A stretch of 64,000 nucleotides of DNA from an uncultured delta proteobacterium. GTDB lineage: Bacteria > Desulfobacterota > WTBG01 > CAIYCZ01 > CAIRTM01. The notes under the pieces were generated by a model that was given only the letters and a program-made list of their open reading frames with translations, had not been told where the DNA came from and did no database searches. This document shows positions 1 to 64,000 of this stretch, in pieces. Within the stretch, counting starts at the first letter, position 1, and every line of letters begins with the position of its first letter. The stretch lies in NCBI GenBank assembly GCA_903881505.1, contig CAIRTM010000091.1, positions 2,281-66,280 of the forward strand, read 5' to 3'. Made by a program: the position numbers and the translations under genes.

Positions 1-1023
1 TTTAATTTTGATGCGATTGATTATGCGCTGCGAGTCGAGCGCACGGGCGCGCAGCGCCTGCTGCTCAACGGGACTTTTGCGCAGGCGCTGCTGTTCGTTC
101 AGGGAGCTGTGGCGGCGCCTGACGGTTCCCCGGCGCAGAGCGGGCGCATGAGCCCTTTCCCGGAGCGGCTGCCGGGCGATGTTGCCGGCTGCACGGGGCC
201 GGGCGCACAAATTCCTGCCGATGATCCTGTGGTTGCCGGGCTGGCAGCCGGACTGGTGCGGCCGGAATCCAAAAGCGACATGTACGCCGTTCTGCGCGAT
301 ATCGTGTATTCCGCTCCTGTGCAGAGCCTGCAGATCGAAACAGCTGCCGGCAGCGGCGCTGCCGGAGCTCTTGATGCGCTGCGCTCGGGGAAAGGCGACC
401 GGCAGGCCAGGGCGCGGCTGCTGTGTGCTCTCCTGCGAGCCGCGGGCCTGCCCGCGCGGCTGGTGTTGGACATAAACGAAGGGGTGTGGTGCCAGGCCTG
501 GGTTGCGAACCGCGGCTGGATTTCAATCGAAAGCACCTTCCCGGTGTTCGATTATATCAGGCCGGTCCGGACAGGCCTGCCCAAAAAACTGTCCCCGTCC
601 GAACATGCTGTCGCCTGCCTGTCGGGCAGGGATGACACGCCGGGCGCGCTTTCCTGGGACACGGGCCTGAGCGCTTCGAAACGCGCCGTGCCGGCCGATG
701 AGCTGAAGCAGCCCGGCCGCCTGCGCGACGCGCGCATGCTGATCGCCCCGGTCTATGAAGACGCGGCAACGCCCGCAGCTGGAAAAATTCCGCTTGCCGA
801 CGGCATCGTTTTGCATGCCCGTCAGCGCGGCGCCGCAGTCCAGATGGTGTTCGAGGACGTGCAGGGCCGCGAGCTGCACGCGTTCACGCCCGCCCTTGAC
901 GGTCTGTCAAGCGCGCTCAACGTGAACGACCGGCTTTTGTGGCGCTTTATCGCCCGCAGGCTCGGCTCCCTGCTGGTTATTGAAAACATAGAATGTAAAG
1001 AATACCGGGCCGGTCAGCAGTAG
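1..1023 (+). CDS. Transglutaminase-like domain protein, 5'-truncated at the window edge, probably catalytically inactive
   Basis: Frame is open from base 1 to TAG 1021-1023. GKGDRQARARLLCALLRAAGLPARLV...WCQAWV...GWISIE resembles the transglutaminase core, but GDC reads GDR. Confidence 0.6.
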   Translation, partial: FNFDAIDYALRVERTGAQRLLLNGTFAQALLFVQGAVAAPDGSPAQSGRMSPFPERLPGDVAGCTGPGAQIPADDPVVAGLAAGLVRPESKSDMYAVLRDIVYSAPVQSLQIETAAGSGAAGALDALRSGKGDRQARARLLCALLRAAGLPARLVLDINEGVWCQAWVANRGWISIESTFPVFDYIRPVRTGLPKKLSPSEHAVACLSGRDDTPGALSWDTGLSASKRAVPADELKQPGRLRDARMLIAPVYEDAATPAAGKIPLADGIVLHARQRGAAVQMVFEDVQGRELHAFTPALDGLSSALNVNDRLLWRFIARRLGSLLVIENIECKEYRAGQQ

Positions 1024-1044
1024 GGGCAGGCCCCTGTGCCGTGC
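1020..1044 (+). repeat. GTAG-type REP-like palindrome, copy 1
   Basis: GTAGGGGCAGGCCCCTGTGCC overlaps the stop codon. A near-identical copy lies at 7058-7083. Confidence 0.55.
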
Positions 1045-1089
1045 ACGCCGGTGCAGAGTCAAAAAAATAAGGCGTTCAAGGTTCAAAAA

Positions 1090-1135
1090 ATCGCTATCGG
1101 GATCGGTATAGAACTCGGTTTCCGAACGGTAGCGA
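1090..1135. repeat. ATCGNN hexamer-periodic repeat
   Basis: ATCGCT ATCGGG ATCGGT ATAGAA CTCGGT followed by a degenerate inverted arm. Same family as 59284-59355. Confidence 0.5.
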
Positions 1136-1157
1136 AAAATTTTTACCCCTGTGCTGA

Positions 1158-1278
1158 AGGGGTTGTAAAAAGTCGTCACACCGGCGGAGGCCGGTGTCCA
1201 GTGTCGTTACGGTCATCCAAAACTCCGGCTTCCGCCGGAATGACGAAAACTAAACACAGGTGTTTCTCAACACCCTGT
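1158..1278. repeat. MITE/REP-like composite palindromic element upstream of comEC
   Basis: Two inverted hairpins (CGTCACACCGGCGGAGGCCGGTGTCCAG and CTCCGGCTTCCGCCGGAATGACG) lie between imperfect terminal inverted ends AGGGGTTGTAAAAA and TTTCTCAACACCCT. Confidence 0.5.
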
Positions 1279-1296
1279 CATGCGGGGAGGGGCGCA

Positions 1297-3753
1297 ATGC
1301 TGCGACGGCCGTCTGCCGTGCTCGCGCTTGCTTACGGCGCGGGCATTTTCATTGAACGCTATTACCCCGTATCCAGCCGGGCTCTCCTTGGAGCAGGCGC
1401 AGGCGCGCTTGTTCTGGCGCTTGCCTGCGTGTGCCTGCGCCGCGCAACCACAGGCGCGGCTGCGGTTGTACTGCTCGCCGCTGTCCTGGGCGGCCTTGCC
1501 TACGCGCCCTTCCACGATCTGCCCGCATCCGTCAAACAGCTTGAGGCCTGGCTGCACAGGCCCGTTTTCGTCGAAGCCGGGGTCAGGCGCGTTGAACCGC
1601 TTGCCTCAGGCGCGCTCAGGCTGACGCTCGACTATGACAGCATTGAAACCGCTGATGAACAGCTTGCGTGCAGCGGCCGCATGCAGGCAACCCTGCAAAA
1701 AGCTTCCCGTGAGTACCGCTACGGACAGCGCCTGCGCTTGAGCTGCCGTTTGCGGCGCCCGCGCAATTTCAACAACCCGGGCGGCTTCGATTATGAGCGC
1801 TTTCTGGCGCATCGCGCCATATACGTCACCGCCTTCCTGGCCGATGACCGCGGCGTCATCGTACTGCGCGAAAAAGCAGGGCGGCATTTGCTGCGCGGCC
1901 TTGAGCGCTATCGCTCCGCGCTGCGCCGCCTGATCTGCGAACATCTTGATGCGCCTGAGCGCGACCTTGTGCTGGCGCTTCTGCTGGGTGAAAAACAAAC
2001 TCTGGATGCGCAGATTAAAGACCGGTTTGCCCGTTTGGGCGTCGCGCATCTGCTGGCGATTTCAGGGCTGCACATCGGCATCGTGTACGGCCTGGCGTTC
2101 GCGCTGGCCTGCTTTCTGCTGCGGCGGCTCCCGCGTCTGTTTCTCTATGTCGTTCTCTGGAAGGCGGCTGCCGTGCTTGCGCTCGTGCCGGTTGCCGTAT
2201 ACTGTTGCATCGCCGGCCTTCAGATTCCCACCCTGCGCTCCGGTATCATGATAGCGGCCTGTATCGCCTGCCTGCTGATGAACCGGCGCCAGGACGCCCT
2301 CAACGCACTCGGCCTGGCCTGTGCTGCCATCCTCGTATGGATGCCGGTCTCGCTGTTTGAAATTTCATTTCAGCTCTCGTTCGGGGCGGTTCTGTTCCTC
2401 ATTCTGTACGCAGCACCCGCGCAGAAGCTGATTTCGCTCATCGAGGGGGCTGATGCCGGGCGCAGCCGGCCTGCGGCGCTGCGGATGTTCCGGTTCCTGG
2501 CCGGAACCCTGGCTGCGTCGGTGATTGCCTCCGCTGCCACCGCGCCGCTCACTGCCCTGTATTTCCAGCAGCTTTCCCTTGCAGGCATACTTTCCAACTG
2601 TATTCTGATTCCCGCGATCGGGTTCGGTGCCGTGCCCTGCGCGCTTGGGGCGGCCGTGCTGCTTCCGCTGAGCGAAACCGCCTCAGCCGGGCTTTTGCAC
2701 ACAGCTGCGCTCATCCTGGATCAGTCCCTGGTGTGGATCGGCTGCTGGTCTGAGATTCCCATGGTATGCGCACGGGTCGCGCCGCCTTCGGCTGGGGCAA
2801 TGGCCGCCTGTTACGCAGCGCTGACGCTTGTGCCGCTGTGCCTGCGCAAGCGCCGCATTGCGTGCGCCTGCCTTCTGTGCGCTGCGGCTGTCGCGCTGTG
2901 GCTGTGGCCGCAGGACAGCCGGCATGAAGGCTGCCTGCGCGTAACATTTCTGGATGTGGGCCACGGCGATGCGGCCGTCATTGAGTTTCCGCAGGGCCGC
3001 GTCATGCTGATCGACAGCGGGGGGGTGCGCTCGGACCGGTTTGACACGGGCGAGTCGATTGTCGTGCCGGCCCTGCACGCGATGGGTGTCCTGGATATTG
3101 CGTGGCTGGTGATCAGCCATGCGCATCATGATCACATGGCAGGAATGCCGGCGGTTATGGCGGCTTTTAAGGCCGCGGAATTGTGGGTGCCTTCAGACGA
3201 CTGTCGAGACCCCTTTTTCACATCGATTATCCATGATGCCCGCAGGAAGGGTGTCGCCGTCCGGGCCCTCAACAGCGCATCGCAACCGGTCATTATTGAC
3301 GGCGCACGGGTTGAGTTTTTGAGCCCTGATCCTTCCCGGGCGGGCGGTGCCCGGGCGTACAATGACGTAAATGACAGCTCCCTTGTCATCAAAATCAGCT
3401 ACGGCGCTCATGCGTTTCTGTTTGCCGGCGATATCGGGGCGCGGCAGGAGCAGGCATTGCTGGGAAAACCCGCCGATCTGAGGGCGCAGGTGCTCAAGGT
3501 TGCGCATCACGGCAAGCGCGGATCGAGCACGCCCGTGTTTCTGGATGCGGTGGAGCCTGAATGTGCGGTCTTCAGCTGCCGCCCCTCTGCCGGTCACGAC
3601 CTGCCCGGCGATGTTGTGGCCCGCTACCGGGAGCGCTCTGTCCTGCAGCTGCGCACCGATGCGCACGGCGCCATCCGTTTCATCAGCGACGGCGGCCGCC
3701 TTGAAATACATACGTTTCTGCCGCACGGAAAATTTACCGCGGTCCGGCATTAA
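1297..3753 (+). CDS. comEC: DNA uptake competence protein ComEC/Rec2
   Basis: Motifs NPGGFDYERFL, GVAHLLAISGLHIG, SFQLSF; C-terminal MBL domain with FLDVGHGD, SHAHHDH, LKVAHHG. Start moved to ATG 1297, after the repeat cluster. Confidence 0.93.
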   Translation: MLRRPSAVLALAYGAGIFIERYYPVSSRALLGAGAGALVLALACVCLRRATTGAAAVVLLAAVLGGLAYAPFHDLPASVKQLEAWLHRPVFVEAGVRRVEPLASGALRLTLDYDSIETADEQLACSGRMQATLQKASREYRYGQRLRLSCRLRRPRNFNNPGGFDYERFLAHRAIYVTAFLADDRGVIVLREKAGRHLLRGLERYRSALRRLICEHLDAPERDLVLALLLGEKQTLDAQIKDRFARLGVAHLLAISGLHIGIVYGLAFALACFLLRRLPRLFLYVVLWKAAAVLALVPVAVYCCIAGLQIPTLRSGIMIAACIACLLMNRRQDALNALGLACAAILVWMPVSLFEISFQLSFGAVLFLILYAAPAQKLISLIEGADAGRSRPAALRMFRFLAGTLAASVIASAATAPLTALYFQQLSLAGILSNCILIPAIGFGAVPCALGAAVLLPLSETASAGLLHTAALILDQSLVWIGCWSEIPMVCARVAPPSAGAMAACYAALTLVPLCLRKRRIACACLLCAAAVALWLWPQDSRHEGCLRVTFLDVGHGDAAVIEFPQGRVMLIDSGGVRSDRFDTGESIVVPALHAMGVLDIAWLVISHAHHDHMAGMPAVMAAFKAAELWVPSDDCRDPFFTSIIHDARRKGVAVRALNSASQPVIIDGARVEFLSPDPSRAGGARAYNDVNDSSLVIKISYGAHAFLFAGDIGARQEQALLGKPADLRAQVLKVAHHGKRGSSTPVFLDAVEPECAVFSCRPSAGHDLPGDVVARYRERSVLQLRTDAHGAIRFISDGGRLEIHTFLPHGKFTAVRH

Positions 3754-3758
3754 TCCAT

Positions 3759-3788
3759 TTGACATTCCTTCAGTATTGTATTTACAAT
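3759..3788 (+). promoter_or_regulatory. Putative sigma70 promoter of the LysM lipoprotein gene
   Basis: TTGACA-N18-TACAAT about 40 nt upstream of ATG 3830. Confidence 0.5.
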
Positions 3789-3829
3789 GAAACCATGGCT
3801 GAGAAAATGTTTTCGAAAGAAGCCCTTGT

Positions 3830-4915
3830 ATGAAAAAACATGGACGGCACGCCCTGCGCGTTGTTGTTGGCACTGTGCTGGCCTGCGGCCTGCTGAGCTG
3901 CCGCAGCATCCCGCTGCGCGAGCTTGCAATCAACGATATCGACAACGCGGAACAGGCCCTGCAGCAGGCGCAAACCGCTGAAGCGCCTGTATATCTTCCG
4001 GAACAGTATCTGGAGGCCGGCATGCTTGTGCGCCGGGCCCGCAGCAGCCTGCAGGCCGAAGAGTACAGCCAGTCGCGCGATTTTTCACGGCGTTCCCGGG
4101 AGGCTGTCCAGCGGACCATGGAGGAGCTGGACAAGGAACGGCAGCGCGTAAAAGAGCTGGCCATGCGATTGCTGTTCAGCGCCAACCAGGCCTGGGACAG
4201 CTATGCCCAGAGCCCTGACAAGGAATACGCCAGCGATGAACTCATCGAGATCAGGCAGCTTCTGGACAGCGCGCAGGCAGATCTCAACACGCAAAAATAT
4301 ATGGACGGCCTGAAAAAAGTCCAGAAGGCGCACGGGAAAATAACCGGGCTGCCGGAGGCGATTGCACGGGGCCGGATCGTAAGGATGGAGCAGGAGAAAA
4401 AACGCCAGAAGGCCCAGAAAACCGGCGAGGAAATCATCGCCGAGGCCAACCGTACGGCCGAAGAAATTATCAAGGCCGCCCGCGCCCAGCGCGACCAGCT
4501 GCTGGCTGAAACCGCGGAGCTTGCCGCGTATGCGCGCCGCGTTGAATTCGAGCGCATGTTTCCATCGACCTACAAGGTCGCCAGCGGCGAAACCCTGCTC
4601 GATATCGCCAAGCGGCATGAGATATTTAACGACAAATTCATGTGGCCGCTGCTGTACAAGGCCAACCGCGACCAGATCCGCGATCCCAAGGTCGTGTTCC
4701 CGGGCCAGATGCTCACGGTCCCGCGAGATATCACCTATGAGGAAGTTATAGAGGCCCGCAAAATGGCGGAAGCTCCGCCGCCGTATGATCCCCCCGAAAC
4801 CGCCTATACCCCCGCGGTGTATCAGCGCTACATGCAGATCCTGCCCCCCGAGCAGGCTGTGTCTGAAGTGCCCGGGCTGCCCGAACCCGTGCCCGCGCCC
4901 CTTCCCCTGAACTGA
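3830..4915 (+). CDS. Lipoprotein with DUF4398-like helical region and LysM domain
   Basis: Lipobox-like LLSC, coiled-coil middle, LysM motif YKVASGETLLDIA...WPLLYKANRDQIRDPKVVFPGQMLTVP. Confidence 0.8.
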   Translation: MKKHGRHALRVVVGTVLACGLLSCRSIPLRELAINDIDNAEQALQQAQTAEAPVYLPEQYLEAGMLVRRARSSLQAEEYSQSRDFSRRSREAVQRTMEELDKERQRVKELAMRLLFSANQAWDSYAQSPDKEYASDELIEIRQLLDSAQADLNTQKYMDGLKKVQKAHGKITGLPEAIARGRIVRMEQEKKRQKAQKTGEEIIAEANRTAEEIIKAARAQRDQLLAETAELAAYARRVEFERMFPSTYKVASGETLLDIAKRHEIFNDKFMWPLLYKANRDQIRDPKVVFPGQMLTVPRDITYEEVIEARKMAEAPPPYDPPETAYTPAVYQRYMQILPPEQAVSEVPGLPEPVPAPLPLN

Positions 4916-4958
4916 ATCCTGACATCACCGGCGCGGCCGTCCCCGGCCGTTTTCCATT

Positions 4959-6017
4959 CTATCGGGGCGCGTCCCCGCCGGCGCTGCGGCCGAGCTGGCC
5001 GCAGGCGGCCGCTATATCTGCGCCCTTGCTGCGCCTGATAGGGGCCGTGTAGTTGTTCGCAACGAGAATGCTTTGAAAGCCGGCAAGCCGCCGCTCCGCG
5101 GGAGCGCGCACATCGCTTCCCGAATGCTCGTTGAAGGGGATGAGGTTGATCTTGCAGCGCAGGCCCTTGAGCAGCCCTGCCAGGGCGCGTGCATGGCGGT
5201 CGCTGTCATTGACATCGCGCATCAGGATATATTCAAAGGTAATGCGCTTGCGGGGCGGCAGCGGGTAGCCGCGCAGGGCCTCCAGCAGGATCGCAAGCGG
5301 ATAGGTTCTATTGATCGGCATCAGGGTGCTGCGAAGTTCATCATCAGGCGCGTTCAGCGAAACAGCCAGGTTCACGTCCGTGTCGCGGCCCAGCGCTGCG
5401 ATTCCGGGCACAAGGCCGCAGGTTGAAACGGTTATCTTGCGATGCGAGTAGTTCAGGCCGTGTTCATCCTGCAGAATGCGTATGCTGGTGATCAGGTTGT
5501 CGTAATTGGCAAGCGGCTCCCCCATGCCCATGTAGACGATATTGGGCAGGCGCTCCGCCAGACCGTGCTCCCGGACGATCGCGAGGACCTGGCCCACTAT
5601 CTCGCCGGGGCGCAGGTTGCGCACCAGGCCGAGCTGCCCGGTACAGCAGAAGCTGCACCCCATGGCGCAGCCGATCTGCGTCGAGATGCACAGGGTCAGG
5701 TGCCGGCGCTCGGGGATAAGCACGCTTTCTATGCCGTGCCCGTCGGCGGTCTTGAAAACATATTTGCGCGACCCGTCCTTTGAACTTTCAGTGCGGAAGG
5801 GTTCAAAGGCTCTGATGGCAAATGTTTCCTGCAGCTGTGCGCGCACGCTTTGAGGCAGGCTGGTCATCTGGTCAGAATTCGCGGCCTGTTTTTGATGCAG
5901 CCAGCTGAAAAGCTGGCGGGCGCGGAACGGCGGCAAACCCATCTGCTGCAGGGCTTCGCTCAGTTCCGGCAGGCTGTAGTCTCTTGGATCGTGCATGCAG
6001 CCGGGATCTTTCTTCAT
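4959..6017 (-). CDS. rlmN: 23S rRNA/tRNA m2A methyltransferase RlmN
   Basis: CISTQIGCAMGCSFC radical SAM motif, MGMGEPL, INLIPFN, DIAAACGQL. Confidence 0.95.
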   Translation of the reverse strand: MKKDPGCMHDPRDYSLPELSEALQQMGLPPFRARQLFSWLHQKQAANSDQMTSLPQSVRAQLQETFAIRAFEPFRTESSKDGSRKYVFKTADGHGIESVLIPERRHLTLCISTQIGCAMGCSFCCTGQLGLVRNLRPGEIVGQVLAIVREHGLAERLPNIVYMGMGEPLANYDNLITSIRILQDEHGLNYSHRKITVSTCGLVPGIAALGRDTDVNLAVSLNAPDDELRSTLMPINRTYPLAILLEALRGYPLPPRKRITFEYILMRDVNDSDRHARALAGLLKGLRCKINLIPFNEHSGSDVRAPAERRLAGFQSILVANNYTAPIRRSKGADIAAACGQLGRSAGGDAPR

Positions 6018-7042
6018 GGTTGACCGGGTGTGCGCTCGCGCAGCAGTTCTTCGTAGAGCCCGATATAGCCTCCGGTCATGCGCTGCAGGCTGAAGCGCTC
6101 CACAATGCGCTGCCGCGCGGCCGCTCCCATGGCGGCCCGTTGGCCGGGGCGTGCGCGCAGCTGCTGAATCGCGCGAGCAAACTCAGCGACGCTGTCCGGC
6201 GCGCACAAAAACCCGTGCTCTCCGCTGGAAACAAGCTCCGGCAGGGCCGAGCAGCGGGTGGATACAACCGGTTTCGCGCAGGCCATTGCCTCGGCCGCGC
6301 TCAGGCCGAAGCCCTCAAGGCGCGTGGGAAAAAGCAGCATGTCGCACAGATTGTAGATTTCCGGCAGCTGCGCCGGCGGAACCGACCCGAGGTTCAGGCA
6401 GTTTTCAACCGGCAGGGGCCTTGTCCCGCGCATGCCGCAGGTCAATATCAGCAGATGTCCGGGCCCCAGCGCGCGCATGATTTCCGGCAGCAGGTCGGCG
6501 CCCTTGCGCCTGATCGGGTTGCCGGTGAACAAAAGCACGGTCGTATCGGGCGCGATAGCGTATTTTTCGCGCGCCGCCGGGCCTGGCCTGAAAACATCCG
6601 TGTCAACGCCGTTATAGATCAGGCGCGCGTTATTGAATCCGAACACGCGGCCGAGTTCGCCCCGGGTATATTCGCTCGGGCATACAACGGCTGCGGCATG
6701 CCGCAGGGCGCGCCGCTCCCAGCGCCTGAGCAGCAGGTGGTAGATGCGCTGCGCGGGCGTGCGGTAGCCAAGCCCGTGATCATGCACCACGTGATGAAAC
6801 GTGAACACAAAGGGCGTGCGCGAGGGATAATATCCGGTGAACGCATCGCCGTGCACGATGTCGGCGCCATTCGGACGGTCGGGGAACAGCATGCCCGCCT
6901 GCGGCAGCATGTCGACCCAGCGCGGCAGATAATCAACGCGCGCGCTGTGTCCCGCCCGGCCGAGCGCATCGGCAATGCCTGAGACAAGCACGTTGGCGCC
7001 GCCGCCCGAATCGGTGAGCCTGAAGTAAACGTTCATGTGCAA
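6014..7042 (-). CDS. Glycosyltransferase family 4
   Basis: IYNGVD, RKGAD, EGFGLSAAEAMAC GT-B motifs. Overlaps both neighbours in operon fashion. Confidence 0.9.
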   Translation of the reverse strand: MHMNVYFRLTDSGGGANVLVSGIADALGRAGHSARVDYLPRWVDMLPQAGMLFPDRPNGADIVHGDAFTGYYPSRTPFVFTFHHVVHDHGLGYRTPAQRIYHLLLRRWERRALRHAAAVVCPSEYTRGELGRVFGFNNARLIYNGVDTDVFRPGPAAREKYAIAPDTTVLLFTGNPIRRKGADLLPEIMRALGPGHLLILTCGMRGTRPLPVENCLNLGSVPPAQLPEIYNLCDMLLFPTRLEGFGLSAAEAMACAKPVVSTRCSALPELVSSGEHGFLCAPDSVAEFARAIQQLRARPGQRAAMGAAARQRIVERFSLQRMTGGYIGLYEELLRERTPGQP

Positions 7043-8184
7043 GGCTGGCTCGTGACCGCAGGGGCAGGCCCCTGTGCCTGCCCGCTGGTGTTTGCCCTGT
7101 CCGCGTCCCGCAGAACCGGCAGGGCCTTTTCAAGGATATCATCGGCCGTTATGTCGCGCATGCAGGCGTAGCCGCGTTCGCATATGATTTTCGGGCGGCG
7201 CGACTTCCAGGGATAGCTGGTGCAGGCGCGGCACGTGGCGGTGTGCGCCTGCACGACAAGATGCCGGTAGCCGAACGGGCACATGCGCTCAGGATCGGCC
7301 GGCCCGAAGAGCGCAACCGGCGGCGTGCCGACCGCCGCGGCCAGGTGCGCCAGTCCGGAATCCGAGCCGATATACAGGGCAGCGCGCTGCAGCAGGGCCG
7401 CGCTCGTGCCGAGGCTGCCGCGCAGCCGGATGCCGGACACGCCGGCAACGGGCTCAACGCGCAGCACCTCATCGGCAAGGCCGGGTTCATCCGGTCCTTC
7501 AATTACAATAAAGGGCCTGTCGGTTCGTTTGCGCAGCTCGCGCAAAAGCAGGCTGCAGTTCCCGGGCGGCCAGCGCTTCGCCGCGGCAAGGGCGGTGGCC
7601 CCGCTGCCGGCATGCACGATGACCGGCCTGCGCGGCATTTTTGTTAATCCGGCCTGCCGCAGCAGGACGGCGGCCGCGGCATGATCGGTTTCGTTCAGGG
7701 GGAACACGGGCGCCTCATCAGCGACAGGCACGGGTGCGCCGCCGGGATCAAGGCTTTTCAGGAGCAGAAGGTTCTGGTGGACATCGTGCAGGCCCGGCTG
7801 CGCCGCAACCGTTTCAAACCCGAGCGCGCGCCGGAAGAGGGACGGCTTCTCCGTGTAGGCATGCATGATCGTGCGCCGGGCATTGACGCAGGCGGCCATC
7901 AGCAGGTACTGCCAGCGGCGCGACGGGGCCGGGATCAGGAACATATCGCATCGCCGCAGGCGCAGCGCGATGCCCGCCCTGACAAGACCTGCTGTTCCGG
8001 CCGTGCACGCTATAACCTCTCCCACCTCGCTGAGGCGGCTGAACACCTCGGCGATCGCGGGAGACCCGGCCAGGGCCGTGATGCTGCATTCCGGGCGGCC
8101 TTGTTTGAGATGCCGAACCAGCGGCACGGCCAGCAGCGCGTTGCCGATGCCGGCAAACATGGGAACAACTATTTCGGGCGTCAT
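7033..8184 (-). CDS. Glycosyltransferase family 9 (heptosyltransferase-like)
   Basis: AGIGNALL, AKRWP, DSGLAHLAAAVGTPPVALFGP. Start placed at ATG 8184. Confidence 0.88.
   Translation of the reverse strand: MTPEIVVPMFAGIGNALLAVPLVRHLKQGRPECSITALAGSPAIAEVFSRLSEVGEVIACTAGTAGLVRAGIALRLRRCDMFLIPAPSRRWQYLLMAACVNARRTIMHAYTEKPSLFRRALGFETVAAQPGLHDVHQNLLLLKSLDPGGAPVPVADEAPVFPLNETDHAAAAVLLRQAGLTKMPRRPVIVHAGSGATALAAAKRWPPGNCSLLLRELRKRTDRPFIVIEGPDEPGLADEVLRVEPVAGVSGIRLRGSLGTSAALLQRAALYIGSDSGLAHLAAAVGTPPVALFGPADPERMCPFGYRHLVVQAHTATCRACTSYPWKSRRPKIICERGYACMRDITADDILEKALPVLRDADRANTSGQAQGPAPAVTSQPCT
7058..7083 (+). repeat. GTAG-type REP-like palindrome, copy 2, inside the GT9 C-terminal tail
   Basis: GCAGGGGCAGGCCCCTGTGCCTGCCC matches 1020-1044. 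Confidence 0.55.
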
Positions 8185-8375
8185 GTGCCTAAAAAATCGA
8201 TTCGTGCCGGATTGAAATGAGGGCAGGTGCGGCACTGCCGCTTCCTGCCGGGGTGTGTGCAGAATAGCAAAGCGCGCCCAATCAATCAAGCATGCAATCG
8301 GCCTTGCGCGCACGCGGGTTTTGCCCTAGACTGGGGCCTGTCAGGCAGGACATGCCTGCGCAGGGGGCTGCACGG

Positions 8376-9050
8376 ATGGCGGTATCGCTGAAAAAATACC
8401 TTATATGCGCGGTGATGCTGTGCCTGGCCGGCGCTGCCCGGGCCGGGACCTGGCAGGGAACCTGCGTGAGCGTTCTGGACGGGGACTCGCTGATGATCAC
8501 GGGCGCAGCCGGCAAAAAGGAAGTCAGGCTCTACGGCATTGACACGCCCGAGTTCGACCAGGCCTTCGGCAGGCAGGCCCGCAGCTGCACGCGCGGCCTT
8601 GTCCTCGACAAAAAGGTAACGGTAGAACCCTTTGAAATCGACAAGTACGGCCGCACGGTCGCAAAGGTGCGCACAGCTGAGGGGTGCGTAAATGAGCTCC
8701 TGGTCGCGCGGGGCTGTGCCTGGGTGTACCGGCGGTATTGCAGGCCCGGGGACATCACGGCATGGGCTGCCCTTGAGGAAAAAGCCCGGCAGCAGGGCCT
8801 GGGCCTGTGGTCGCAGCCAGGCCCGGTGCCCCCGTGGGATTTCCGGAGCACAAAGCGCGCGCAGGAAAACAAACAGGTTAAAAAAACCGGCGCCGCAGCG
8901 GGCTTCTATCACGGCAATACCGGTTCGCGCGTGTTCCACGCGCCCGGCTGCACGGCCTATGATTGTAAGAACTGCACTGCGGCTTTCAACAGCCTCGGCG
9001 AGGCCCTGCGCGCGGGCTACAGCCCCTGTAAAAAGTGCATCGATAATTAA
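8376..9050 (+). CDS. Secreted thermonuclease (SNase) with C-terminal Ada-type metal-binding domain
   Basis: Signal peptide, VLDGDSL, VRLYGIDTPE, DKYGRTVA; C-terminal FHAPGC...GYSPCKKC. Confidence 0.88.
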   Translation: MAVSLKKYLICAVMLCLAGAARAGTWQGTCVSVLDGDSLMITGAAGKKEVRLYGIDTPEFDQAFGRQARSCTRGLVLDKKVTVEPFEIDKYGRTVAKVRTAEGCVNELLVARGCAWVYRRYCRPGDITAWAALEEKARQQGLGLWSQPGPVPPWDFRSTKRAQENKQVKKTGAAAGFYHGNTGSRVFHAPGCTAYDCKNCTAAFNSLGEALRAGYSPCKKCIDN

Positions 9051-9080
9051 ACAGCCCTGATGTATGAGCGGACCCGTCAT

Positions 9081-9809
9081 ATGATCACATCCGCGGCCAA
9101 CGCCAAAATCAAGCACCTCCACAAGCTGATCAGCGACAGGAAATACCGCTATCAGGAGAAACAGTTCGTCGTCGAAGGCTATCGCCAGCTTGAAGGCGCC
9201 CGGGCCGTGCTCGGTGTATACGTGTCAAGCGCGGCGAAGGCGCCGGACCTCGGCGTGCCGCCCGAAAACATGCATATCGTCGAGGAGAAAATTTTTAACC
9301 GGCTGGCTGATACCGAAAACACGCAGGGCGTGCTGGCCGTGTGCGCGCTTGCCTTCGAGACTGCACTCAGCGCAGGCAAAAACTATGTGCTGCTGGACGG
9401 CCTGCAGGACCCCGGCAATGCCGGCACCATTATCCGCACGGCCGCGGCCTTCGGCTACGGCGGCGTCATTTTCACCCCCGGCTGCGTTGACCCGTTTTCC
9501 CCCAAGGTGGTGCGCGCAACCATGGGCGCCATATTCGCGTGCGCCATTGTCCTGCTGGATGATTTTCAGCAGCTGCAGGGCTGCCATGTCGTTTCGGCCG
9601 ATATCGGCGGGCCCGACATCGCAGCCGTGAAGGTTGAGCGCCCTCACATACTTGCCATCGGCAGCGAGGCCCGGGGCTTCTCGGCCGGGCTGCGGCCCTG
9701 GATCAGCCGGACCGTGACCATTCCGTTTCAAACCGGCTCGGTTAATTCGCTCAACGCGGCCGTGGCCGCGGGCATTGCTATGTATGCGCTGACCAAGGGC
9801 ACGCAGTGA
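9081..9809 (+). CDS. TrmH/SpoU family RNA methyltransferase
   Basis: LQDPGNAGTIIRTA, GSEARG, SLNAAVAAGI SPOUT motifs. Alternative start at 9060. Confidence 0.9.
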   Translation: MITSAANAKIKHLHKLISDRKYRYQEKQFVVEGYRQLEGARAVLGVYVSSAAKAPDLGVPPENMHIVEEKIFNRLADTENTQGVLAVCALAFETALSAGKNYVLLDGLQDPGNAGTIIRTAAAFGYGGVIFTPGCVDPFSPKVVRATMGAIFACAIVLLDDFQQLQGCHVVSADIGGPDIAAVKVERPHILAIGSEARGFSAGLRPWISRTVTIPFQTGSVNSLNAAVAAGIAMYALTKGTQ

Positions 9810-9989
9810 CGCCTAAAACCGGAGCCGCCTTGGCCCGCGGCCGGGCGTGCGCGGTTGTGCGGCAGGGGGTGAAGGGCGGAGCTGCGCCTGTCATGAGTGT
9901 GTAGGTCCAGGCCAGAAACCTCACTTTATCCTCAGCGCCGCTGCGCGAGCTATCGCCTTTCATCTAAAACCTTGCCTCCCGCTGAGGCG

Positions 9990-10141
9990 CAGGTGCGTTT
10001 TGCCGCCGAAGTAGTGGATATAGTCCATTGACAACAGGTCTGCTCTGTGCGATAGGCATAGCGGTGGTAGCGCAGCACCTCGCGCACCTGATCCATTAAT
10101 CTAAGATTCTGGTAGGGGCGGAACTTCGGCTTATTTTCCAT
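9990..10141 (-). pseudogene. intI: Integron integrase remnant (N-terminal domain only, frameshifted)
   Basis: LMDQVREVLRYHRYAYRTEQTCCQW is the IntI N-terminal signature. Homology continues in another frame as YIHYFGGKTH, then ends. No catalytic domain. Divergent from the cassette array. Confidence 0.85.
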
Positions 10142-10204
10142 CTTTGTGCCTTAATATCGTAATAAGTGGAATTTGAAGTCCTTTTTTGTAATACGTGGAA
10201 TGTT

Positions 10205-10261
10205 CTTCCATCTATATGGGCTGATATGATGGAAGTTTCCCCGCCTATTACACGGTTAGTC
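10205..10261 (+). other. Putative attI site, crossover G10255/T10256
   Basis: GTTAGTC (10255-10261) is the exact reverse complement of the first attC R'' GACTAAC. It lies 114 nt from the intI start. The left boundary is approximate. Confidence 0.75.
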
Positions 10262-10276
10262 CTAAAGGATTTAATA

Positions 10277-10804
10277 ATGAACAGAAATGAATGGACCGAA
10301 CTAAGTCTAAAAATATTTGCACTATTTCTTTTTTTTAAATTCCTTACCGCAGTTCCAAATTTCATCAACATGCCTGTAATTGCTGAAAAGTATGCTGGCT
10401 CGTGGGCTATGCCAGGGGCAATTACAGGAGTCTTAGTTTCTTTGGTGTTAGCAATGGTCGTTTGGCGACTTGCCCCTGTACTGTCAAAAGCAATATGGAG
10501 AAAAACGGAGCCGCCACAAGCTATCTCAAATCCGAGTATGGATGAAATTCAAGCAGCTATTTTTTCCGCCATTGGTCTGTTCGTTTTAATAACCGCCTTG
10601 CCCGGCATCTCAGAATATCTGGTTTTAATCAACCAGACATCATCTCCGTTTCAATCAGAATCCGCCTTGGAATTTAAAGCAAAAATTGAGCTGGCAACTA
10701 TGTTGGTGCAATCTGCAATAGGATTATTCCTGCTGTTCGGCTCAAGGGGGCTTGTTGCTGTGATAAAAATGGTTCGGAATCTAGGGTTAAAAAAGCAAGA
10801 CTAA
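10277..10804 (+). CDS. Cassette 1: uncharacterised membrane protein, 175 aa, about 4 TM
   Basis: ATG 10277 with AAGGA upstream, inside the cassette boundary. Four hydrophobic stretches. Stop TAA lies within R'' of attC1. Confidence 0.8.
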   Translation: MNRNEWTELSLKIFALFLFFKFLTAVPNFINMPVIAEKYAGSWAMPGAITGVLVSLVLAMVVWRLAPVLSKAIWRKTEPPQAISNPSMDEIQAAIFSAIGLFVLITALPGISEYLVLINQTSSPFQSESALEFKAKIELATMLVQSAIGLFLLFGSRGLVAVIKMVRNLGLKKQD

Positions 10805-10866
10805 CCATCGGCCTGAGAGGGACGCGGCAAAAAATCGCGCCGTGCCCCTCATCAGTAACGTTCGCA
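10799..10866 (+). repeat. attC site 1
   Basis: GACTAAC-N5-GCCTGAG...CTCATC-N6-GTTCGCA with imperfect palindromic core. Confidence 0.9.
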
Positions 10867-10878
10867 AAGGAGAACAAG

Positions 10879-11361
10879 ATGAAGAGCTATTTTAAGATAG
10901 GTCGTGATATCGTTGTCGGCAAAGGATTGAGTGCAAAGCATTGGGCTGGTCCGATTATTTTCGGGAAGGAGGCAATTTATCTCTTACCCAATGACGTATC
11001 TGTGAAATCACTCAGGGCTGGATACGACTCAGCATCGGCAGCCGCAGGGATGCTTGGAGGCATGATTGGTGGTGTTATAGCAGGAGCAATGCAAAGCAAA
11101 GCCGGATCAAAATCAACATGGCAAGAACACATCGTTCAGATCAATGAACTTCCACAAAATGTTCTATTGAATCCGGATTGGCCCATAAAAAAAGGTAAGC
11201 GACCGGTAATTCTGATCAAAAAAAGCGATATTGATAAGTTCGAACGTTCTGGTGGCAAGCTTTTGGTTGAAGCGTATGGTGACACCTTCAAACTGGGGCT
11301 TAAGCTATTCGGTCGTGGCAAAGCTATTGAAACTATAAGAAGCCTTGAATGGTCGGTATAG
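10879..11361 (+). CDS. Cassette 2: uncharacterised 160 aa protein with glycine-zipper-like segment
   Basis: RBS AAGGAG; AAAGMLGGMIGGVIAGAM segment; lies between attC1 and attC2. Confidence 0.8.
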   Translation: MKSYFKIGRDIVVGKGLSAKHWAGPIIFGKEAIYLLPNDVSVKSLRAGYDSASAAAGMLGGMIGGVIAGAMQSKAGSKSTWQEHIVQINELPQNVLLNPDWPIKKGKRPVILIKKSDIDKFERSGGKLLVEAYGDTFKLGLKLFGRGKAIETIRSLEWSV

Positions 11362-11407
11362 TTGCGATCCATTTTTGAAATCCGGGGGCACCATACTAAT
11401 TAATTTT

Positions 11408-11475
11408 TGCCAACACCCGGCTTGAGAGTGACGCGGAAAAAAATCGCGCCGCGCCCCTCATCCTTAACGTTCGGT
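11408..11475 (+). repeat. attC site 2
   Basis: TGCCAAC-N5-GCTTGAG...CTCATC-N6-GTTCGGT. Confidence 0.9.
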
Positions 11476-11482
11476 TAATAAA

Positions 11483-11908
11483 ATGAAATCCATAATGAAC
11501 ACATTGGTATGGTGTATGGCAGTTGCGGTGGGCGGGATGCTCTGCATTATTCTTCCACCGTATCTGATACCCGGAGGAATTCAGACCATATACACAGAGT
11601 CATTATTTCCTGTCTTCAGAACTGCATGGGAGAATCTTAAAATTCTACCAACCCTGGGGTGCTTTTTAGGCCTTGGTTTTCTTCTCGGCCTTGCACAACC
11701 CACAAGATGGTTGCTTCTTGGGTGCACGACGATAGCAGCGCCACCTATTCTTGCGATTTGCGAAATGATTGTGTCTCCGACTTCTCACAATCTCTGGCCG
11801 CTGGAGTTCCTTCTTTACGGCGTTGTAAACTCCCCCTCTCTTCTTGGGGCATTTCTCGGGTCCAGAATAAGGAAGATACAAAAAAATGAAACCGAACCAT
11901 CCGCTTGA
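11483..11908 (+). CDS. Cassette 3: uncharacterised membrane protein, 141 aa
   Basis: About four hydrophobic segments, SHNLWPLE loop. The ORF reads into attC3. Confidence 0.8.
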   Translation: MKSIMNTLVWCMAVAVGGMLCIILPPYLIPGGIQTIYTESLFPVFRTAWENLKILPTLGCFLGLGFLLGLAQPTRWLLLGCTTIAAPPILAICEMIVSPTSHNLWPLEFLLYGVVNSPSLLGAFLGSRIRKIQKNETEPSA

Positions 11909-11956
11909 GAGGAACGCGGCAAAAACCAGCCGCGCCCCTCGGCCTTAGCGTTAAAC
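11891..11956 (+). repeat. attC site 3
   Basis: ACCGAAC-N5-GCTTGAG...CTCGGC-N6-GTTAAAC. Confidence 0.9.
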
Positions 11957-11968
11957 GCAGAAAATAAT

Positions 11969-12307
11969 ATGGCACTTGACTACAAATATTTCCGACCGAT
12001 AAAAGCCGCTGGTATATGCTTCATCATTTGCGGTGCAATATCTGCATTAATGTATATGTCCCTCCTTAAAAATCCTGATTTTGACACTGTTTTCCGCATC
12101 TTCGTTTTAGTTAATACGTTTTGGTATCTCGTTATGGGTATAGGAATAGTATTACAAAATAAATGGGGGTATTATTTGCTTAAAGGATTCCTCTACTTTA
12201 TGGTTTTAGGTTTTCCAATTGGTACATATTTTGGAGTTAAATCATTACGATATCTACGGGAGCACGACATAAAAAGCTATTTTGCAAAACAGGCAATAGA
12301 TATCTAG
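11969..12307 (+). CDS. Cassette 4: uncharacterised membrane protein, 112 aa
   Basis: Three to four hydrophobic segments, AT-rich codons, between attC3 and attC4. Confidence 0.8.
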   Translation: MALDYKYFRPIKAAGICFIICGAISALMYMSLLKNPDFDTVFRIFVLVNTFWYLVMGIGIVLQNKWGYYLLKGFLYFMVLGFPIGTYFGVKSLRYLREHDIKSYFAKQAIDI

Positions 12308-12333
12308 TGAATTATTAAATTGAGCTGAAAAGC

Positions 12334-12399
12334 GTTTAACAATCGGCTTGAGAGGGACGCGGCAAAGAGCCGCCGCGCCTCTTAACTTTCGCGTTGTAC
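12334..12399 (+). repeat. attC site 4
   Basis: GTTTAAC-N5-GCTTGAG...CTTAAC-N6-GTTGTAC. Confidence 0.9.
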
Positions 12400-12432
12400 G
12401 AGTATAGTAATTAACGTAGCAGGAACGTTCAT

Positions 12433-12789
12433 GTGAAATACAAGGACTTGAACCCGCAAGATAGCTATTTCCACCCGTGGACCACATACAGAAAGCGAAA
12501 TAGGCTCGTCGCAATACTGTCTATAGCTTTTGTGCCAGCCATGTTACTGATCGGCATTCCATTAGGCTCCGTGGTTGGTGAAAACAAGGGCATGTTCATA
12601 GTCTTCTTCGTATGGGCTGCGCTGATTATGATATTCATCGATTATTCAGTTTTTTGGCATTGCCCGCGTTGCGGGAAGTCCTTTCATATGGACTTTGGGC
12701 GGTACGTGAATCCAATGGCCAAAAACTGCGTTCATTGTAAACTGCCGAAATGGAGTCCTAATGGTTCCGATCGGCAGCATGAGAAATGA
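12433..12789 (+). CDS. Cassette 5: two-TM protein with C-terminal zinc ribbon
   Basis: GTG start with AGGA upstream; two TM segments, then CPRC...CVHC. Confidence 0.78.
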   Translation: MKYKDLNPQDSYFHPWTTYRKRNRLVAILSIAFVPAMLLIGIPLGSVVGENKGMFIVFFVWAALIMIFIDYSVFWHCPRCGKSFHMDFGRYVNPMAKNCVHCKLPKWSPNGSDRQHEK

Positions 12790-12794
12790 AAATC

Positions 12795-12862
12795 GTACAA
12801 CAATCGTCTAGAGAGGAGCGCGGCAAAAAAACGCGCCGCGCTCCTCATCTTTGACATTCGGC
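12795..12862 (+). repeat. attC site 5, R' mutated from GTT to ATT
   Basis: GTACAAC-N5-TCTAGAG...CTCATC-N6-ATTCGGC. Confidence 0.85.
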
Positions 12863-12886
12863 AATGCATAGCACGAGGATGAAAGC

Positions 12887-13225
12887 ATGATTAAGAAATA
12901 TAACAATATCAGCCTGGCATTCGGGATTCCGGGATTGATTGTTCAGACGTTCGGCGTAATCAGCCAGATTACGATAATCAGCCTGGTGGGCGCGGTTCTT
13001 CTGATAGTCGGACTTGGCTATTATGCAAAATCAAAAGGCAGGCACCCTGCATGGTGCCTATTAGGGCTGCTGTCAATCCTGGGAATAATTATTCTTGCGC
13101 TGCTCCAGGATAAGTCCTCCGAGACAGGCACGCAGGACATACGCCCATTCACAAAAATACTGCTAGTGCTTTTTATCCTCATAATTCTGGCTTTGATAGG
13201 TATCGCCATGATGGCCGGCAATTGA
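12887..13225 (+). CDS. Cassette 6: uncharacterised membrane protein, 112 aa
   Basis: RBS GAGGA; four hydrophobic segments, YAKSKGRHPAW loop. Confidence 0.8.
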   Translation: MIKKYNNISLAFGIPGLIVQTFGVISQITIISLVGAVLLIVGLGYYAKSKGRHPAWCLLGLLSILGIIILALLQDKSSETGTQDIRPFTKILLVLFILIILALIGIAMMAGN

Positions 13226-13235
13226 AAAAACTGCC

Positions 13236-13292
13236 GCCGAAAAGCTTGTTGTTGTACGAATATGAACAATGAGCAACAAACCGCTTGAGAGC
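13236..13292 (+). repeat. Degenerate attC remnants at the array end
   Basis: GCCGAAA (expected R'' GCCGAAC) sits 8 nt before GTTGTAC. A left half-site GAGCAAC-AAACC-GCTTGAGAG follows at 13271 with no right arm. Confidence 0.6.
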
Positions 13293-13372
13293 GCCCCCGG
13301 GGAACCGCAACCAAAGCCGGGCTCCTGCCCAGACCGGCTCTTTCGGGCATTGAAGCTGAAAACGCACAGGGA

Positions 13373-14155
13373 CTATGGCTGCAGAAAATGTTTTTTAATA
13401 AGCGTATCTTTTTCCGCTTTGCCCGGATAGCTTATTAAAACCGCCCGATATTTACCCTTAAAGACAAAAAGGCTTCCGGCGGCGGCGCCGATGATGCCAT
13501 GCCTGTGAATGACGGCGCCGATATCCTCAAGGCTTCCGGCGCCCCCGAGCACTGTCATGGGAATACTTACGGAATCGCGCACCTTCTGCAGCAAGTGCAG
13601 GTCATAGCCCTTCATCACGCCGTCATTATCAATGGAGTTGACAACAATTTCGCCTGCGCCACATCTTTCCATCTCGGCAGCAAAATCAGCCGGGTGCTTT
13701 CCGGTATTCCGAGAGCCGTTGTGCGTCCAAAGCTCATATTTGCCGCTCAGTGTCTTTTTCTTCACATCTATAACGACCACAATGCTCTGCCTGCCGACTC
13801 TTTCGGCCATACTGGTCACGATTGCAGGATTTTCAAGTGCGCTGGAGCTTATGGCGATTTTTTCAACACCCAGGCTGAAGATGCGGTGCGCCTGATCAAC
13901 TGTTTTTATCCCGCCTCCGTAGCAAAAGGGCATCCGGCATTCAACCGCGAGGTTTTCTATCATTTTATAGTCCGGCTCCCTGCCCTCCATTGTCGCGTCA
14001 ATGTCCAGGACAATCAGCTCGTCAACCTCCTTTTCATTGAAAATCTTCACGGCGTTAATCGGATCACCCACATATTTGTGGTCCTTGAACTTTGTGGTTT
14101 TAACAAGCCCTTTGTTATGCACCAGCAGGCAGGGAATGATTCTGGGGTGTAACAT
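13373..14155 (-). CDS. HisF2/WbuZ (AglZ)-type cyclase-like protein, glycan modification subfamily
   Basis: PRIIPCLL, GLVKT, YVGDPINAVKIFNEKEVDEL and GSLFVFKGKYRAVLISYP are typical of the polysaccharide-cluster HisF paralogues. Confidence 0.8.
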   Translation of the reverse strand: MLHPRIIPCLLVHNKGLVKTTKFKDHKYVGDPINAVKIFNEKEVDELIVLDIDATMEGREPDYKMIENLAVECRMPFCYGGGIKTVDQAHRIFSLGVEKIAISSSALENPAIVTSMAERVGRQSIVVVIDVKKKTLSGKYELWTHNGSRNTGKHPADFAAEMERCGAGEIVVNSIDNDGVMKGYDLHLLQKVRDSVSIPMTVLGGAGSLEDIGAVIHRHGIIGAAAGSLFVFKGKYRAVLISYPGKAEKDTLIKKHFLQP

Positions 14156-14446
14156 AGTCACATAAAAGGTAAGAAGGTTAGAGGTTTAGCGGCAAACCTT
14201 TTCAGGGTTCATTCCGACGGAATTCAATAGCTCTTTACTTTTTCAAGCCTGTCCGGGGCAGCCCGTTGCGGGAACGATGGCAGCGCCCGCCGAAACATTC
14301 GCCCGCAACCGGCAGGACCGCCATAATGGTAAGACATGCACGCCTGTTTAGTCAACTTATTGCTGCGGTAGAATCGGCAGCATTTTTATCGTCTGGCGAC
14401 GGGGCATACAGCGGAACGGCATGCACAAGGGTTCAATTGCCTGTCC

Positions 14447-16300
14447 CTATCCATGTTCCTGGCGGCCGGGCCAGATGAGCCGCATTTCGCAGGCTGTGCA
14501 GTCAAACTCAAGCCGGCAGGCGGCGCCTTCGGGGCCGGTGAGGAAAAGCGGCTCCTCAAAACCCTCGCGTTCAAGAGCTTTGCCGCACAGGCCCAGTTCA
14601 CGCCGCAGGCAGTAGCGCGAACGCATAACGATTGTTCCCGGCCGCACCGGCCCGGTCTCGGCGGCCCGGGCAATGTCCTTAACGCCGTGGCGGAGGTAGA
14701 ACGCACGGGCTTTCTCATTGAGAACATTGGTCTCGAAGCTGAGGCATGTTTGATAGTACGGAACGCTGTTTTTGAGAGCACCGCCTGTGATGCGCGGCCG
14801 AAGGCGCGCCCGTTCGCTGCGCAGGCTATCGATAAAATCGCGCCGCAGGCTGTTGAGCGCGGCAACCGGAATAAACCATGGCCGGGCCAGCTGTATTTCA
14901 AGGTTCTTACACCTGAACTCGGTGCCCCCGAATTTGGCCAGCTGGCCCGCGCATGTGCTCAGGGCGCGCTCGGCCTGCCGGGCAGGCTTTTTCGGGCTTT
15001 CGATGCAGGCCTGGGCGCATACCCCGTCCTGATCGCGCCCGTTCAATATAAAGCCATCCGGTGTTTCCGTGAATGAGCAGGCAACTGCGATGGTTCTCGC
15101 GGGCCGTGCCTGCCGAAGCGCCTTTTGAAAGGCGCGGTCAAGGTTGCGGTAGATGCGCGTGCCCGCACGTATTCCGGTCATGCGCTCCGGGAATACGCGC
15201 CCCTTCCCGGCAGTTCTGATACGGGTTCCCTGCAGCCGTCCGTCCGCGTCGAAAAAACAGATGCCGTCTCCGGGAGAAAGCCCCGCGGCACCGTCAAGGG
15301 CAAACGAGTCGTTGCGACAGGCCGTGACCTTCCCGATCATCTCGCCCCGTGACTTGGGCGAATCAAGCGAGGCGATACGCGAATCCGGGGTGATGAAAAA
15401 ATCGGTAAATCCGCGGTTGAATGATTTTGCCGGGTCGGGGGTGAATCCCGGATCGGATGTCCCGGATGAAGAGCGCGCAAACGCGCATCCGTCAAGAACA
15501 CGGTCAAGCTCTCTGCGGTAATACGCGACAACATTCATGACATAGCCGGTGTTTTTCAGGCGGCCTTCGATTTTAAGGGACGTGATCCCGGCCTGCAGCA
15601 GATCGCCAAGACAGCGTGAACGGTTGAGGTCCTTAAGTGAGAGCAGGTAGCGGTCATGCCCGACAGCCCGGCCGGTTTTGTCCTGCAGATGGTAGCGCAG
15701 GCGGCAGGGCTGGGCGCAGCAGCCGCGATTGCCGCTGCGGCCGCCGGCGGCATAGCTCAGGTAACAGCGTCCGCTGCGGCCCACGCACAGGGCGCCGTGC
15801 ACAAAGCATTCAAGCTCAACGCTGGTTTCCCGGCGGATGGCGCGAATTTCTTCAAGGCCGAGTTCGCGCGCCAGAATCACGCGCTGAAAGCCGACCTGCT
15901 CCAGGAAGCGGACCTGCTCAACGCTGGAATTATCCATCTGTGTGCTGGCGATAAGGGCCAGCGGCGGAAGATCGCACTCCAACAGGCCCGCGTCCTGTAT
16001 GATCAGGCCGTCAATGCCCGCCTGATAAAGCCGATTGATCAGCGTGACGGCTCCGGGGAGCTCATCGTCGCGCAGGATTGTATTGAGCGCAACATAGACG
16101 CGTGACCAGTAGCGGTGTGCGTATGCGGCAAGCGCCTCGATGTCGGAGACGCTGTTGCCGGCCTCTTGCCGCGCGCTGAATGCTTCAGCGCCGATATAGA
16201 CGGCGTCGGCTCCGCAATTAATGGCTGCAATGCCGGCGGCTCGGTCACGCGCCGGCGCAAGCAGTTCTATTTTTTGAGGCTGTGATGCTGCAGTGTTCAT
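14447..16300 (-). CDS. U32 family protein, long RlhA-like form with C-terminal extension
   Basis: ELLAPA, GADAVYIG, FVHGALCVGRSGRC, NRGCCAQPCR, SLKIEGR. Confidence 0.88.
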   Translation of the reverse strand: MNTAASQPQKIELLAPARDRAAGIAAINCGADAVYIGAEAFSARQEAGNSVSDIEALAAYAHRYWSRVYVALNTILRDDELPGAVTLINRLYQAGIDGLIIQDAGLLECDLPPLALIASTQMDNSSVEQVRFLEQVGFQRVILARELGLEEIRAIRRETSVELECFVHGALCVGRSGRCYLSYAAGGRSGNRGCCAQPCRLRYHLQDKTGRAVGHDRYLLSLKDLNRSRCLGDLLQAGITSLKIEGRLKNTGYVMNVVAYYRRELDRVLDGCAFARSSSGTSDPGFTPDPAKSFNRGFTDFFITPDSRIASLDSPKSRGEMIGKVTACRNDSFALDGAAGLSPGDGICFFDADGRLQGTRIRTAGKGRVFPERMTGIRAGTRIYRNLDRAFQKALRQARPARTIAVACSFTETPDGFILNGRDQDGVCAQACIESPKKPARQAERALSTCAGQLAKFGGTEFRCKNLEIQLARPWFIPVAALNSLRRDFIDSLRSERARLRPRITGGALKNSVPYYQTCLSFETNVLNEKARAFYLRHGVKDIARAAETGPVRPGTIVMRSRYCLRRELGLCGKALEREGFEEPLFLTGPEGAACRLEFDCTACEMRLIWPGRQEHG

Positions 16301-16333
16301 AACCGGGATCAGGGAAAAATGTGCGCGGCCGTT

Positions 16334-17677
16334 TCAGTACAGGCGCTCTAACCGCGCGCCCTGAAAGTAATGCGCAAGGATGCTGCGGTAATCATGGCCC
16401 GCATGCGCCATTGCCGCCGCGCCGATCTGGCACAGGCCAACGCCGTGGCCCCAGCCTGCGCCGCGCAGAATAAACGAGTTCGGAACAGGGCCTGCGCCGG
16501 GCGTATCCACAACAAATGCCGAGCTGTACAGATGGCTGGCGGAAAGCATGCGGCGCACGGCAAGCTCCTTGGAAACGGTTTCCGTTCGTTTTGATCCCAC
16601 TATCCGCAACGCGCGTATGCGGCCGGAAGCGCCGCGGGCAAGGGGCTCAAGGCGCAGGATGTCGCCGAAATCGCAGCCGCTTTTGCGCGCGATTATGCCC
16701 CGCAGTTCATCCTGGGCGATTGTCACCTGCCACCGGAAAAAATCGCTGGTCTCGAAATCAAACCCGGGCAAAACGGTTTCAAGGATATGACGGTCGCCTA
16801 CATTACAGAATACGGCCGGCCGGGCCGCGATAAAACGACGCGCGCCGGCCTCTGCGCTGAGAGGAGGGATAAATTCGGCCGTGCCGGGTGCGCAGTCGGG
16901 CCGGGGCTGCAGATAGGAATAGTCGACATCCTGCCAGCAGGTTGAAAATCGTTCGGTTATGCCGCCGCAGCATTTTGAAAAACGCGCATCACACACGCCG
17001 CCATCGCCTACGAGCACTTCGCCGCGCGTTGCGGCAAGGGCTGAGCGCGCTGCGGCGTTTACCGCGCCGATGCCGTGATAGCGCTGGCAGTGGTCGTCGT
17101 TGCACACATCAAAGTGAACGTGGCTGGCAGCGTCGGTCCAGGCAGCATCGGGCGCAGCCCGGGGGTGCGACCGATGCTGCAGCTGGGCCAGGACCCAGCT
17201 GCGCGAAATCACGCAATGGGCTTTTAAAAATTCAGCTGAGGAGCGCGGGCTCATTTCCGAGCAGATAACCGCTTCCAGGTAGGCCTCGCATCCGATGTGA
17301 TTGATAAGTGTCAGGACACCGGGTTCGAAACAGCAGGCCGTCAGGGCGCCGCGGAAGGTCTGGCTGGCCGTGCGCTGCCAGTGAAAATTCCTTCCGATAC
17401 TGTTTTCGGGCAGGGTAAAGGCGCATCCGGCTGCATCGGCGGGCTCCAGGAGCAGGCGCTGCGCGCGGGCGCACACTGCCGCCCGCGCATCGAGCAGCAC
17501 AACGCTGCCGCCTTCGGCCCGGAGCTGATATGCGCCGGGATTGAGCGCGGCGGAACCGCACAGGTAGCGCCCTGCCAGGATGATGCGCGCGCCTGCCAGG
17601 CCTTCTGACAGGCCGACGCGCAGGCCGGGCTCATCTATCATGCCATTCTCGGGAACATCTATTGGCGGGCGCGGCAT
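16334..17677 (-). CDS. SpoIID/LytB domain protein
   Basis: YLEAVICSEM, FDVCNDDHCQRY, GAGWGHGVGLCQIGA. Start placed at ATG 17677. Confidence 0.88.
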   Translation of the reverse strand: MPRPPIDVPENGMIDEPGLRVGLSEGLAGARIILAGRYLCGSAALNPGAYQLRAEGGSVVLLDARAAVCARAQRLLLEPADAAGCAFTLPENSIGRNFHWQRTASQTFRGALTACCFEPGVLTLINHIGCEAYLEAVICSEMSPRSSAEFLKAHCVISRSWVLAQLQHRSHPRAAPDAAWTDAASHVHFDVCNDDHCQRYHGIGAVNAAARSALAATRGEVLVGDGGVCDARFSKCCGGITERFSTCWQDVDYSYLQPRPDCAPGTAEFIPPLSAEAGARRFIAARPAVFCNVGDRHILETVLPGFDFETSDFFRWQVTIAQDELRGIIARKSGCDFGDILRLEPLARGASGRIRALRIVGSKRTETVSKELAVRRMLSASHLYSSAFVVDTPGAGPVPNSFILRGAGWGHGVGLCQIGAAAMAHAGHDYRSILAHYFQGARLERLY

Positions 17678-17687
17678 GGCATGGCCC

Positions 17688-19055
17688 CTACTGAAGGGCC
17701 CCGACGCGAATACAGTTGCGTCCGGCCTGCTTGGCCTGATACAGCAGATCATCAAGGCGCTTGATCAGATTGTCGAACGACACATGCTCGTCCCCGGTCA
17801 TGTCGTTAAAACCTGTCACGCCAAAACTTGCCGTCAGGCTGATGGTCGCGCTTCCGGCACGGATGGCCGCGGAGGAAACCCCCGCCCTCAGGCGCTCGGC
17901 AAGAATGGCTGCGCCTTCGCAGCCTGTTTCCGGCAGCACGATGATAAATTCTTCGCCCCCGTAGCGCGCAACCCAGTCAACCCGTTCGCGGACCAGGCCC
18001 ATGATTGTGGCGGCGACAGCGTGCAGGGCTTCATCGCCGGCCTGATGCCCCCAGGTATCGTTAATAGGCTTGAAATGATCGATATCGCACATGATAAGTG
18101 ACAGCTCGCGGCCGTAGCGCCGGGCCTTGCGGATCTCACTCTCAAGACTGTCATTGAGATAGGCCCGGTTATAGCAGCGCGTCAGTATGTCAATGGTCGA
18201 CATGCGCCGTATTTCTTCGTTGGCCTGCTGCAGGGCGTCAATCGCGCTGCGCAGCTCGCGGGTCAGACGGCGGTGTTCAAGATGAACGCCCACGCGCGCC
18301 AGCAGTTCCTCCTTGACATAGGGCTTCGCCAGATAATCGGTTGCGCCGGCATCAAACAGGCTGATCAGAAGCGGCTGGTCATCAACAGCTGTCAGGAAAA
18401 TAACCGGCAGGTCGGCAAGGCCGAACTCGCCGCGTACTTTCCGGCACAGGCGGCGCCCGTCCATAACCGGCATGACCAGATCGGTAACCAGCAGGTCGAT
18501 TTTCTTATCAGGGTCGGACAGCACCGCGCAGGCCTCCGCGCCGTTTTCACAGGCAATTACAGCAAGGCCGGCCCGGCCCAGCAGGTCAGCCGTGATCGTG
18601 CGCGCCACGGTATTGTCATCCACAACAAGCGCGGCAAATCCGTCCAGGTTTTTTTTAGGTATGAAAATCTGGTCAACCGCCCTGCGTATATCGCCTTCCA
18701 CAAAAGGCTTGGAAACAAAATCGACCGCCCCAAGCTCAAAGCCTTTCTGGCGGCCTTCGAGCGTATCATTGGCGGTTATGAAAATAATCGGAATGCGGTT
18801 GTTGGGGGCATGGGTAAAGCGCTTGGTGTAATTGTCGCCGGCCAGTTTTTGCGATGCGGTGAAGCCGTCGAGCCGGGGCATGTCAACGTCCAGTGTGATC
18901 AGGTCCGGCAGCAGTTCAACCGCGCGCGCAAGCGCGGCAATTCCGTCTTCAGCTTCGAAAACCTCATACCCGCCGGTCTCGAGTTCGCGCCGGATCATGC
19001 GGCGCATCAACGCGCTGTCATCAACGACGAGTATTTTTTTACGCGGTTCGCTCAT
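17688..19055 (-). CDS. PleD-like diguanylate cyclase (REC-REC-GGDEF)
   Basis: Two receiver domains, DIDHFKPINDTWGH, RYGGEEF. Confidence 0.92.
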   Translation of the reverse strand: MSEPRKKILVVDDSALMRRMIRRELETGGYEVFEAEDGIAALARAVELLPDLITLDVDMPRLDGFTASQKLAGDNYTKRFTHAPNNRIPIIFITANDTLEGRQKGFELGAVDFVSKPFVEGDIRRAVDQIFIPKKNLDGFAALVVDDNTVARTITADLLGRAGLAVIACENGAEACAVLSDPDKKIDLLVTDLVMPVMDGRRLCRKVRGEFGLADLPVIFLTAVDDQPLLISLFDAGATDYLAKPYVKEELLARVGVHLEHRRLTRELRSAIDALQQANEEIRRMSTIDILTRCYNRAYLNDSLESEIRKARRYGRELSLIMCDIDHFKPINDTWGHQAGDEALHAVAATIMGLVRERVDWVARYGGEEFIIVLPETGCEGAAILAERLRAGVSSAAIRAGSATISLTASFGVTGFNDMTGDEHVSFDNLIKRLDDLLYQAKQAGRNCIRVGALQ

Positions 19056-19163
19056 ATGCGGATTCCGGAGATTGCCGACAGCCCGGGACAGCACCTGCCC
19101 GTGCCTCGCCGTTTCAAATCAATACTGCATAGCCGCTGTTTATGCAAGGGCTTTCGCCGCGCG

Positions 19164-19775
19164 TCAGCCGTGAACCTGCACGGAAAACCCCATGCCTGAC
19201 GGCCGATGAAAATCAGGGCGGCCGCAGGGATGTGCGCCGGCCCAGTGCGAAAACCGGCCGTCGGCATGCTTAAGAATAACAGCCGGGTCGATATGAACCC
19301 GGCCGGGGGCCAGCACAAGGGCTGCCTGCATCACCATGCACGTCTCGTCGAGCCGGGCCCGCAACCGCACTGGCCGCAAACCGCCGGGCTGCTGTCCGGC
19401 AGCCTTCCGATACCCGTCAAACGCACAGGCCCACCAGTTGCCTGAGGGGGAAAAATTCCACTCCGTATACCGGTCGCCGTTTCCTCCGCGCACGAAGCAT
19501 TCCAGGCAGGTTGTGCGCCACAGCCCGGCAGTATGGCCGGGCATCCGTGCGGCCGCGGGAATAATGAGCTGCCGCAGCGGACCCTTGACAGCGTACTGCA
19601 GCAGCAGCCCGGGGGGTACGCAGCGCACGCGCACGGAGCAGGAAAATCCGCTCAGCTCCGGCCGGGTTTCAAACGGCGCGAGCCGTATCAGGTTGCCGGC
19701 CTGCGCGGCGCTGCCGGTTTGCCGTGCCGATACCATCTGCCTCTCCCAGGCCATGGCCCCGCCTGCCGTTGTCAC
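19164..19775 (-). CDS. DOMON-like domain protein
   Basis: LWRTTCLECF, YTEWNFSPSGNW, PDFH motifs. Start uncertain. Confidence 0.75.
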   Translation of the reverse strand: MTTAGGAMAWERQMVSARQTGSAAQAGNLIRLAPFETRPELSGFSCSVRVRCVPPGLLLQYAVKGPLRQLIIPAAARMPGHTAGLWRTTCLECFVRGGNGDRYTEWNFSPSGNWWACAFDGYRKAAGQQPGGLRPVRLRARLDETCMVMQAALVLAPGRVHIDPAVILKHADGRFSHWAGAHPCGRPDFHRPSGMGFSVQVHG

Positions 19776-20587
19776 GGAGTGTTTGAACGGCAGATGGGCT
19801 CGAGTCTTTTTTTCAGATACTCGAAGGCCTCCTGCGGGCTGTCGCAGAACGCGAACAGCCTGAGGTCTTCCGGATTGATAACGCCGCAGTCAGCCAGGGC
19901 GTCGAAGTTGATGATCTGTTTCCAGAAGCTGCTGCCGTAGAGGACGATGGGAACTTCTTTTGTCATTTTCCCGGTTTGCACCAGGGTTAAAATTTCCAGC
20001 AGCTCATCCAGGGTGCCGAAGCCGCCGGGAAAAACAATAAGCGCCTTTGCCAGATAGGCGAACCAGAATTTGCGTATGAAAAAGTAATGGAATTCAAACA
20101 TCAGTTCGCGGGAAATGTAGGCATTGGGCTCCTGCTCATAGGGCAGGCTGATGTTGAGCCCGATGGAGTAGCCGCCGGCCTCGGAAGCGCCGCGGTTGGC
20201 AGCCTCCATAATGCCGGGCCCGCCGCCCGAGCACACGATGAAGCGCCGGCCATGGCATTGGTTGCAGGCGTACAGCTCCTTGGACCATGCGGTAATCATG
20301 CGCGCAAGGTCGACCGCGTCCTGATAGTAGTGAGAAATTGACAGACGGGCCTCGGCCGCGCGCAGTTCGCGCTCAGGCGCGTTTTTCACCCGCAGCTCGT
20401 CGCGGTGCCGCAGGGCTTCCTGCGTGGGCCGTATGCGGGCGGAACCGAAGAACACGACCGTGTCCTGTATGTTGAATTTTTCAAAGCGGCTTTCAGGCTC
20501 GAGGTACTCGGCCAGGATACGGATGGTGCGCGCCTGCGGACTGTTGAGAAACTCCGAATTTTTATAGGCCTTGGGGGCTGATTTCAT
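19772..20587 (-). CDS. LOG family nucleotide monophosphate nucleosidase (TIGR00730-like)
   Basis: VFFGSAR, SGGGPGIMEAANRGA, PGGFGTLDE. Confidence 0.9.
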   Translation of the reverse strand: MKSAPKAYKNSEFLNSPQARTIRILAEYLEPESRFEKFNIQDTVVFFGSARIRPTQEALRHRDELRVKNAPERELRAAEARLSISHYYQDAVDLARMITAWSKELYACNQCHGRRFIVCSGGGPGIMEAANRGASEAGGYSIGLNISLPYEQEPNAYISRELMFEFHYFFIRKFWFAYLAKALIVFPGGFGTLDELLEILTLVQTGKMTKEVPIVLYGSSFWKQIINFDALADCGVINPEDLRLFAFCDSPQEAFEYLKKRLEPICRSNTP

Positions 20588-21732
20588 GGGGTCTCCTTGT
20601 CGTTGATATGGTTTCCGGTGTGCGCCCTGCGGACCCCGGCTTCCGGCAGGCCGCGAAAGGTTTCTGCATCCTGCGGGCAGATATCATAGCCATACAGGTC
20701 ACCCCTGAAATTTTTGATCAGCAGCCGGTTTCCGTCAACGGCTTGAATATAGTCGGGCGTGAGCGGCACCTTGCCGCCGCCGCCGGGCAGATCGATCACG
20801 TAGTGCGGTACGCTCATGCCCGAGACATGCGAGCGCAGCGCGCCGACGATGGCAAGCCCCGTGGTAAGCGATGTGCGGAAATGGGCGGTTCCGCGGGTGC
20901 AGTCCATGTGGTGCAGGTAATAGGGCCGCACGCGCATGCCCAGCAGGGCCTGCATAAGCTCGCGCATAATCTCCCCGGAGTCGTTCACCCCTTTCAGCAA
21001 CACGGTCTGGCAGCCGAGCGGGATGCCTGCTTCGGCCAGCAGCGCGCAGGCCCGGCGCGCCTGCGGCGTAATCTCCGCCGGGTGGTTAAAATGCGTATTG
21101 ACATAGAGCGGATGTGCCCGCGCAAGCGTGCGGGCAAGGCGGGCCGTGATCCGGTCGGGCAGCACGCCGGGCACGCGCGTGCCGATGCGTATGATGTCGA
21201 CATGCGGGATCGCGCGCAGGCGGCCCAGGATATCGGCAAGCTGCGCGGTCGGCAGCAGCAGCGGGTCGCCGCCCGAGAGCAGCACGTCGCGGACCTGCCG
21301 GCTGCGGCTGATATAGTCAATGCCCTGGCCGATCGTGTCCGGCGTCACGTCGAACGAGCGGCCGATTTTGCGTTTGCGCGTGCAGAAACGGCAGTGTACC
21401 GCGCAGCGGTTTGAAACCAGGAACAGAACGCGGTTCGGGTAGCGGTGCGTGATGTTGGGCGCCGGCGCATGGCTGTCTTCAGCCAGTGGGTCGATCATGC
21501 CGGTCGTGTCTTCAAGCTCGGCGCTGTCGGGAACAAACTGGCGCCAGAGCGGATCGCCGGGACCCTTGAGCATGCCGGCGATATAGCTGTTGATGCAAAC
21601 GGGATAGGCCCCGGTCACCTCCTCAAGCATCGCGCGCCGGGGGGCCAGTTCTGAGAAAGCATCGCAGAGCGCCGCGGCCGAATGTATGCCGCTGCGAAGC
21701 TGCCCGTTCCAGGAAGCCGGTTTCATGTACAT
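20584..21732 (-). CDS. kamA: KamA family radical SAM aminomutase (lysine 2,3-aminomutase-like)
   Basis: HRYPNR, CAVHCRFCTRKR, SGGDPL, PGGGGK (PLP lysine). Confidence 0.85.
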   Translation of the reverse strand: MYMKPASWNGQLRSGIHSAAALCDAFSELAPRRAMLEEVTGAYPVCINSYIAGMLKGPGDPLWRQFVPDSAELEDTTGMIDPLAEDSHAPAPNITHRYPNRVLFLVSNRCAVHCRFCTRKRKIGRSFDVTPDTIGQGIDYISRSRQVRDVLLSGGDPLLLPTAQLADILGRLRAIPHVDIIRIGTRVPGVLPDRITARLARTLARAHPLYVNTHFNHPAEITPQARRACALLAEAGIPLGCQTVLLKGVNDSGEIMRELMQALLGMRVRPYYLHHMDCTRGTAHFRTSLTTGLAIVGALRSHVSGMSVPHYVIDLPGGGGKVPLTPDYIQAVDGNRLLIKNFRGDLYGYDICPQDAETFRGLPEAGVRRAHTGNHINDKETP

Positions 21733-21816
21733 GTCTGCTTTCAGCTTGAACCTTGTGGCGGTTTATACTATATCAAAATACATCGTACCGCAAACCTTCC
21801 CTACAAGGAGCACAGC

Positions 21817-22365
21817 ATGGCGAAAATATCCCAGGTCCCGGTCCCGGCCCCGTTTGCCCAGGCCTTTAAAGTTTCGGGCATTAAAATTAAACGCTTTACA
21901 ACCCCGGAAGCATTTGAGCGTGTTTTGAAAAAATTTTTGAAACGCAACCATGTGCTGCATCTGAGCACCTGCGACGGGGTCTCCCCGCGCTCAACACCGC
22001 TTGAATACCGCCTGCATGATCTGACTTTTTATATTCTTTCCGAGGGGGGCGGCAAATTCGCTAATCTGGAAAAAAACAAAAAGATCAGCTTTTCAATCGC
22101 CGAGCCGTATGATTCCGAGGCGGACTACTGGAACTACAAGGGCCTGCAGGCCTGGGCGACCGCGCGGGTGCTCAACCAGAAAAAGCACCCCGGGCTGTTT
22201 CAGGAGGCATTGAAAAAAATGAACATAATGAAATCGCTGAAAAAGCTCGGCATGAAACAGCTGCCCCCCCAGATTGTCTATCGCATCATCGAAATAAAGC
22301 CCGACCGCATAAAGTACGGCAATCCGCGGGAAGGCGTGTTTCGGGTCACCTGGTCGCGCACCTGA
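21817..22365 (+). CDS. Pyridoxamine 5'-phosphate oxidase family flavoprotein
   Basis: LHLSTC..PRSTPLEY, KFANLEKNKKISFSI; RBS AAGGAG before ATG 21817. Confidence 0.75.
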   Translation: MAKISQVPVPAPFAQAFKVSGIKIKRFTTPEAFERVLKKFLKRNHVLHLSTCDGVSPRSTPLEYRLHDLTFYILSEGGGKFANLEKNKKISFSIAEPYDSEADYWNYKGLQAWATARVLNQKKHPGLFQEALKKMNIMKSLKKLGMKQLPPQIVYRIIEIKPDRIKYGNPREGVFRVTWSRT

Positions 22366-22396
22366 CCGGCGCCTGGTGCGTGCAGCACCGCGAACC

Positions 22397-22440
22397 AAAA
22401 AAAACAGGATTTCCGGCCTGTTGCGGAAATCCTGTTTTTT
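22397..22440. terminator. Bidirectional intrinsic terminator
   Basis: A-tract-CAGGATTTCCG-loop-CGGAAATCCTG-T-tract between convergent genes. Confidence 0.85.
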
Positions 22441-22462
22441 GTACAGCCGATTGAGCCGGAGT

Positions 22463-22639
22463 TCAGTCTTCCATTGAAATAGCTTCTACCGGGCACTCAT
22501 CAACACAGGTGCCGCAGTCAACGCAGGTATCGCCGTCCACTGCTGCCTTATCGTTTTCAATCGCGATTGCTTCAACGGGACAAATGTCCACGCAGGTTGC
22601 ACAGCCGGTGCAGATTTCAGGATTGATTTTTGCTGCCAT
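22463..22639 (-). CDS. 2[4Fe-4S] ferredoxin
   Basis: Two CxxCxxCxxxCP motifs; GGAGG RBS before ATG 22639. Confidence 0.93.
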   Translation of the reverse strand: MAAKINPEICTGCATCVDICPVEAIAIENDKAAVDGDTCVDCGTCVDECPVEAISMED

Positions 22640-22950
22640 TGTTTCCTCCATTCCTGTTATTGATAACGTTTGTACTGCCGCTGCTGCCGCTTATACTGTG
22701 TTGTGCGGGCAGTCTTTTGCATGGATAGCTTTATAAATGATAAGCATGGCCCTGTCAAGGGTTCATTGCGTCCCGGCCCGGCCCGCCCGATGACTGGTTT
22801 TATCGGATGTGCGCCAAAGAAACGCTTGACGCCCGCGCGCGCTTATTTTACTCTTGCGCGGTTGCCGCGCACGCAGGCACGGTCGATAATCGGTTAACCG
22901 CTATACCGGGCGCTGTCCGCGATACGCCCGCCGGGAAAGGAAGAACCTTC

Positions 22951-24087
22951 ATGAAGGTACCATTGCTTGACTTGAAAGCGCAGCTGGTGATGCTTGAATC
23001 TGAAATGAAGTCGGCGCTCAATGCGGTTGTGGATTCAACCGCCTACATCAACGGTCCGGCCGTGGCTGAGCTGGAGAAGGCAATCGCCGCCTACAGCGGC
23101 GCGGCCTGCGGCGTGGGGGTGAGCTCCGGCACTGACGCGCTGCTGGTGAGCCTGATGGCCCTTGCCGTCGGCCCGGGCGATATCGTCGTGACCACGCCGT
23201 ATTCGTTTTTCGCCACGGCCGGCACGGTCGCCCGGCTGGGCGCTGAAATCGCCCTGGTTGATATCGATCCGGTGTCCTATAACATCGATCCGCAGGCGCT
23301 GCAGGCATGGTTTGAGCGCGAGCCGGGAAAAGCCGGCCGCGTCAAGGCGATCATTCCGGTGCACCTGTACGGCCAGTGCGCCGACATGGATGCAATCCTG
23401 CAGATCGCGCGCAGCCGGGGCATTGCCGTTATCGAGGACGCGGCCCAGGCAATCGGTTCGGGCTATCCGTCGGCCGCGGGGCTTAAAAAAGCCGGCTCCA
23501 TGGGAACCTTCGGCTGTTTTTCTTTTTTCCCCAGCAAGAACCTGGGCGGCATCGGCGACGGCGGCATGGTGGTGACCGATGACGAGGCCCTGGCCGAGAA
23601 GGTGCGCCTGCTGCGCAATCACGGGGCGCACCCCAAGTATTATCACGCCCTGATCGGCGGAAATTTCCGGCTCGATACGGTGCAGGCCGCGGTCCTGCTG
23701 GTCAAGCTGCCGCATCTTGAGGACTGGCATGCCATGCGCCGCGCGAATGCCGCCTATTATGATGAACTGCTGGCCGGCTCCGGCATTGCCGTACCGAAGG
23801 CGGTCTATGGCCGCCAGCACCATATTTATAATCAGTATGTGATTTCAGTGCCTGAAAAGCGCGATGAGCTGCGCGCGTGGCTCACGCAAAACGATATCGG
23901 CAATGAAGTGTACTACCCCGTGGCGTTTCACGAGCAGGAATGCTTCCGCAGCCTCGGCTATCAAAAGGGAGCTTTCCCGAACAGCGAATACGCGGCCGCT
24001 CACACCCTGGCCCTGCCGGTCTACCCCGAGCTGACGCGGCCGATGCAGGAGCGGGTGGCGGAAACGATCGTAAGTTTTTACGGATAA
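22951..24087 (+). CDS. DegT/DnrJ/EryC1/StrS sugar aminotransferase
   Basis: SSGTDAL, PVHLYGQ, IEDAAQA, SFFPSKNLGG. Confidence 0.92.
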   Translation: MKVPLLDLKAQLVMLESEMKSALNAVVDSTAYINGPAVAELEKAIAAYSGAACGVGVSSGTDALLVSLMALAVGPGDIVVTTPYSFFATAGTVARLGAEIALVDIDPVSYNIDPQALQAWFEREPGKAGRVKAIIPVHLYGQCADMDAILQIARSRGIAVIEDAAQAIGSGYPSAAGLKKAGSMGTFGCFSFFPSKNLGGIGDGGMVVTDDEALAEKVRLLRNHGAHPKYYHALIGGNFRLDTVQAAVLLVKLPHLEDWHAMRRANAAYYDELLAGSGIAVPKAVYGRQHHIYNQYVISVPEKRDELRAWLTQNDIGNEVYYPVAFHEQECFRSLGYQKGAFPNSEYAAAHTLALPVYPELTRPMQERVAETIVSFYG

Positions 24088-24089
24088 TT

Positions 24090-24674
24090 TCAGCCCCGGC
24101 TGCTGCCGCCCTCGCGGGCGGCAATCCACCTGGCGGCCTCGTAGAGGTCGTCGCACACCATGTGCGGGGGCGAGCAATCGCCCGGGTAGTTTTCCAGGTG
24201 CTTGCGCCCCTCTCCGGTCAGAACCAGTATCCCGGTCGCGCCCGTGTTATGGGCAAGCTGCACGTCGCTGGGCTTGTCGCCCACGACATAGGAGTGCTGC
24301 ACGTCGAGATCAAGCTCGCGCGCGGCCTGCAGCACAAGGCCGGGAGCGGGCTTGCGGCAGTCGCATGCGCGCCGGTATCCGGGCAGGATGCCCTCCGGAT
24401 GATGCGGACAGGAGTAGTAGCCGGCAAACGATATGCCGTTAGAGCGCATCAGGCGCAAAAAAGCCCGCTGAATGACCGGCAGCTGCTCCGGGGGTATCAG
24501 GCCCCGGGCAACGCCTGCCTGATTGGTGATGATGACCAGCTCGAGGGCGCAGTCGCGCAGCAGGCGCAGGCCTTCGATCGCGCGCGACAGCAGCGTGATC
24601 TGGTCGGGGTGGCACAGATAGCCCACGTCAACGTTGACGGTTCCGTCGCGATCAAGAAACACCGCCGGTTTCAT
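24090..24674 (-). CDS. gmhB: D,D-heptose 1,7-bisphosphate phosphatase
   Basis: FLDRDGT, TNQAG, CPHHP...CDCRKP, VGDK. Confidence 0.9.
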   Translation of the reverse strand: MKPAVFLDRDGTVNVDVGYLCHPDQITLLSRAIEGLRLLRDCALELVIITNQAGVARGLIPPEQLPVIQRAFLRLMRSNGISFAGYYSCPHHPEGILPGYRRACDCRKPAPGLVLQAARELDLDVQHSYVVGDKPSDVQLAHNTGATGILVLTGEGRKHLENYPGDCSPPHMVCDDLYEAARWIAAREGGSSRG

Positions 24675-25966
24675 GCACCAAACACCCGGGTGAAAATATC
24701 GTCAACGTGCGCGGTAAAGAATGCGCTGGAGCAGAAGGCCTCTATCTCCTGAGGAGTAATGACCGAGGTAATGTCGCTGTCGGCCAGCACCATCTGCTTG
24801 AAGTCCTTTTTCTGATCCCAGGCCGCAAGCGCATTGCGCTGCACGATCCGGTAGGCGTCCTCGCGCGATACGCCGCGCAGGGTCAGCTCAAGCAGAATTT
24901 TCTGTGAATAGTACAGGCCCCGGGACAGTTCGAGGTTCTTCTGCATCGATTCGGGGTACACGATCAGTTTGCGCATCAGATTGGTGAAGCGCACCAGCAT
25001 GAAATCGAGCAGCGTTGTGCTGTCCGGGCCGATCACGCGCTCGACCGAGGAGTGGCTGATGTCGCGCTCGTGCCACAGGGCCACGTTTTCGATGGCGGCA
25101 AGGGCGTTGCCGCGCAGCAGGCGGGCAAGCCCCGAGATGTTTTCCGACAGGATCGGATTTTTCTTGTGCGGCATGGCTGATGAGCCCTTCTGGCCGGCTG
25201 AAAAGTATTCCGAGACTTCAGAGACCTCGGTGCGCTGCAGATGGCGGATTTCAACCGCGAATTTTTCGATGGATGCTCCGATAACGGCCAGGGTCGTGAA
25301 AAATTCGGCATACACGTCGCGCTGAATGACCTGGGTCGACACCGGCGCGGGCCGCAGCCCGAGCTCGCGGCATACGTACTCCTCGACAAAGGGCGGATTG
25401 TGCGCGAAGGTGCCCACGGCGCCGGAGAGCTTGCCCACGCTGATGGTTTCCATGGCGCGCTGCATGCGCTCGCGCTGGCGCCGCATTTCATCATACCACA
25501 GGGCCATCTTCAGCCCGAACGTGACCGGCTCGGCATGAATGCCGTGGCTGCGCCCGATCATGACGGTCAGGCGGTGTTCAAAGGCCCGGTCTTTGAGCAC
25601 GGTCAGCAGCTCGTCGATGTCTTTAAGAATAATGGCCGAGGCCTCCTTGAGGAGCATGCTGAAGCTGGTGTCCAGAATATCAGACGAGGTCAGGCCCCAG
25701 TGGATGTAGCGCGCATCTTCGCCCACGTACTCGGCAACGCAGGTCGTGAAGGCGATGACATCGTGGCGGGTGATCTCCTCGATTTCCTCGATGCGACGCA
25801 CATCGAAGGAGGCTTTTGCCTTTATGTTCGCCAGCGCCGCCGCCGGCACCGTTCCCAGCTCGCAGAGCGCTTCACAGGCCTTGATTTCGATATCGAGCCA
25901 GGTTTTGTACTTGTTTTCCTGTGACCAGATGGCGCGCAGGCATTCGCGTGAATAGCGGTCAATCAT
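24671..25966 (-). CDS. purB: Adenylosuccinate lyase
   Basis: MIDRYS, RHDVIAF, GSSAMPHKKNP. Confidence 0.96.
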   Translation of the reverse strand: MIDRYSRECLRAIWSQENKYKTWLDIEIKACEALCELGTVPAAALANIKAKASFDVRRIEEIEEITRHDVIAFTTCVAEYVGEDARYIHWGLTSSDILDTSFSMLLKEASAIILKDIDELLTVLKDRAFEHRLTVMIGRSHGIHAEPVTFGLKMALWYDEMRRQRERMQRAMETISVGKLSGAVGTFAHNPPFVEEYVCRELGLRPAPVSTQVIQRDVYAEFFTTLAVIGASIEKFAVEIRHLQRTEVSEVSEYFSAGQKGSSAMPHKKNPILSENISGLARLLRGNALAAIENVALWHERDISHSSVERVIGPDSTTLLDFMLVRFTNLMRKLIVYPESMQKNLELSRGLYYSQKILLELTLRGVSREDAYRIVQRNALAAWDQKKDFKQMVLADSDITSVITPQEIEAFCSSAFFTAHVDDIFTRVFGA

Positions 25967-26099
25967 GGCGTGTTCCTTTCCTGAATACACAAACGGCAGT
26001 CCCTGCGGCTACAGGGGGCCGCATTGTTCGTGCGGGAAACTATAGCAAAAACAGGGGTTTTTTTAAAGTGCTATTGCACGGGCGGCAGCGTGCGCGGCC

Positions 26100-27998
26100 C
26101 TACGTCATCCAGCGGTAATACCACATTTGAAACATGAGCGTTTTCCAGACAAACAGGCCGAGATCATCATTGCCATTGAGAAATTCGCGCATGCGCGCGG
26201 CGACAAAACGGCGCTCCAGCAGGCCGCTTGAAGCGATCATATGGTCATTCAGGTACGCCAGCATCAGCTCGCGAAGGTCTTTGCGCAGCCAGGCATATAT
26301 CGGAAGTGAAAAGCCGTGCTTGGGCCGCTGCAGAAGCGCCGGCGGCAGGCAGTCATGCGCGATGTCTTTCAAAATTTTTTTCAGCCTGTTTCCATCAACC
26401 TTGAACGCTGACGGCAGCCGGGCGGCGAATTCATAGATCCGGTGGTCAAGCAGGGGCTCGCGGGCCTCCAGAGAAGCGGACATGGAAGCCCGGTCGACTT
26501 TCGTAAGTATGTCCGCCGGCAGGTACGTCCGATACTCAAGACACAGCATTGCATCAAGCGTATCGTCCGGGCAGTCAAGCTGCCGGGCGTCGAAATGCGT
26601 CGGCGGAAGTTCCCGCAGGCCGGGAAGCAGCGCGGCAATGTCCTCGTCGAATTCATTGTAAATGCAGATTTCAAGGTTTTTGCTGCGGCTCAATGCGCCG
26701 GCCGCAAGCAGGCGCGCATACTTTCGCTTGAATTCGAGCATGGAGCCGGGCTTCAGAAAAGGGCGCATCGCGGACAGTGCCGCCAGGGGAGCGCGCCAGA
26801 AAAAACGAGGAACCCCTTCAGCCGCGCGCACGTTCCTCAGGGCGCGATGGATGCGCGTATAGCCCCCGAAGACCTCGTCGCCTCCGTCGGCGGAAAGCGC
26901 GACCGTTACCGAGCGGCGCGCAAGCCGGCTGACAAGACAGGTCGGAATGGCCGAGGCGTCGGCGAAGGGTTCATCATAGATCAGGGGCAGCTGCGGCAGG
27001 ATGTCGATGGCATCCCGGTGCGTGCAGATATACTCGCTATGATCGGTTGCCAGATGGGCGGCAACGTTGCGGGCGTGGCGGGCCTCGTTATGCGCGTCTT
27101 CGCGAAATCCGATGGTGAAGGTTTTCAGCCTGTGGGACATGCCGCGCTGCAGCACGGCCGCAACCAGTGAGCTGTCATAGCCTCCGCTCAAAAACAGGCC
27201 GACCGGAACATCGCTGACCATGCGGTAGCTGAATGCTGATGATAACATCGTTTTGAGCTCCCGGCATGCCTGCGCATAGTCGATGTCCAGCTTGGGCATG
27301 CGGCTAAAACTGGCCGGGTCCCAGTACACGTGTTCGCTCGTCGTATGGCTGCGCAGGTCATATGCAAGCCAGGTGCCGGGCCGCAGTTTGGCCGTATGCT
27401 TGAAAACCGCGTGTGGCTCCGGGATGCAGCCGTATTTGAAATACAGGGCCAGGCTGCCGGGGTCCGGCTCCTTGGCAAAGCCGGGATGCTCGTGAAAGCT
27501 TTTCAATTCGGAGGCGAACAAAAAAAGCCCGTTGGCGTGATAGTAGTACAGGGGCTTGATGCCGGTGCGGTCGCGCAGCAGGAACAGTTTCTGCTGTGCG
27601 CGGTCGAAGATGGCGCAGGCGAACATGCCGATAAAGCGGTGCACGGCCTGCATGCCCCAGCGCATGTAGGCGCGCAGGGCAACTTCCGTGTCGCTGTTGC
27701 TGCAGAAGCGCGCGCCTTCGTGTTCAAGCTCGACGCGCAGTTCCGCAAAGTTGTATATCTCGCCGTTTAAAACAATGCCGACCGTGCCGCAGTCGCTGAA
27801 CATGGGCTGATGCGCGGCCGGGGACAGATCGATGATGGCAAGCCGACGATGTGCCAGTCCCACGGCGCAGCTGCTTTCCTGGAACAACGCCTCGCCGGCG
27901 TCATCAGGGCCGCGATGCGCCAGCACAGCGGACATGCTTTTGAGAAGCGCTCTGTCCGAGGCGCAGGTTTTGTCGATAAATCCGGTAATGCCGCACAT
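26100..27998 (-). CDS. asnB: Asparagine synthase-like (glutamine-hydrolysing) amidotransferase, glycan-cluster type
   Basis: MCGI N-terminus, HRGPD, LSGGYDSS, KVDRASM. Confidence 0.9.
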   Translation of the reverse strand: MCGITGFIDKTCASDRALLKSMSAVLAHRGPDDAGEALFQESSCAVGLAHRRLAIIDLSPAAHQPMFSDCGTVGIVLNGEIYNFAELRVELEHEGARFCSNSDTEVALRAYMRWGMQAVHRFIGMFACAIFDRAQQKLFLLRDRTGIKPLYYYHANGLFLFASELKSFHEHPGFAKEPDPGSLALYFKYGCIPEPHAVFKHTAKLRPGTWLAYDLRSHTTSEHVYWDPASFSRMPKLDIDYAQACRELKTMLSSAFSYRMVSDVPVGLFLSGGYDSSLVAAVLQRGMSHRLKTFTIGFREDAHNEARHARNVAAHLATDHSEYICTHRDAIDILPQLPLIYDEPFADASAIPTCLVSRLARRSVTVALSADGGDEVFGGYTRIHRALRNVRAAEGVPRFFWRAPLAALSAMRPFLKPGSMLEFKRKYARLLAAGALSRSKNLEICIYNEFDEDIAALLPGLRELPPTHFDARQLDCPDDTLDAMLCLEYRTYLPADILTKVDRASMSASLEAREPLLDHRIYEFAARLPSAFKVDGNRLKKILKDIAHDCLPPALLQRPKHGFSLPIYAWLRKDLRELMLAYLNDHMIASSGLLERRFVAARMREFLNGNDDLGLFVWKTLMFQMWYYRWMT

Positions 27999-28036
27999 AC
28001 AGGCTCTTTTTACAGGGGCGTGCCCGCAGCCGCGCG

Positions 28037-29653
28037 TCAGCGGCGCAGGCGCGCAAGGTTAGCGCCGGCCGGTTCAAAACCGGGGTCAATCTCAAGGGCT
28101 TTCATAAAAAATGCCTCGGCTGATGCCGGGTCACCGCGCATCGCGGCGCAGACGCCCAGCAGATTATACACTTTTTGGGGCTGCGCAGCGCCCGGCAGCG
28201 CTGCTTCGAGCTGCGCGCGAGCCTCGGCCAGGCGCTTTTGTTTCACATACAGCTCACCGAGCGCCTGGCGGCATTCTGCGGCATAGGCCGGGTCGAAATA
28301 GCGGGCAGTATAGCCCAGCGCCCGCAAAAACCAGTATTCGGCACGTTCAGGCTCACCGCGCTCTTCAAACAGATAGCCCAGGTTGCGGCAGGCGGTGAAC
28401 CAGTTTTTTGCCCCCTCGAAGTAGGGGGTCGTATCGAGCTCATCCGGCGGTACGGCCCGCATGGCGCGCACCGCGCTCAGCAAGTAGGCGGCCGGATCGC
28501 GATAGTCAAGCGTGCGCAGATACAGCTGCATGCCGTACAGCAGCGCTATGGCGGCACAGACAGCTGCTGCAACAGTCGTGCTCAGGCGCCGGCGCAGAAA
28601 ATCAAGCGCCATAGCAGCCAGAAGGCAGAAGCCGACGGAAGGCAGATACAGGTAATTTTCCTTGGCAAGCACGGGCAGCGGAATAATGTTTAAAACCGGC
28701 AGGAGCGTAATGCCGATCCATGCAAGCGCCATTCCGGCCATGCCCCTGCGCACAAAAACCAGCATAAGCGCCGCGCAGACAGCGCCCGCAGCGATCAGCA
28801 CGATATCAAAAGCGCCCATGCCTGCATGCGGAACCACCAGGTTGGAGTAGTAGCACAGGTTCAGCGGCAGCAGCAGTTTTGCGCAGTAGAAGCCGAGCGT
28901 CATGAACACCAGCAGCGAACGCTGCCAGAGTGCGCAGGTAATTGTTGTCTCCGGGGAGCCTCCGAGACCTATGGCTGCAATGCGCAGCGCCAGATAGGCT
29001 GCCAGGCCCGCGCCGAGAAACACGGCTGTCCGCAGAAACTGTGCCCGGGAGGGCCTGGGCGCGGCAGCGAGGCAGTACAGGCCGTAGAGCAGCGGCATGG
29101 TCACGGCGATTTCCTTGCACAGCAGCGCGGCCAGGTAGCACAGCGCGGCCAGCGCACGCTGCGTGTCCGTGCAGTGCTGCCTGCACAGCATCAGCAGGCA
29201 GGGCAGGCAGAACAGCGCGGCCAGGACGTCGGTTCTGCCCATCACGTAGACGACCGAATGGGTATGGATCGGATGCAGGGCAAACAGCAGGGCCCCTGCA
29301 AAGCACACCACGCTGCGGCCCGGGAGCAGGCGCAGAAACAGCGCAAACACCAGAAGGCTGACAAGCAGGTGAAAAACGACGTTGGTTGCATGGTGGCCCG
29401 CAGGGCTGCGGCCCCAGAGATTGGTGTCAAGGCAGTGGGTCAGAACGGTAAGCGGGCGGTAGTACACAAAGGATTCGCCGCCCAGCGTGCTCCAGTAATC
29501 GGCGATGAATGAATGCAGGGCTGTGCCGGGATCGCCCGCCAGTTCATTCTTCAGGATAAACTGGCGGTCGCCCGCGACGAAATCGGCCTGCAGCGCGGGG
29601 CCGTAGCACGCCAGGGTTATGAGCGCCAGTATGACTGCGAGCCTGAAGGTCAT
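28037..29653 (-). CDS. TMTC-like GT-C membrane protein with C-terminal TPRs
   Basis: YYRPL, FALHPIH..SV..GR, CKE, YLYLPS, C-terminal TPR helices. Confidence 0.8.
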   Translation of the reverse strand: MTFRLAVILALITLACYGPALQADFVAGDRQFILKNELAGDPGTALHSFIADYWSTLGGESFVYYRPLTVLTHCLDTNLWGRSPAGHHATNVVFHLLVSLLVFALFLRLLPGRSVVCFAGALLFALHPIHTHSVVYVMGRTDVLAALFCLPCLLMLCRQHCTDTQRALAALCYLAALLCKEIAVTMPLLYGLYCLAAAPRPSRAQFLRTAVFLGAGLAAYLALRIAAIGLGGSPETTITCALWQRSLLVFMTLGFYCAKLLLPLNLCYYSNLVVPHAGMGAFDIVLIAAGAVCAALMLVFVRRGMAGMALAWIGITLLPVLNIIPLPVLAKENYLYLPSVGFCLLAAMALDFLRRRLSTTVAAAVCAAIALLYGMQLYLRTLDYRDPAAYLLSAVRAMRAVPPDELDTTPYFEGAKNWFTACRNLGYLFEERGEPERAEYWFLRALGYTARYFDPAYAAECRQALGELYVKQKRLAEARAQLEAALPGAAQPQKVYNLLGVCAAMRGDPASAEAFFMKALEIDPGFEPAGANLARLRR

Positions 29654-29763
29654 GGTCTGTCCGCGTGTGCAGGTGAAGCGGCTGTATGTGGCCTGTATAT
29701 AGGGTACTGCCGCCGTGTTGTCAAGCGCGGGGCACGGGCGCAACGATGTGCAGGCGCGATGTC

Positions 29764-31233
29764 TCAGGGCTGCCCGTCTGCGGGGATGTACCAGTATTTG
29801 ATCAGCGGCCAGCACTCAGGCGCAGCGGCATACTGCGGGCGCAGGACATAGTGCGCTTCGATGTCGCGCTGGAATACGCCGAAGGGCCGGTCAAGCAGGA
29901 TCGCCGCAAACCGCTGTCCGCGGATGGCGCTTTCGATTTCCATAATCAGGCGGTCACGCACCGGGCCCGGGCGGCCCCACAGTATGTCATTGATAAACCC
30001 GATATGGGCCGAATGCTTTTTGCCTGCCATCACGGCAAGGTATCCGTTTGCCGGCGCAAAGACGTCTCCATCGACTGCGCGGACAGCGGCAACGCTTCGG
30101 CGGACCACATCCGCGCTGCCCGGCACGGGAACCCGCGCAAGCGGGTTATACCACAGCAGGCTGAACTGCACGAGCGCCGCGCCGAGCACCAGCAGGCGGA
30201 GACGGCTTTTTCCGGCAGCTCCCAGCGCGAGCCCGGCGCCGATTGCAAGGGCGGCGTGAGCCGGGATAATAACATTTTTAAACCCTCCGAGTTTCATCCA
30301 GTGCATGCAGGAAGCTGCAAGCATTGCCATGACAGTCAGAGCGTACAGCAGCACGGGGCCGCGATTTGTTTTGAAAGGGGCCAGAAAAAAATATGCGGCT
30401 GTCATGCAGACTGCAAGTCCGAGCGGCGGCAGAATCTGTTGCAGCCAGAACGAGCCGGCCCTGTTCCAAAGCACCGCATGCTGGCTGGGGAGTTCAAATA
30501 CATAATAAAAATACCATCCATTGCAGGCTGCGTTCAGCAGCAGACTTGTCAGTCCTGCTAATGCTGCCGTCGTGCCGGTAAAACAGAGCGCCTGAATGCG
30601 CGGCCTGAATATCCACGCCCACAGGCACAGGGGCACAAACAGGACAAGTGCGGTCTGCTTTGTCAGTGCTGAGGCGGCAAGCAGGGTACCGGCAAGCAGG
30701 CAGCCCCGTATGCCGGGCGTGAATCGCAGGGTGTACAGGCTGCCCAGAAACAGAACAAGAAACAAAGGATCGATCCTGCCGATGTCAAAATAGGTCGCGC
30801 TCGCGTGATATGTTGCGGCGAAAAAGCCCGCGGCCCACAGGCCGGCAGAGCGGCTGCGGGTTTCGCGGCAAACGATAGCGCAGATAAGCGCCATCGAGCC
30901 CAGGGTGGACAGGATTGACACCATCCGGAGCGTGAAAAATCCAGGCCCGGTAATGCGGGCCAGCGCGGCAGATACATATATATATAAAGGCGGATAAATT
31001 GTCGGCACATATTCGATGGACGGACTTCCGTAAAGCGCCTGCCCGCCAAGCACCCGCAGCATCATGTAATACATCCCGCTTTCATACCATTCCACCGCGC
31101 CAGGAAACGGCAGGCGCATCGCGGCGATGACGCAGAAAACAGCCAGGTACCAGCAGGCGCAGGCCGTGAGGGCAGCGCGCAGAAATTTTTCTGCGCTCTG
31201 CGGGCTCCACAGGGCTGTAGGCGTTTTTGTCAT
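29764..31233 (-). CDS. ArnT/PMT-like (GT39/GT83) membrane glycosyltransferase
   Basis: YPPLYIY, LRMVS, RIDPLF, LTKQT; multi-pass membrane protein. Confidence 0.75.
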   Translation of the reverse strand: MTKTPTALWSPQSAEKFLRAALTACACWYLAVFCVIAAMRLPFPGAVEWYESGMYYMMLRVLGGQALYGSPSIEYVPTIYPPLYIYVSAALARITGPGFFTLRMVSILSTLGSMALICAIVCRETRSRSAGLWAAGFFAATYHASATYFDIGRIDPLFLVLFLGSLYTLRFTPGIRGCLLAGTLLAASALTKQTALVLFVPLCLWAWIFRPRIQALCFTGTTAALAGLTSLLLNAACNGWYFYYVFELPSQHAVLWNRAGSFWLQQILPPLGLAVCMTAAYFFLAPFKTNRGPVLLYALTVMAMLAASCMHWMKLGGFKNVIIPAHAALAIGAGLALGAAGKSRLRLLVLGAALVQFSLLWYNPLARVPVPGSADVVRRSVAAVRAVDGDVFAPANGYLAVMAGKKHSAHIGFINDILWGRPGPVRDRLIMEIESAIRGQRFAAILLDRPFGVFQRDIEAHYVLRPQYAAAPECWPLIKYWYIPADGQP

Positions 31234-33650
31234 GAATGCCCCTGTGCGGATGTGCGCCGCCGGCGCGAGACGTATCCGGCAGCGCAGAGCGTGACCAGTA
31301 TGGACGCGGTTGCAGCCGATACTGCCATGCCGGCAAAAAATGAGCGCGGCCGGTACACGAATGCAACCCGCGAGTCGCCCGGTTCGAGCATGACACCGCG
31401 CAGGGTGTGATTGACGCGCAAAACAGGCTGTTCGCGTCCGTTGACCAGCGCGCGCCAGCCCGGAAACCACGTATCCGAGAGCACCAGCAGGGCGTTTTGT
31501 TCCGTGGCAACACGCACATCCACCCGGTTGGCCCCGTAGCCTGTGATGGCTGCCGATGCTGCAGCGCCGCCGATGCGGCCCGCGCCAAGCATTGCCTGCA
31601 GATTTTCAGGCAAACGCGCAACTTCGGACTGCGGTATAAAGGCTGCAAGGCGTTCAAAATCACCGGCATGTATTCTCTTCAGCACGCCGGCGTCGTCCGG
31701 GCACACAGTCACGGACGCGGCCGGAAAAGCGCGCGGCCACACATCCGGGTTGCGGTACAGGCTGACCGGGCCGCGGCTTAAGCGCTCAAGCCGCAGACCC
31801 GGCATCGGCCGCGGGCTGATGATGTATTTTACGTTCAGCATGGAAAAAACCCTGCGGCAGTAGCGGTCTTCGTCCGGATCGCTGCCGCCGCCGGCAAGGT
31901 ACAGCAGCACCGGGCCGAAGACCTCGTAGTAGCGCACATTTAACAGTTCGCTGTATTCATCAACCGAAGCAAGCCCGTGGTACAGGTGCATGTTGGGAGG
32001 CAGTGCCTGACTGAGCATGCGGTAGACACGGTCAAATCCCAGATGCGGGGTATGCGCATAGGACCTGTTGCTGGCGATACGCGACAGCGAATATATCCGG
32101 TACACGGAATCATCCTGCTGCAAAGCGGTAACAATGGAGCCGGGCCGCCGTATTTCGCTGCGGTCAAGCCACGGATCTCCAGGCGCGCCGAGGAAATACA
32201 GGTCGGCGCCTGCGGCGGCGGCGATGCACACCGCTATCAGGCCGGCTCGGCGTTTGAAGCGGATGGCGCACCAGGCCAGCACGGCAAGGGTTCCGAAAAG
32301 CAGCGCGGCGATGAACGTGCCCCGGTAGAGTTCAAAAAAAAGGGACTCGCGCAGAGGTTCGAAGTAGTCGCCTTCCGGGCAGACGGCAATAAACCAGTTC
32401 CAGAAAAAGTTCCGCCCGGCCGCCCCGGCAAGCAGCAAAGCCAGCAGCACGCAGACGGGCAGCAGCAGCGGCTTCAGAATGCCGCGGATGCTGGCGCGCG
32501 CGCGCAGGCTGTTCAAAAACACATCCGCGCCCAGGCCGCTCATGGCAGCCAGCGCAAAGGCGCTGATCAGCAGAAATTTTACCGGGTACTGCATCAGGCG
32601 CAGGGCCGGCACGGCCTCCATGATGAATGATAACAGGGGATTGTATGCGCCCAGCGCCATAAACAGCCCCAGCAGCGCGGCGGTGAGCAGGATTTTTTTC
32701 CGGGCGCAGCGGCCGCGCAGCAGGTACAGGGCCGTAAAACACAGCGGAAAAATGCCGATGTAGGCGGTGTCGAGCCAGTGCTGGCCGAACCAGCGCGTAT
32801 GCGGCACCAGCCTGCCGAACGGGTAGGGGTGCACAAGCTGCAGCAGTTCAAGCGGGTGCAGCGACCAGCGCAGGGCCTGGGCAGCCTCAAGCCCGCCGGC
32901 GCGGTGCGAATGCGAGACAAATTCGATAAACGGCAGCAGCACGATTGCAGCAAGCAGCAGCCCGCCGGTCCACACGAGCGCGCATATCCCCGCGCACGCA
33001 GCCTTTGTGCGCGGCGCGTACAGGGCGCACAGGCCCGTGCACAGCATGGTGGCGGCCACGCAAAACGACGCATCTCCCGAAAAAACCTGCAGGCCGGCCA
33101 GCGCGGTTGCAGCCAGCGCCCATATCAGGCTGCGCTCCTGCAGGGCCGTGCTGAAGCACAGCACAATGAGCGGCAGCCAGGTCGCGGCGGTCAGAAAGGC
33201 GAGGTTGTCGCATATAGACTGCATGTAGCCGCCAAAGGCAAATACGAGCCCGGCTATGACGGCGGCAAAACAACTGCCGTTCCAGTGCCGCATCAGGGCG
33301 TACATGAACAGGGCGGCCAGGACATAGTGGACGATGACAAAGGCGCTGTAGCCGGCGGGAAACGGCAGCAGATACATGAGCGCGCTGAGCGGATAAAACA
33401 CCGAGCTTTGCACGTTTGCCACAAACGGCACGCCGCAGGCATTCAGCGGGTTCCACAGCGGCAGCGAGCCTCCAAGCAGCGTATCCAGGGCGAAAAACCG
33501 GCGCGGCATGAAAAACAGGTAGTGGTCGCGCGCCGAGAACGTCTTACCAAGAAACACCGCCTCATGAAAAAAACAGGCGGCGGCCAGGAGAAAAACCGCA
33601 AGAGGAATCAGGCGCGCGCAAAAACTGCGCATGTCGAAAGGCTGCTTCAT
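31230..33650 (-). CDS. YfhO family membrane protein (GT-C)
   Basis: LPLWNP...G.P, FYPL, C-terminal LVLSDTWFPGWRA.VNG...YRP. Confidence 0.85.
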   Translation of the reverse strand: MKQPFDMRSFCARLIPLAVFLLAAACFFHEAVFLGKTFSARDHYLFFMPRRFFALDTLLGGSLPLWNPLNACGVPFVANVQSSVFYPLSALMYLLPFPAGYSAFVIVHYVLAALFMYALMRHWNGSCFAAVIAGLVFAFGGYMQSICDNLAFLTAATWLPLIVLCFSTALQERSLIWALAATALAGLQVFSGDASFCVAATMLCTGLCALYAPRTKAACAGICALVWTGGLLLAAIVLLPFIEFVSHSHRAGGLEAAQALRWSLHPLELLQLVHPYPFGRLVPHTRWFGQHWLDTAYIGIFPLCFTALYLLRGRCARKKILLTAALLGLFMALGAYNPLLSFIMEAVPALRLMQYPVKFLLISAFALAAMSGLGADVFLNSLRARASIRGILKPLLLPVCVLLALLLAGAAGRNFFWNWFIAVCPEGDYFEPLRESLFFELYRGTFIAALLFGTLAVLAWCAIRFKRRAGLIAVCIAAAAGADLYFLGAPGDPWLDRSEIRRPGSIVTALQQDDSVYRIYSLSRIASNRSYAHTPHLGFDRVYRMLSQALPPNMHLYHGLASVDEYSELLNVRYYEVFGPVLLYLAGGGSDPDEDRYCRRVFSMLNVKYIISPRPMPGLRLERLSRGPVSLYRNPDVWPRAFPAASVTVCPDDAGVLKRIHAGDFERLAAFIPQSEVARLPENLQAMLGAGRIGGAAASAAITGYGANRVDVRVATEQNALLVLSDTWFPGWRALVNGREQPVLRVNHTLRGVMLEPGDSRVAFVYRPRSFFAGMAVSAATASILVTLCAAGYVSRRRRTSAQGHS

Positions 33651-33655
33651 AACGG

Positions 33656-34867
33656 TCAGTATCGCAGAAGGCTTGCAAGTTTATGATATTTCGGCCGCGA
33701 GCCGAACAGCATGCAGCATCGCGCGCATGCGGGCCAGGCGCCCGTGCGCCGTATCGTGCGGCGCAGCTGCCGGGCAGGCCGCGCATTCCAGACGCTGCGA
33801 AAGCTGCTGTTTTTGACGCTGCCGAGCGCCGGCAGAAAGCACAGAGGGCTTAAAATAATTGACCCCGACGGGGTAACCGTCACGTTTCGCCAGGCAGCGG
33901 TGCATTTGTTGTAGCAGACGAACCGCTCGGGGCGGCTGTAATACAGGCCGAGCTCGGGCTCGCTGAGCTCGGGCTCAAAAAAGACCGGAAACCGGGAGCG
34001 CGCGGCGGTATTTTTTACCGCAGCGACGGTTGCGAGCAGTCTGTCCGCATGCATGGCGGCGATGTCGACGCCCTGAATATTTTCTTCGGCAGCCGGCATT
34101 GTTGCGGCAAACGTTTTGTTGTGGCATGCGGCAATGGTGCTGTCGCGAAACCACAGGTGGTTGATGGTCAGGCTTGCAACCGGCAGGCCGTATTCAGTGA
34201 GCGCTGCAACAAAGGCGGGCACGTGATCGAGATTGTGGTTTGACAGGGTACAGGTAATATGCAGCGGCGCCCGGCCCCAGCCCCTTCGCCGCCAGGCCGC
34301 CTCGAACGCCCGCATGCCGCCGAGGGCCAGCGCAAACGTGCCCTCAACACCGCGGACACGGTCATGGACGCTTTCGAGCCCGTCAAGCGAGACCGTTATA
34401 TCCAGAGCGTCCGGGTGCGGGCACAGGGCGGTCAGCTGCCCGGCGCTGCGCTCAAGCAGGGTTGCATTCGTGGTGATATGAAGGCGCAAGCCCCTTTGCA
34501 GTATGCGCTCGGCGATTGCGCTCCAGTGCGGGGCCATGAAGGGTTCAGCGCCGGTCAGCAGCACAAGCGGCCTGGGAACAAAGGACGCGAGCTGGTCGAC
34601 CAGGCCGAGCCATTCTTCGCGGCTCAGCGGGTCGGGGCCGCTGCGCACGGCCTGCACCAGGGGAGAAATGCCGGCGCGGGTGTCCCGGGCATTTGCGCGG
34701 CCGATATCGCACATTGTGCACCGCAGGTTGCAGGCATGCGACAAAACAAGGCATACTGACCGGGGCGGCAGGCTCCAGCCCCTGCACAGCGCATAGTCGG
34801 CGTTGAAAAAATTGAACCCGTGCAGCAGCCGGGCAAGTATTCTCTTGCTTTTCATACACGCGTACAA
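33656..34867 (-). CDS. Radical SAM protein with SPASM/twitch-like C-terminus
   Basis: CNLRCTMC, TGAEP, VSLDG, C-terminal CTAAW...CARCC. Confidence 0.88.
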   Translation of the reverse strand: MYACMKSKRILARLLHGFNFFNADYALCRGWSLPPRSVCLVLSHACNLRCTMCDIGRANARDTRAGISPLVQAVRSGPDPLSREEWLGLVDQLASFVPRPLVLLTGAEPFMAPHWSAIAERILQRGLRLHITTNATLLERSAGQLTALCPHPDALDITVSLDGLESVHDRVRGVEGTFALALGGMRAFEAAWRRRGWGRAPLHITCTLSNHNLDHVPAFVAALTEYGLPVASLTINHLWFRDSTIAACHNKTFAATMPAAEENIQGVDIAAMHADRLLATVAAVKNTAARSRFPVFFEPELSEPELGLYYSRPERFVCYNKCTAAWRNVTVTPSGSIILSPLCFLPALGSVKNSSFRSVWNARPARQLRRTIRRTGAWPACARCCMLFGSRPKYHKLASLLRY

Positions 34868-34893
34868 ACCCAGGGCTGTTTGCCGTCAGTCGG

Positions 34894-36072
34894 TTAGATA
34901 TCCCTTCGCCGGTAAAGCGCGCAAAAGCGATCGATCATCGTATCAAAGCGGTACTTCGTTTCAGCGATATGGCGCCCGTACGCGCCCAGTTCCCGGGCCT
35001 TGCCCGGGTCACTCAGCAGGCTCTCAAGCGCGGCTGCAAGCGCCGCGGCGTCATCGGGCGGCACCAGCAGTCCGCTGCGGCCATGGGTAACAAGATCGCT
35101 GTTGCCGCTGACCGCAGTGGCAACCACCGGCAGGCCGCAGGCCATGGCCTCAAGCACGGAGTTGGACATGCCCTCATGGAACGAGGCCATGACAAAGATA
35201 TCGGCACATTGATACCAAGGCACTATATCCGTTTGCGCCTGCCGGAGCATGACGCGCCCGGCGGTGCCGAGCTCTGCCGCCAGACGCTCAAGCCGCGCAT
35301 GTTCAGGACCGCTGCCGATAATAGCGAGTACGGGCGCGCTGGTGCTTAGCTGCGCGTGCGCCTTCAGCAAAACGGCCAGGCCCTTTTCCGGTGAAAGGCG
35401 GCCGGTATACAGAATAAGCGGCGCAGGCGGAAGATTCAGCGCATGGCGCAGCTGCTCCCGGCCCTGCGCCGGACGGTACGTATCCGTATCGACTCCGTTG
35501 GGGATGCACACGGTGCGGCCGGCCGGATACGCGATCCGGGAAACCTCGTGCTGCATCCCGGGGGTCAGCACGACTATGGCTGAAGCACATCGGCTCAGCC
35601 TGAGAAAAAGCCGGCCCCAGGGGCTTTGCCTGTGCCGGCCGACATCACCGCCCCTGCCGCCGCCGGACAGATGCAGAAACGCGCGCTTGCCCAGCAGCCG
35701 TCCGATGATAATGGCCGCGGCGGAGCTGTGACCGACCTGAAAGGCATGCACAGCCTGGTAGCGGGTTCGCTGCAGGATCAAAAAAAGCACGGCCCGGGAG
35801 ATAAAAACGCAGGCCCCGAGGCCTTTTATGCGCGGGCAGGCAAAGCGATAGATGACCACCCCGGAGCGTTCCTGCCGGTGGGCGTATCCGGCGCACAGGC
35901 GGCTGGTAAGAATGGTCACGGCCATGCCGCGCTCTGCCAGCGCGTCGGCCAGGGCGGCCACCCGCTTTTCGAGACCGCCGGTAAAGGGGTAAAAATAGCG
36001 GGAGACGAAAACGACCTCGGGCCTGTGCGGCTGTGCTGCGGCAGTCTCAGGAGCCATGCCCGTTGATTTCAT
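34894..36072 (-). CDS. Glycosyltransferase family 4
   Basis: GGLE, IPNGVD, GRLSPEKG, EGMSNSVLEAMACG. Confidence 0.9.
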   Translation of the reverse strand: MKSTGMAPETAAAQPHRPEVVFVSRYFYPFTGGLEKRVAALADALAERGMAVTILTSRLCAGYAHRQERSGVVIYRFACPRIKGLGACVFISRAVLFLILQRTRYQAVHAFQVGHSSAAAIIIGRLLGKRAFLHLSGGGRGGDVGRHRQSPWGRLFLRLSRCASAIVVLTPGMQHEVSRIAYPAGRTVCIPNGVDTDTYRPAQGREQLRHALNLPPAPLILYTGRLSPEKGLAVLLKAHAQLSTSAPVLAIIGSGPEHARLERLAAELGTAGRVMLRQAQTDIVPWYQCADIFVMASFHEGMSNSVLEAMACGLPVVATAVSGNSDLVTHGRSGLLVPPDDAAALAAALESLLSDPGKARELGAYGRHIAETKYRFDTMIDRFCALYRRRDI

Positions 36073-37393
36073 GTGTTGTGAGCCGTTGAAGGGCGCATCC
36101 GATTCCGATCAAAGACCAGAACGTCATTGAAACACTTACCGTGCTGAATGTAAAGATATCGTTGACCAGGCAGCCGGCAAACCCGCTGAACAGTCCGCAC
36201 AGAAGCATGCGCGCCTCAGGATGCGTGCCGGACGCCCGGATGGCTGCGTACATTCCGCGCATGAATATAATCAGCAGGGCCACATAGGCGCCCAGCCCGA
36301 CCAGGCCCTGGGTGAGGGCGATATCGAGATAATTGTTGTGGATGCGGTCAAGAATTTCAAGGATATTGAAGCGTGCGGCCTTTTCAAAGTTGACCTGCAC
36401 AAGGGCGTCAAAGCCCGTATCGGGGCCGTGACCGAACCACGGGCGCTCCAGGATGACCGGAATCGAGTGGCGCCAGGTAAACAGGCGCGTGCCAAGGCCG
36501 TCGCTCTGGCGCACGTCAAGGGTCGCGACCGCGCGGCTGGAAATGGTGGTAAAAAAAGCCCTCGGGCCCGAGCCTCTCAGGGCAGTTGAGAGCACTCCGA
36601 TTGCAACAATCAGCACGCACCCGGCGCCAAGCAGCAGGCCAAGCCTCCGGCGTACGGCCGGGCCGGCAGCGCGCGCGAGCGCAGCGAACACAGCCAGCCC
36701 GACGCCGCAGCCGGCCATGCTCGCCCGGCTGTAGGTCAGCACCAGGGTCGTGCAGGCGAGCACGCCTCCTGCGGCCCACAGCAGTGCCTGGCGCGCCCCG
36801 GCGGCCGCTGCCGCCCCGGCGGCGAACAGGGGCAGCACCAGCACTAGGAAACGGCCCAGAAAATTGGCATTGCCCATGGTGGCTGAAATGTAGGGCTGGT
36901 GCAGCTCCGGCGGCCGCAAATGCTGCAGGGGCGATATGCCGAAGGCCTGCAGGCACAGAAATTCGATGATGCCGTAGAGCGCGATCAGTGCCGTGCTGAT
37001 GCACAGGGCCCGGATCAGGCCGCGGGCCTGATCGAAGGTCTGAATGAAAAACGCAAAAACAGGGCACAGCAGCACGTAGGTTATGATGGTGAAAAAAGAT
37101 TCGCCGCGGGCGAAATCGCCGCGCAGGCTGAATGCCGGGTTGATTGAAAACGCGGTTGCAATGCAGGCTGACAGCGCGAAGGCAAACAGCGGAAGAGCGA
37201 TGGGCAGCGCCTGCAGGCGCACACGGTTTTTACCGGGGGCCTGCGCGAGCGCGCACACGGCCAGCAGGCACACCAGCACATAGGCCGACTCGCGCTTTAT
37301 GAGTTCAACCGAATTGACCGCAAAAGGATTGACCAGCAGCGGCAGGCCGGCAATCAGAAAAAAAAGAATTATTTTTATCGTGCTTGCGGTCAT
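36047..37393 (-). CDS. O-antigen ligase family protein (Wzy_C), candidate pilin O-oligosaccharyltransferase
   Basis: GNANFLG, TYSRA, RPWFGHG, HNNYLD; directly downstream of pilA. Confidence 0.8.
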   Translation of the reverse strand: MTASTIKIILFFLIAGLPLLVNPFAVNSVELIKRESAYVLVCLLAVCALAQAPGKNRVRLQALPIALPLFAFALSACIATAFSINPAFSLRGDFARGESFFTIITYVLLCPVFAFFIQTFDQARGLIRALCISTALIALYGIIEFLCLQAFGISPLQHLRPPELHQPYISATMGNANFLGRFLVLVLPLFAAGAAAAAGARQALLWAAGGVLACTTLVLTYSRASMAGCGVGLAVFAALARAAGPAVRRRLGLLLGAGCVLIVAIGVLSTALRGSGPRAFFTTISSRAVATLDVRQSDGLGTRLFTWRHSIPVILERPWFGHGPDTGFDALVQVNFEKAARFNILEILDRIHNNYLDIALTQGLVGLGAYVALLIIFMRGMYAAIRASGTHPEARMLLCGLFSGFAGCLVNDIFTFSTVSVSMTFWSLIGIGCALQRLTTHEINGHGS

Positions 37394-37473
37394 GGCCCGG
37401 TCATGGCATGCAAAAAGGGCAGCGGCCATCTTCCCGGCCGCTGCCCTTGCAGAGCAGGTGTTCTTTTTTGGCG

Positions 37474-37950
37474 TTATGTCCTGGTGAAGCGCTGAATCCC
37501 GCTGGAGCGAACCTCAATGAGTGCGCCGGTCAGGCCGTCCGGTACGCCCAGGGTCGAGAACTGGAAATAATAGTCGTCACCGTCGGTGCCGTCGCCATCC
37601 AGGTCCCAGGTGTCGTATGCCGTCATCTCCATGCCCTGTGCGGCAGAAGAGTCTTTCAGGGCTGCGCCGTTTGAGTTCAGCGCGGCGGTCAGGGTGGTCC
37701 AGTCCGTGGGATCAATATCAACCCAGTCGGCGCCGCCGTCGTTCGGGAACAGGTTGCTGACCGAGTCGGCCGCATAGGCTGCCATGGCGCCGCGGATTGA
37801 TTCGCAGGTGCCGACAGCTGCTGCAACGCGGGACCGGTTGCGGTACTGCACGAAGTTAGGCACGGCAATGGCTGCCAGAATACCGATGATTGCCACGACA
37901 ATCATCAACTCAATCAGTGTAAAACCTTTTTCATTCCTGTTGATCATCAT
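37474..37950 (-). CDS. pilA: Type IVa major pilin
   Basis: Class III signal KG/FTLIELMIVVAIIGILAAIAVP; GGAGG RBS; downstream of pilRS. Confidence 0.92.
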   Translation of the reverse strand: MMINRNEKGFTLIELMIVVAIIGILAAIAVPNFVQYRNRSRVAAAVGTCESIRGAMAAYAADSVSNLFPNDGGADWVDIDPTDWTTLTAALNSNGAALKDSSAAQGMEMTAYDTWDLDGDGTDGDDYYFQFSTLGVPDGLTGALIEVRSSGIQRFTRT

Positions 37951-38027
37951 TGCTTGTTCCTCCTGTTTGTTTTGGTGCGTTGTTTAAAGCGTTTTTCCAC
38001 GACAATTTTTTCTATGCCAGAAAGAAG

Positions 38028-38043
38028 TGCAAGGCCTGTGCCA
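38028..38043 (-). promoter_or_regulatory. Sigma54 -24/-12 promoter of pilA
   Basis: Minus strand reads TGGCACAGGCCTTGCA, matching TGGCAC-N5-TTGCA. Confidence 0.88.
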
Positions 38044-38129
38044 ACATCGAGGAGAAATTAAAACAAAAGCCAATTCGGTATGTTATGATTTTATAGGCGT
38101 TTAAGCTGCGCTTTTGCTCGGCCCCGGAG

Positions 38130-38144
38130 TGACAATTTTTGTCA
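38130..38144. promoter_or_regulatory. Candidate PilR upstream activator site
   Basis: Palindrome TGACA-ATTTT-TGTCA about 90 nt upstream of the -24 box. Confidence 0.6.
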
Positions 38145-38163
38145 GCAAAACACTCAAAAAACG

Positions 38164-39945
38164 TCACTGCACCTGTTCCGGCGCGTCTGCGCGGATGAAA
38201 TAGCAGTAAAACGCGGTGCCTGCCCCGGGGGTGCTTTCGGCCATGATCAGGCCCTTATGCTCCCGGATGATATTCTGCACAATGGAAAGCCCGAGTCCGA
38301 AGCCGCGTTCCTTGGTGGTGTAAAACGGGTCGAAAATGCGGTCAAGGTCGGCGCGCGCAATACCGTCGCCCGTGTCGCGCACCTGCAGCTCAACCCAGTC
38401 GGCGTCGCTGGTGCCGTAGAGCCGCTCGATGTTTGCCGGGCAGGCAAAACCGGTTTCGCGGGTGCGGCATGCGATGTCGATGCGGCCGCCGTCAGGGGTT
38501 GCCTGCGCTGCGTTCAGGAGCAGGTTCCACAGCAGCTGCCGGAACTGCTGCTCATTGGCCTCAATGCAGGCCCGCGGGTCCAGATCATTGTTCAGCGTGA
38601 CGGCGCTCTTGTATTCCGGGCTGTTTCTAAACACCTCCAGGACCTCATCGACCACCGGCTGTATCGCGAGCCGCTGGCGCTCTTTGCCGCCGGGCCGCGC
38701 AAAGCACGAAAAGTCGGCAATCAGCCGGCTGAGATTGCTGCTTTCGCGCACGACAATGTCCATCAGGTGTCCGTCCTCCTCTCCCAGCTGAAGGCTCTGG
38801 CGCAGCACCTGCACCGAGCCGCTGATTGAAGCAAGCGGATTGCGGACTTCGTGGGCAAAGTCCGCGGCCAGGCGCCCCAGGTCGGCCAGGCGGTTCATGC
38901 GCTGCAAAGAGGCCTGCAGTTCCTTCATACCGGTCAAATCCTGAAACGATATAATGATGCCGATTGCCGTCTCGCGGGAGTCGCGCAGGATTGAGATTGA
39001 AAAGCCCAGGAAGCGCTCGGCGCCGCTTGCAATCCTGCAGGTGCGCTCGATGCGCAGCGGGGCCGTGCGGGATTTTTCGTAGAACTGGCTCAGCCCGATG
39101 TCAAGGCCCGGGAACACGAGATCAAAGGGCCTTCCGCGAACCTGCTGCGCAGAAAGCCCGGTTATGTCCGTGGCGGCGCGGTTAAAACCGGCGATGCAGC
39201 GCTGCCGGTCAAGCGTTATCAGCCCGCCGGTAATGCTTTGAATGATATTTTCATTAAGCGCTTCAAGGTTGCTGATATCGACCAGCTGCTGGGCGAGCTT
39301 CTGGCGGGAGCGGCGGTTCTGGTCGGCCAGAAAGCTGGCAAGCAGCCCGACAAGAAAAAACGATGACGTGTTGACGATAATGGGGAAATACAGCGGAACG
39401 CCGGAATAGTTCAACAGCAGCATTTCCGGAGCTATGGGCGATACGACAATGCCGGTGCGCTGCAGCATGACCACGGAACTGTAGAGCATGCTGGCGACCG
39501 CTGCGGCGGCCAGCCCTCCGGTCCAGTACAGCAGGATGCTGGCGGCGATGATTTCGATGCTGAACATGAATGCGAACATGCTGTCGATGCCGCCCGTTGC
39601 CAGCAGCAGCACGGCAATGCACAGCAGGTCAACAGCGATCTGCACGCAGATAAACGGTTTCAGGTCCCTGAGCGCCGGCAGCAGCAGCACGTAGATAAGG
39701 CTCAGCAGGTAGACGCATACCGCAAGGCCGTATATCCAGACAAGTTCGGGCCGCAGCAGCGAATCCCCTCGCCGGAACTGCACAATGGCGACCGTGCCCA
39801 GAAAGAAGGAGGCGACCACCACCCGGCAGAGCATGAACCACTGCAGCCGCCGCCGAAACCAGGGCTGGGCTATCACCCGGACTTTTTCCGGGGGCTGCTC
39901 AGGCTTCAGGGGCAGGGGCCCGGTGCTGTTATTTCTCGATGCCAT
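38164..39945 (-). CDS. pilS: Sensor histidine kinase PilS
   Basis: Multi-TM N-terminus with ATGGIDS, PAS, AHEVRNPL, HATPase. ATG 39945 overlaps the pilR end. Confidence 0.88.
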   Translation of the reverse strand: MASRNNSTGPLPLKPEQPPEKVRVIAQPWFRRRLQWFMLCRVVVASFFLGTVAIVQFRRGDSLLRPELVWIYGLAVCVYLLSLIYVLLLPALRDLKPFICVQIAVDLLCIAVLLLATGGIDSMFAFMFSIEIIAASILLYWTGGLAAAAVASMLYSSVVMLQRTGIVVSPIAPEMLLLNYSGVPLYFPIIVNTSSFFLVGLLASFLADQNRRSRQKLAQQLVDISNLEALNENIIQSITGGLITLDRQRCIAGFNRAATDITGLSAQQVRGRPFDLVFPGLDIGLSQFYEKSRTAPLRIERTCRIASGAERFLGFSISILRDSRETAIGIIISFQDLTGMKELQASLQRMNRLADLGRLAADFAHEVRNPLASISGSVQVLRQSLQLGEEDGHLMDIVVRESSNLSRLIADFSCFARPGGKERQRLAIQPVVDEVLEVFRNSPEYKSAVTLNNDLDPRACIEANEQQFRQLLWNLLLNAAQATPDGGRIDIACRTRETGFACPANIERLYGTSDADWVELQVRDTGDGIARADLDRIFDPFYTTKERGFGLGLSIVQNIIREHKGLIMAESTPGAGTAFYCYFIRADAPEQVQ

Positions 39946-41308
39946 GTTTTTGCAGGCGATAGCGCATGGAGCGGAACGTGATGCCCAGCATTTCAGCGGC
40001 TTTTTTAATCGCACCGCCGGACTGTTTAAGGGCCGCGTCAATGTGGCGGCGCTCGATCCTGTCCAGTATTTCGTCCAGCTTGAGCCCCCCGGGCGGAATG
40101 CCCCCGGGCGCATCGTCCGTCTCAGCCTGGCCCGGCTCCTGGCCCTGCCCGGCAAAAACGTCCGGCAGCATAATGCTGGTTTTGGCCAGGGCCACGCTTT
40201 TTTCAATCAGGTTCTCAAGTTCGCGGACATTGCCGGGAAACGGGCAGTCGCACAGGCAGTCCATGATAAACGGCGATACGGGGCCGACATCCTTGCCCAT
40301 CTCGCGCGCGAATTTGCGGGTGAAAAATTCAACCAGCACGGGAATGTCCTCCCTGCGCTCGCGCAGGGGCGGCAGGTGTATGTTGATAACATTCAGCCGG
40401 TAAAACAGGTCTTCGCGGAAGCGTCCGGCATGCACTTCGGCAGAGAGGTCCTTGTTGGTGGCGGCGATAAACCTGACATCAGTATGGTATTCTTCGGTCG
40501 CGCCGACCGGCGTAAAGGTGCGCTCCTGCACCACGCGCAACAGCTTGACCTGCAGGGTCGGCGGCAGATCCCCCACTTCGTCCAGAAACAGGGTGCCGGT
40601 ATCGGCTGCGTGCAGAAAGCCCTTTTTGTCCTGCTGGGCGCCGGTAAAGGCGCCTTTTTTATAGCCGAACAGCTCGCTTTCAAGCAGGTTTTCAGGAATG
40701 CCGCCGCAGTTGATAACAACGAATGCGTTCTCGCTGCGGCTGCTGTGGTAGTGAATGGCGCGGGCAACCAGCTCCTTGCCGGTACCGGACTCGCCGGTGA
40801 TGAGCACGTTGCTTTTGGCCGCGGCAGCGCGCGGGATAAGGTCGAAAATCTTGCGCATGGCCGGGCTGGATCCGATCATGCCGAACGGTTCGCCGCCGGC
40901 CTGGCCCTGTGCGGCGGGGGAAGCGGCCGCATGTTCTTTTTTGCGGCTCAGGGCTTCATCGATTCTGCGCCGTATGTCCGCGACGTCGAACGGCTTGGTG
41001 ATATAGTCCCAGGCATCCTGGCGCATCGAGTCGCGCGCTGATTCAAGCGATGCAAAGGCGGTAATCATGATGAAGATCGTCTGCGGCGCGAATTCACGCA
41101 CACGGTTCAGCAGGCCGATACCGTCAAGCCTGGGCATTTTGATGTCGGCGATGACGATATCAAACGGCTGCGCCTTGCAGCGCTCAAGGGCTGCAAGGCC
41201 GTCCGGGGCACAGCTTACGTCGAAGCCTTCTCGCTTGAGATAGATAGAGAGCATGTCGCGGATGCTGCGTTCATCATCCACGACGAGGATCGATGCCTTG
41301 GGTGCCAT
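39929..41308 (-). CDS. pilR: Sigma54-dependent response regulator PilR
   Basis: REC domain, GESGTGKE, GAFTGA, FRSMRYRL HTH; next to pilS and pilA. Confidence 0.9.
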   Translation of the reverse strand: MAPKASILVVDDERSIRDMLSIYLKREGFDVSCAPDGLAALERCKAQPFDIVIADIKMPRLDGIGLLNRVREFAPQTIFIMITAFASLESARDSMRQDAWDYITKPFDVADIRRRIDEALSRKKEHAAASPAAQGQAGGEPFGMIGSSPAMRKIFDLIPRAAAAKSNVLITGESGTGKELVARAIHYHSSRSENAFVVINCGGIPENLLESELFGYKKGAFTGAQQDKKGFLHAADTGTLFLDEVGDLPPTLQVKLLRVVQERTFTPVGATEEYHTDVRFIAATNKDLSAEVHAGRFREDLFYRLNVINIHLPPLRERREDIPVLVEFFTRKFAREMGKDVGPVSPFIMDCLCDCPFPGNVRELENLIEKSVALAKTSIMLPDVFAGQGQEPGQAETDDAPGGIPPGGLKLDEILDRIERRHIDAALKQSGGAIKKAAEMLGITFRSMRYRLQKHGIEK

Positions 41309-41472
41309 AGGGTTTCCCGGAGCTGTTTATCTCGATCAACAACTACCATGCGCGCGTTAAAAGGTCAACCGCTCCGGCCTGATTCCGAAGCGGCTGAATT
41401 TGTTTGGCAAATGTGCGGCCCTGCCGTATAATTCATGCACAAACCGCTCCCTTGCAACGGCCGGGCCAGCCT

Positions 41473-42510
41473 ATGACCATCCGAAAAGAACTCGAAGATC
41501 GCGAGCGCGGCATGCTGTCGCCGCGGGCAATGCTCAGCTCGGAAAGCCGGGGCCGGATCGTGCGGGAAAAAGAGTGCGACCTGCGCATGGCATTTCAGCG
41601 CGACCGGGACCGCATCATCCACTCCAAGGCCTTCCGGCGGCTCAAGCATAAAACGCAGGTGTTTTTGATCCCCGGCGGCGATCATTACCGCACGCGCATG
41701 ACCCATACCCTTGAGGTCGCGCAGATCGCGCGCACGATTGCCCGCGCGCTCGCGCTCAACGAAGACCTCTCGGAAGCCATTGCGCTGGGGCATGATCTCG
41801 GGCATACGCCGTTCGGCCATGCCGGCGAGGAGGTGCTCAACGAGATCGTGCCCGGCGGGTTTCGCCACCCCGAGCAGAGCCTGCGGGTGGTTGATGAGAT
41901 CGAGAAGCTGAATTTGACCTTTGAGGTGCGCGACGGCATTCTCAAGCACTCCAAGCGCGGCGGTCCGATTGTCCCCGGCGACCCTGCGCAAAGGGCGCTC
42001 ACGCTCGAAGGCCAGATCGTGCGCGTGGCCGATTCAATCGCCTATCTCAACCATGACCTTGATGACGCCCTGCGCGCGCGGGTGATTAGCCGCAGCGAAC
42101 TCAGGGCCGAAGTGGGCGACAGTCTCGACATGCTCGGCGCCACGCATTCCCAGCGCATCGGGCGGATGGTTCTTGATGTCGTGGACACGACCCTGCAATC
42201 AGGAGTTGACCATATCAGCGCGGGGCCCGGTATGCTGCAGGCCGCCATGTGCCTGCGCGGGTTTCTTGACCGCGAGGTCTATAACGGCGCCGAGGTGCAT
42301 GACGATTTTGTCAAGGCATCCAAGGTCATTCGCGAACTCTATGCCCATTATATGTCATCTCCCGGGGCCTTTGCCCGCGAGGCAGGCAGGACTGCGGGCG
42401 ATGCAGAGCTGCACCGCCTGGTGTGCGATTTTATTTCGGGCATGACCGACCGGTACGCTTTCAAGGCCTATGAAAAAATCTTCCTGCCGCAGCCCTGGCT
42501 GATTGTGTAG
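41473..42510 (+). CDS. dgt: Deoxyguanosinetriphosphate triphosphohydrolase-like HD protein
   Basis: FQRDRDRI, RTRMTHTLEV, HDLGHTPFGHAGE, GMTD. Confidence 0.92.
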   Translation: MTIRKELEDRERGMLSPRAMLSSESRGRIVREKECDLRMAFQRDRDRIIHSKAFRRLKHKTQVFLIPGGDHYRTRMTHTLEVAQIARTIARALALNEDLSEAIALGHDLGHTPFGHAGEEVLNEIVPGGFRHPEQSLRVVDEIEKLNLTFEVRDGILKHSKRGGPIVPGDPAQRALTLEGQIVRVADSIAYLNHDLDDALRARVISRSELRAEVGDSLDMLGATHSQRIGRMVLDVVDTTLQSGVDHISAGPGMLQAAMCLRGFLDREVYNGAEVHDDFVKASKVIRELYAHYMSSPGAFAREAGRTAGDAELHRLVCDFISGMTDRYAFKAYEKIFLPQPWLIV

Positions 42511-42856
42511 GCCTTAGCCGTCACCGTTTTGAAAGCCTGCTTTTTGCAGCCGGCCTGCCTGCGACTGCCCTGGCGGCCTTCAGCTTTTTCCCCGGGCGTG
42601 CTGCTTGCTTTCTGTTAGAGATGATTTTGTTTTTAACCTGCCGTGAAGCTGACATGCGTTACCTTCTGTGCGGTGCATGACTGGCACACTCCTCCGGGCG
42701 CTGAAACCTTCGGCCCGGCAGATCAGAAGCTTATTTTGTATATATCCGGATCCAATCCGCTCGTGTGCAGGATAAAAACTTTTAGTGCGTGCGCTCACGC
42801 CCGGCAGCACAATATTTGCCTTGACTATAAAGGAACATGAACAGTATTATTGCAGC

Positions 42857-43162
42857 ATGCCGCGGATTATTGCGATTCTATTTGAAGATGACCCGGATGC
42901 CGCCTATATCGCCGTGGAGCTTGACAGTCCTGAGGAGCCCGAAATACTGTTCATGAAAGGCCCGGGCTTTGAGAAGCGGATGGGGCCGTTCCCCCTGCCG
43001 TATGCTGAAGCGACGTTCAGCAGATGGAACTACCGCCGGGTCAAAAATCCCCCACATGTTGCCCTCAATGACGCCCGGGCGCTGCTCAGCGCCATGCGCA
43101 GGTTGAAACCCGATCGCAACGGCGGGGCCGTAAGTGTTTCCGGCCGGGAAGAACGGGCATGA
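42857..43162 (+). CDS. Hypothetical protein
   Basis: Intergenic ORF with plausible globular composition; start chosen at ATG 42857. Confidence 0.55.
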   Translation: MPRIIAILFEDDPDAAYIAVELDSPEEPEILFMKGPGFEKRMGPFPLPYAEATFSRWNYRRVKNPPHVALNDARALLSAMRRLKPDRNGGAVSVSGREERA

Positions 43163-43283
43163 GGCCGGCATCGTATCCATTACACTCCCCGGCACCGCGC
43201 ACGAGGTGTGCTGCCGTGCATCTGCAGACGGTGCGGCGCGCCCTGAGCCGGCGCTGTCAGGGAACAGATCAAGAGGTTTGTCG

Positions 43284-44831
43284 ATGAATTTATTCAGTGC
43301 GCTTTCCCGCTCGCGCGCAAAAGAAAACGAGCAGAAAAAAATGATTATCAATGTGGTGCACCAGGACGAAAGCCGGGTCGCCATCATTGAAAACGGAAAG
43401 CTGCAGGACCTTTCCATAGAAACCACCAGCCGCGAAAAACTGCGCGGCAACATTTATAAGGGGAAAGTGCAGCGGGTCGAGCCGAGCCTGTATGCGGCCT
43501 TTGTCGAGTACGGCGGCAAACGCCCCGGCTTTCTGCCGCTCGACGATGTCATGCCGCAGTACCGGCATGAGTCCGAGCGCGCAAGCAAGGGCAAGATACC
43601 TCCGGGGAAGGTGCTGCATAAAAATCAGGAAATTCTCGTGCAGGTCACCAAGGACGAGAAGGCCAACAAGGGCGCTGCGCTGACGACCTATATCTCCCTG
43701 CCCGGCCGCTACCTGGTCCTGATGCCCGGCTACAACCGCACGGGCATTTCACGCAAAATCGAGGATACCGATGAGCGCAAAAAGCTGAAGGACATCGGGC
43801 GCGAACTGAGCGTGCCCGAAGACATGGGATTTATCATCAGGACGGCCGGGCTCAACAAGGGCAAAAAAGAGCTGCAGGCCGACGCGAACTACCTGGTGCG
43901 CCTGTGGGGCGCCGTGCAGGCCCGGGCCGCCGAGCTGCCGCCGGCCAGCCTTGTGTATCAGGAAAGCAGCATGGTGATTCAGGCTATCCGCGATTATTAC
44001 ACCACGGATATTTCCGAAGTGCTGATTGACAATGCGGACGTCTTCCGCAAGGTGCGCGAATTTTTCAAGCAGGTCATTCCCAAGCATCAGAAAAGCGTCC
44101 GGCTCTACGAAGGCCGCGAGCCCGTGTTTCAGAAATACGGCATTGAGGAACAGATCGAGCCCCTGTATGAGCGGGTGGTGCAGCTTAAATCGGGAGGGCG
44201 GCTGTGCATTGACCCGACCGAGGCGCTCGTGTCAATCGATGTCAACAGCGGGCGCTTCACCCGTGTGAAGGATCCGGAGGAATCGGCGCTGATCACCAAC
44301 ATGGAGGCTGCCGATGAAATCGCGCGGCAGCTGCGCCTGCGCGACCTGGGCGGGCTGATCGTGATTGACTTCATCGACATGCGCCAGGGCAAAAACCGCC
44401 AGCAGGTCGAACGCCAGCTCCGGGCCGCGTTTAAATCCGACAAGGCCAATATCGAAATCGCCGCGATTTCAAAATTCGGCCTGTTGGAGATGAGCCGCGA
44501 GCATCTGCGCTCGCCCCTGTCCGACTCAAGCCACCGCGAATGCTCGCACTGCAACGGAACGGGGCGGGTGCGCTCGCGCGAAAATATCGCCCGGGCGGCT
44601 CTGCGCGACATCACCGCGCGCGCCAGCGGAGGCGGGCTTGCAACGCTCAGCCTGCGCCTTGCCCCCGAGGCGGCCGAGTATATGCACAACAGCCTGCGCC
44701 GCGAAATCTGCGAAATTGAAAAGCGCTTTTCCGTGCGCGTCAGCATAAGCGGTGACAGCGCGGTTTCAATGAATACCTACACGCTTGAGCAGACGGAAGC
44801 ACAGCCAACCGGCCCGCAGAATCCGGCCTGA
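43284..44831 (+). CDS. Ribonuclease E/G family
   Basis: GNIYKG, KGAALT, IDVNSG, GGLIVIDFIDM, CxxC zinc link; no long C-terminal scaffold. Confidence 0.93.
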   Translation: MNLFSALSRSRAKENEQKKMIINVVHQDESRVAIIENGKLQDLSIETTSREKLRGNIYKGKVQRVEPSLYAAFVEYGGKRPGFLPLDDVMPQYRHESERASKGKIPPGKVLHKNQEILVQVTKDEKANKGAALTTYISLPGRYLVLMPGYNRTGISRKIEDTDERKKLKDIGRELSVPEDMGFIIRTAGLNKGKKELQADANYLVRLWGAVQARAAELPPASLVYQESSMVIQAIRDYYTTDISEVLIDNADVFRKVREFFKQVIPKHQKSVRLYEGREPVFQKYGIEEQIEPLYERVVQLKSGGRLCIDPTEALVSIDVNSGRFTRVKDPEESALITNMEAADEIARQLRLRDLGGLIVIDFIDMRQGKNRQQVERQLRAAFKSDKANIEIAAISKFGLLEMSREHLRSPLSDSSHRECSHCNGTGRVRSRENIARAALRDITARASGGGLATLSLRLAPEAAEYMHNSLRREICEIEKRFSVRVSISGDSAVSMNTYTLEQTEAQPTGPQNPA

Positions 44832-44864
44832 GACAGGCGCCCTTCGCTGTACAACACTGCTGCC

Positions 44865-47039
44865 ATGAGCAATCCCGCCGACAGGGAAACCGTCCACATC
44901 ACCTCGTGCCCGCATGACTGCGGCGGCCGCTGCGTACTGAAAGTGCATGTGCGGGGAGGCCGCGTCCGCCGCATTGAAACCGACGAAGGAGAAGAGCCGC
45001 AGCTGAGAGCCTGCGCGCGCGGACGGGCGTACCGGCAGCGCCTCTACGCTCCGGACCGCGTGCAAACCCCGCTGCGGCGCACGGGCAAACGCGGCCAGGG
45101 CGCCTTTGAACCGGTCTCCTGGGATGCGGCCCTGGATGAGGTGGCCGGCCGCATGCTCGACATCCGCCGGCGCCGCGGCAACGAGGCGATCATGTACATC
45201 GCCTACTCGGGCAACACGGGCACGTTTCTGCACAGCCAGCTCGGCGTGTTCCGGCTGCTGACCCTGTTCGGCGGGTTTACCCCCTGCTGGGGCTCTGCCT
45301 CGTTCTGGGGCAGCCTTTTTTCATCGGAAGCGACCTACGGCACGCTTGTTGCCGGGCACACGCCCGATGACATTCTCAAAGCGAAATTGATCCTGATGTG
45401 GGGCTGGAACCCGGCCGAGACCGTTCAAAAGACGAATACGGCCTGGTATCTCGCCCGGGCCCGCGAGCAGGGAACCCATATCGTGGCGATCGATCCGCGC
45501 TTCACGGATTCGGCAGCCGCGTTCGCCCGGCAGTGGGTTCCGATCCGGCCCGGCACGGACACGGCCATGCTTATCGCCATGGCGCATGTCATGATCACCG
45601 GAGATCTCTACGACCGGGCGTTTATAGAAAAATATACAAGCGGGTTCGGGCAGTTTAAGGACTATGTGCTGGGCGCTGCGGACGGCATCCCGAAAACACC
45701 CGCATGGGCCGCGGCTATTACCGGGGTTGCCGAAGAAAAGATCGCCGCTCTCGCCCGGCTCTATGCAACGATGAAGCCGGCCAAGCTGCTGACCCTGGGC
45801 GCGCCGGGACGCAGCGCCTTCGGCGAGCAGTTTCACCGGGCCGCCGCGACGCTGGCCGCCATGACCGGCAACATCGGCATCTACGGCGGCGAGCCGGCCG
45901 GGTTCGGGCTGGCGCCGGCCGGACTCAAGCCCGAGGCCGGAACAGGCCTGATCGCGCGGCGCATGCCGGGCAACCTGCCCGAGGGCGCGCGCCAGCGCAG
46001 GGCGATTCATATTACAAAACTCTGGGACGCGATCCTTGCCGGCTCTCAGGGCGGCTACGGCGCTGATTACAAAATGGCCTATATCACCAACGCCAATCCC
46101 GTCAACCAGTTCATGAACAGCAACCGCGCGGCAGAGGCGCTTTCAAGCCTCGAGTTCGTGGTGGTGCACGAACAGGTGCTCACGGCAACGGCCCGCTATG
46201 CCGACATCGTGCTGCCGGTCAACACGCATTTAGAGCGCAACGACATCATCCGCCCCTGGCAGGGCGGGCCCTACTGTATCTATATGAAACAGCTGGTCGA
46301 ATCCCTGCACGAATCAAAGTCCGACCTTGACATCTGCCGCCTGCTCGCGCCCCGGCTCGGCATCGACTCCTACGGCGACATGAGCGATGAAGACTGGCTG
46401 CGTGAATTCTGGCAGGAGGCGCGCGGCATGACGCACGGCGAGGAATTGCCCGACTATGACCGGTTCAGGGAAATGGGCCTGCACCGCATGCAGCGCGAAA
46501 AACCCGCAATCGCATTCGAACAACTTGCTGCTGAAAAACCATTCAATACCCCCTCTGGAAGGATTGAAATTTATTCAACCACAATCGCGGACCGTCATGA
46601 CCCGCAGCTTCCGCCGATTCCGACCTGGATCGAGCCGTGGGAAGGGCCGCAGGCGGCACGCGAAGGCGCCTACCCCCTGCAGCTCATCAGCACGCACTCC
46701 AAGCGCCGCATCCACTCCAACATGCATACGGTCTCATGGCTGCGCGATCTTGAGCCGCATACGGTCTGGATCAACCCTGTTGACGCGCGCGCGCGCGGCA
46801 TTTGCAACGGCGGCCGCGTGCGGGTGTTCAATGACCGCGGCGCCGTTGCGATAGAAGCACGCGTAACCGGCCGCATCATGCCCGGCGTGGTCAGTATGGG
46901 CCAGGGCGCCTGGTATCAGCCGGATGAAAACGGCATTGACCGGGGCGGCTGCGTGAACGTGCTGCTTAACGACACACATTCGCCGGCCGGCGCATTCTGC
47001 AGCAACAGCTGCCTGGTGGAAATAACAAGGGAGCCGTAG
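44865..47039 (+). CDS. DMSO reductase family molybdopterin oxidoreductase, DmsA-like, no Tat signal
   Basis: CPHDCGGRC...C iron-sulfur motif, WGWNPAET, RPGTDTA, ADIVLP, C-terminal dinucleotide-binding domain. Confidence 0.88.
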   Translation: MSNPADRETVHITSCPHDCGGRCVLKVHVRGGRVRRIETDEGEEPQLRACARGRAYRQRLYAPDRVQTPLRRTGKRGQGAFEPVSWDAALDEVAGRMLDIRRRRGNEAIMYIAYSGNTGTFLHSQLGVFRLLTLFGGFTPCWGSASFWGSLFSSEATYGTLVAGHTPDDILKAKLILMWGWNPAETVQKTNTAWYLARAREQGTHIVAIDPRFTDSAAAFARQWVPIRPGTDTAMLIAMAHVMITGDLYDRAFIEKYTSGFGQFKDYVLGAADGIPKTPAWAAAITGVAEEKIAALARLYATMKPAKLLTLGAPGRSAFGEQFHRAAATLAAMTGNIGIYGGEPAGFGLAPAGLKPEAGTGLIARRMPGNLPEGARQRRAIHITKLWDAILAGSQGGYGADYKMAYITNANPVNQFMNSNRAAEALSSLEFVVVHEQVLTATARYADIVLPVNTHLERNDIIRPWQGGPYCIYMKQLVESLHESKSDLDICRLLAPRLGIDSYGDMSDEDWLREFWQEARGMTHGEELPDYDRFREMGLHRMQREKPAIAFEQLAAEKPFNTPSGRIEIYSTTIADRHDPQLPPIPTWIEPWEGPQAAREGAYPLQLISTHSKRRIHSNMHTVSWLRDLEPHTVWINPVDARARGICNGGRVRVFNDRGAVAIEARVTGRIMPGVVSMGQGAWYQPDENGIDRGGCVNVLLNDTHSPAGAFCSNSCLVEITREP

Positions 47040-47052
47040 GCGGATACTACAC

Positions 47053-47607
47053 ATGCAACGCGGATTTTATTTTGACCAGTCACGCTGCACCGGCTGCTAT
47101 GCCTGCGAAATCGCATGCCGCGACTGGCACGACATCCAGGATACAAGCGTGAAATGGCGCAGGGTAACGGCAACCGAACAGGGCGCCTACCCGGATGTGC
47201 AGCTTTCCTATATATCGCTTTCCTGCCTGCACTGCGCCGATCCCGCCTGCCGCGGGGCCTGCCCGGCCGATGCCATTCACAAGCGCGAATCAGACGGCAC
47301 CATGCTGGTTGATGCCGACACCTGCCTCGGCGCCGATGCCTGCGGTGCCTGCCGCAGCGCCTGCCCGTACAACGCGCCGCAGTTCGGCCCCGGGCCAGAA
47401 GCGAAAATGCAGATGTGCACCATGTGCCATGAGCGCCTTGAGCAGGGCAAGCAGCCGGTGTGCGTTGCCGCCTGCCCCATGCGCGCCCTTGACTGCGGCG
47501 AGATGGCGGAGCTTCAAAAAAAATACGGGGCATGCAGCGAGGCCCGCGGATTTGCATGCAGCGTCCGGACGCGGCCCTCTATTATTATAAAGCCGCGCTA
47601 TGAATAA
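47053..47607 (+). CDS. DmsB-like 4x[4Fe-4S] subunit
   Basis: CTGCYACEIAC, CLHCADPAC, CTMC...CVAACP. Confidence 0.9.
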   Translation: MQRGFYFDQSRCTGCYACEIACRDWHDIQDTSVKWRRVTATEQGAYPDVQLSYISLSCLHCADPACRGACPADAIHKRESDGTMLVDADTCLGADACGACRSACPYNAPQFGPGPEAKMQMCTMCHERLEQGKQPVCVAACPMRALDCGEMAELQKKYGACSEARGFACSVRTRPSIIIKPRYE

Positions 47608-47635
47608 AGGCTTTAACCCTTACGGAGGATAACGC

Positions 47636-48670
47636 ATGAAAGCACTGTGCTATACACGGCCTCTTGAAATCGGCGAGCTTGAGGCAAGCCTTGATATGCA
47701 TGAGGTGGATGTGCCTGAGCCTGCACAAGGCCAGCTGCTTGTTCGCATGCGCGCCACCAGCATTAACATAGATGATATCCATATCGCCGAGGGCACGTTT
47801 TTCGGGGGGCTGGGCAAGTCGCGCGCATCTGCGGAGAAGCCGGTTACGCCCGGGGTTGATGTTGCCGGCATCGTTGAAAAAGTCGGAAGCGGGGCGACCG
47901 TGTTCCAGGTCGGCGACGCGGTCGTCGGCATACTCGGCCCGAAAGCGGGCCGCGGCGCCTGGGCCGAATACTGCTGCCTGTCAGCGGCCATGGCCGTCAA
48001 AAAGCCTGAAGGCTACAGCTTCGGGGAGGCTGCGGCCTGCGCGGTTGCCGGCAAAACCGCGGCAAACGCCGTGGGCAGCGCAGCTCTCCAGCCCGGCCAG
48101 ACGGCTGTGGTCGTGGGAGCATCAGGCGGCATCGGCTCGACCATCGTGCAGATTCTGGCCTGCGGGGGCGTGCGCGTGACCGGCGTGTGCAGCGGCCGCA
48201 ACGCGGCCCTGGTCGGCTCGCTGGGCGCTGAAACCATTGTTGACTATACGCTCGGCCCGTTCGGCGAACAGCTCGCCGGCCAGAAATTCGATGTGGTGAT
48301 TGACTGTGTGGGCGGCCGCGACACAGAGCGGCAGGCCCTGCTCGTGCTCAAAAAAACCGGCCGGTTCGTTACCCTTGTCGGGCCGCACCGCTTTGTCGGG
48401 GAAACCCGCATCGGCATGCCGGGCATTCTCGGCATGATAGGCTACGTGGTCCGCAGGGTTATGCTCTCAAAGCTCTCGGGGCCGCGCTATATCCTGGCCG
48501 GCGTGGGCAACTCGCTCGAGCCCATGGAAAAACTGGTACTCAATAACAACATCAGGGCCTCAATCGACCGCGAGGTGCCGTTTGAGCGTGATGCCGTGCG
48601 CGAGGGAGTGGCGCACGTGCGCAGCCACCGCGCCAGCGGCAAAGTGGTGATCAAGATTGCCCGGGACTGA
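47636..48670 (+). CDS. NAD(P)-dependent MDR oxidoreductase (quinone oxidoreductase-like)
   Basis: PGVDVAG, GASGGIG, GKVVI. Confidence 0.85.
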   Translation: MKALCYTRPLEIGELEASLDMHEVDVPEPAQGQLLVRMRATSINIDDIHIAEGTFFGGLGKSRASAEKPVTPGVDVAGIVEKVGSGATVFQVGDAVVGILGPKAGRGAWAEYCCLSAAMAVKKPEGYSFGEAAACAVAGKTAANAVGSAALQPGQTAVVVGASGGIGSTIVQILACGGVRVTGVCSGRNAALVGSLGAETIVDYTLGPFGEQLAGQKFDVVIDCVGGRDTERQALLVLKKTGRFVTLVGPHRFVGETRIGMPGILGMIGYVVRRVMLSKLSGPRYILAGVGNSLEPMEKLVLNNNIRASIDREVPFERDAVREGVAHVRSHRASGKVVIKIARD

Positions 48671-48698
48671 TGACACACATCAGCGCAGTCGCGGCAAA

Positions 48699-50261
48699 TT
48701 ATCTGCCTTTGGCTGAGAGGTCTTTTGGCAAAGCTTCAGCTTCCGGCTGCAGAAAAAAGTCATCATCGCCGGGATCGGCCCTGAATTCAAGGCGGCGCTC
48801 GCGAGCGGCATCGACATAGGAGCCGCTTGGAAGCCTGATTTCCCCCTGTGAAGATACAATGATCGCGGACTCACCTGCCACCGGGCACTGTTCTTCGCAG
48901 AACCCGCAGCCGTTGCATTTGTGTTCGATCACGAACGGCCGCCGGAAACCGTCCTTCCACTGAAATACAATCGCATTGTACGGGCACTGTTCATCGCAGA
49001 TCAGGCACAACCGGTCGCGGGCCCAGACCAGGCAGCGGTCCTTATCAATAGAGGCTGTGCCGATTTTTGCGTGTTTCTTTTCATCGAGGCTCAGCTCTCG
49101 CAAAGCGTCCGTGGGGCAGACGCTGCCGCACAAACAGCAGGTCTGGTCGCAACCCGCACGGCGCGGCACAAGGCGCGGCGTCCACAGGCCTTCAAGACCC
49201 TGCTCGAGCATGAGCGGCTGCAGGGTGTTTGTAGGGCACACGTTCATGCAGGCCCCGCAGCGCACGCATCTTTGCAGGAATTCGTTTTCAGGAAGAGCGC
49301 CCGGCGGCCGCAGAAGGCCCGAGGCCCGTAAGGCCCCGCGCGGGGAAAGGTTCTCAAGTGCTGCGGCAGCCAGCCCCGCGCCGGCTGCTGCGATAAATAC
49401 GCGTTTTGACATACGGGTCTGTGCAGAGACATTCACATGTTTCTGCGGGCCGTAGCTGACCGCATTCTGTGGACACACGGCCGCGCAGGTGCCGCACAGG
49501 CTGCACTCGCTTGCGCGAGTTGCCTGAGGGTTGTCCGCCGGTATTGCCTGCAGCGGACAGGGGGTAACGCAGACGCCACAGGCAGTACACGCCCTTGAAA
49601 CCCTTCGTTGTATAAAACTTCTGCGTGCAACAATGCCCAGCAGCGCGCCCAGCGGGCACAGCGAGCGGCACCAGAACCGGTGCGCGAAGCGGTTGACAAT
49701 CAGCAGCGACAGTACAATGGCCGCGCTCAGCCACGCGCCGATAAAAACCGGCTGCTCCGCATGGGCATAGGCCAGAGACAGCCAGCGGTAGTGTTCGGCC
49801 GCCGGCCGCAGCCCGTCCAGCCCGAGATTTACCACCAGCATCACAAGAGGCCAGGCCAGAAAGGCGAATATGCGCGTCAGCAGGGCGACCGGGTCGAGCA
49901 GCCCGGTATAGTTGACCCCCGCCGCGGCTGCTGCCAGCAGGGCGCAGAGAATAAGGTATTTGGGTGCGCGGTTTCGGATACGTCCCGCGCTGGGCTTTCT
50001 GCGGCCGAACAGGTCGAACAGTGTGCCCAGCGGGCAGATCCATGCACAAAAGGCGCGTCCGGCAATCAATGCGGTCGCAAGTATAACGAGGGATGGAAGC
50101 AGCAGGATGGAAAACGTGCGGCCCGCGAGCGAACTGAAACCGGCAAGCAGAGGGCTTGCCTGCAGGAACAGCTCCGGCGGCAGAGGCAGGTACGGCCACG
50201 CGCTCAGGGCGAGCAGCGTTAAAAACAGCATGAGAAAAATAAGTTGCAGGATCCGTCTCAT
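48699..50261 (-). CDS. Membrane polyferredoxin (NapH/MauN plus MauM/NapG-like fusion)
   Basis: CAWICPLG and CRSLCPLG, RPPGA, multiple CxxCxxC motifs. Confidence 0.88.
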   Translation of the reverse strand: MRRILQLIFLMLFLTLLALSAWPYLPLPPELFLQASPLLAGFSSLAGRTFSILLLPSLVILATALIAGRAFCAWICPLGTLFDLFGRRKPSAGRIRNRAPKYLILCALLAAAAAGVNYTGLLDPVALLTRIFAFLAWPLVMLVVNLGLDGLRPAAEHYRWLSLAYAHAEQPVFIGAWLSAAIVLSLLIVNRFAHRFWCRSLCPLGALLGIVARRSFIQRRVSRACTACGVCVTPCPLQAIPADNPQATRASECSLCGTCAAVCPQNAVSYGPQKHVNVSAQTRMSKRVFIAAAGAGLAAAALENLSPRGALRASGLLRPPGALPENEFLQRCVRCGACMNVCPTNTLQPLMLEQGLEGLWTPRLVPRRAGCDQTCCLCGSVCPTDALRELSLDEKKHAKIGTASIDKDRCLVWARDRLCLICDEQCPYNAIVFQWKDGFRRPFVIEHKCNGCGFCEEQCPVAGESAIIVSSQGEIRLPSGSYVDAARERRLEFRADPGDDDFFLQPEAEALPKDLSAKGR

Positions 50262-50309
50262 GAGGGTGCCTGTGGCGCAGTGGCGTGCATTGCCTCGAGC
50301 GATACATCG

Positions 50310-50338
50310 ACTATAGGGAAATCTTTTTCCAGAGTCAA
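50310..50338 (-). promoter_or_regulatory. Sigma70 promoter of the polyferredoxin gene
   Basis: Minus strand reads TTGACT-N17-TATAGT. Confidence 0.65.
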
Positions 50339-50417
50339 TATCGCCATGTTAAAAGCTTTTTGCGGCTTGACCTGTTTTGACGAGATTCTGTGACGGTCGT
50401 GACGCGGCGTGAGGCGA

Positions 50418-50520
50418 TTTCCCCCTTTTAAAAAGCATGTGCTGAGCGCAGCCGAAGCAGGGGATACAGGGGGATTTCCTTCTTCCGGCAAATCCCCCAA
50501 CCCCCTTTGCCAAAGGGGGC
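50418..50520. repeat. Small dispersed palindromic repeat (CCCCCTTT...AAAGGGGG type), two inverted units, one interrupted
   Basis: TCCCCCTTTTAAAAAG[insert]GGGGATACAGGGGGATTT faces AAATCCCCCAACCCCCTTTGCCAAAGGGGG. Confidence 0.65.
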
Positions 50521-50715
50521 TTGAAAACACCTGTCCTACAGGCGATGATCCGGCAAAGCTCCGCAGGGCCTGCTCTGTACTTTAAAAGGCAAAGGAGTCT
50601 TTTCCCGTCCCAACAAACCAGGAAGATCCCAAAATAAAACAGCCGGACACATCCGCCAGGGCGCGGATTTAGTCCGGCATAGAGGTCGTGCCATCACAAC
50701 GGCAATGCATTATAT

Positions 50716-50744
50716 TTGACACACAGACGCTCTTACCCTATAAA
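50716..50744 (+). promoter_or_regulatory. Sigma70 promoter of gpmI
   Basis: TTGACA-N17-TATAAA. Confidence 0.7.
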
Positions 50745-50804
50745 GGAGCACAGTACAGACAACCCGCCTGCTGTTAAAACGCTTACTGCTGCAAGGACCG
50801 CACT

Positions 50805-52499
50805 ATGGACTTCACTCTAAAAAAAATTAACAGCTATACCCCTTCCAAAGGGCCGCTGCTGCTCGTCATCGCCGACGGCGTCGGCCTGTACCGCGGGGAG
50901 GCCGACGGCTATCCCGGCAATGCCTTTGAGCTGGCCAAACCCGCCAACCTGCTGCGCCTGATAGAGCAGGAACGCCTGTCAACGCGCATCAAGGCGCACG
51001 GCACCGCGGTCGGCATGCCCTCGGATGAGGATCAGGGCAACAGCGAAGTCGGCCATAATGCCATCGGCGCGGGCCGGGTGTTCGCGCAGGGGGCGCGCCT
51101 TGTCGAGCAGGCACTTGCAACGGGGCGGCTGTTTGAGGACGCGGGCTGGCAAAAAATCATCGACAATGCCCTGAGCAATAAAGCCCCGGTGCATTTCATC
51201 GGCCTGCTCTCCGACGGCAATGTGCACAGCAACATCGCGCACCTGTGTGCGCTGATCGGAGCCTGCGACAAGGCCGGCATCGAGCAGGTCTACGTCCACT
51301 GCCTGCTTGACGGCCGCGACGTGCCGCCCCTGTCCGCGCTGCGCTACGTGGGCGAACTGGAAGACTTTCTGTGGACCCTGCGTGTATCAGCGCTCAAAAA
51401 CAATCAACAGCGCCGCTATTATATCGCCTCGGGCGGCGGGCGCATGGTCACAACCATGGACCGCTACGAGGCCGACTGGTCGATAGTGGAGCGCGGCTAT
51501 CACGCCCACGTTCTGGGTGACGGGCCGCTGTTTGCCGATGCTGTCAGCGCCATCAAGGCCCTTCGGCTTGAGAGCCGCGTGGATGACCAGTATCTGCCGC
51601 ACTGGGTGGTGCATGACCCGCAGGATGCAAAGCAGCCGGTCGGCCCGATAAAAGACGGCCACAGCGTCGTGTTTTTCAATTTTCGCGGCGACCGGGCCAT
51701 CGAGATCAGCCGCGCGTTTACCGAGCCTGATTTCAAGGCATTCAAGCGCCGCTCCTTTCCGAAGGCCGTTTATGCCGGCATGATGGAATATGACGGCGAC
51801 CTGCACATACCGCCGCTCTACCTGGTGGAGCCTCCGGCCATCGACCGCACGGTGTCCGAGTATCTGGCCCGCAACGGCGTGTCGCAGTATGCCATCAGCG
51901 AAACCCAGAAATTCGGCCATGTCACCTATTTCTGGAACGGCAACAATTCCGCTAAATTCGATCCTGCGCTTGAGGAGTGGGTGGAAATACCGTCGGATAA
52001 AATCGCCTTTGACCGAGCTCCTGAAATGAAGGCCCGCGAAATTGCCGATACCCTTGAGCAGGCGCTGCGCTCAGGGCGCTACCGGTTCCTTCGCGTTAAT
52101 TTCGCCAATGGCGACATGGTGGGGCATACGGGATCGCTGCCTGCCGCGATCCGGGCCGTGCAGGCGGTTGATGCTGCCGTGGGCAGGCTGCTCAGTGTTA
52201 TTGACGAACTGGGCGGCACGCTTGTACTGACAGCCGATCACGGCAACTGCGAACAGATGATCGCGGTAGAGAAAAGTACCGGCAAGCCGGTTGCCGGCCC
52301 CGGCGGAACCTATAAGCCGCTGACGAGCCACACCCTGAATCCGGTGGCGTTCGTAGTCCATGGCGCGCACAGCACAGCCTTTGAGTTGAACCGGGATATC
52401 CCGGAACCGGGCCTGGGCAATATCGCCGCAACGCTGCTCTTGCTGCTGGGGTACGAAAAGCCGGGGGACTATCTTGATCCGCTTCTGAAGATGAAATAA
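50805..52499 (+). CDS. gpmI: 2,3-bisphosphoglycerate-independent phosphoglycerate mutase
   Basis: GNSEVGH, SDGNVHS, DGRD, NFRGDR, DMVGHTG, TADHGN. Confidence 0.95.
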   Translation: MDFTLKKINSYTPSKGPLLLVIADGVGLYRGEADGYPGNAFELAKPANLLRLIEQERLSTRIKAHGTAVGMPSDEDQGNSEVGHNAIGAGRVFAQGARLVEQALATGRLFEDAGWQKIIDNALSNKAPVHFIGLLSDGNVHSNIAHLCALIGACDKAGIEQVYVHCLLDGRDVPPLSALRYVGELEDFLWTLRVSALKNNQQRRYYIASGGGRMVTTMDRYEADWSIVERGYHAHVLGDGPLFADAVSAIKALRLESRVDDQYLPHWVVHDPQDAKQPVGPIKDGHSVVFFNFRGDRAIEISRAFTEPDFKAFKRRSFPKAVYAGMMEYDGDLHIPPLYLVEPPAIDRTVSEYLARNGVSQYAISETQKFGHVTYFWNGNNSAKFDPALEEWVEIPSDKIAFDRAPEMKAREIADTLEQALRSGRYRFLRVNFANGDMVGHTGSLPAAIRAVQAVDAAVGRLLSVIDELGGTLVLTADHGNCEQMIAVEKSTGKPVAGPGGTYKPLTSHTLNPVAFVVHGAHSTAFELNRDIPEPGLGNIAATLLLLLGYEKPGDYLDPLLKMK

Positions 52500-52575
52500 A
52501 CGGGCCGAGGCCGGCTGACTCTGCAGCCCGGCGTATATAATCTGCGTATCCGTTCCCTCATGATTTAGAGAAAAA

Positions 52576-52606
52576 AAGCAATTCCGGCGCAAGGCCGGAA
52601 TTGCTT
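52576..52606 (-). terminator. Hairpin terminator between convergent genes
   Basis: AAGCAATTCCGGC-GCAAG-GCCGGAATTGCTT preceded by an A-tract (U-tract on the minus strand). Confidence 0.7.
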
Positions 52607-52666
52607 GTGCGTGCATCGGCTTGCCGGCGCCCCTCCCTGCATCAGCAAAGGCCGCCGCGGCTGTAG

Positions 52667-53518
52667 TTACGGCTGGTCGCCGTCAACAAACAGAACAACC
52701 GGGGTTTGTACGCTGATGGCCAGATTGCTCTTGGACCAGGTTCCGTAAAAGGCGGCGTTTATGAACTTGTTAACACTCTTGGCCACATCCGAAAAAAAGT
52801 AGCTCGGCGTGTACATGCAGTTTGTGCAGGCCGGGCAGTGATTGTCGGCAAAACTGCAGTGAAACCACTTGGGCGAATAGCCGCAGGGATTGAATGAGTA
52901 TACCTTTTTCACGCGGTAGAATGCCCGCTGGCCCATGCTGCCGTAATAGGCTGCCCTGGCGGCGTCTTCCTTGGTAACAAAGCAGGTCGTGACATCAAAA
53001 CCCCAGTACATGGCCGGCACGACCACGTTGCCGGTATTGCTGCAGTTGTAGGGATCGATGCTGAAAATAGCATCGGAAAGCGACGGGTCGGCTGAAACAG
53101 CACTCTGGGCCGCCTGTCCGCCGGCGGAATGGCCGCCCATCAGCCAGTGCGAAATCGAGGTGCAGCCGGTTCCGGCCAGCCAGCCGACCAGGTTGGCCCG
53201 CACGGCAAGGGCCAGGTTGCGGAACTTGGTTGCATCGGTTTTTACCATGTTGCCGGGAACGTGGTCCATGATAACCACAATGTAGCCGTAAGCTGTAAGG
53301 GCGTTGGCCAGGCTGTCATAGCCTTCACGCGACATCGCTGTGCCGACGCCAAGCAGAATCGCCTCCCGGGCTCCCGGGGCCGGATTGGGATAAAAGACTT
53401 TTACCTGTCCCTGGGAAATATCCTTGGTAAATGACGCTGCCTCTGCATTGCTGAATCCGAAAACTGCAAGCGCCGCAAGGGCGACTGTTATTGCAATACT
53501 CTTTGATGTTTTTTTCAT
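52667..53518 (-). CDS. Secreted alpha/beta hydrolase (chlorophyllase/cutinase-like fold)
   Basis: Signal peptide ending AEA; GGHSAGG nucleophile elbow, IDPY, FHCSF. Confidence 0.72.
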   Translation of the reverse strand: MKKTSKSIAITVALAALAVFGFSNAEAASFTKDISQGQVKVFYPNPAPGAREAILLGVGTAMSREGYDSLANALTAYGYIVVIMDHVPGNMVKTDATKFRNLALAVRANLVGWLAGTGCTSISHWLMGGHSAGGQAAQSAVSADPSLSDAIFSIDPYNCSNTGNVVVPAMYWGFDVTTCFVTKEDAARAAYYGSMGQRAFYRVKKVYSFNPCGYSPKWFHCSFADNHCPACTNCMYTPSYFFSDVAKSVNKFINAAFYGTWSKSNLAISVQTPVVLFVDGDQP

Positions 53519-54099
53519 AATAATCCTCACTTTCTATGAATTTTATATTTATTTTGACTGGTTTTTAATTCAAAATAACAACATTTTGTTGGCTGAATAA
53601 TTATGCATTTTCAAAATAACGGCAAGCTATTTTTTTCTTTTTTTTACAATTAACGCTATTGTTTTCTCTATAGAAATAATACTTATAACAGATAAAACAA
53701 TGTGAAATAATATTGGTTTTTAAATAGCGGCTTGACAAACAAATCAATTTTATTTATCGTTTCAATTACCTGTATTGCACACATCGAAGGGGGCAAATAC
53801 TCTCAATCTATAACAGTGTCTGAGCTTTACGCCGGCCTGCAGACGGCGACTGCGAATTTTGAACGGGGTGGCCGGGAGCGAATCCGCGCACATGGAGGCT
53901 GTGTCGCAATTCATTGTAGACTGCCATTTCGGATCTGCCGCGGACGCTGATACATCTCAAGGCTTTGATTTTGCTTCAGGCAAAGATTTCTCCCGGAGCC
54001 TGCCCTGCGCTGGCCGAATGGGTCAAGATAATGCCTTTTTGCATTGCAGTCCTCCATGTCCCGAAATTACAGCTGCGGCAGTATGGCGCAGGAATCCGG

Positions 54100-56988
54100 A
54101 TGAAGGCTCATATGAAAAGCTTCTGCATTTTTTGCATGGCGGCGGCTGTGATTGGTATGGCCTGCCCTGCGGCATATGCCCTGTCGCCCGGAGACATGAA
54201 TAAAGCGCCGGCCGCGCCGGATGATCACGCGCTCGCTTCAAACCCGCTGTGGTGCATCGTGTGTGCGGCGCCCGGCGGTATCGGCACCATTAAAAACGGC
54301 ACGCTCGGCATGGTCAACGACTATATCACGGAGATGCTTGGCTACAGCCGGCAGGAGCTGCAGGGCCGCGGCGAGAGGATGCTGTATGCGGACGAAAACG
54401 ACTACGCCCTGGTCCAGAGCAGGCTGCAGGATATGCGCGGCCGGCGCGAAGCCGCCCTTGACACCCGCTGGAAAACAAAGGCCGGCAGGATCGTGGATGT
54501 CCATCTGCTTGTATCGCCGCTTGAACCCGGCAGCCCCGCGGCCGGCTTCGTATTCGTGGTACATGACATTACCGAGCGCAAACAGGCCGAAAATGCCGTC
54601 AGGCGCAGGGCGAGCCGCACCCATGCAGCGGCTGTTGCTGTCCTTTGCCTGCCTGTCATTCTGCTTGTTTTGCTGGCGCGGAAGCACGCACGGCTGCGGC
54701 AATCCGAGCAGGAGCTAAGGACTTTCAAGGAGGCTTTTGAGAATTTAACGGATGCCGTCGGCATGGCAACACCCCAGGGCCGGCATTATTACCAGAACAG
54801 GGCTTTTGATAATCTGTTCGGAACCATAGGCGATAACCCGATCGACAGGTTTGTTGATCCGGCTGTCGGCAGGAATATTTTTGCAACGATCATGTCCGGA
54901 GAGCTTTGGACGGGCGAAGCCCGGATGTACGGCCGCGAGCGCAAAATTATCGATGTTTTTCTGAGGGCATACCCCAACAAAAACAAAAACGGCACCATCA
55001 TATCACTTGTCGGCATTCTTTCTGACATCACCGCAAGCAAGCAGGCGACGGCTGCGCTGCGCGAAAGTGAAAAAAATGTCAGCAACATCCTGAACACGAT
55101 TGACGATGTTGTCATGTCCTATTCGCTCAGGGATGAGCGCACAGCCTACCTGAGCCCCTCGCTTGAAAAAATATTCGGCGTAAAGCTGGGTCGGCATATA
55201 GCAGACTGGCACCTGTGGATGGAATCCGTGCACCCGGACGACATGCAAAAACTCAATGATTCCATAGCCCGGCTGGCTGAACACGGCCTTTCAGACGAAG
55301 AGTTCAGGATTCTACGGCCCGACGGCAGCATTGCCTGGGTGCGTTCACGCGCTAAGATTATTTGCGACGAAGCAGGCAGACCCGACAGACTTGACCGGAT
55401 CATAAGCGATATTACCGAGCGCAAACAGGCCGAAATAGCCCTGCGCGAAAGCGAGGCCAAGCTGGCTGCGCTTTTTTCCTCCATGACCGAGATGGTCGTT
55501 CTGCATGACCTGGTGTTTGATCAAGGCCGCCCCGTCAACTATCGCATTGTCGATTGCAACAGCGCCTTTACCGATGTAACGGGAATCGCCCGGGAAGCTG
55601 CAGTGGGCAGGCTCGCCACCGAGGTGTACGGCACCGATACGCCTCCGCACCTTGAGGAGTTCAGCCGGGTGGCCCTGACGGGCGAGTCGTGCAGCTTCGA
55701 GACCTTTTTCCCTCCCATGCGGAAACATTTTTCCGTTTCCGTGGTGTGCCCCGGTGAAAACAGGTTCGCCACCATCACAACCGACATCACCGGGCGCAGG
55801 CGGTCCGAGGAGGCGCACGAGCGATTGCAGGCCCAGCTCATCCAGGCCCAAAAGATCGAATCCATCGGCCGGCTTGCCGGCGGTGTGGCCCATGATTTCA
55901 ATAATATCCTCAGCGTGATTCTGGGCTATACGGACATGGCGCTTCAAACTGCAGGCGAGAACCAGCCCCTGCGCGCCGATCTTCTCGAAATCCGTCAGGC
56001 GGTCGAGCGCTCATCAAAGCTGACCCGGCAGCTGCTGGCGTTTGCACGCAAGCAGACCATCGCGCCCCGGGTGCTTGACCTGAACGCAACCGTGGAGGAA
56101 ATGCTCAAGATGCTGCGCCGGCTGATCGGTGAGGACATCGATCTGGCCTGGCTGCCGGGTAAAAGTCTGCGGCCGGTTAAAATCGACCCCTCGCAGCTTG
56201 ATCAGGTCCTGGCCAATCTGTGCGTCAATGCGCGGGATGCGATCTCGGACGTGGGACGCGTTACCATTGAAACAGCCAATGCCACGCTCGATGAAGCCCA
56301 CTGCGCCCGGCATCCGGACTGCGCACCGGGCGATTATGTCATGCTGGCGGTGAGCGATACCGGCTGCGGCATGGACCGGGAAACGCTGGCAAATATTTTC
56401 GACCCGTTTTTTACCACCAAGGATGTCGGCACAGGCACCGGGCTGGGGCTTTCAACCGTGTATGGGATCGTGAAGCAGAACAGCGGCTGCATCGACGTTT
56501 TCAGTGAACCGGGCCATGGAACCCGGTTCATAATCTACCTGCCGCAGCACAGCGATGATACCGGGCTGTCAGGAGACCCTGATGCTCCGGACAGGCCGGT
56601 AGCGCGCGGAACTGAAACCGTTCTGCTCGCCGAGGATGAGCCTGCAAATCTTGAAATGTATCGCAGAATGCTCGACCGGCTCGGATATGCGGTGCTGCCG
56701 GCGTCCACGCCGGAAGAATGCCTGCGGCTGGCCCGTGAGTGCACAGGCCGCATAGATCTGCTCCTGACCGATGTCGTCATGCCCGGAATGAACGGGCCCG
56801 ATCTGGCGAAAACCCTGCGTGCCGACAGCCCCGGCCTGAAATGCCTGTTTATGTCCGGCTATACGGACAAGGCCTTTAATCATCAGGGTGTGCTTGAGCC
56901 CGGCATACACTTTATTCAAAAGCCGTTCTCACTCGAGGAACTTGCGGATAAGGTCAGGGAAGTTCTGGACGGTCCGGCCCGGCATTAA
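54100..56988 (+). CDS. Multi-PAS hybrid sensor histidine kinase/response regulator
   Basis: Four PAS/PAC units, AHDFNN, HATPase, C-terminal REC. Start uncertain. Confidence 0.9.
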   Translation: MKAHMKSFCIFCMAAAVIGMACPAAYALSPGDMNKAPAAPDDHALASNPLWCIVCAAPGGIGTIKNGTLGMVNDYITEMLGYSRQELQGRGERMLYADENDYALVQSRLQDMRGRREAALDTRWKTKAGRIVDVHLLVSPLEPGSPAAGFVFVVHDITERKQAENAVRRRASRTHAAAVAVLCLPVILLVLLARKHARLRQSEQELRTFKEAFENLTDAVGMATPQGRHYYQNRAFDNLFGTIGDNPIDRFVDPAVGRNIFATIMSGELWTGEARMYGRERKIIDVFLRAYPNKNKNGTIISLVGILSDITASKQATAALRESEKNVSNILNTIDDVVMSYSLRDERTAYLSPSLEKIFGVKLGRHIADWHLWMESVHPDDMQKLNDSIARLAEHGLSDEEFRILRPDGSIAWVRSRAKIICDEAGRPDRLDRIISDITERKQAEIALRESEAKLAALFSSMTEMVVLHDLVFDQGRPVNYRIVDCNSAFTDVTGIAREAAVGRLATEVYGTDTPPHLEEFSRVALTGESCSFETFFPPMRKHFSVSVVCPGENRFATITTDITGRRRSEEAHERLQAQLIQAQKIESIGRLAGGVAHDFNNILSVILGYTDMALQTAGENQPLRADLLEIRQAVERSSKLTRQLLAFARKQTIAPRVLDLNATVEEMLKMLRRLIGEDIDLAWLPGKSLRPVKIDPSQLDQVLANLCVNARDAISDVGRVTIETANATLDEAHCARHPDCAPGDYVMLAVSDTGCGMDRETLANIFDPFFTTKDVGTGTGLGLSTVYGIVKQNSGCIDVFSEPGHGTRFIIYLPQHSDDTGLSGDPDAPDRPVARGTETVLLAEDEPANLEMYRRMLDRLGYAVLPASTPEECLRLARECTGRIDLLLTDVVMPGMNGPDLAKTLRADSPGLKCLFMSGYTDKAFNHQGVLEPGIHFIQKPFSLEELADKVREVLDGPARH

Positions 56989-57006
56989 CAGTCTGCAGGG
57001 GCGCTG

Positions 57007-58053
57007 CTATGCGCGCCGGCGGCCGCCTGGGCCCTGCCCGGCAGGCCGGCCGAGGGCTGCAAGGGTTTCAAGCATGCTGCGATGGGAGTCTTCGGGAGTG
57101 CCTTGGCTGCCGGCCTTGCCGGGATAGATTTCATACAGGCAGCGGTAACTCGGGGGGGTCAGGTTGGGCATGCACACATTGGCGCCGCGGGTAAGGCCGT
57201 GTGCGCGGCCGTGCGCGCTGTTGATGGTTGCAAGCGCCGTGGTGCTGGGAATGTTGGCCTCGGGGCACGCAAGGCGCGCAAGCGCCACGACAATGCAGGC
57301 CATCTGTTCGGTTGCCGGCGCCTGATCAGCACCGGCGGCCGGCGCACCTTCGCGGCCCAGCCGGGTTGCGGGGTGCGCGATATACGGCCCTATCCCGATC
57401 ATATCAAGATCAAGCTCCCTGAAAAGCGCAAGATCGCGGGCAATGCTTGCACGGGTCTGGCCGGGAATGCCGACCATGATACCGCTGCCGGTTTCATAGC
57501 CCAGAGCTTTAATGGTGCGCAGCAGCGCAATCCGGTCGCAGACAGCCTGATCATTATGGGGGGGATGAATGCGTGCGAAGAGTCCCCGGTCCGAGGTCTC
57601 AAAACGCAGAAGATAGCGGTCGGCGCCGCGTGCGCGCCACAGCGCAAGCTCATCAGGCGCGCGCTCGCCCAGGCTGAGCGTTACGGCCAGACCGGTTGTG
57701 CCTTTGATATCGCCGACAAGGTCGGCAACCCATTGGGAGTCCAGCTCCGGGTCTTCGCCCGCCTGAAGTACTATCGTTCCGTAGCCGAACGCAAACGCCC
57801 GGCGGGCGCAGGCCATGATTTCATCGCGCGACAGGCGATAGCGTTTCAGCGCGGCGTGCGCGGCGCTGATGCCGCAATACGTGCACAACCTCGCGCAATG
57901 GTTTGAAATTTCCACCAGCCCGCGCAGATGCACGCAGTCGCCGACCCGGCGCGCCCGTTCCTGATCGGCCATCTCCCAGAGACGCTCGAGCCGTTTCGGA
58001 TCATCGCAGCGCAGCCAGGCGAGAATTTCGCCGCGCGCAAGCTCAGGAGCCAC
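57007..58053 (-). CDS. hydE: [FeFe]-hydrogenase maturase HydE
   Basis: SNHCARLCTYCG, YLLRFET, GANVCMPN, YEIYPGK. GTG start overlaps the hydF stop. Confidence 0.92.
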   Translation of the reverse strand: MAPELARGEILAWLRCDDPKRLERLWEMADQERARRVGDCVHLRGLVEISNHCARLCTYCGISAAHAALKRYRLSRDEIMACARRAFAFGYGTIVLQAGEDPELDSQWVADLVGDIKGTTGLAVTLSLGERAPDELALWRARGADRYLLRFETSDRGLFARIHPPHNDQAVCDRIALLRTIKALGYETGSGIMVGIPGQTRASIARDLALFRELDLDMIGIGPYIAHPATRLGREGAPAAGADQAPATEQMACIVVALARLACPEANIPSTTALATINSAHGRAHGLTRGANVCMPNLTPPSYRCLYEIYPGKAGSQGTPEDSHRSMLETLAALGRPAGQGPGGRRRA

Positions 58054-59263
58054 GGCACAGCTCCAGCACATCGGGAAACGGTTCCAGCGAGCGCTCAAGA
58101 ACGCCCAGGCACTTGGCGATTGCCAGTCCATAGTTGGTTACCGGCACGCCGGCCTGGCGGCATTTTTCAAGCCTGCGCAGCACGGCTTTGCGTGTGTGCA
58201 TGCACGCTCCGCAGTGGATCACCAGGCGGTAGTCAGCAAGGTCTTCAGGAAAATCATGCCCGGCAGCCGTTGTAAAGCGCAGAGGCGCCCCGGTGTAGCG
58301 CTCAAGCCAGCGCGGCAGTTTCACCCGGCCGATGTCGTCTTCAATCGGGTGATGCGTGCACGACTCGGCAATCAGCACCCGGTCGCCTTCGCGCAGCCGG
58401 TCGATGGCCCGTGTGCCCTGCACCAGCGTAGCGAGATCGGCTTTGTACCGGGCGAACAGTATCGAAAAGCCGGTCAGCATGCTCTGCGGCGGCGCCAGGG
58501 CTGCAACCTGCTCGAATGCCTGTGAATCGGTAATGATAAGGGGGGGCGGCTCTTTCAACCGGATAATCGCCTGTTCGAGTTCATGCTCGCGCACCACAAG
58601 GGCGCAGCGGCCGTTATCCAGAAGGTCGCGGATGGTCTGCACCTGCGGCAAAATCAGGCGTCCGCGCGGGGCTTCGCGGTCGATCGGCACCACCAGCACG
58701 GCAATGTCTCCGGGTGAGATCAGGTCGGCGGCAATGCAGGCTGTTTCAAGACAGCCCTCGGGCGCGTGTTCAATCAGCGCGTCCTTCAGGGCGTCGGTGC
58801 CGTGCGCCTGAACCGTGCTCGTGAAAACAAGCGGTATATCATCCGGAAATTCCGCAGGAGGTTTGGGCTCGCCGCAGAGGTCCTGCTTGTTATGGGCCGC
58901 AATAACAGGCACGGCGCGCGCCTTCAGCTCGGCGGCGAGCTGCCGTTCAAAGGCGCCCCATATCCCGTCGCAGGTTATGATCACGCCCAGGTCGACCCGG
59001 TCGAGGCATGAGCGTGTTTTGCGGTTGCGCAGCTCTCCCAGCGCGCCGCTGTCATCGATGCCGGCCGTGTCGATAAACACAACCGGGCCCAGCGGCAGCA
59101 GCTCCATGGGCTTTTCAACCGGGTCCGTGGTCGTGCCGGCATGCGGCGATACGATGGAGATCTGCTGACCGCACAGGGCGTTCAGGACGCTTGATTTGCC
59201 CACATTGCGGCGGCCGAACATGCCGATATGCAGGCGCATGCTTTTGGGTGCGGAAAGAGACAT
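58043..59263 (-). CDS. hydF: [FeFe]-hydrogenase maturation GTPase HydF
   Basis: GRRNVGKSS, DTAG, NKQD, ESCTHH, HCGAC, TNYG. Confidence 0.95.
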   Translation of the reverse strand: MSLSAPKSMRLHIGMFGRRNVGKSSVLNALCGQQISIVSPHAGTTTDPVEKPMELLPLGPVVFIDTAGIDDSGALGELRNRKTRSCLDRVDLGVIITCDGIWGAFERQLAAELKARAVPVIAAHNKQDLCGEPKPPAEFPDDIPLVFTSTVQAHGTDALKDALIEHAPEGCLETACIAADLISPGDIAVLVVPIDREAPRGRLILPQVQTIRDLLDNGRCALVVREHELEQAIIRLKEPPPLIITDSQAFEQVAALAPPQSMLTGFSILFARYKADLATLVQGTRAIDRLREGDRVLIAESCTHHPIEDDIGRVKLPRWLERYTGAPLRFTTAAGHDFPEDLADYRLVIHCGACMHTRKAVLRRLEKCRQAGVPVTNYGLAIAKCLGVLERSLEPFPDVLELCRGS

Positions 59264-59283
59264 AATAATTGTTCAGCGGTATA

Positions 59284-59355
59284 ATCCGTATCGAAATCGC
59301 TATAGGGATCGTTTTTTCTAAAAACCACGGTCCCGATACCGAACCCGATCCCGAT
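59284..59355. repeat. Inverted ATCGNN hexamer-periodic hairpin between hydG and hydF
   Basis: ATCCGT ATCGAA ATCGCT ATAGGG ATCG faces an arm whose reverse complement is ATCGGG ATCGGG TTCGGT ATCGGG ACCG. Confidence 0.65.
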
Positions 59356-59417
59356 AACAAAGCTGTAGTTCCAATTTTAACCTGCGCATCCCGGCTTTGG
59401 ACAGGGATGCGTTCGTA

Positions 59418-60794
59418 TCAGCAATACACATCTGTTTCACCCGCGGCAATGCGCTCGAGCAGGCCGCGGGCTATTGAGCGCACAGAGCTGTCAAGCGCCA
59501 GCAGATGCTGCGCGATCAGCGCCCGGCCGGTCCGGCGGGTTTCTTCAGAGGCAAACCGGTCAAGGTATTCCTGAAACGTGGCGAGCGCATTTGGATCACA
59601 GTGTGATTTAATCGCTCCGGGCCTGGCCAGATCCATGAAATCGCGGCCCGTGCGGCCCAGGCGGTAGCAGGCCGTGCAAAACGAGGGGATGTAGCCCAGA
59701 TGAGCAATGTCGCGGATGACTTCATCAAGGCTGCGGTGATCGCCCAGGCTGAACTGGCCGCTGTTCTCGTCGTCGCCGTGCCCGTAGCCACCGGGCGTTG
59801 TGCGGCTGCCGGCAGAAATCTGGGATACACCCAGAGCAAAAGCGGCACGCCGGACCTCGGGTGTTTCGCGTGTTGACAGGATAATGCCGGTGTAGGGAAC
59901 GGCCAGGCGCAGAATCGCGATCAATTTTAAAAAATCATCATCAGATACCGCGGCCGGGGGATGCGTTGCCAGCGCGGAGCCGGAGGCGGGCTCAAGGCGC
60001 GGCACGCTGATGGTGTGCGGCCCGGCCCCGAATGTTTTCTCGAGCTCGCGAGCGTGCTGCAGCAGGGCCAGCAGCTCAAAGCGCCAGTCATGCAGGCCGA
60101 ACAGGGCGCCGATGCCCACGTCATTGATGCCGGCCTGCATGGCGCGGTGCATGGTCATCAAACGGCGCAGGTAATCGGCTTTCGGGCCGGCCGGGTGCAT
60201 GCGCGCGTATGTTTGCGGATGATACGTCTCTTGAAACAGCTGATACGTGCCGATGCGGCTTGCGGCGAGCTGCCGGAATTCGTCCGTCTCAAGCGGAGCG
60301 ATGTTGACGTTCACGCGCCGGATTTCGCGGTCCGCTTCACGGCATTCGTATATGGTAGCGATTGCATCAAGAATATAGCTCAGGGAGTCCGGGCCTGCAT
60401 GCTCCCCGGCGACCAGCAGCAGCCGCTTATGGCCGGCTGCTGTCAGGCAGCGCACCTCATCGGCGATCTGCTCCTGCGACAGGCTCATCCGGTGCATGTC
60501 CGCATTTGCGCTGCGGAACCCGCAGTACAGGCATTCATTCTGACAGCGGTTGGAAATATACAGCGGAGCAAAAAGCACCAGCCGTTTTCCGTAAATGGTT
60601 TCCTTGACCGCGCGCGCGGCTGCAAAGAGTTCCCCGAGAAGCTGCGGATCGGTCACGCGGCTCAGCAGCGCGGCCTGCTCCGGCTCCAGTCCCTGCAGCG
60701 TTCGCGCCCGGGCAAGCGCGTCGCGCACCGGGCCGGGATCGGGAGACGGCTGAGCAAGGGCTGACTGGATCTGATGAATGTTAATGAAAGACAT
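59418..60794 (-). CDS. hydG: [FeFe]-hydrogenase maturase HydG
   Basis: APLYISNRCQNECLYC, FQETYH, C-terminal SFCTACYR...C second cluster motif (absent in ThiH). Confidence 0.94.
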   Translation of the reverse strand: MSFINIHQIQSALAQPSPDPGPVRDALARARTLQGLEPEQAALLSRVTDPQLLGELFAAARAVKETIYGKRLVLFAPLYISNRCQNECLYCGFRSANADMHRMSLSQEQIADEVRCLTAAGHKRLLLVAGEHAGPDSLSYILDAIATIYECREADREIRRVNVNIAPLETDEFRQLAASRIGTYQLFQETYHPQTYARMHPAGPKADYLRRLMTMHRAMQAGINDVGIGALFGLHDWRFELLALLQHARELEKTFGAGPHTISVPRLEPASGSALATHPPAAVSDDDFLKLIAILRLAVPYTGIILSTRETPEVRRAAFALGVSQISAGSRTTPGGYGHGDDENSGQFSLGDHRSLDEVIRDIAHLGYIPSFCTACYRLGRTGRDFMDLARPGAIKSHCDPNALATFQEYLDRFASEETRRTGRALIAQHLLALDSSVRSIARGLLERIAAGETDVYC

Positions 60795-61064
60795 GCCTGT
60801 TCCGGATGAAAAAGCGGGGCGCGTTCGTTGTCATATGCCGTGGATTACAGCGCTCAGTGTAAGGCAGGCAGTTCGTTCGTCTGTATCTAATAATATGGGC
60901 GCTGAAAAACCTGTCAAGCGAATTCTGTTGCAGCGGGTTTTCCGTGACACGGCCGGATTTTCATTTTTGGCCTTGCTTTTCGATATAAAAAAAAACTAAG
61001 ATTTAACCATGATACCAAAAAACGCACGGGGCAGTGATATCCTTATTTGCGAAGGAGTATTTCC

Positions 61065-62336
61065 ATGGCACAGCAGTTAACCGTTGAGCAGGTAACGCCG
61101 TTTCTGGCGCGGATGAAAAAACGCGACCTCAAAGTCGCCGTACTGCATTCAGGCGGCCCTGCGCCCGGCGCCAACCGTGTGATTGCCGGGGCGGCCAAGC
61201 AGTTCATCGACCGGAAAATACCGGTTATCGGCTTTATCAACGGCTATGAATTCATCCAGCTGCTGCCGCCGCAGGATCTGCGCCCCGGGCGGCATTTTAT
61301 TGAAATCGATGAAGAGACCATATCGCACGGCCTTGATTCAAACACGCTGATTATACGAACCGCGCGCGCCAATCCCGCAAAAGACATTGCCGCCCAGGGT
61401 GACCTGAATGACCCGAAGAAAACTGCCGCGATCAACCGGATTTTGGACATATTCGAATACATGCGCATCGGCGCCCTGATCTCGATCGGCGGCGATGATA
61501 CCCTGAAAACCGCAAATTTTATTTATGAAATCGCGCGCCGACGCTCGCAGGAGAATCCGGACGCGGTCTTTGACAGCGCGATCGTGCATGTGCCCAAAAC
61601 GATTGACAACGATTATTACGGCATTCCCTGGACGTTCGGCTACTTTACCGCTGCCGAGGCTGCCGGCCGGATCGTGCGAGGCCTGTATGATGATGCCAGA
61701 GCGACTAACTGCTACCATGTGACTGAACTGATGGGACGCAAGGCCGGCTGGTACACCGCGGCCGCGAGCATATATGCGCGCGGCACCAGGGCCGTCATAC
61801 CGGAAGAATATGAAAACCGGCCGTTCAGCCTGCCGGAGCTGGCGGAAACGCTGCTGCAGATCGTGCTGCGCCGCGAAGAAAAGGGCAAGGCATACGGCGT
61901 GTTCTGCATTGCCGAAGGCATTGCCGACCTGCTGCCCAAAGAGGAAAAACAGGACATAGAGCGCGACCGCTTCGGCAACATACGCCTGGCCGAGGCCAAG
62001 ATCGGCGACCGGGTTGCGCGGGAGCTTGAAGCGCGCTACAGGCAGGCAACCGGCAGGAAAAAGAGCTTCAAGCCGCAGATCGTGGGTTATGAAACCCGGC
62101 AGCTTTCCCCCTCCCTGTACGATGCGCTGCTCACCTCGCAGCTCGGGGTCGGGGCCTACCGGCTGCTGGCCCAGGGGCGCTTCGGCGAGATGGTTACGGT
62201 GTGCGACAACCTTGAAATCGACGGGATTCCGTTCAGCCAGCTGATCGATCCGGAAACCCTGAAGGTGCGCAACCGCAATATCGATATTCGGGGGGATTTC
62301 TACAACCTGCTGCGCTCGCTTGAGCGCAATTATTAA
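61065..62336 (+). CDS. 6-phosphofructokinase, likely PPi-dependent
   Basis: GGPAPG, GGDDT, PKTIDND, MGR. Confidence 0.88.
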   Translation: MAQQLTVEQVTPFLARMKKRDLKVAVLHSGGPAPGANRVIAGAAKQFIDRKIPVIGFINGYEFIQLLPPQDLRPGRHFIEIDEETISHGLDSNTLIIRTARANPAKDIAAQGDLNDPKKTAAINRILDIFEYMRIGALISIGGDDTLKTANFIYEIARRRSQENPDAVFDSAIVHVPKTIDNDYYGIPWTFGYFTAAEAAGRIVRGLYDDARATNCYHVTELMGRKAGWYTAAASIYARGTRAVIPEEYENRPFSLPELAETLLQIVLRREEKGKAYGVFCIAEGIADLLPKEEKQDIERDRFGNIRLAEAKIGDRVARELEARYRQATGRKKSFKPQIVGYETRQLSPSLYDALLTSQLGVGAYRLLAQGRFGEMVTVCDNLEIDGIPFSQLIDPETLKVRNRNIDIRGDFYNLLRSLERNY

Positions 62337-62500
62337 CAGGCGTGATGTTGAGACGAGTTTATTTTTGTTCACAGTGCCGCCCTTCTTGCGGCACTGTGGC
62401 GCCTGCAGCCATGCGCCCCGCAAGACACGCGCAATGAGGAGGGCTGTGCGTACATCCGGCCTGGCAATACTGTGCGCATTATTTAGGAAGGCAGTCAGCA

Positions 62501-63433
62501 ATGATCCTGATTACAGGCGCCGAAGGCCATATCGGGAAAAGAATGCTGGCCAGAGGTATCAAGAAGGGCATTGACTGCATGGGTATCGATTGCGCCAGCA
62601 GCGGCCTGTTTCCTGAAAAGGTCGTGCGCGCCATGGATATCCGCGATCCCTCCCTGGGGGACTTGATTGAAAAAAACGGCGTTGACTCCATCATCCATCT
62701 TGCCTTTTGCACCAAGCCGAAAATTGATGACAAAGCGCGCGATTCCATTGACCTGGCAGGCTCCCAAAACATAGCGGACTGCGCCGTACGGCACGGGGTG
62801 AAGAACATAGTGTTCGCGAGCAGCGGAAGGGTGTACGGGGACCGTAAAAAGCCCGGAGGATTGTATGACCGCTTCGGAAATTACCTTAACCCGGCCGATG
62901 ATCGTTATGCCCGCAACAAGATTAAGGCTGAGGCCATATTTCTCAATGCGGCTGATGAACACGGGATCAGGGCTGCCGTGCTCAGGCTTGGCATTGTCTG
63001 CTGGCGGGGCGGGGGGGCAGGCATGGGCGACATGCTCAAGGCAGCCTCCAGAACCGGCCGCTTCATAACCCTGGGCAATCACAACCCCCCGATACAGCTG
63101 GTGCACGTGGATGACGTTATTGATGCCTGTTTCAGCGCGATCGGGAAAAGCGGCATTTTCGACATCGCCTGCGCGCAAAGCATGCTGCTTGAGGAGATGT
63201 TCAGAGAAGCAGCCCGGCTCGGCGGCAAAAAACCTTCACGCCTTAAGCTCCCGGAGAAACTTACCCTGGGGCTTGTGAGCCTTCTGTGGCACGCCGGCCT
63301 GTGCCCCGTGCCGCCCCTGTATCTTAAAATGCTTGGGTACGATATCACCCGGGACATCTCTCCGACAGTTGCCCAGCTTGGCCGGCCGCAGTTTTCCCCG
63401 CACGCCATACTCAGCGAGATTGTTGAAGGTTGA
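62501..63433 (+). CDS. NAD-dependent epimerase/dehydratase family protein
   Basis: ILITGAEGHIG, IIHLA, YARNK, VHVDD. Confidence 0.85.
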   Translation: MILITGAEGHIGKRMLARGIKKGIDCMGIDCASSGLFPEKVVRAMDIRDPSLGDLIEKNGVDSIIHLAFCTKPKIDDKARDSIDLAGSQNIADCAVRHGVKNIVFASSGRVYGDRKKPGGLYDRFGNYLNPADDRYARNKIKAEAIFLNAADEHGIRAAVLRLGIVCWRGGGAGMGDMLKAASRTGRFITLGNHNPPIQLVHVDDVIDACFSAIGKSGIFDIACAQSMLLEEMFREAARLGGKKPSRLKLPEKLTLGLVSLLWHAGLCPVPPLYLKMLGYDITRDISPTVAQLGRPQFSPHAILSEIVEG

Positions 63434-63623
63434 CTCACTGGCAAAAAGTCCGGATGCCGCGTTGCTCCGCATCCTCAGCCAGTGCAGCGTAAATTCCGCC
63501 GCAACGTTCCGGGTGCGGTTACGCCGAAAGCGGGCAGGTAGATGTCCGCCGCTTTTTAGTAAACGAATATATAGAAAATTTATACCGGTACCCGAATTAA
63601 TAGACAATTAAATGGCGTTTATC

Positions 63624-63652
63624 TTGACACGTATAAAAAAATAGTATATAAG
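63624..63652 (+). promoter_or_regulatory. Sigma70 promoter upstream of the riboswitch leader
   Basis: TTGACA-N17-TATAAG. Confidence 0.65.
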
Positions 63653-63734
63653 GGTGTAGTAAATACAATAACGACGCGGTCTTTTTTGTAAATAAAACGA
63701 TAGCGCGGAGCCCGACGGGCTCTGCTGAGCATAT

Positions 63735-63842
63735 GTCATCTCCGAGTTGCGACGTTCTACGGGCTTGAAGCCTATGAAAGCGCGACCGACAGGGTTTGGC
63801 TTGAAAAGGCCAGGCCTCCCGTGCTGGGGAAGGAGAGATAAT
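63735..63842 (+). ncRNA. Moco RNA motif (molybdenum/tungsten cofactor riboswitch)
   Basis: CTCCGAG...CTACG-hairpin-TATG...AGGGT...GAAA tetraloop hairpin...GCCTCCCGTGCTGGGGAAGGAG matches my recollection of the MOCO_RNA_motif consensus. Located in a 5' leader before a terminator. Confidence 0.78.
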
Positions 63843-63860
63843 ACGGCTGCCTGTGCGCAC

Positions 63861-63896
63861 GCCGGTTACCTGCCTTTGCACGGAACCGGCTTTTTT
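63861..63896 (+). terminator. Intrinsic terminator, riboswitch expression platform
   Basis: GCCGGTT...AACCGGC followed by TTTTTT, between the aptamer and ATG 63915. Confidence 0.7.
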
Positions 63897-63914
63897 CGTT
63901 TTGGGAAGAAAAAA

Positions 63915-64000
63915 ATGAGCGCACTATACAGCACTATTCTTTTCTGCCTGTGCCTGCTGCTGCCCGCAGCGGCTTCTGCCGGCCCCCTTGCCGATCAGAA
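63915..64000 (+). CDS. Exported protein, N-terminus only (runs off the window)
   Basis: MSALYSTILFCLCLLLPAAASAGPLADQ is a Sec-type signal peptide ending ASA. Confidence 0.6.
   Translation, partial: MSALYSTILFCLCLLLPAAASAGPLADQ

Follow-up and report, generated by a model that had tools for sequence, protein, structure and literature searches.

The locus described here is very probably the decayed platform of a chromosomal integron in an uncultured, Syntrophales-like anaerobic deltaproteobacterium, a genomic fossil of a well-known kind. On the plus strand of the window (the whole 64-kb stretch of DNA that was analyzed), next to trmH/SpoU, six units follow one another, each with a single low-GC ORF ahead of a palindromic site. 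Upstream of them, on the minus strand, lies what is left of an integron integrase gene, its 5' end, followed by attI (Table 1). GC content is 0.34–0.52 over positions 10000–13300, 0.58–0.71 leftward of the array and 0.56–0.65 from 14200 on.

Table 1. Features of the integron remnant, in window positions. Score, bits with covariance model R1; match, complementarity between the cassette start (with its preceding G) and the cassette's own R''.
Feature	Position	Strand	Score	Match	Description
intI stub	9972–10141	−			5'-terminal ~57 codons; frameshift near codon 41, remainder deleted
Candidate Pc	10028–10056	+			inside the stub; −35 TTGACA 10028–10033, −10 GATAGG 10051–10056
attI region	10142–10261	+			two direct repeats, inverted repeat, core GTTAGTC
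attI direct repeats	10160–10172, 10189–10201	+			TAATA(A/C)GTGGAAT, read from sequence
attI inverted repeat	10205–10212, 10228–10235	+			CTTCCATC/GATGGAAG, read from sequence
attI core	10255–10261	+			GTTAGTC; predicted crossover between 10255 and 10256 (G/T)
Cassette 1	10256–10860	+	84.9	7/7	605 bp; ORF 10277–10804, 175 aa, membrane-like; attC1
attC1	10799–10866	+			complete site
Cassette 2	10861–11469	+	79.0	6/7	609 bp; ORF 10879–11361, 160 aa; attC2
attC2	11408–11475	+			complete site
Cassette 3	11470–11950	+	71.9	7/7	481 bp; ORF 11483–11908, 141 aa, membrane-like; attC3
attC3	11891–11956	+			complete site
Cassette 4	11951–12393	+	72.8	7/7	443 bp; ORF 11969–12307, 112 aa, membrane-like; attC4
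attC4	12334–12399	+			complete site
Cassette 5	12394–12856	+	80.7	7/7	463 bp; ORF 12433–12789, 118 aa, GTG start; attC5
attC5	12795–12862	+			complete site; R' is ATT in place of GTT
Cassette 6, incomplete	12857–13291	+			ORF 12887–13225, 112 aa, membrane-like; attC left arm only
attC6, left arm only	13271–13291	+			AAC-N5-GCTTGAGAG at 13275–13291, then unrelated GC-rich DNA

Cassette array and attC sites

Five complete, imperfect palindromes of 66–68 bp were read from R'' to R' in the sequence. The pattern AACNNNNNKCYWGAGAG occurs six times in the window, always on the plus strand and always between 10803 and 13291, against a chance expectation of 0.01; none of 100 dinucleotide shuffles of the window reached six. 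A repeat search of the window returned families D1 (three copies of 64 nt), D2 (two copies of 74 nt) and D3 (four copies of the 18-nt attC left arm, one at 13274–13291). Covariance model R1 gave five matches in the window at 71.9–84.9 bits and no other above 17.3 bits; it was trained on these same five sites, and its scores show only their uniqueness within the window. No full match was found at attC6. The core motif AAC is present in R'' of all five sites and GTT in R' of four, while the strict RYYYAAC consensus is seen in R'' of one.

The palindromes behave as attC sites. In four of the five complete cassettes, the 7-mer of G and the six opening bases reverse-complements the cassette's own R'' exactly, and cassette 2 agrees at six of seven positions. 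The boundary 7-mer of each complete cassette recurs exactly at R' of the preceding site. Among the nine family sites elsewhere in the genome the rule was exact in three, with one mismatch in a fourth. Cassette 6 departs from it, its R'' (GAGCAAC) not pairing with its own start (ATTCGGC). A possible collapsed site, GCCGAAAAGCTTGTTGTTGTAC, can be read within this cassette at about 13237–13258. The first-pass annotation had placed five such palindromes, each behind one same-strand, low-GC ORF, and six cassettes between 9990 and 13292. These bounds fall a few bases from the stub end and the attC6 cut point; the palindromes, their ORFs and the R''/R' pairing on which attC identity hinged all hold. 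Five of the cassettes stand as complete, and the sixth does not, its attC being cut.

Folding of the bottom strand was consistent with this assignment in part. An attC site is recombined as a bottom-strand hairpin in which the central spacer is unpaired, the L'' arm bears extrahelical bases and a terminal loop closes the stem (Nivina et al. 2016, PMC5027507). Hairpins with a spacer and a loop of 8–12 nt formed here, and in all five sites the 3' (L''–R'') arm exceeded the 5' arm by exactly two unpaired bases; the minimum-energy folds placed these mostly in the spacer and not at the canonical extrahelical positions. In three sites the folding energy lay only modestly below that of shuffles (z = −1.4 to −2.3); the other two gave −3.2 and −6.0. 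In attC2 and attC3, G–T pairs make the bottom-strand fold more stable than that of the top strand. Across the alignment, 83.1% of the 136 cells of the proposed hairpin are standard pairs, compared with 28–51% when the partner is slid by 1–3 columns, with one compensatory change. The percentage does not exceed that of shuffles, 227 of 500 of which score as high, since the sites resemble one another too closely for covariation.

The array contains six single-ORF units (443–609 bp), and at least one of them has moved as a unit. A copy of cassette 3 alone is present in another genus (G015:C334) at 86% identity, extending from the GTTCGGT crossover to its own attC, between unrelated flanks. The cassette products are small, mostly membrane-like and without known function. 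No family was found for the ORFs of cassettes 1 and 2 in Pfam, NCBIfam or PADLOC; Atlas yielded only unnamed clusters for the former and unnamed look-alikes for the latter, with bPH/GRAM as a lead below 0.9 only. The cassette 5 ORF combines a membrane segment with CxxC...CxxC, and its Zn-ribbon Pfam matches are weak and under the cut-off.

Intergenic repeats of a different nature (REP-like elements, terminators or MITE ends) could separate small genes by chance and would likewise appear as GC-rich intergenic hairpins, as these sites do. No Rfam family matches in 9000–14500, one site was flagged as terminator-like on the minus strand, and further REP-like repeats occur in these genomes. However, the cassette starts obey the boundary complementarity, an intI stub and attI lie directly upstream, relatives carry the same family upstream of intact intI genes, and the homologous unit of cassette 3 is bounded exactly by GTT crossover points; REP elements or terminators would lead one to expect none of these. 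No T-run follows the stems on the plus strand. We give next to no credence to such a chance arrangement and treat the sites as attC below.

Integrase remnant, attI and candidate promoter

A 63-aa ORF on the minus strand (9950–10141) matches the N-terminus of the intact 339-aa IntI of a congener. With this IntI as tblastn query, amino acids 1–41 align at 88% and amino acids 41–57 at 76% in a second frame; by blastn, window positions 9985–10200 are 90% identical to G002:C80. The left end of the stub was taken from an alignment of stub modules. Against Pfam PF13495 the stub scores 19 bits, under the cut-off of 27. The congener's IntI scores 425 bits on TIGR02249 (cut-off 265), shares 46.3% identity with IntI1 and 47.4% with a class 3 integrase, and finds its nearest named relatives in Smithella, Syntrophus, Syntrophales and 'Deltaproteobacteria' MAGs. 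The divergent intI remnant proposed at first pass is thereby identified, and with it the intI–attI–cassette layout, of which stub, attI and cassette boundaries are all present.

In the stub-module copies that keep attI, similarity extends to ...TATTACAC(T/G)GTT and ends there. The core GTTAGTC and the cassette 1 R'' (GACTAAC) are exact reverse complements. As read from these sequences, attI occupies the expected position between intI and the first cassette, with a predicted G|TT crossover.

The stub also contains a candidate cassette promoter, TTGACA/GATAGG, with a 17-nt spacer that ends in TGC ahead of the −10 hexamer. All 12 aligned copies agree on TTGACAA, the sole invariant run of ≥4 nt in the module. 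TTGACA covers codons 37–38 of the alignment, no more than 1 nt from the homologous position of the −35 of class 1 Pc. The −10 hexamer is poor, and a consensus promoter scan calls no promoter at this position. The cassettes are probably transcribed from this retained element.

Related modules in the genome and in relatives

The attC family comprises 14 sites on 9 contigs of the same genome, all in low-GC DNA (0.33–0.50 compared with 0.583 for the genome), and is present in 10 of the 40 relatives searched. The initial suggestion of a family peculiar to this array was therefore not upheld, while the link to single ORFs does extend beyond it: copies elsewhere in the genome also follow short same-strand ORFs. 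When 81 loci (80 around intact IntI relatives and a class 1 plasmid locus) were searched with the attC model, all seven matches at E ≤ 0.01 lay upstream of intI on the opposite strand.

Congener G001 shows SNase, trmH and then a stub and attC array at the same locus, with no cassette in common with ours at the DNA level. This arrangement was seen in one of two congeners; the contigs of the other, G002, break there. Across the three genomes of the genus, 11 truncated intI copies were found, each at a chromosomal locus of its own and each reduced to codons 1 to 38–59, none being longer. TTGACA is kept in all 11 and attI in at least 10, with G001:C13 ambiguous in the alignment.

The shared trmH locus bears on whether foreign low-GC DNA was joined to a high-GC contig during assembly or binning. 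The assembly is fragmented, GC falls by about 0.2 at both array borders, and two near-identical rplS regions (C15, C136) indicate that more than one strain was collapsed. Yet the array lies inside a 67.7-kb contig with syntenic housekeeping genes on its left, G001 carries a stub and array at the same place, and a contig from run X4 covers 9000–9889 with no differences. Other contigs cover parts of cassettes 1, 2, 4 and 5; among the listed contigs outside run X1, no single one spans an array border. Such an artefact is very improbable.

No intact intI was found in the assembly: none of seven TIGR02249 matches passes 265 bits (best 83.8), tblastn with the congener's IntI returned N-terminal stubs only, and no integrase ORF passing TIGR02249 is present within the window. 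Since the assembly is in 149 contigs and 96.8% complete, an intact intI may just have escaped assembly. The locus could then be a working satellite platform, its attI and attC sites served in trans by an IntI that is unassembled or on another replicon. Contigs of this assembly often end at arrays (e.g. C110, 3.7 kb), and G002 has two intact intI and two stubs in one genome. Our genome (G000) and G001 share the stub but no cassette at the same locus, and such cassette turnover would need IntI in trans if the truncation predates their split. In conservation, the attI core and stub also exceed third codon positions of the adjacent trmH, at 78% versus 54% for G001 and 92% versus 70% for G002. Set against this are the absence of any intI over the cut-off in an assembly of such completeness and, likewise, of any at E ≤ 1e-30 in G001 (83% complete). 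Contigs from a second study also span junctions 3/4 (run X5) and 4/5 (runs X3 and X4) in the same order with no differences, evidence that is weak because contigs drop rare variants. Overall we consider service in trans unlikely.

We favor decay of a once autonomous integron. An IntI encoded at the locus would have inserted promoterless circular cassettes, each with one ORF and one attC, at attI, where the crossover G10255|T10256 would have recombined with the folded attC bottom strand. Repeated insertion would account for six cassettes, five of them complete and the last with an attC that may later have been cut at 13291 by deletion or replacement. The integrase gene would then have been lost apart from its first ~57 codons, which became frameshifted. 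The array would now be unable to rearrange alone, and would move only with IntI in trans.

The uniform length of the stubs could mean that selection has kept them as the minimal form of an integron platform and that they are not random debris, a tentative reading that we regard as doubtful. Integrase genes would be lost repeatedly, perhaps because they are costly, with deletion eroding intI until it reaches the cassette promoter. The remnants would be integrase-less platforms for expression and docking, which an IntI elsewhere in the cell, or an incoming one, could serve.

Classification and comparison with known integrons

With its integrase reduced to a 57-codon stub, the locus is a CALIN as defined by Cury et al. 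2016 (PMC4889954), a cluster of attC sites without an integron integrase, and not a complete integron. Five complete attC sites are present where at least two are called for, with no intI nearby. Of the features of a complete integron, an attC site on the strand opposite intI is found (sites plus, stub minus), and an intact intI adjoining the array, encoding a tyrosine recombinase that carries the IntI-specific domain, is not. The sedentary label given at first pass does not stand on count, at five complete and one partial attC compared with the >19 sites, or 100% frequency in a species, given by Cury et al. 2016; our sample comprises one genome per species. Its description as a lineage-specific chromosomal element outside classes 1–3 is supported, by the 88% match of the stub to the congener's IntI, the Smithella, Syntrophus and Syntrophales affinities of that protein and its distance from the class 1 and class 3 enzymes.

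The locus adds one more environmental integron remnant, a clean and well-delimited example from the Syntrophales group; a literature search on integrons and attC sites in syntrophs found no dedicated study. It also indicates that some CALINs still keep the integrase front end and attI, overlooked by C-terminal pseudogene screens. If the stubs are indeed selected, standard CALIN screens would miss this class of integrase-less platform. Selection for the promoter or docking site would then offer a general insight into integron decay, and would bear on how arrays stay expressed after integrase loss.

According to Cury et al. 2016, 83% of CALIN have <6 attC sites, and intI pseudogenes lie near 15 of 279, as detected with a C-terminal IntI profile and PF00589. 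Our locus resembles these elements in having two or more attC sites, no functional intI nearby and few cassettes of unknown function, and in being one of several within a genome. It differs in that its origin is visible, stub and attI being still attached. The stub lacks the C-terminal domain on which that pseudogene screen relies, and an N-terminal remnant of this kind would escape it.

Xanthomonas carries chromosomal integrons with decayed intI downstream of ilvD (bioRxiv 10.1101/2025.06.18.660453, also reporting Gillings et al. 2005), in another phylum and at another locus than trmH/SpoU. Here, several stub and attI modules per genome retain the same short 5' piece at different loci, a pattern of which we found no mention in the available portion of the Xanthomonas account.

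Vibrio sedentary integrons, such as the V. cholerae superintegron, share the chromosomal location, a lineage-specific homogeneous attC family and cassettes of unknown function. Their intIA is intact, their cassettes number from tens to hundreds, and their Pc begins 65 bp upstream of attI (Krin et al. 2014, PMC3948777), whereas our locus has five or six cassettes, no integrase and a candidate promoter inside the intI stub. The latter placement is as in class 1, where Pc overlaps codons 30–31 and 37–39 of the intI coding sequence (Jove et al. 2010, PMC2791841). Unlike class 1 elements, the locus has no resistance genes, no transposon context, a poor −10 hexamer and a different attC family (class 1 plasmid locus L118 is not matched by model R1), and its congener's IntI is just 46% identical to IntI1. 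It nevertheless has the divergent intI–attI–cassette layout of class 1, and its TTGACA lies at most 1 nt from the class 1 −35.

Cassette array and attC family

A low-GC islet at 10000–13300 (GC 0.34–0.52, within a contig of 0.56–0.71) contained six plus-strand ORFs of 112–175 aa, each followed by one copy of an imperfect palindrome (see table). The left-arm pattern of the palindrome was found six times in the window, where 0.01 would be expected; none of 100 shuffles reached six, and its repeat families were also recovered independently by a repeat search. Of the six cassettes counted in the first-pass annotation, five are complete and the sixth ends in an attC reduced to its left arm. The GC-rich DNA after this cut site is the 3' end of a minus-strand gene of the AglZ/HisF2 family (392 bits, cut-off 310), and no convincing right half of attC6 was found on the far side of that gene (14160–14450). 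This solitary acetamidino-modification gene lies directly against the point where the array is cut. It has a GC content near 0.5 and lacks an adjoining HisH-like partner; a DNA match to it was absent from both congeners (G001 and G002). Pieces of the array also occurred, without differences, on contigs from a second study; these bridged junctions 3/4 (run X5) and 4/5 (runs X3, X4) and showed an unchanged cassette order. Contigs of four runs were compared and revealed no joints rearranging the array; the single joint seen (10105–10149, run X3, side 23) was too short to trust. Loose contig ends at 10801/10802 and 11469–11471 are best explained by near-identical attC sites in other arrays.

Coordinates of features in the window and in the genomes of the genus (G000, own genome; G001 and G002, congeners; C, contig; L, locus)
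Feature	Location	Strand	Remark
Complete palindromes, 66–68 bp (n = 5)	10799–10866, 11408–11475, 11891–11956, 12334–12399, 12795–12862	+	Sequence reading
Sixth palindrome, left arm only	13271–13291	+	Then unrelated GC-rich DNA
AglZ/HisF2-family gene	13373–14161	−	
Staphylococcal-nuclease/Ada protein gene	8292–9050	+	Two genes left of stub
63-aa ORF, front of intI	9950–10141	−	
attI core GTTAGTC	10255–10261		
Second attC type	G000:C85, 9720–9790		Long GC-rich palindrome ending GTTCAGC
rplS-region versions	G000:C15, 1–1300; G000:C136, 28900–29867		Near-identical
Stub and attI before patatin-like gene	G000:C57, 4577–4830		
Tandem copies of stub, attI and one cassette	L028 (G001:C11), 6457–6815 and 7796–8137		77% and 80% identical to G002 intact gene
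Tandem units of ~100–113 bp	L026 (G002:C80), 1491–1706 and 2657–3123		80–99% identical
REP-like elements	G000:C136, about 29100–29500; G001 (L025, L028); G002:C73, 3500–3720		

An Rfam scan of 9000–14500 at E ≤ 1 returned no matches, and attC identity was tested directly via the defining properties of such sites. If a cassette was once circular, the bases that follow the G of the site before it must be the reverse complement of the cassette's own R''. Cassettes 1, 3, 4 and 5 obeyed this rule at all 7 of 7 bases and cassette 2 at 6 of 7, the 7-mer complementary to the cassette's own R'' sitting exactly at the preceding R'; with GTT held fixed, an exact case would arise by chance about once in 256. 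The rule did not hold at the partial sixth site. When eight family members were aligned, 83.1% of the 136 cells paired in the proposed hairpin versus 28–51% with the partner slid, with one compensatory change (G-C to A-U). The corresponding shuffle control was uninformative because the sites are too similar. Bottom-strand folding, suggested in the first-pass annotation as a check, did yield hairpins, and energy folding left exactly two more bases unpaired in the L''–R'' arm than in the opposite arm in 5/5 sites. This asymmetry is what Nivina et al. (2016, PMC5027507) lead one to expect from the extrahelical bases of attC; the extra bases were not placed at the canonical extrahelical positions. 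For attC2 and attC3 the bottom strand was the more stable, through G-T pairs. Cassette 3 was the sole part of the array with a DNA relative among the 40 related genomes searched (86% identity, contig G015:C334 of another genus). The homology starts at the crossover GTTCGGT and ends within the cassette's attC, and the neighbours are unrelated.

The attC family had been taken as the array's own, a view that proved too narrow. In the own genome, nhmmer found 14 family sites at E ≤ 1e-7 on nine contigs (next match E = 0.0017), all in low-GC DNA (0.33–0.50 versus 0.583 genome-wide) and most behind a same-strand ORF, with more short arrays on C136 and C85. R1, a covariance model built from the window's family, also found it in 10/40 relatives (E ≤ 0.001), both congeners included. 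Among 81 loci searched with R1 (80 around intact IntI relatives plus a class 1 plasmid locus) there were seven matches at E ≤ 0.01, all upstream of intI on the opposite strand. Contig C85 also carries a second, unrelated-looking attC type, preceding a methyltransferase cassette that itself has an attC of the window family; attC types are therefore mixed within arrays of this genome. The left flank (SNase, trmH) recurs in G001, where it leads into a stub and attC array; no cassette is common to the two arrays at the DNA level, and the right flank is not conserved. The SNase gene of this flank, syntenic in G001, encodes a secreted-looking protein with a staphylococcal-nuclease domain and a C-terminal Ada-type zinc-binding domain.

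None of the six cassette proteins scored above a curated cut-off in Pfam, NCBIfam or PADLOC. Proteins 1 and 2 matched only unnamed clusters in the ESM Atlas, and the bPH/GRAM likeness of protein 2 scored under 0.9, a lead only. Several cassettes look as if they encode small membrane proteins.

Integrase stub and attI

The 63-aa ORF upstream of the array encodes the N-terminal part of an integron integrase. An intact IntI is present in congener G002 (339 aa; 425 bits on TIGR02249, cut-off 265), and to it the window aligned by tblastn at 88% over aa 1–41 and, in another frame, at 76% over aa 41–57. No further part of the gene was found between 9972 and the SpoU/TrmH methylase stop at 9809. The divergent intI remnant described earlier is thus present, as a 5' stub rather than an integrase. 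In the own assembly (96.8% complete, 149 contigs) none of seven TIGR02249 matches passed the cut-off and no intact intI was found; tblastn with IntI recovered only four N-terminal stubs, on C91 (the window's contig), C57, C15 and C62. A weak TIGR02249 match at ~35038–35193, considered as the missing intI body, was rejected as another frame of a glycosyltransferase gene, not recovered by tblastn with IntI. An inverted attC at the break was likewise rejected: the bases at 9984–10006 that resemble an inverted attC core encode the conserved FGGKTH of the intact G002 IntI, and the resemblance is most likely coincidence. Integron integrases exceeded the TIGR02249 cut-off in 8/41 genomes searched. 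Named IntI relatives came from Smithella, Syntrophus, Syntrophales and 'Deltaproteobacteria' MAGs, in keeping with the anaerobic deltaproteobacterial host guessed at first.

Between the stub and cassette 1, attI comprises a pair of direct repeats, one inverted repeat and the core GTTAGTC. In an alignment of 12 module copies from three genomes, similarity extends to GTT and ends there. On C57 the gene after a stub and attI is GC-rich and patatin-like instead of a low-GC cassette; it may be an old ameliorated cassette or mark a platform without an array. After rplS, C15 has an intI stub, attI and a cassette, and C136 has REP-like repeats and a two-attC array; the assembly seems to contain a second integron locus in two strain variants.

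Regular truncation and a candidate promoter

With the intact G002 gene as query, 11 truncated intI copies were found at different loci in the three genomes of the genus. All retain just the first 113–176 bases (codons 1 to 38–59), at least 10 of the 11 also retain attI, and eight carry frame-breaking indels or stop codons within codons 1–38. Their left ends form at least five distinct junctions, all within ~65 nt upstream of TTGACA at 10028–10033. This hexamer plus the following A is invariant in 12/12 copies, the sole invariant run of ≥4 nt in the module. Aligning IntI1 of a class 1 plasmid set the homologous position: the hexamers of the class 1 cassette promoter (Pc) lie at intI1 codons 37–39 and 30–31, and the window TTGACA covers the homologous codons within 1 nt. 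The Pc position in intI1 agrees with Jove et al. (2010, PMC2791841). The −10 paired with TTGACA is GATAGG, a poor match preceded by TG. A sigma-70 consensus scan of 9800–13500 found no site in the stub or attI and one in cassette 3 (11615–11643), fewer than in shuffles (1 versus 6.1).

Deletion might have eroded dead integrase genes until only a promoter and docking site, both still useful, were left, a reading that we hold only tentatively and consider rather unlikely. Alternatively, one old truncated module may have spread by duplication; tandem module pairs with shared flanks occur in G001. At L028 the stub, attI and one cassette are tandemly duplicated with shared left flanks, and G001:C4 likewise holds two modules with similar upstream flanks. 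Conservation of the stub exceeded that of trmH third codon positions (78% versus 54% in G001; 92% versus 70% in G002). Identity at stub codon positions 1, 2 and 3 was 79.5%, 71.7% and 69.7%; since there is no third-position excess of change, the stubs diverged from one another mostly without coding constraint, a test that cannot tell the spread of a single old stub from many independent truncations in the distant past. Outside the genus, the matches listed in a class-wide protein search included three N-terminal-only pieces (G035, G024, G021) and also C-terminal-only pieces (G029, G031, G021, G027), too few to show a general N-terminal bias.

REP-like GC-rich palindromes (e.g. one containing GTAGGGTGCGCCGTGCGCACC) recur beside arrays and stub modules, and at G001:C4b they sit immediately against the stub. 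In G002 the tandem units lie just downstream of its intact intI, and a pair of genes, RelE-like and HTH, comes after them.

Origin and classification

In the known integron mechanism, IntI joins attI to the attC of a circular cassette, acting on the folded bottom strand of that attC, and cassettes stack behind a common promoter. The array was most likely built in this way, and because its integrase has decayed it would be frozen unless IntI acts in trans. In the terms of Cury et al. (2016, PMC4889954), the array is a CALIN, a cluster of attC sites without an integron integrase. Their 'sedentary' class calls for >19 attC sites or a frequency of 100% within the species; by count the array falls short of that label. 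The original observation is confirmed and its interpretation supported, corrected to a stub in place of an integrase, five complete cassettes and an array not 'sedentary' by count. Its closest natural parallel is the Xanthomonas integron downstream of ilvD (bioRxiv 10.1101/2025.06.18.660453).
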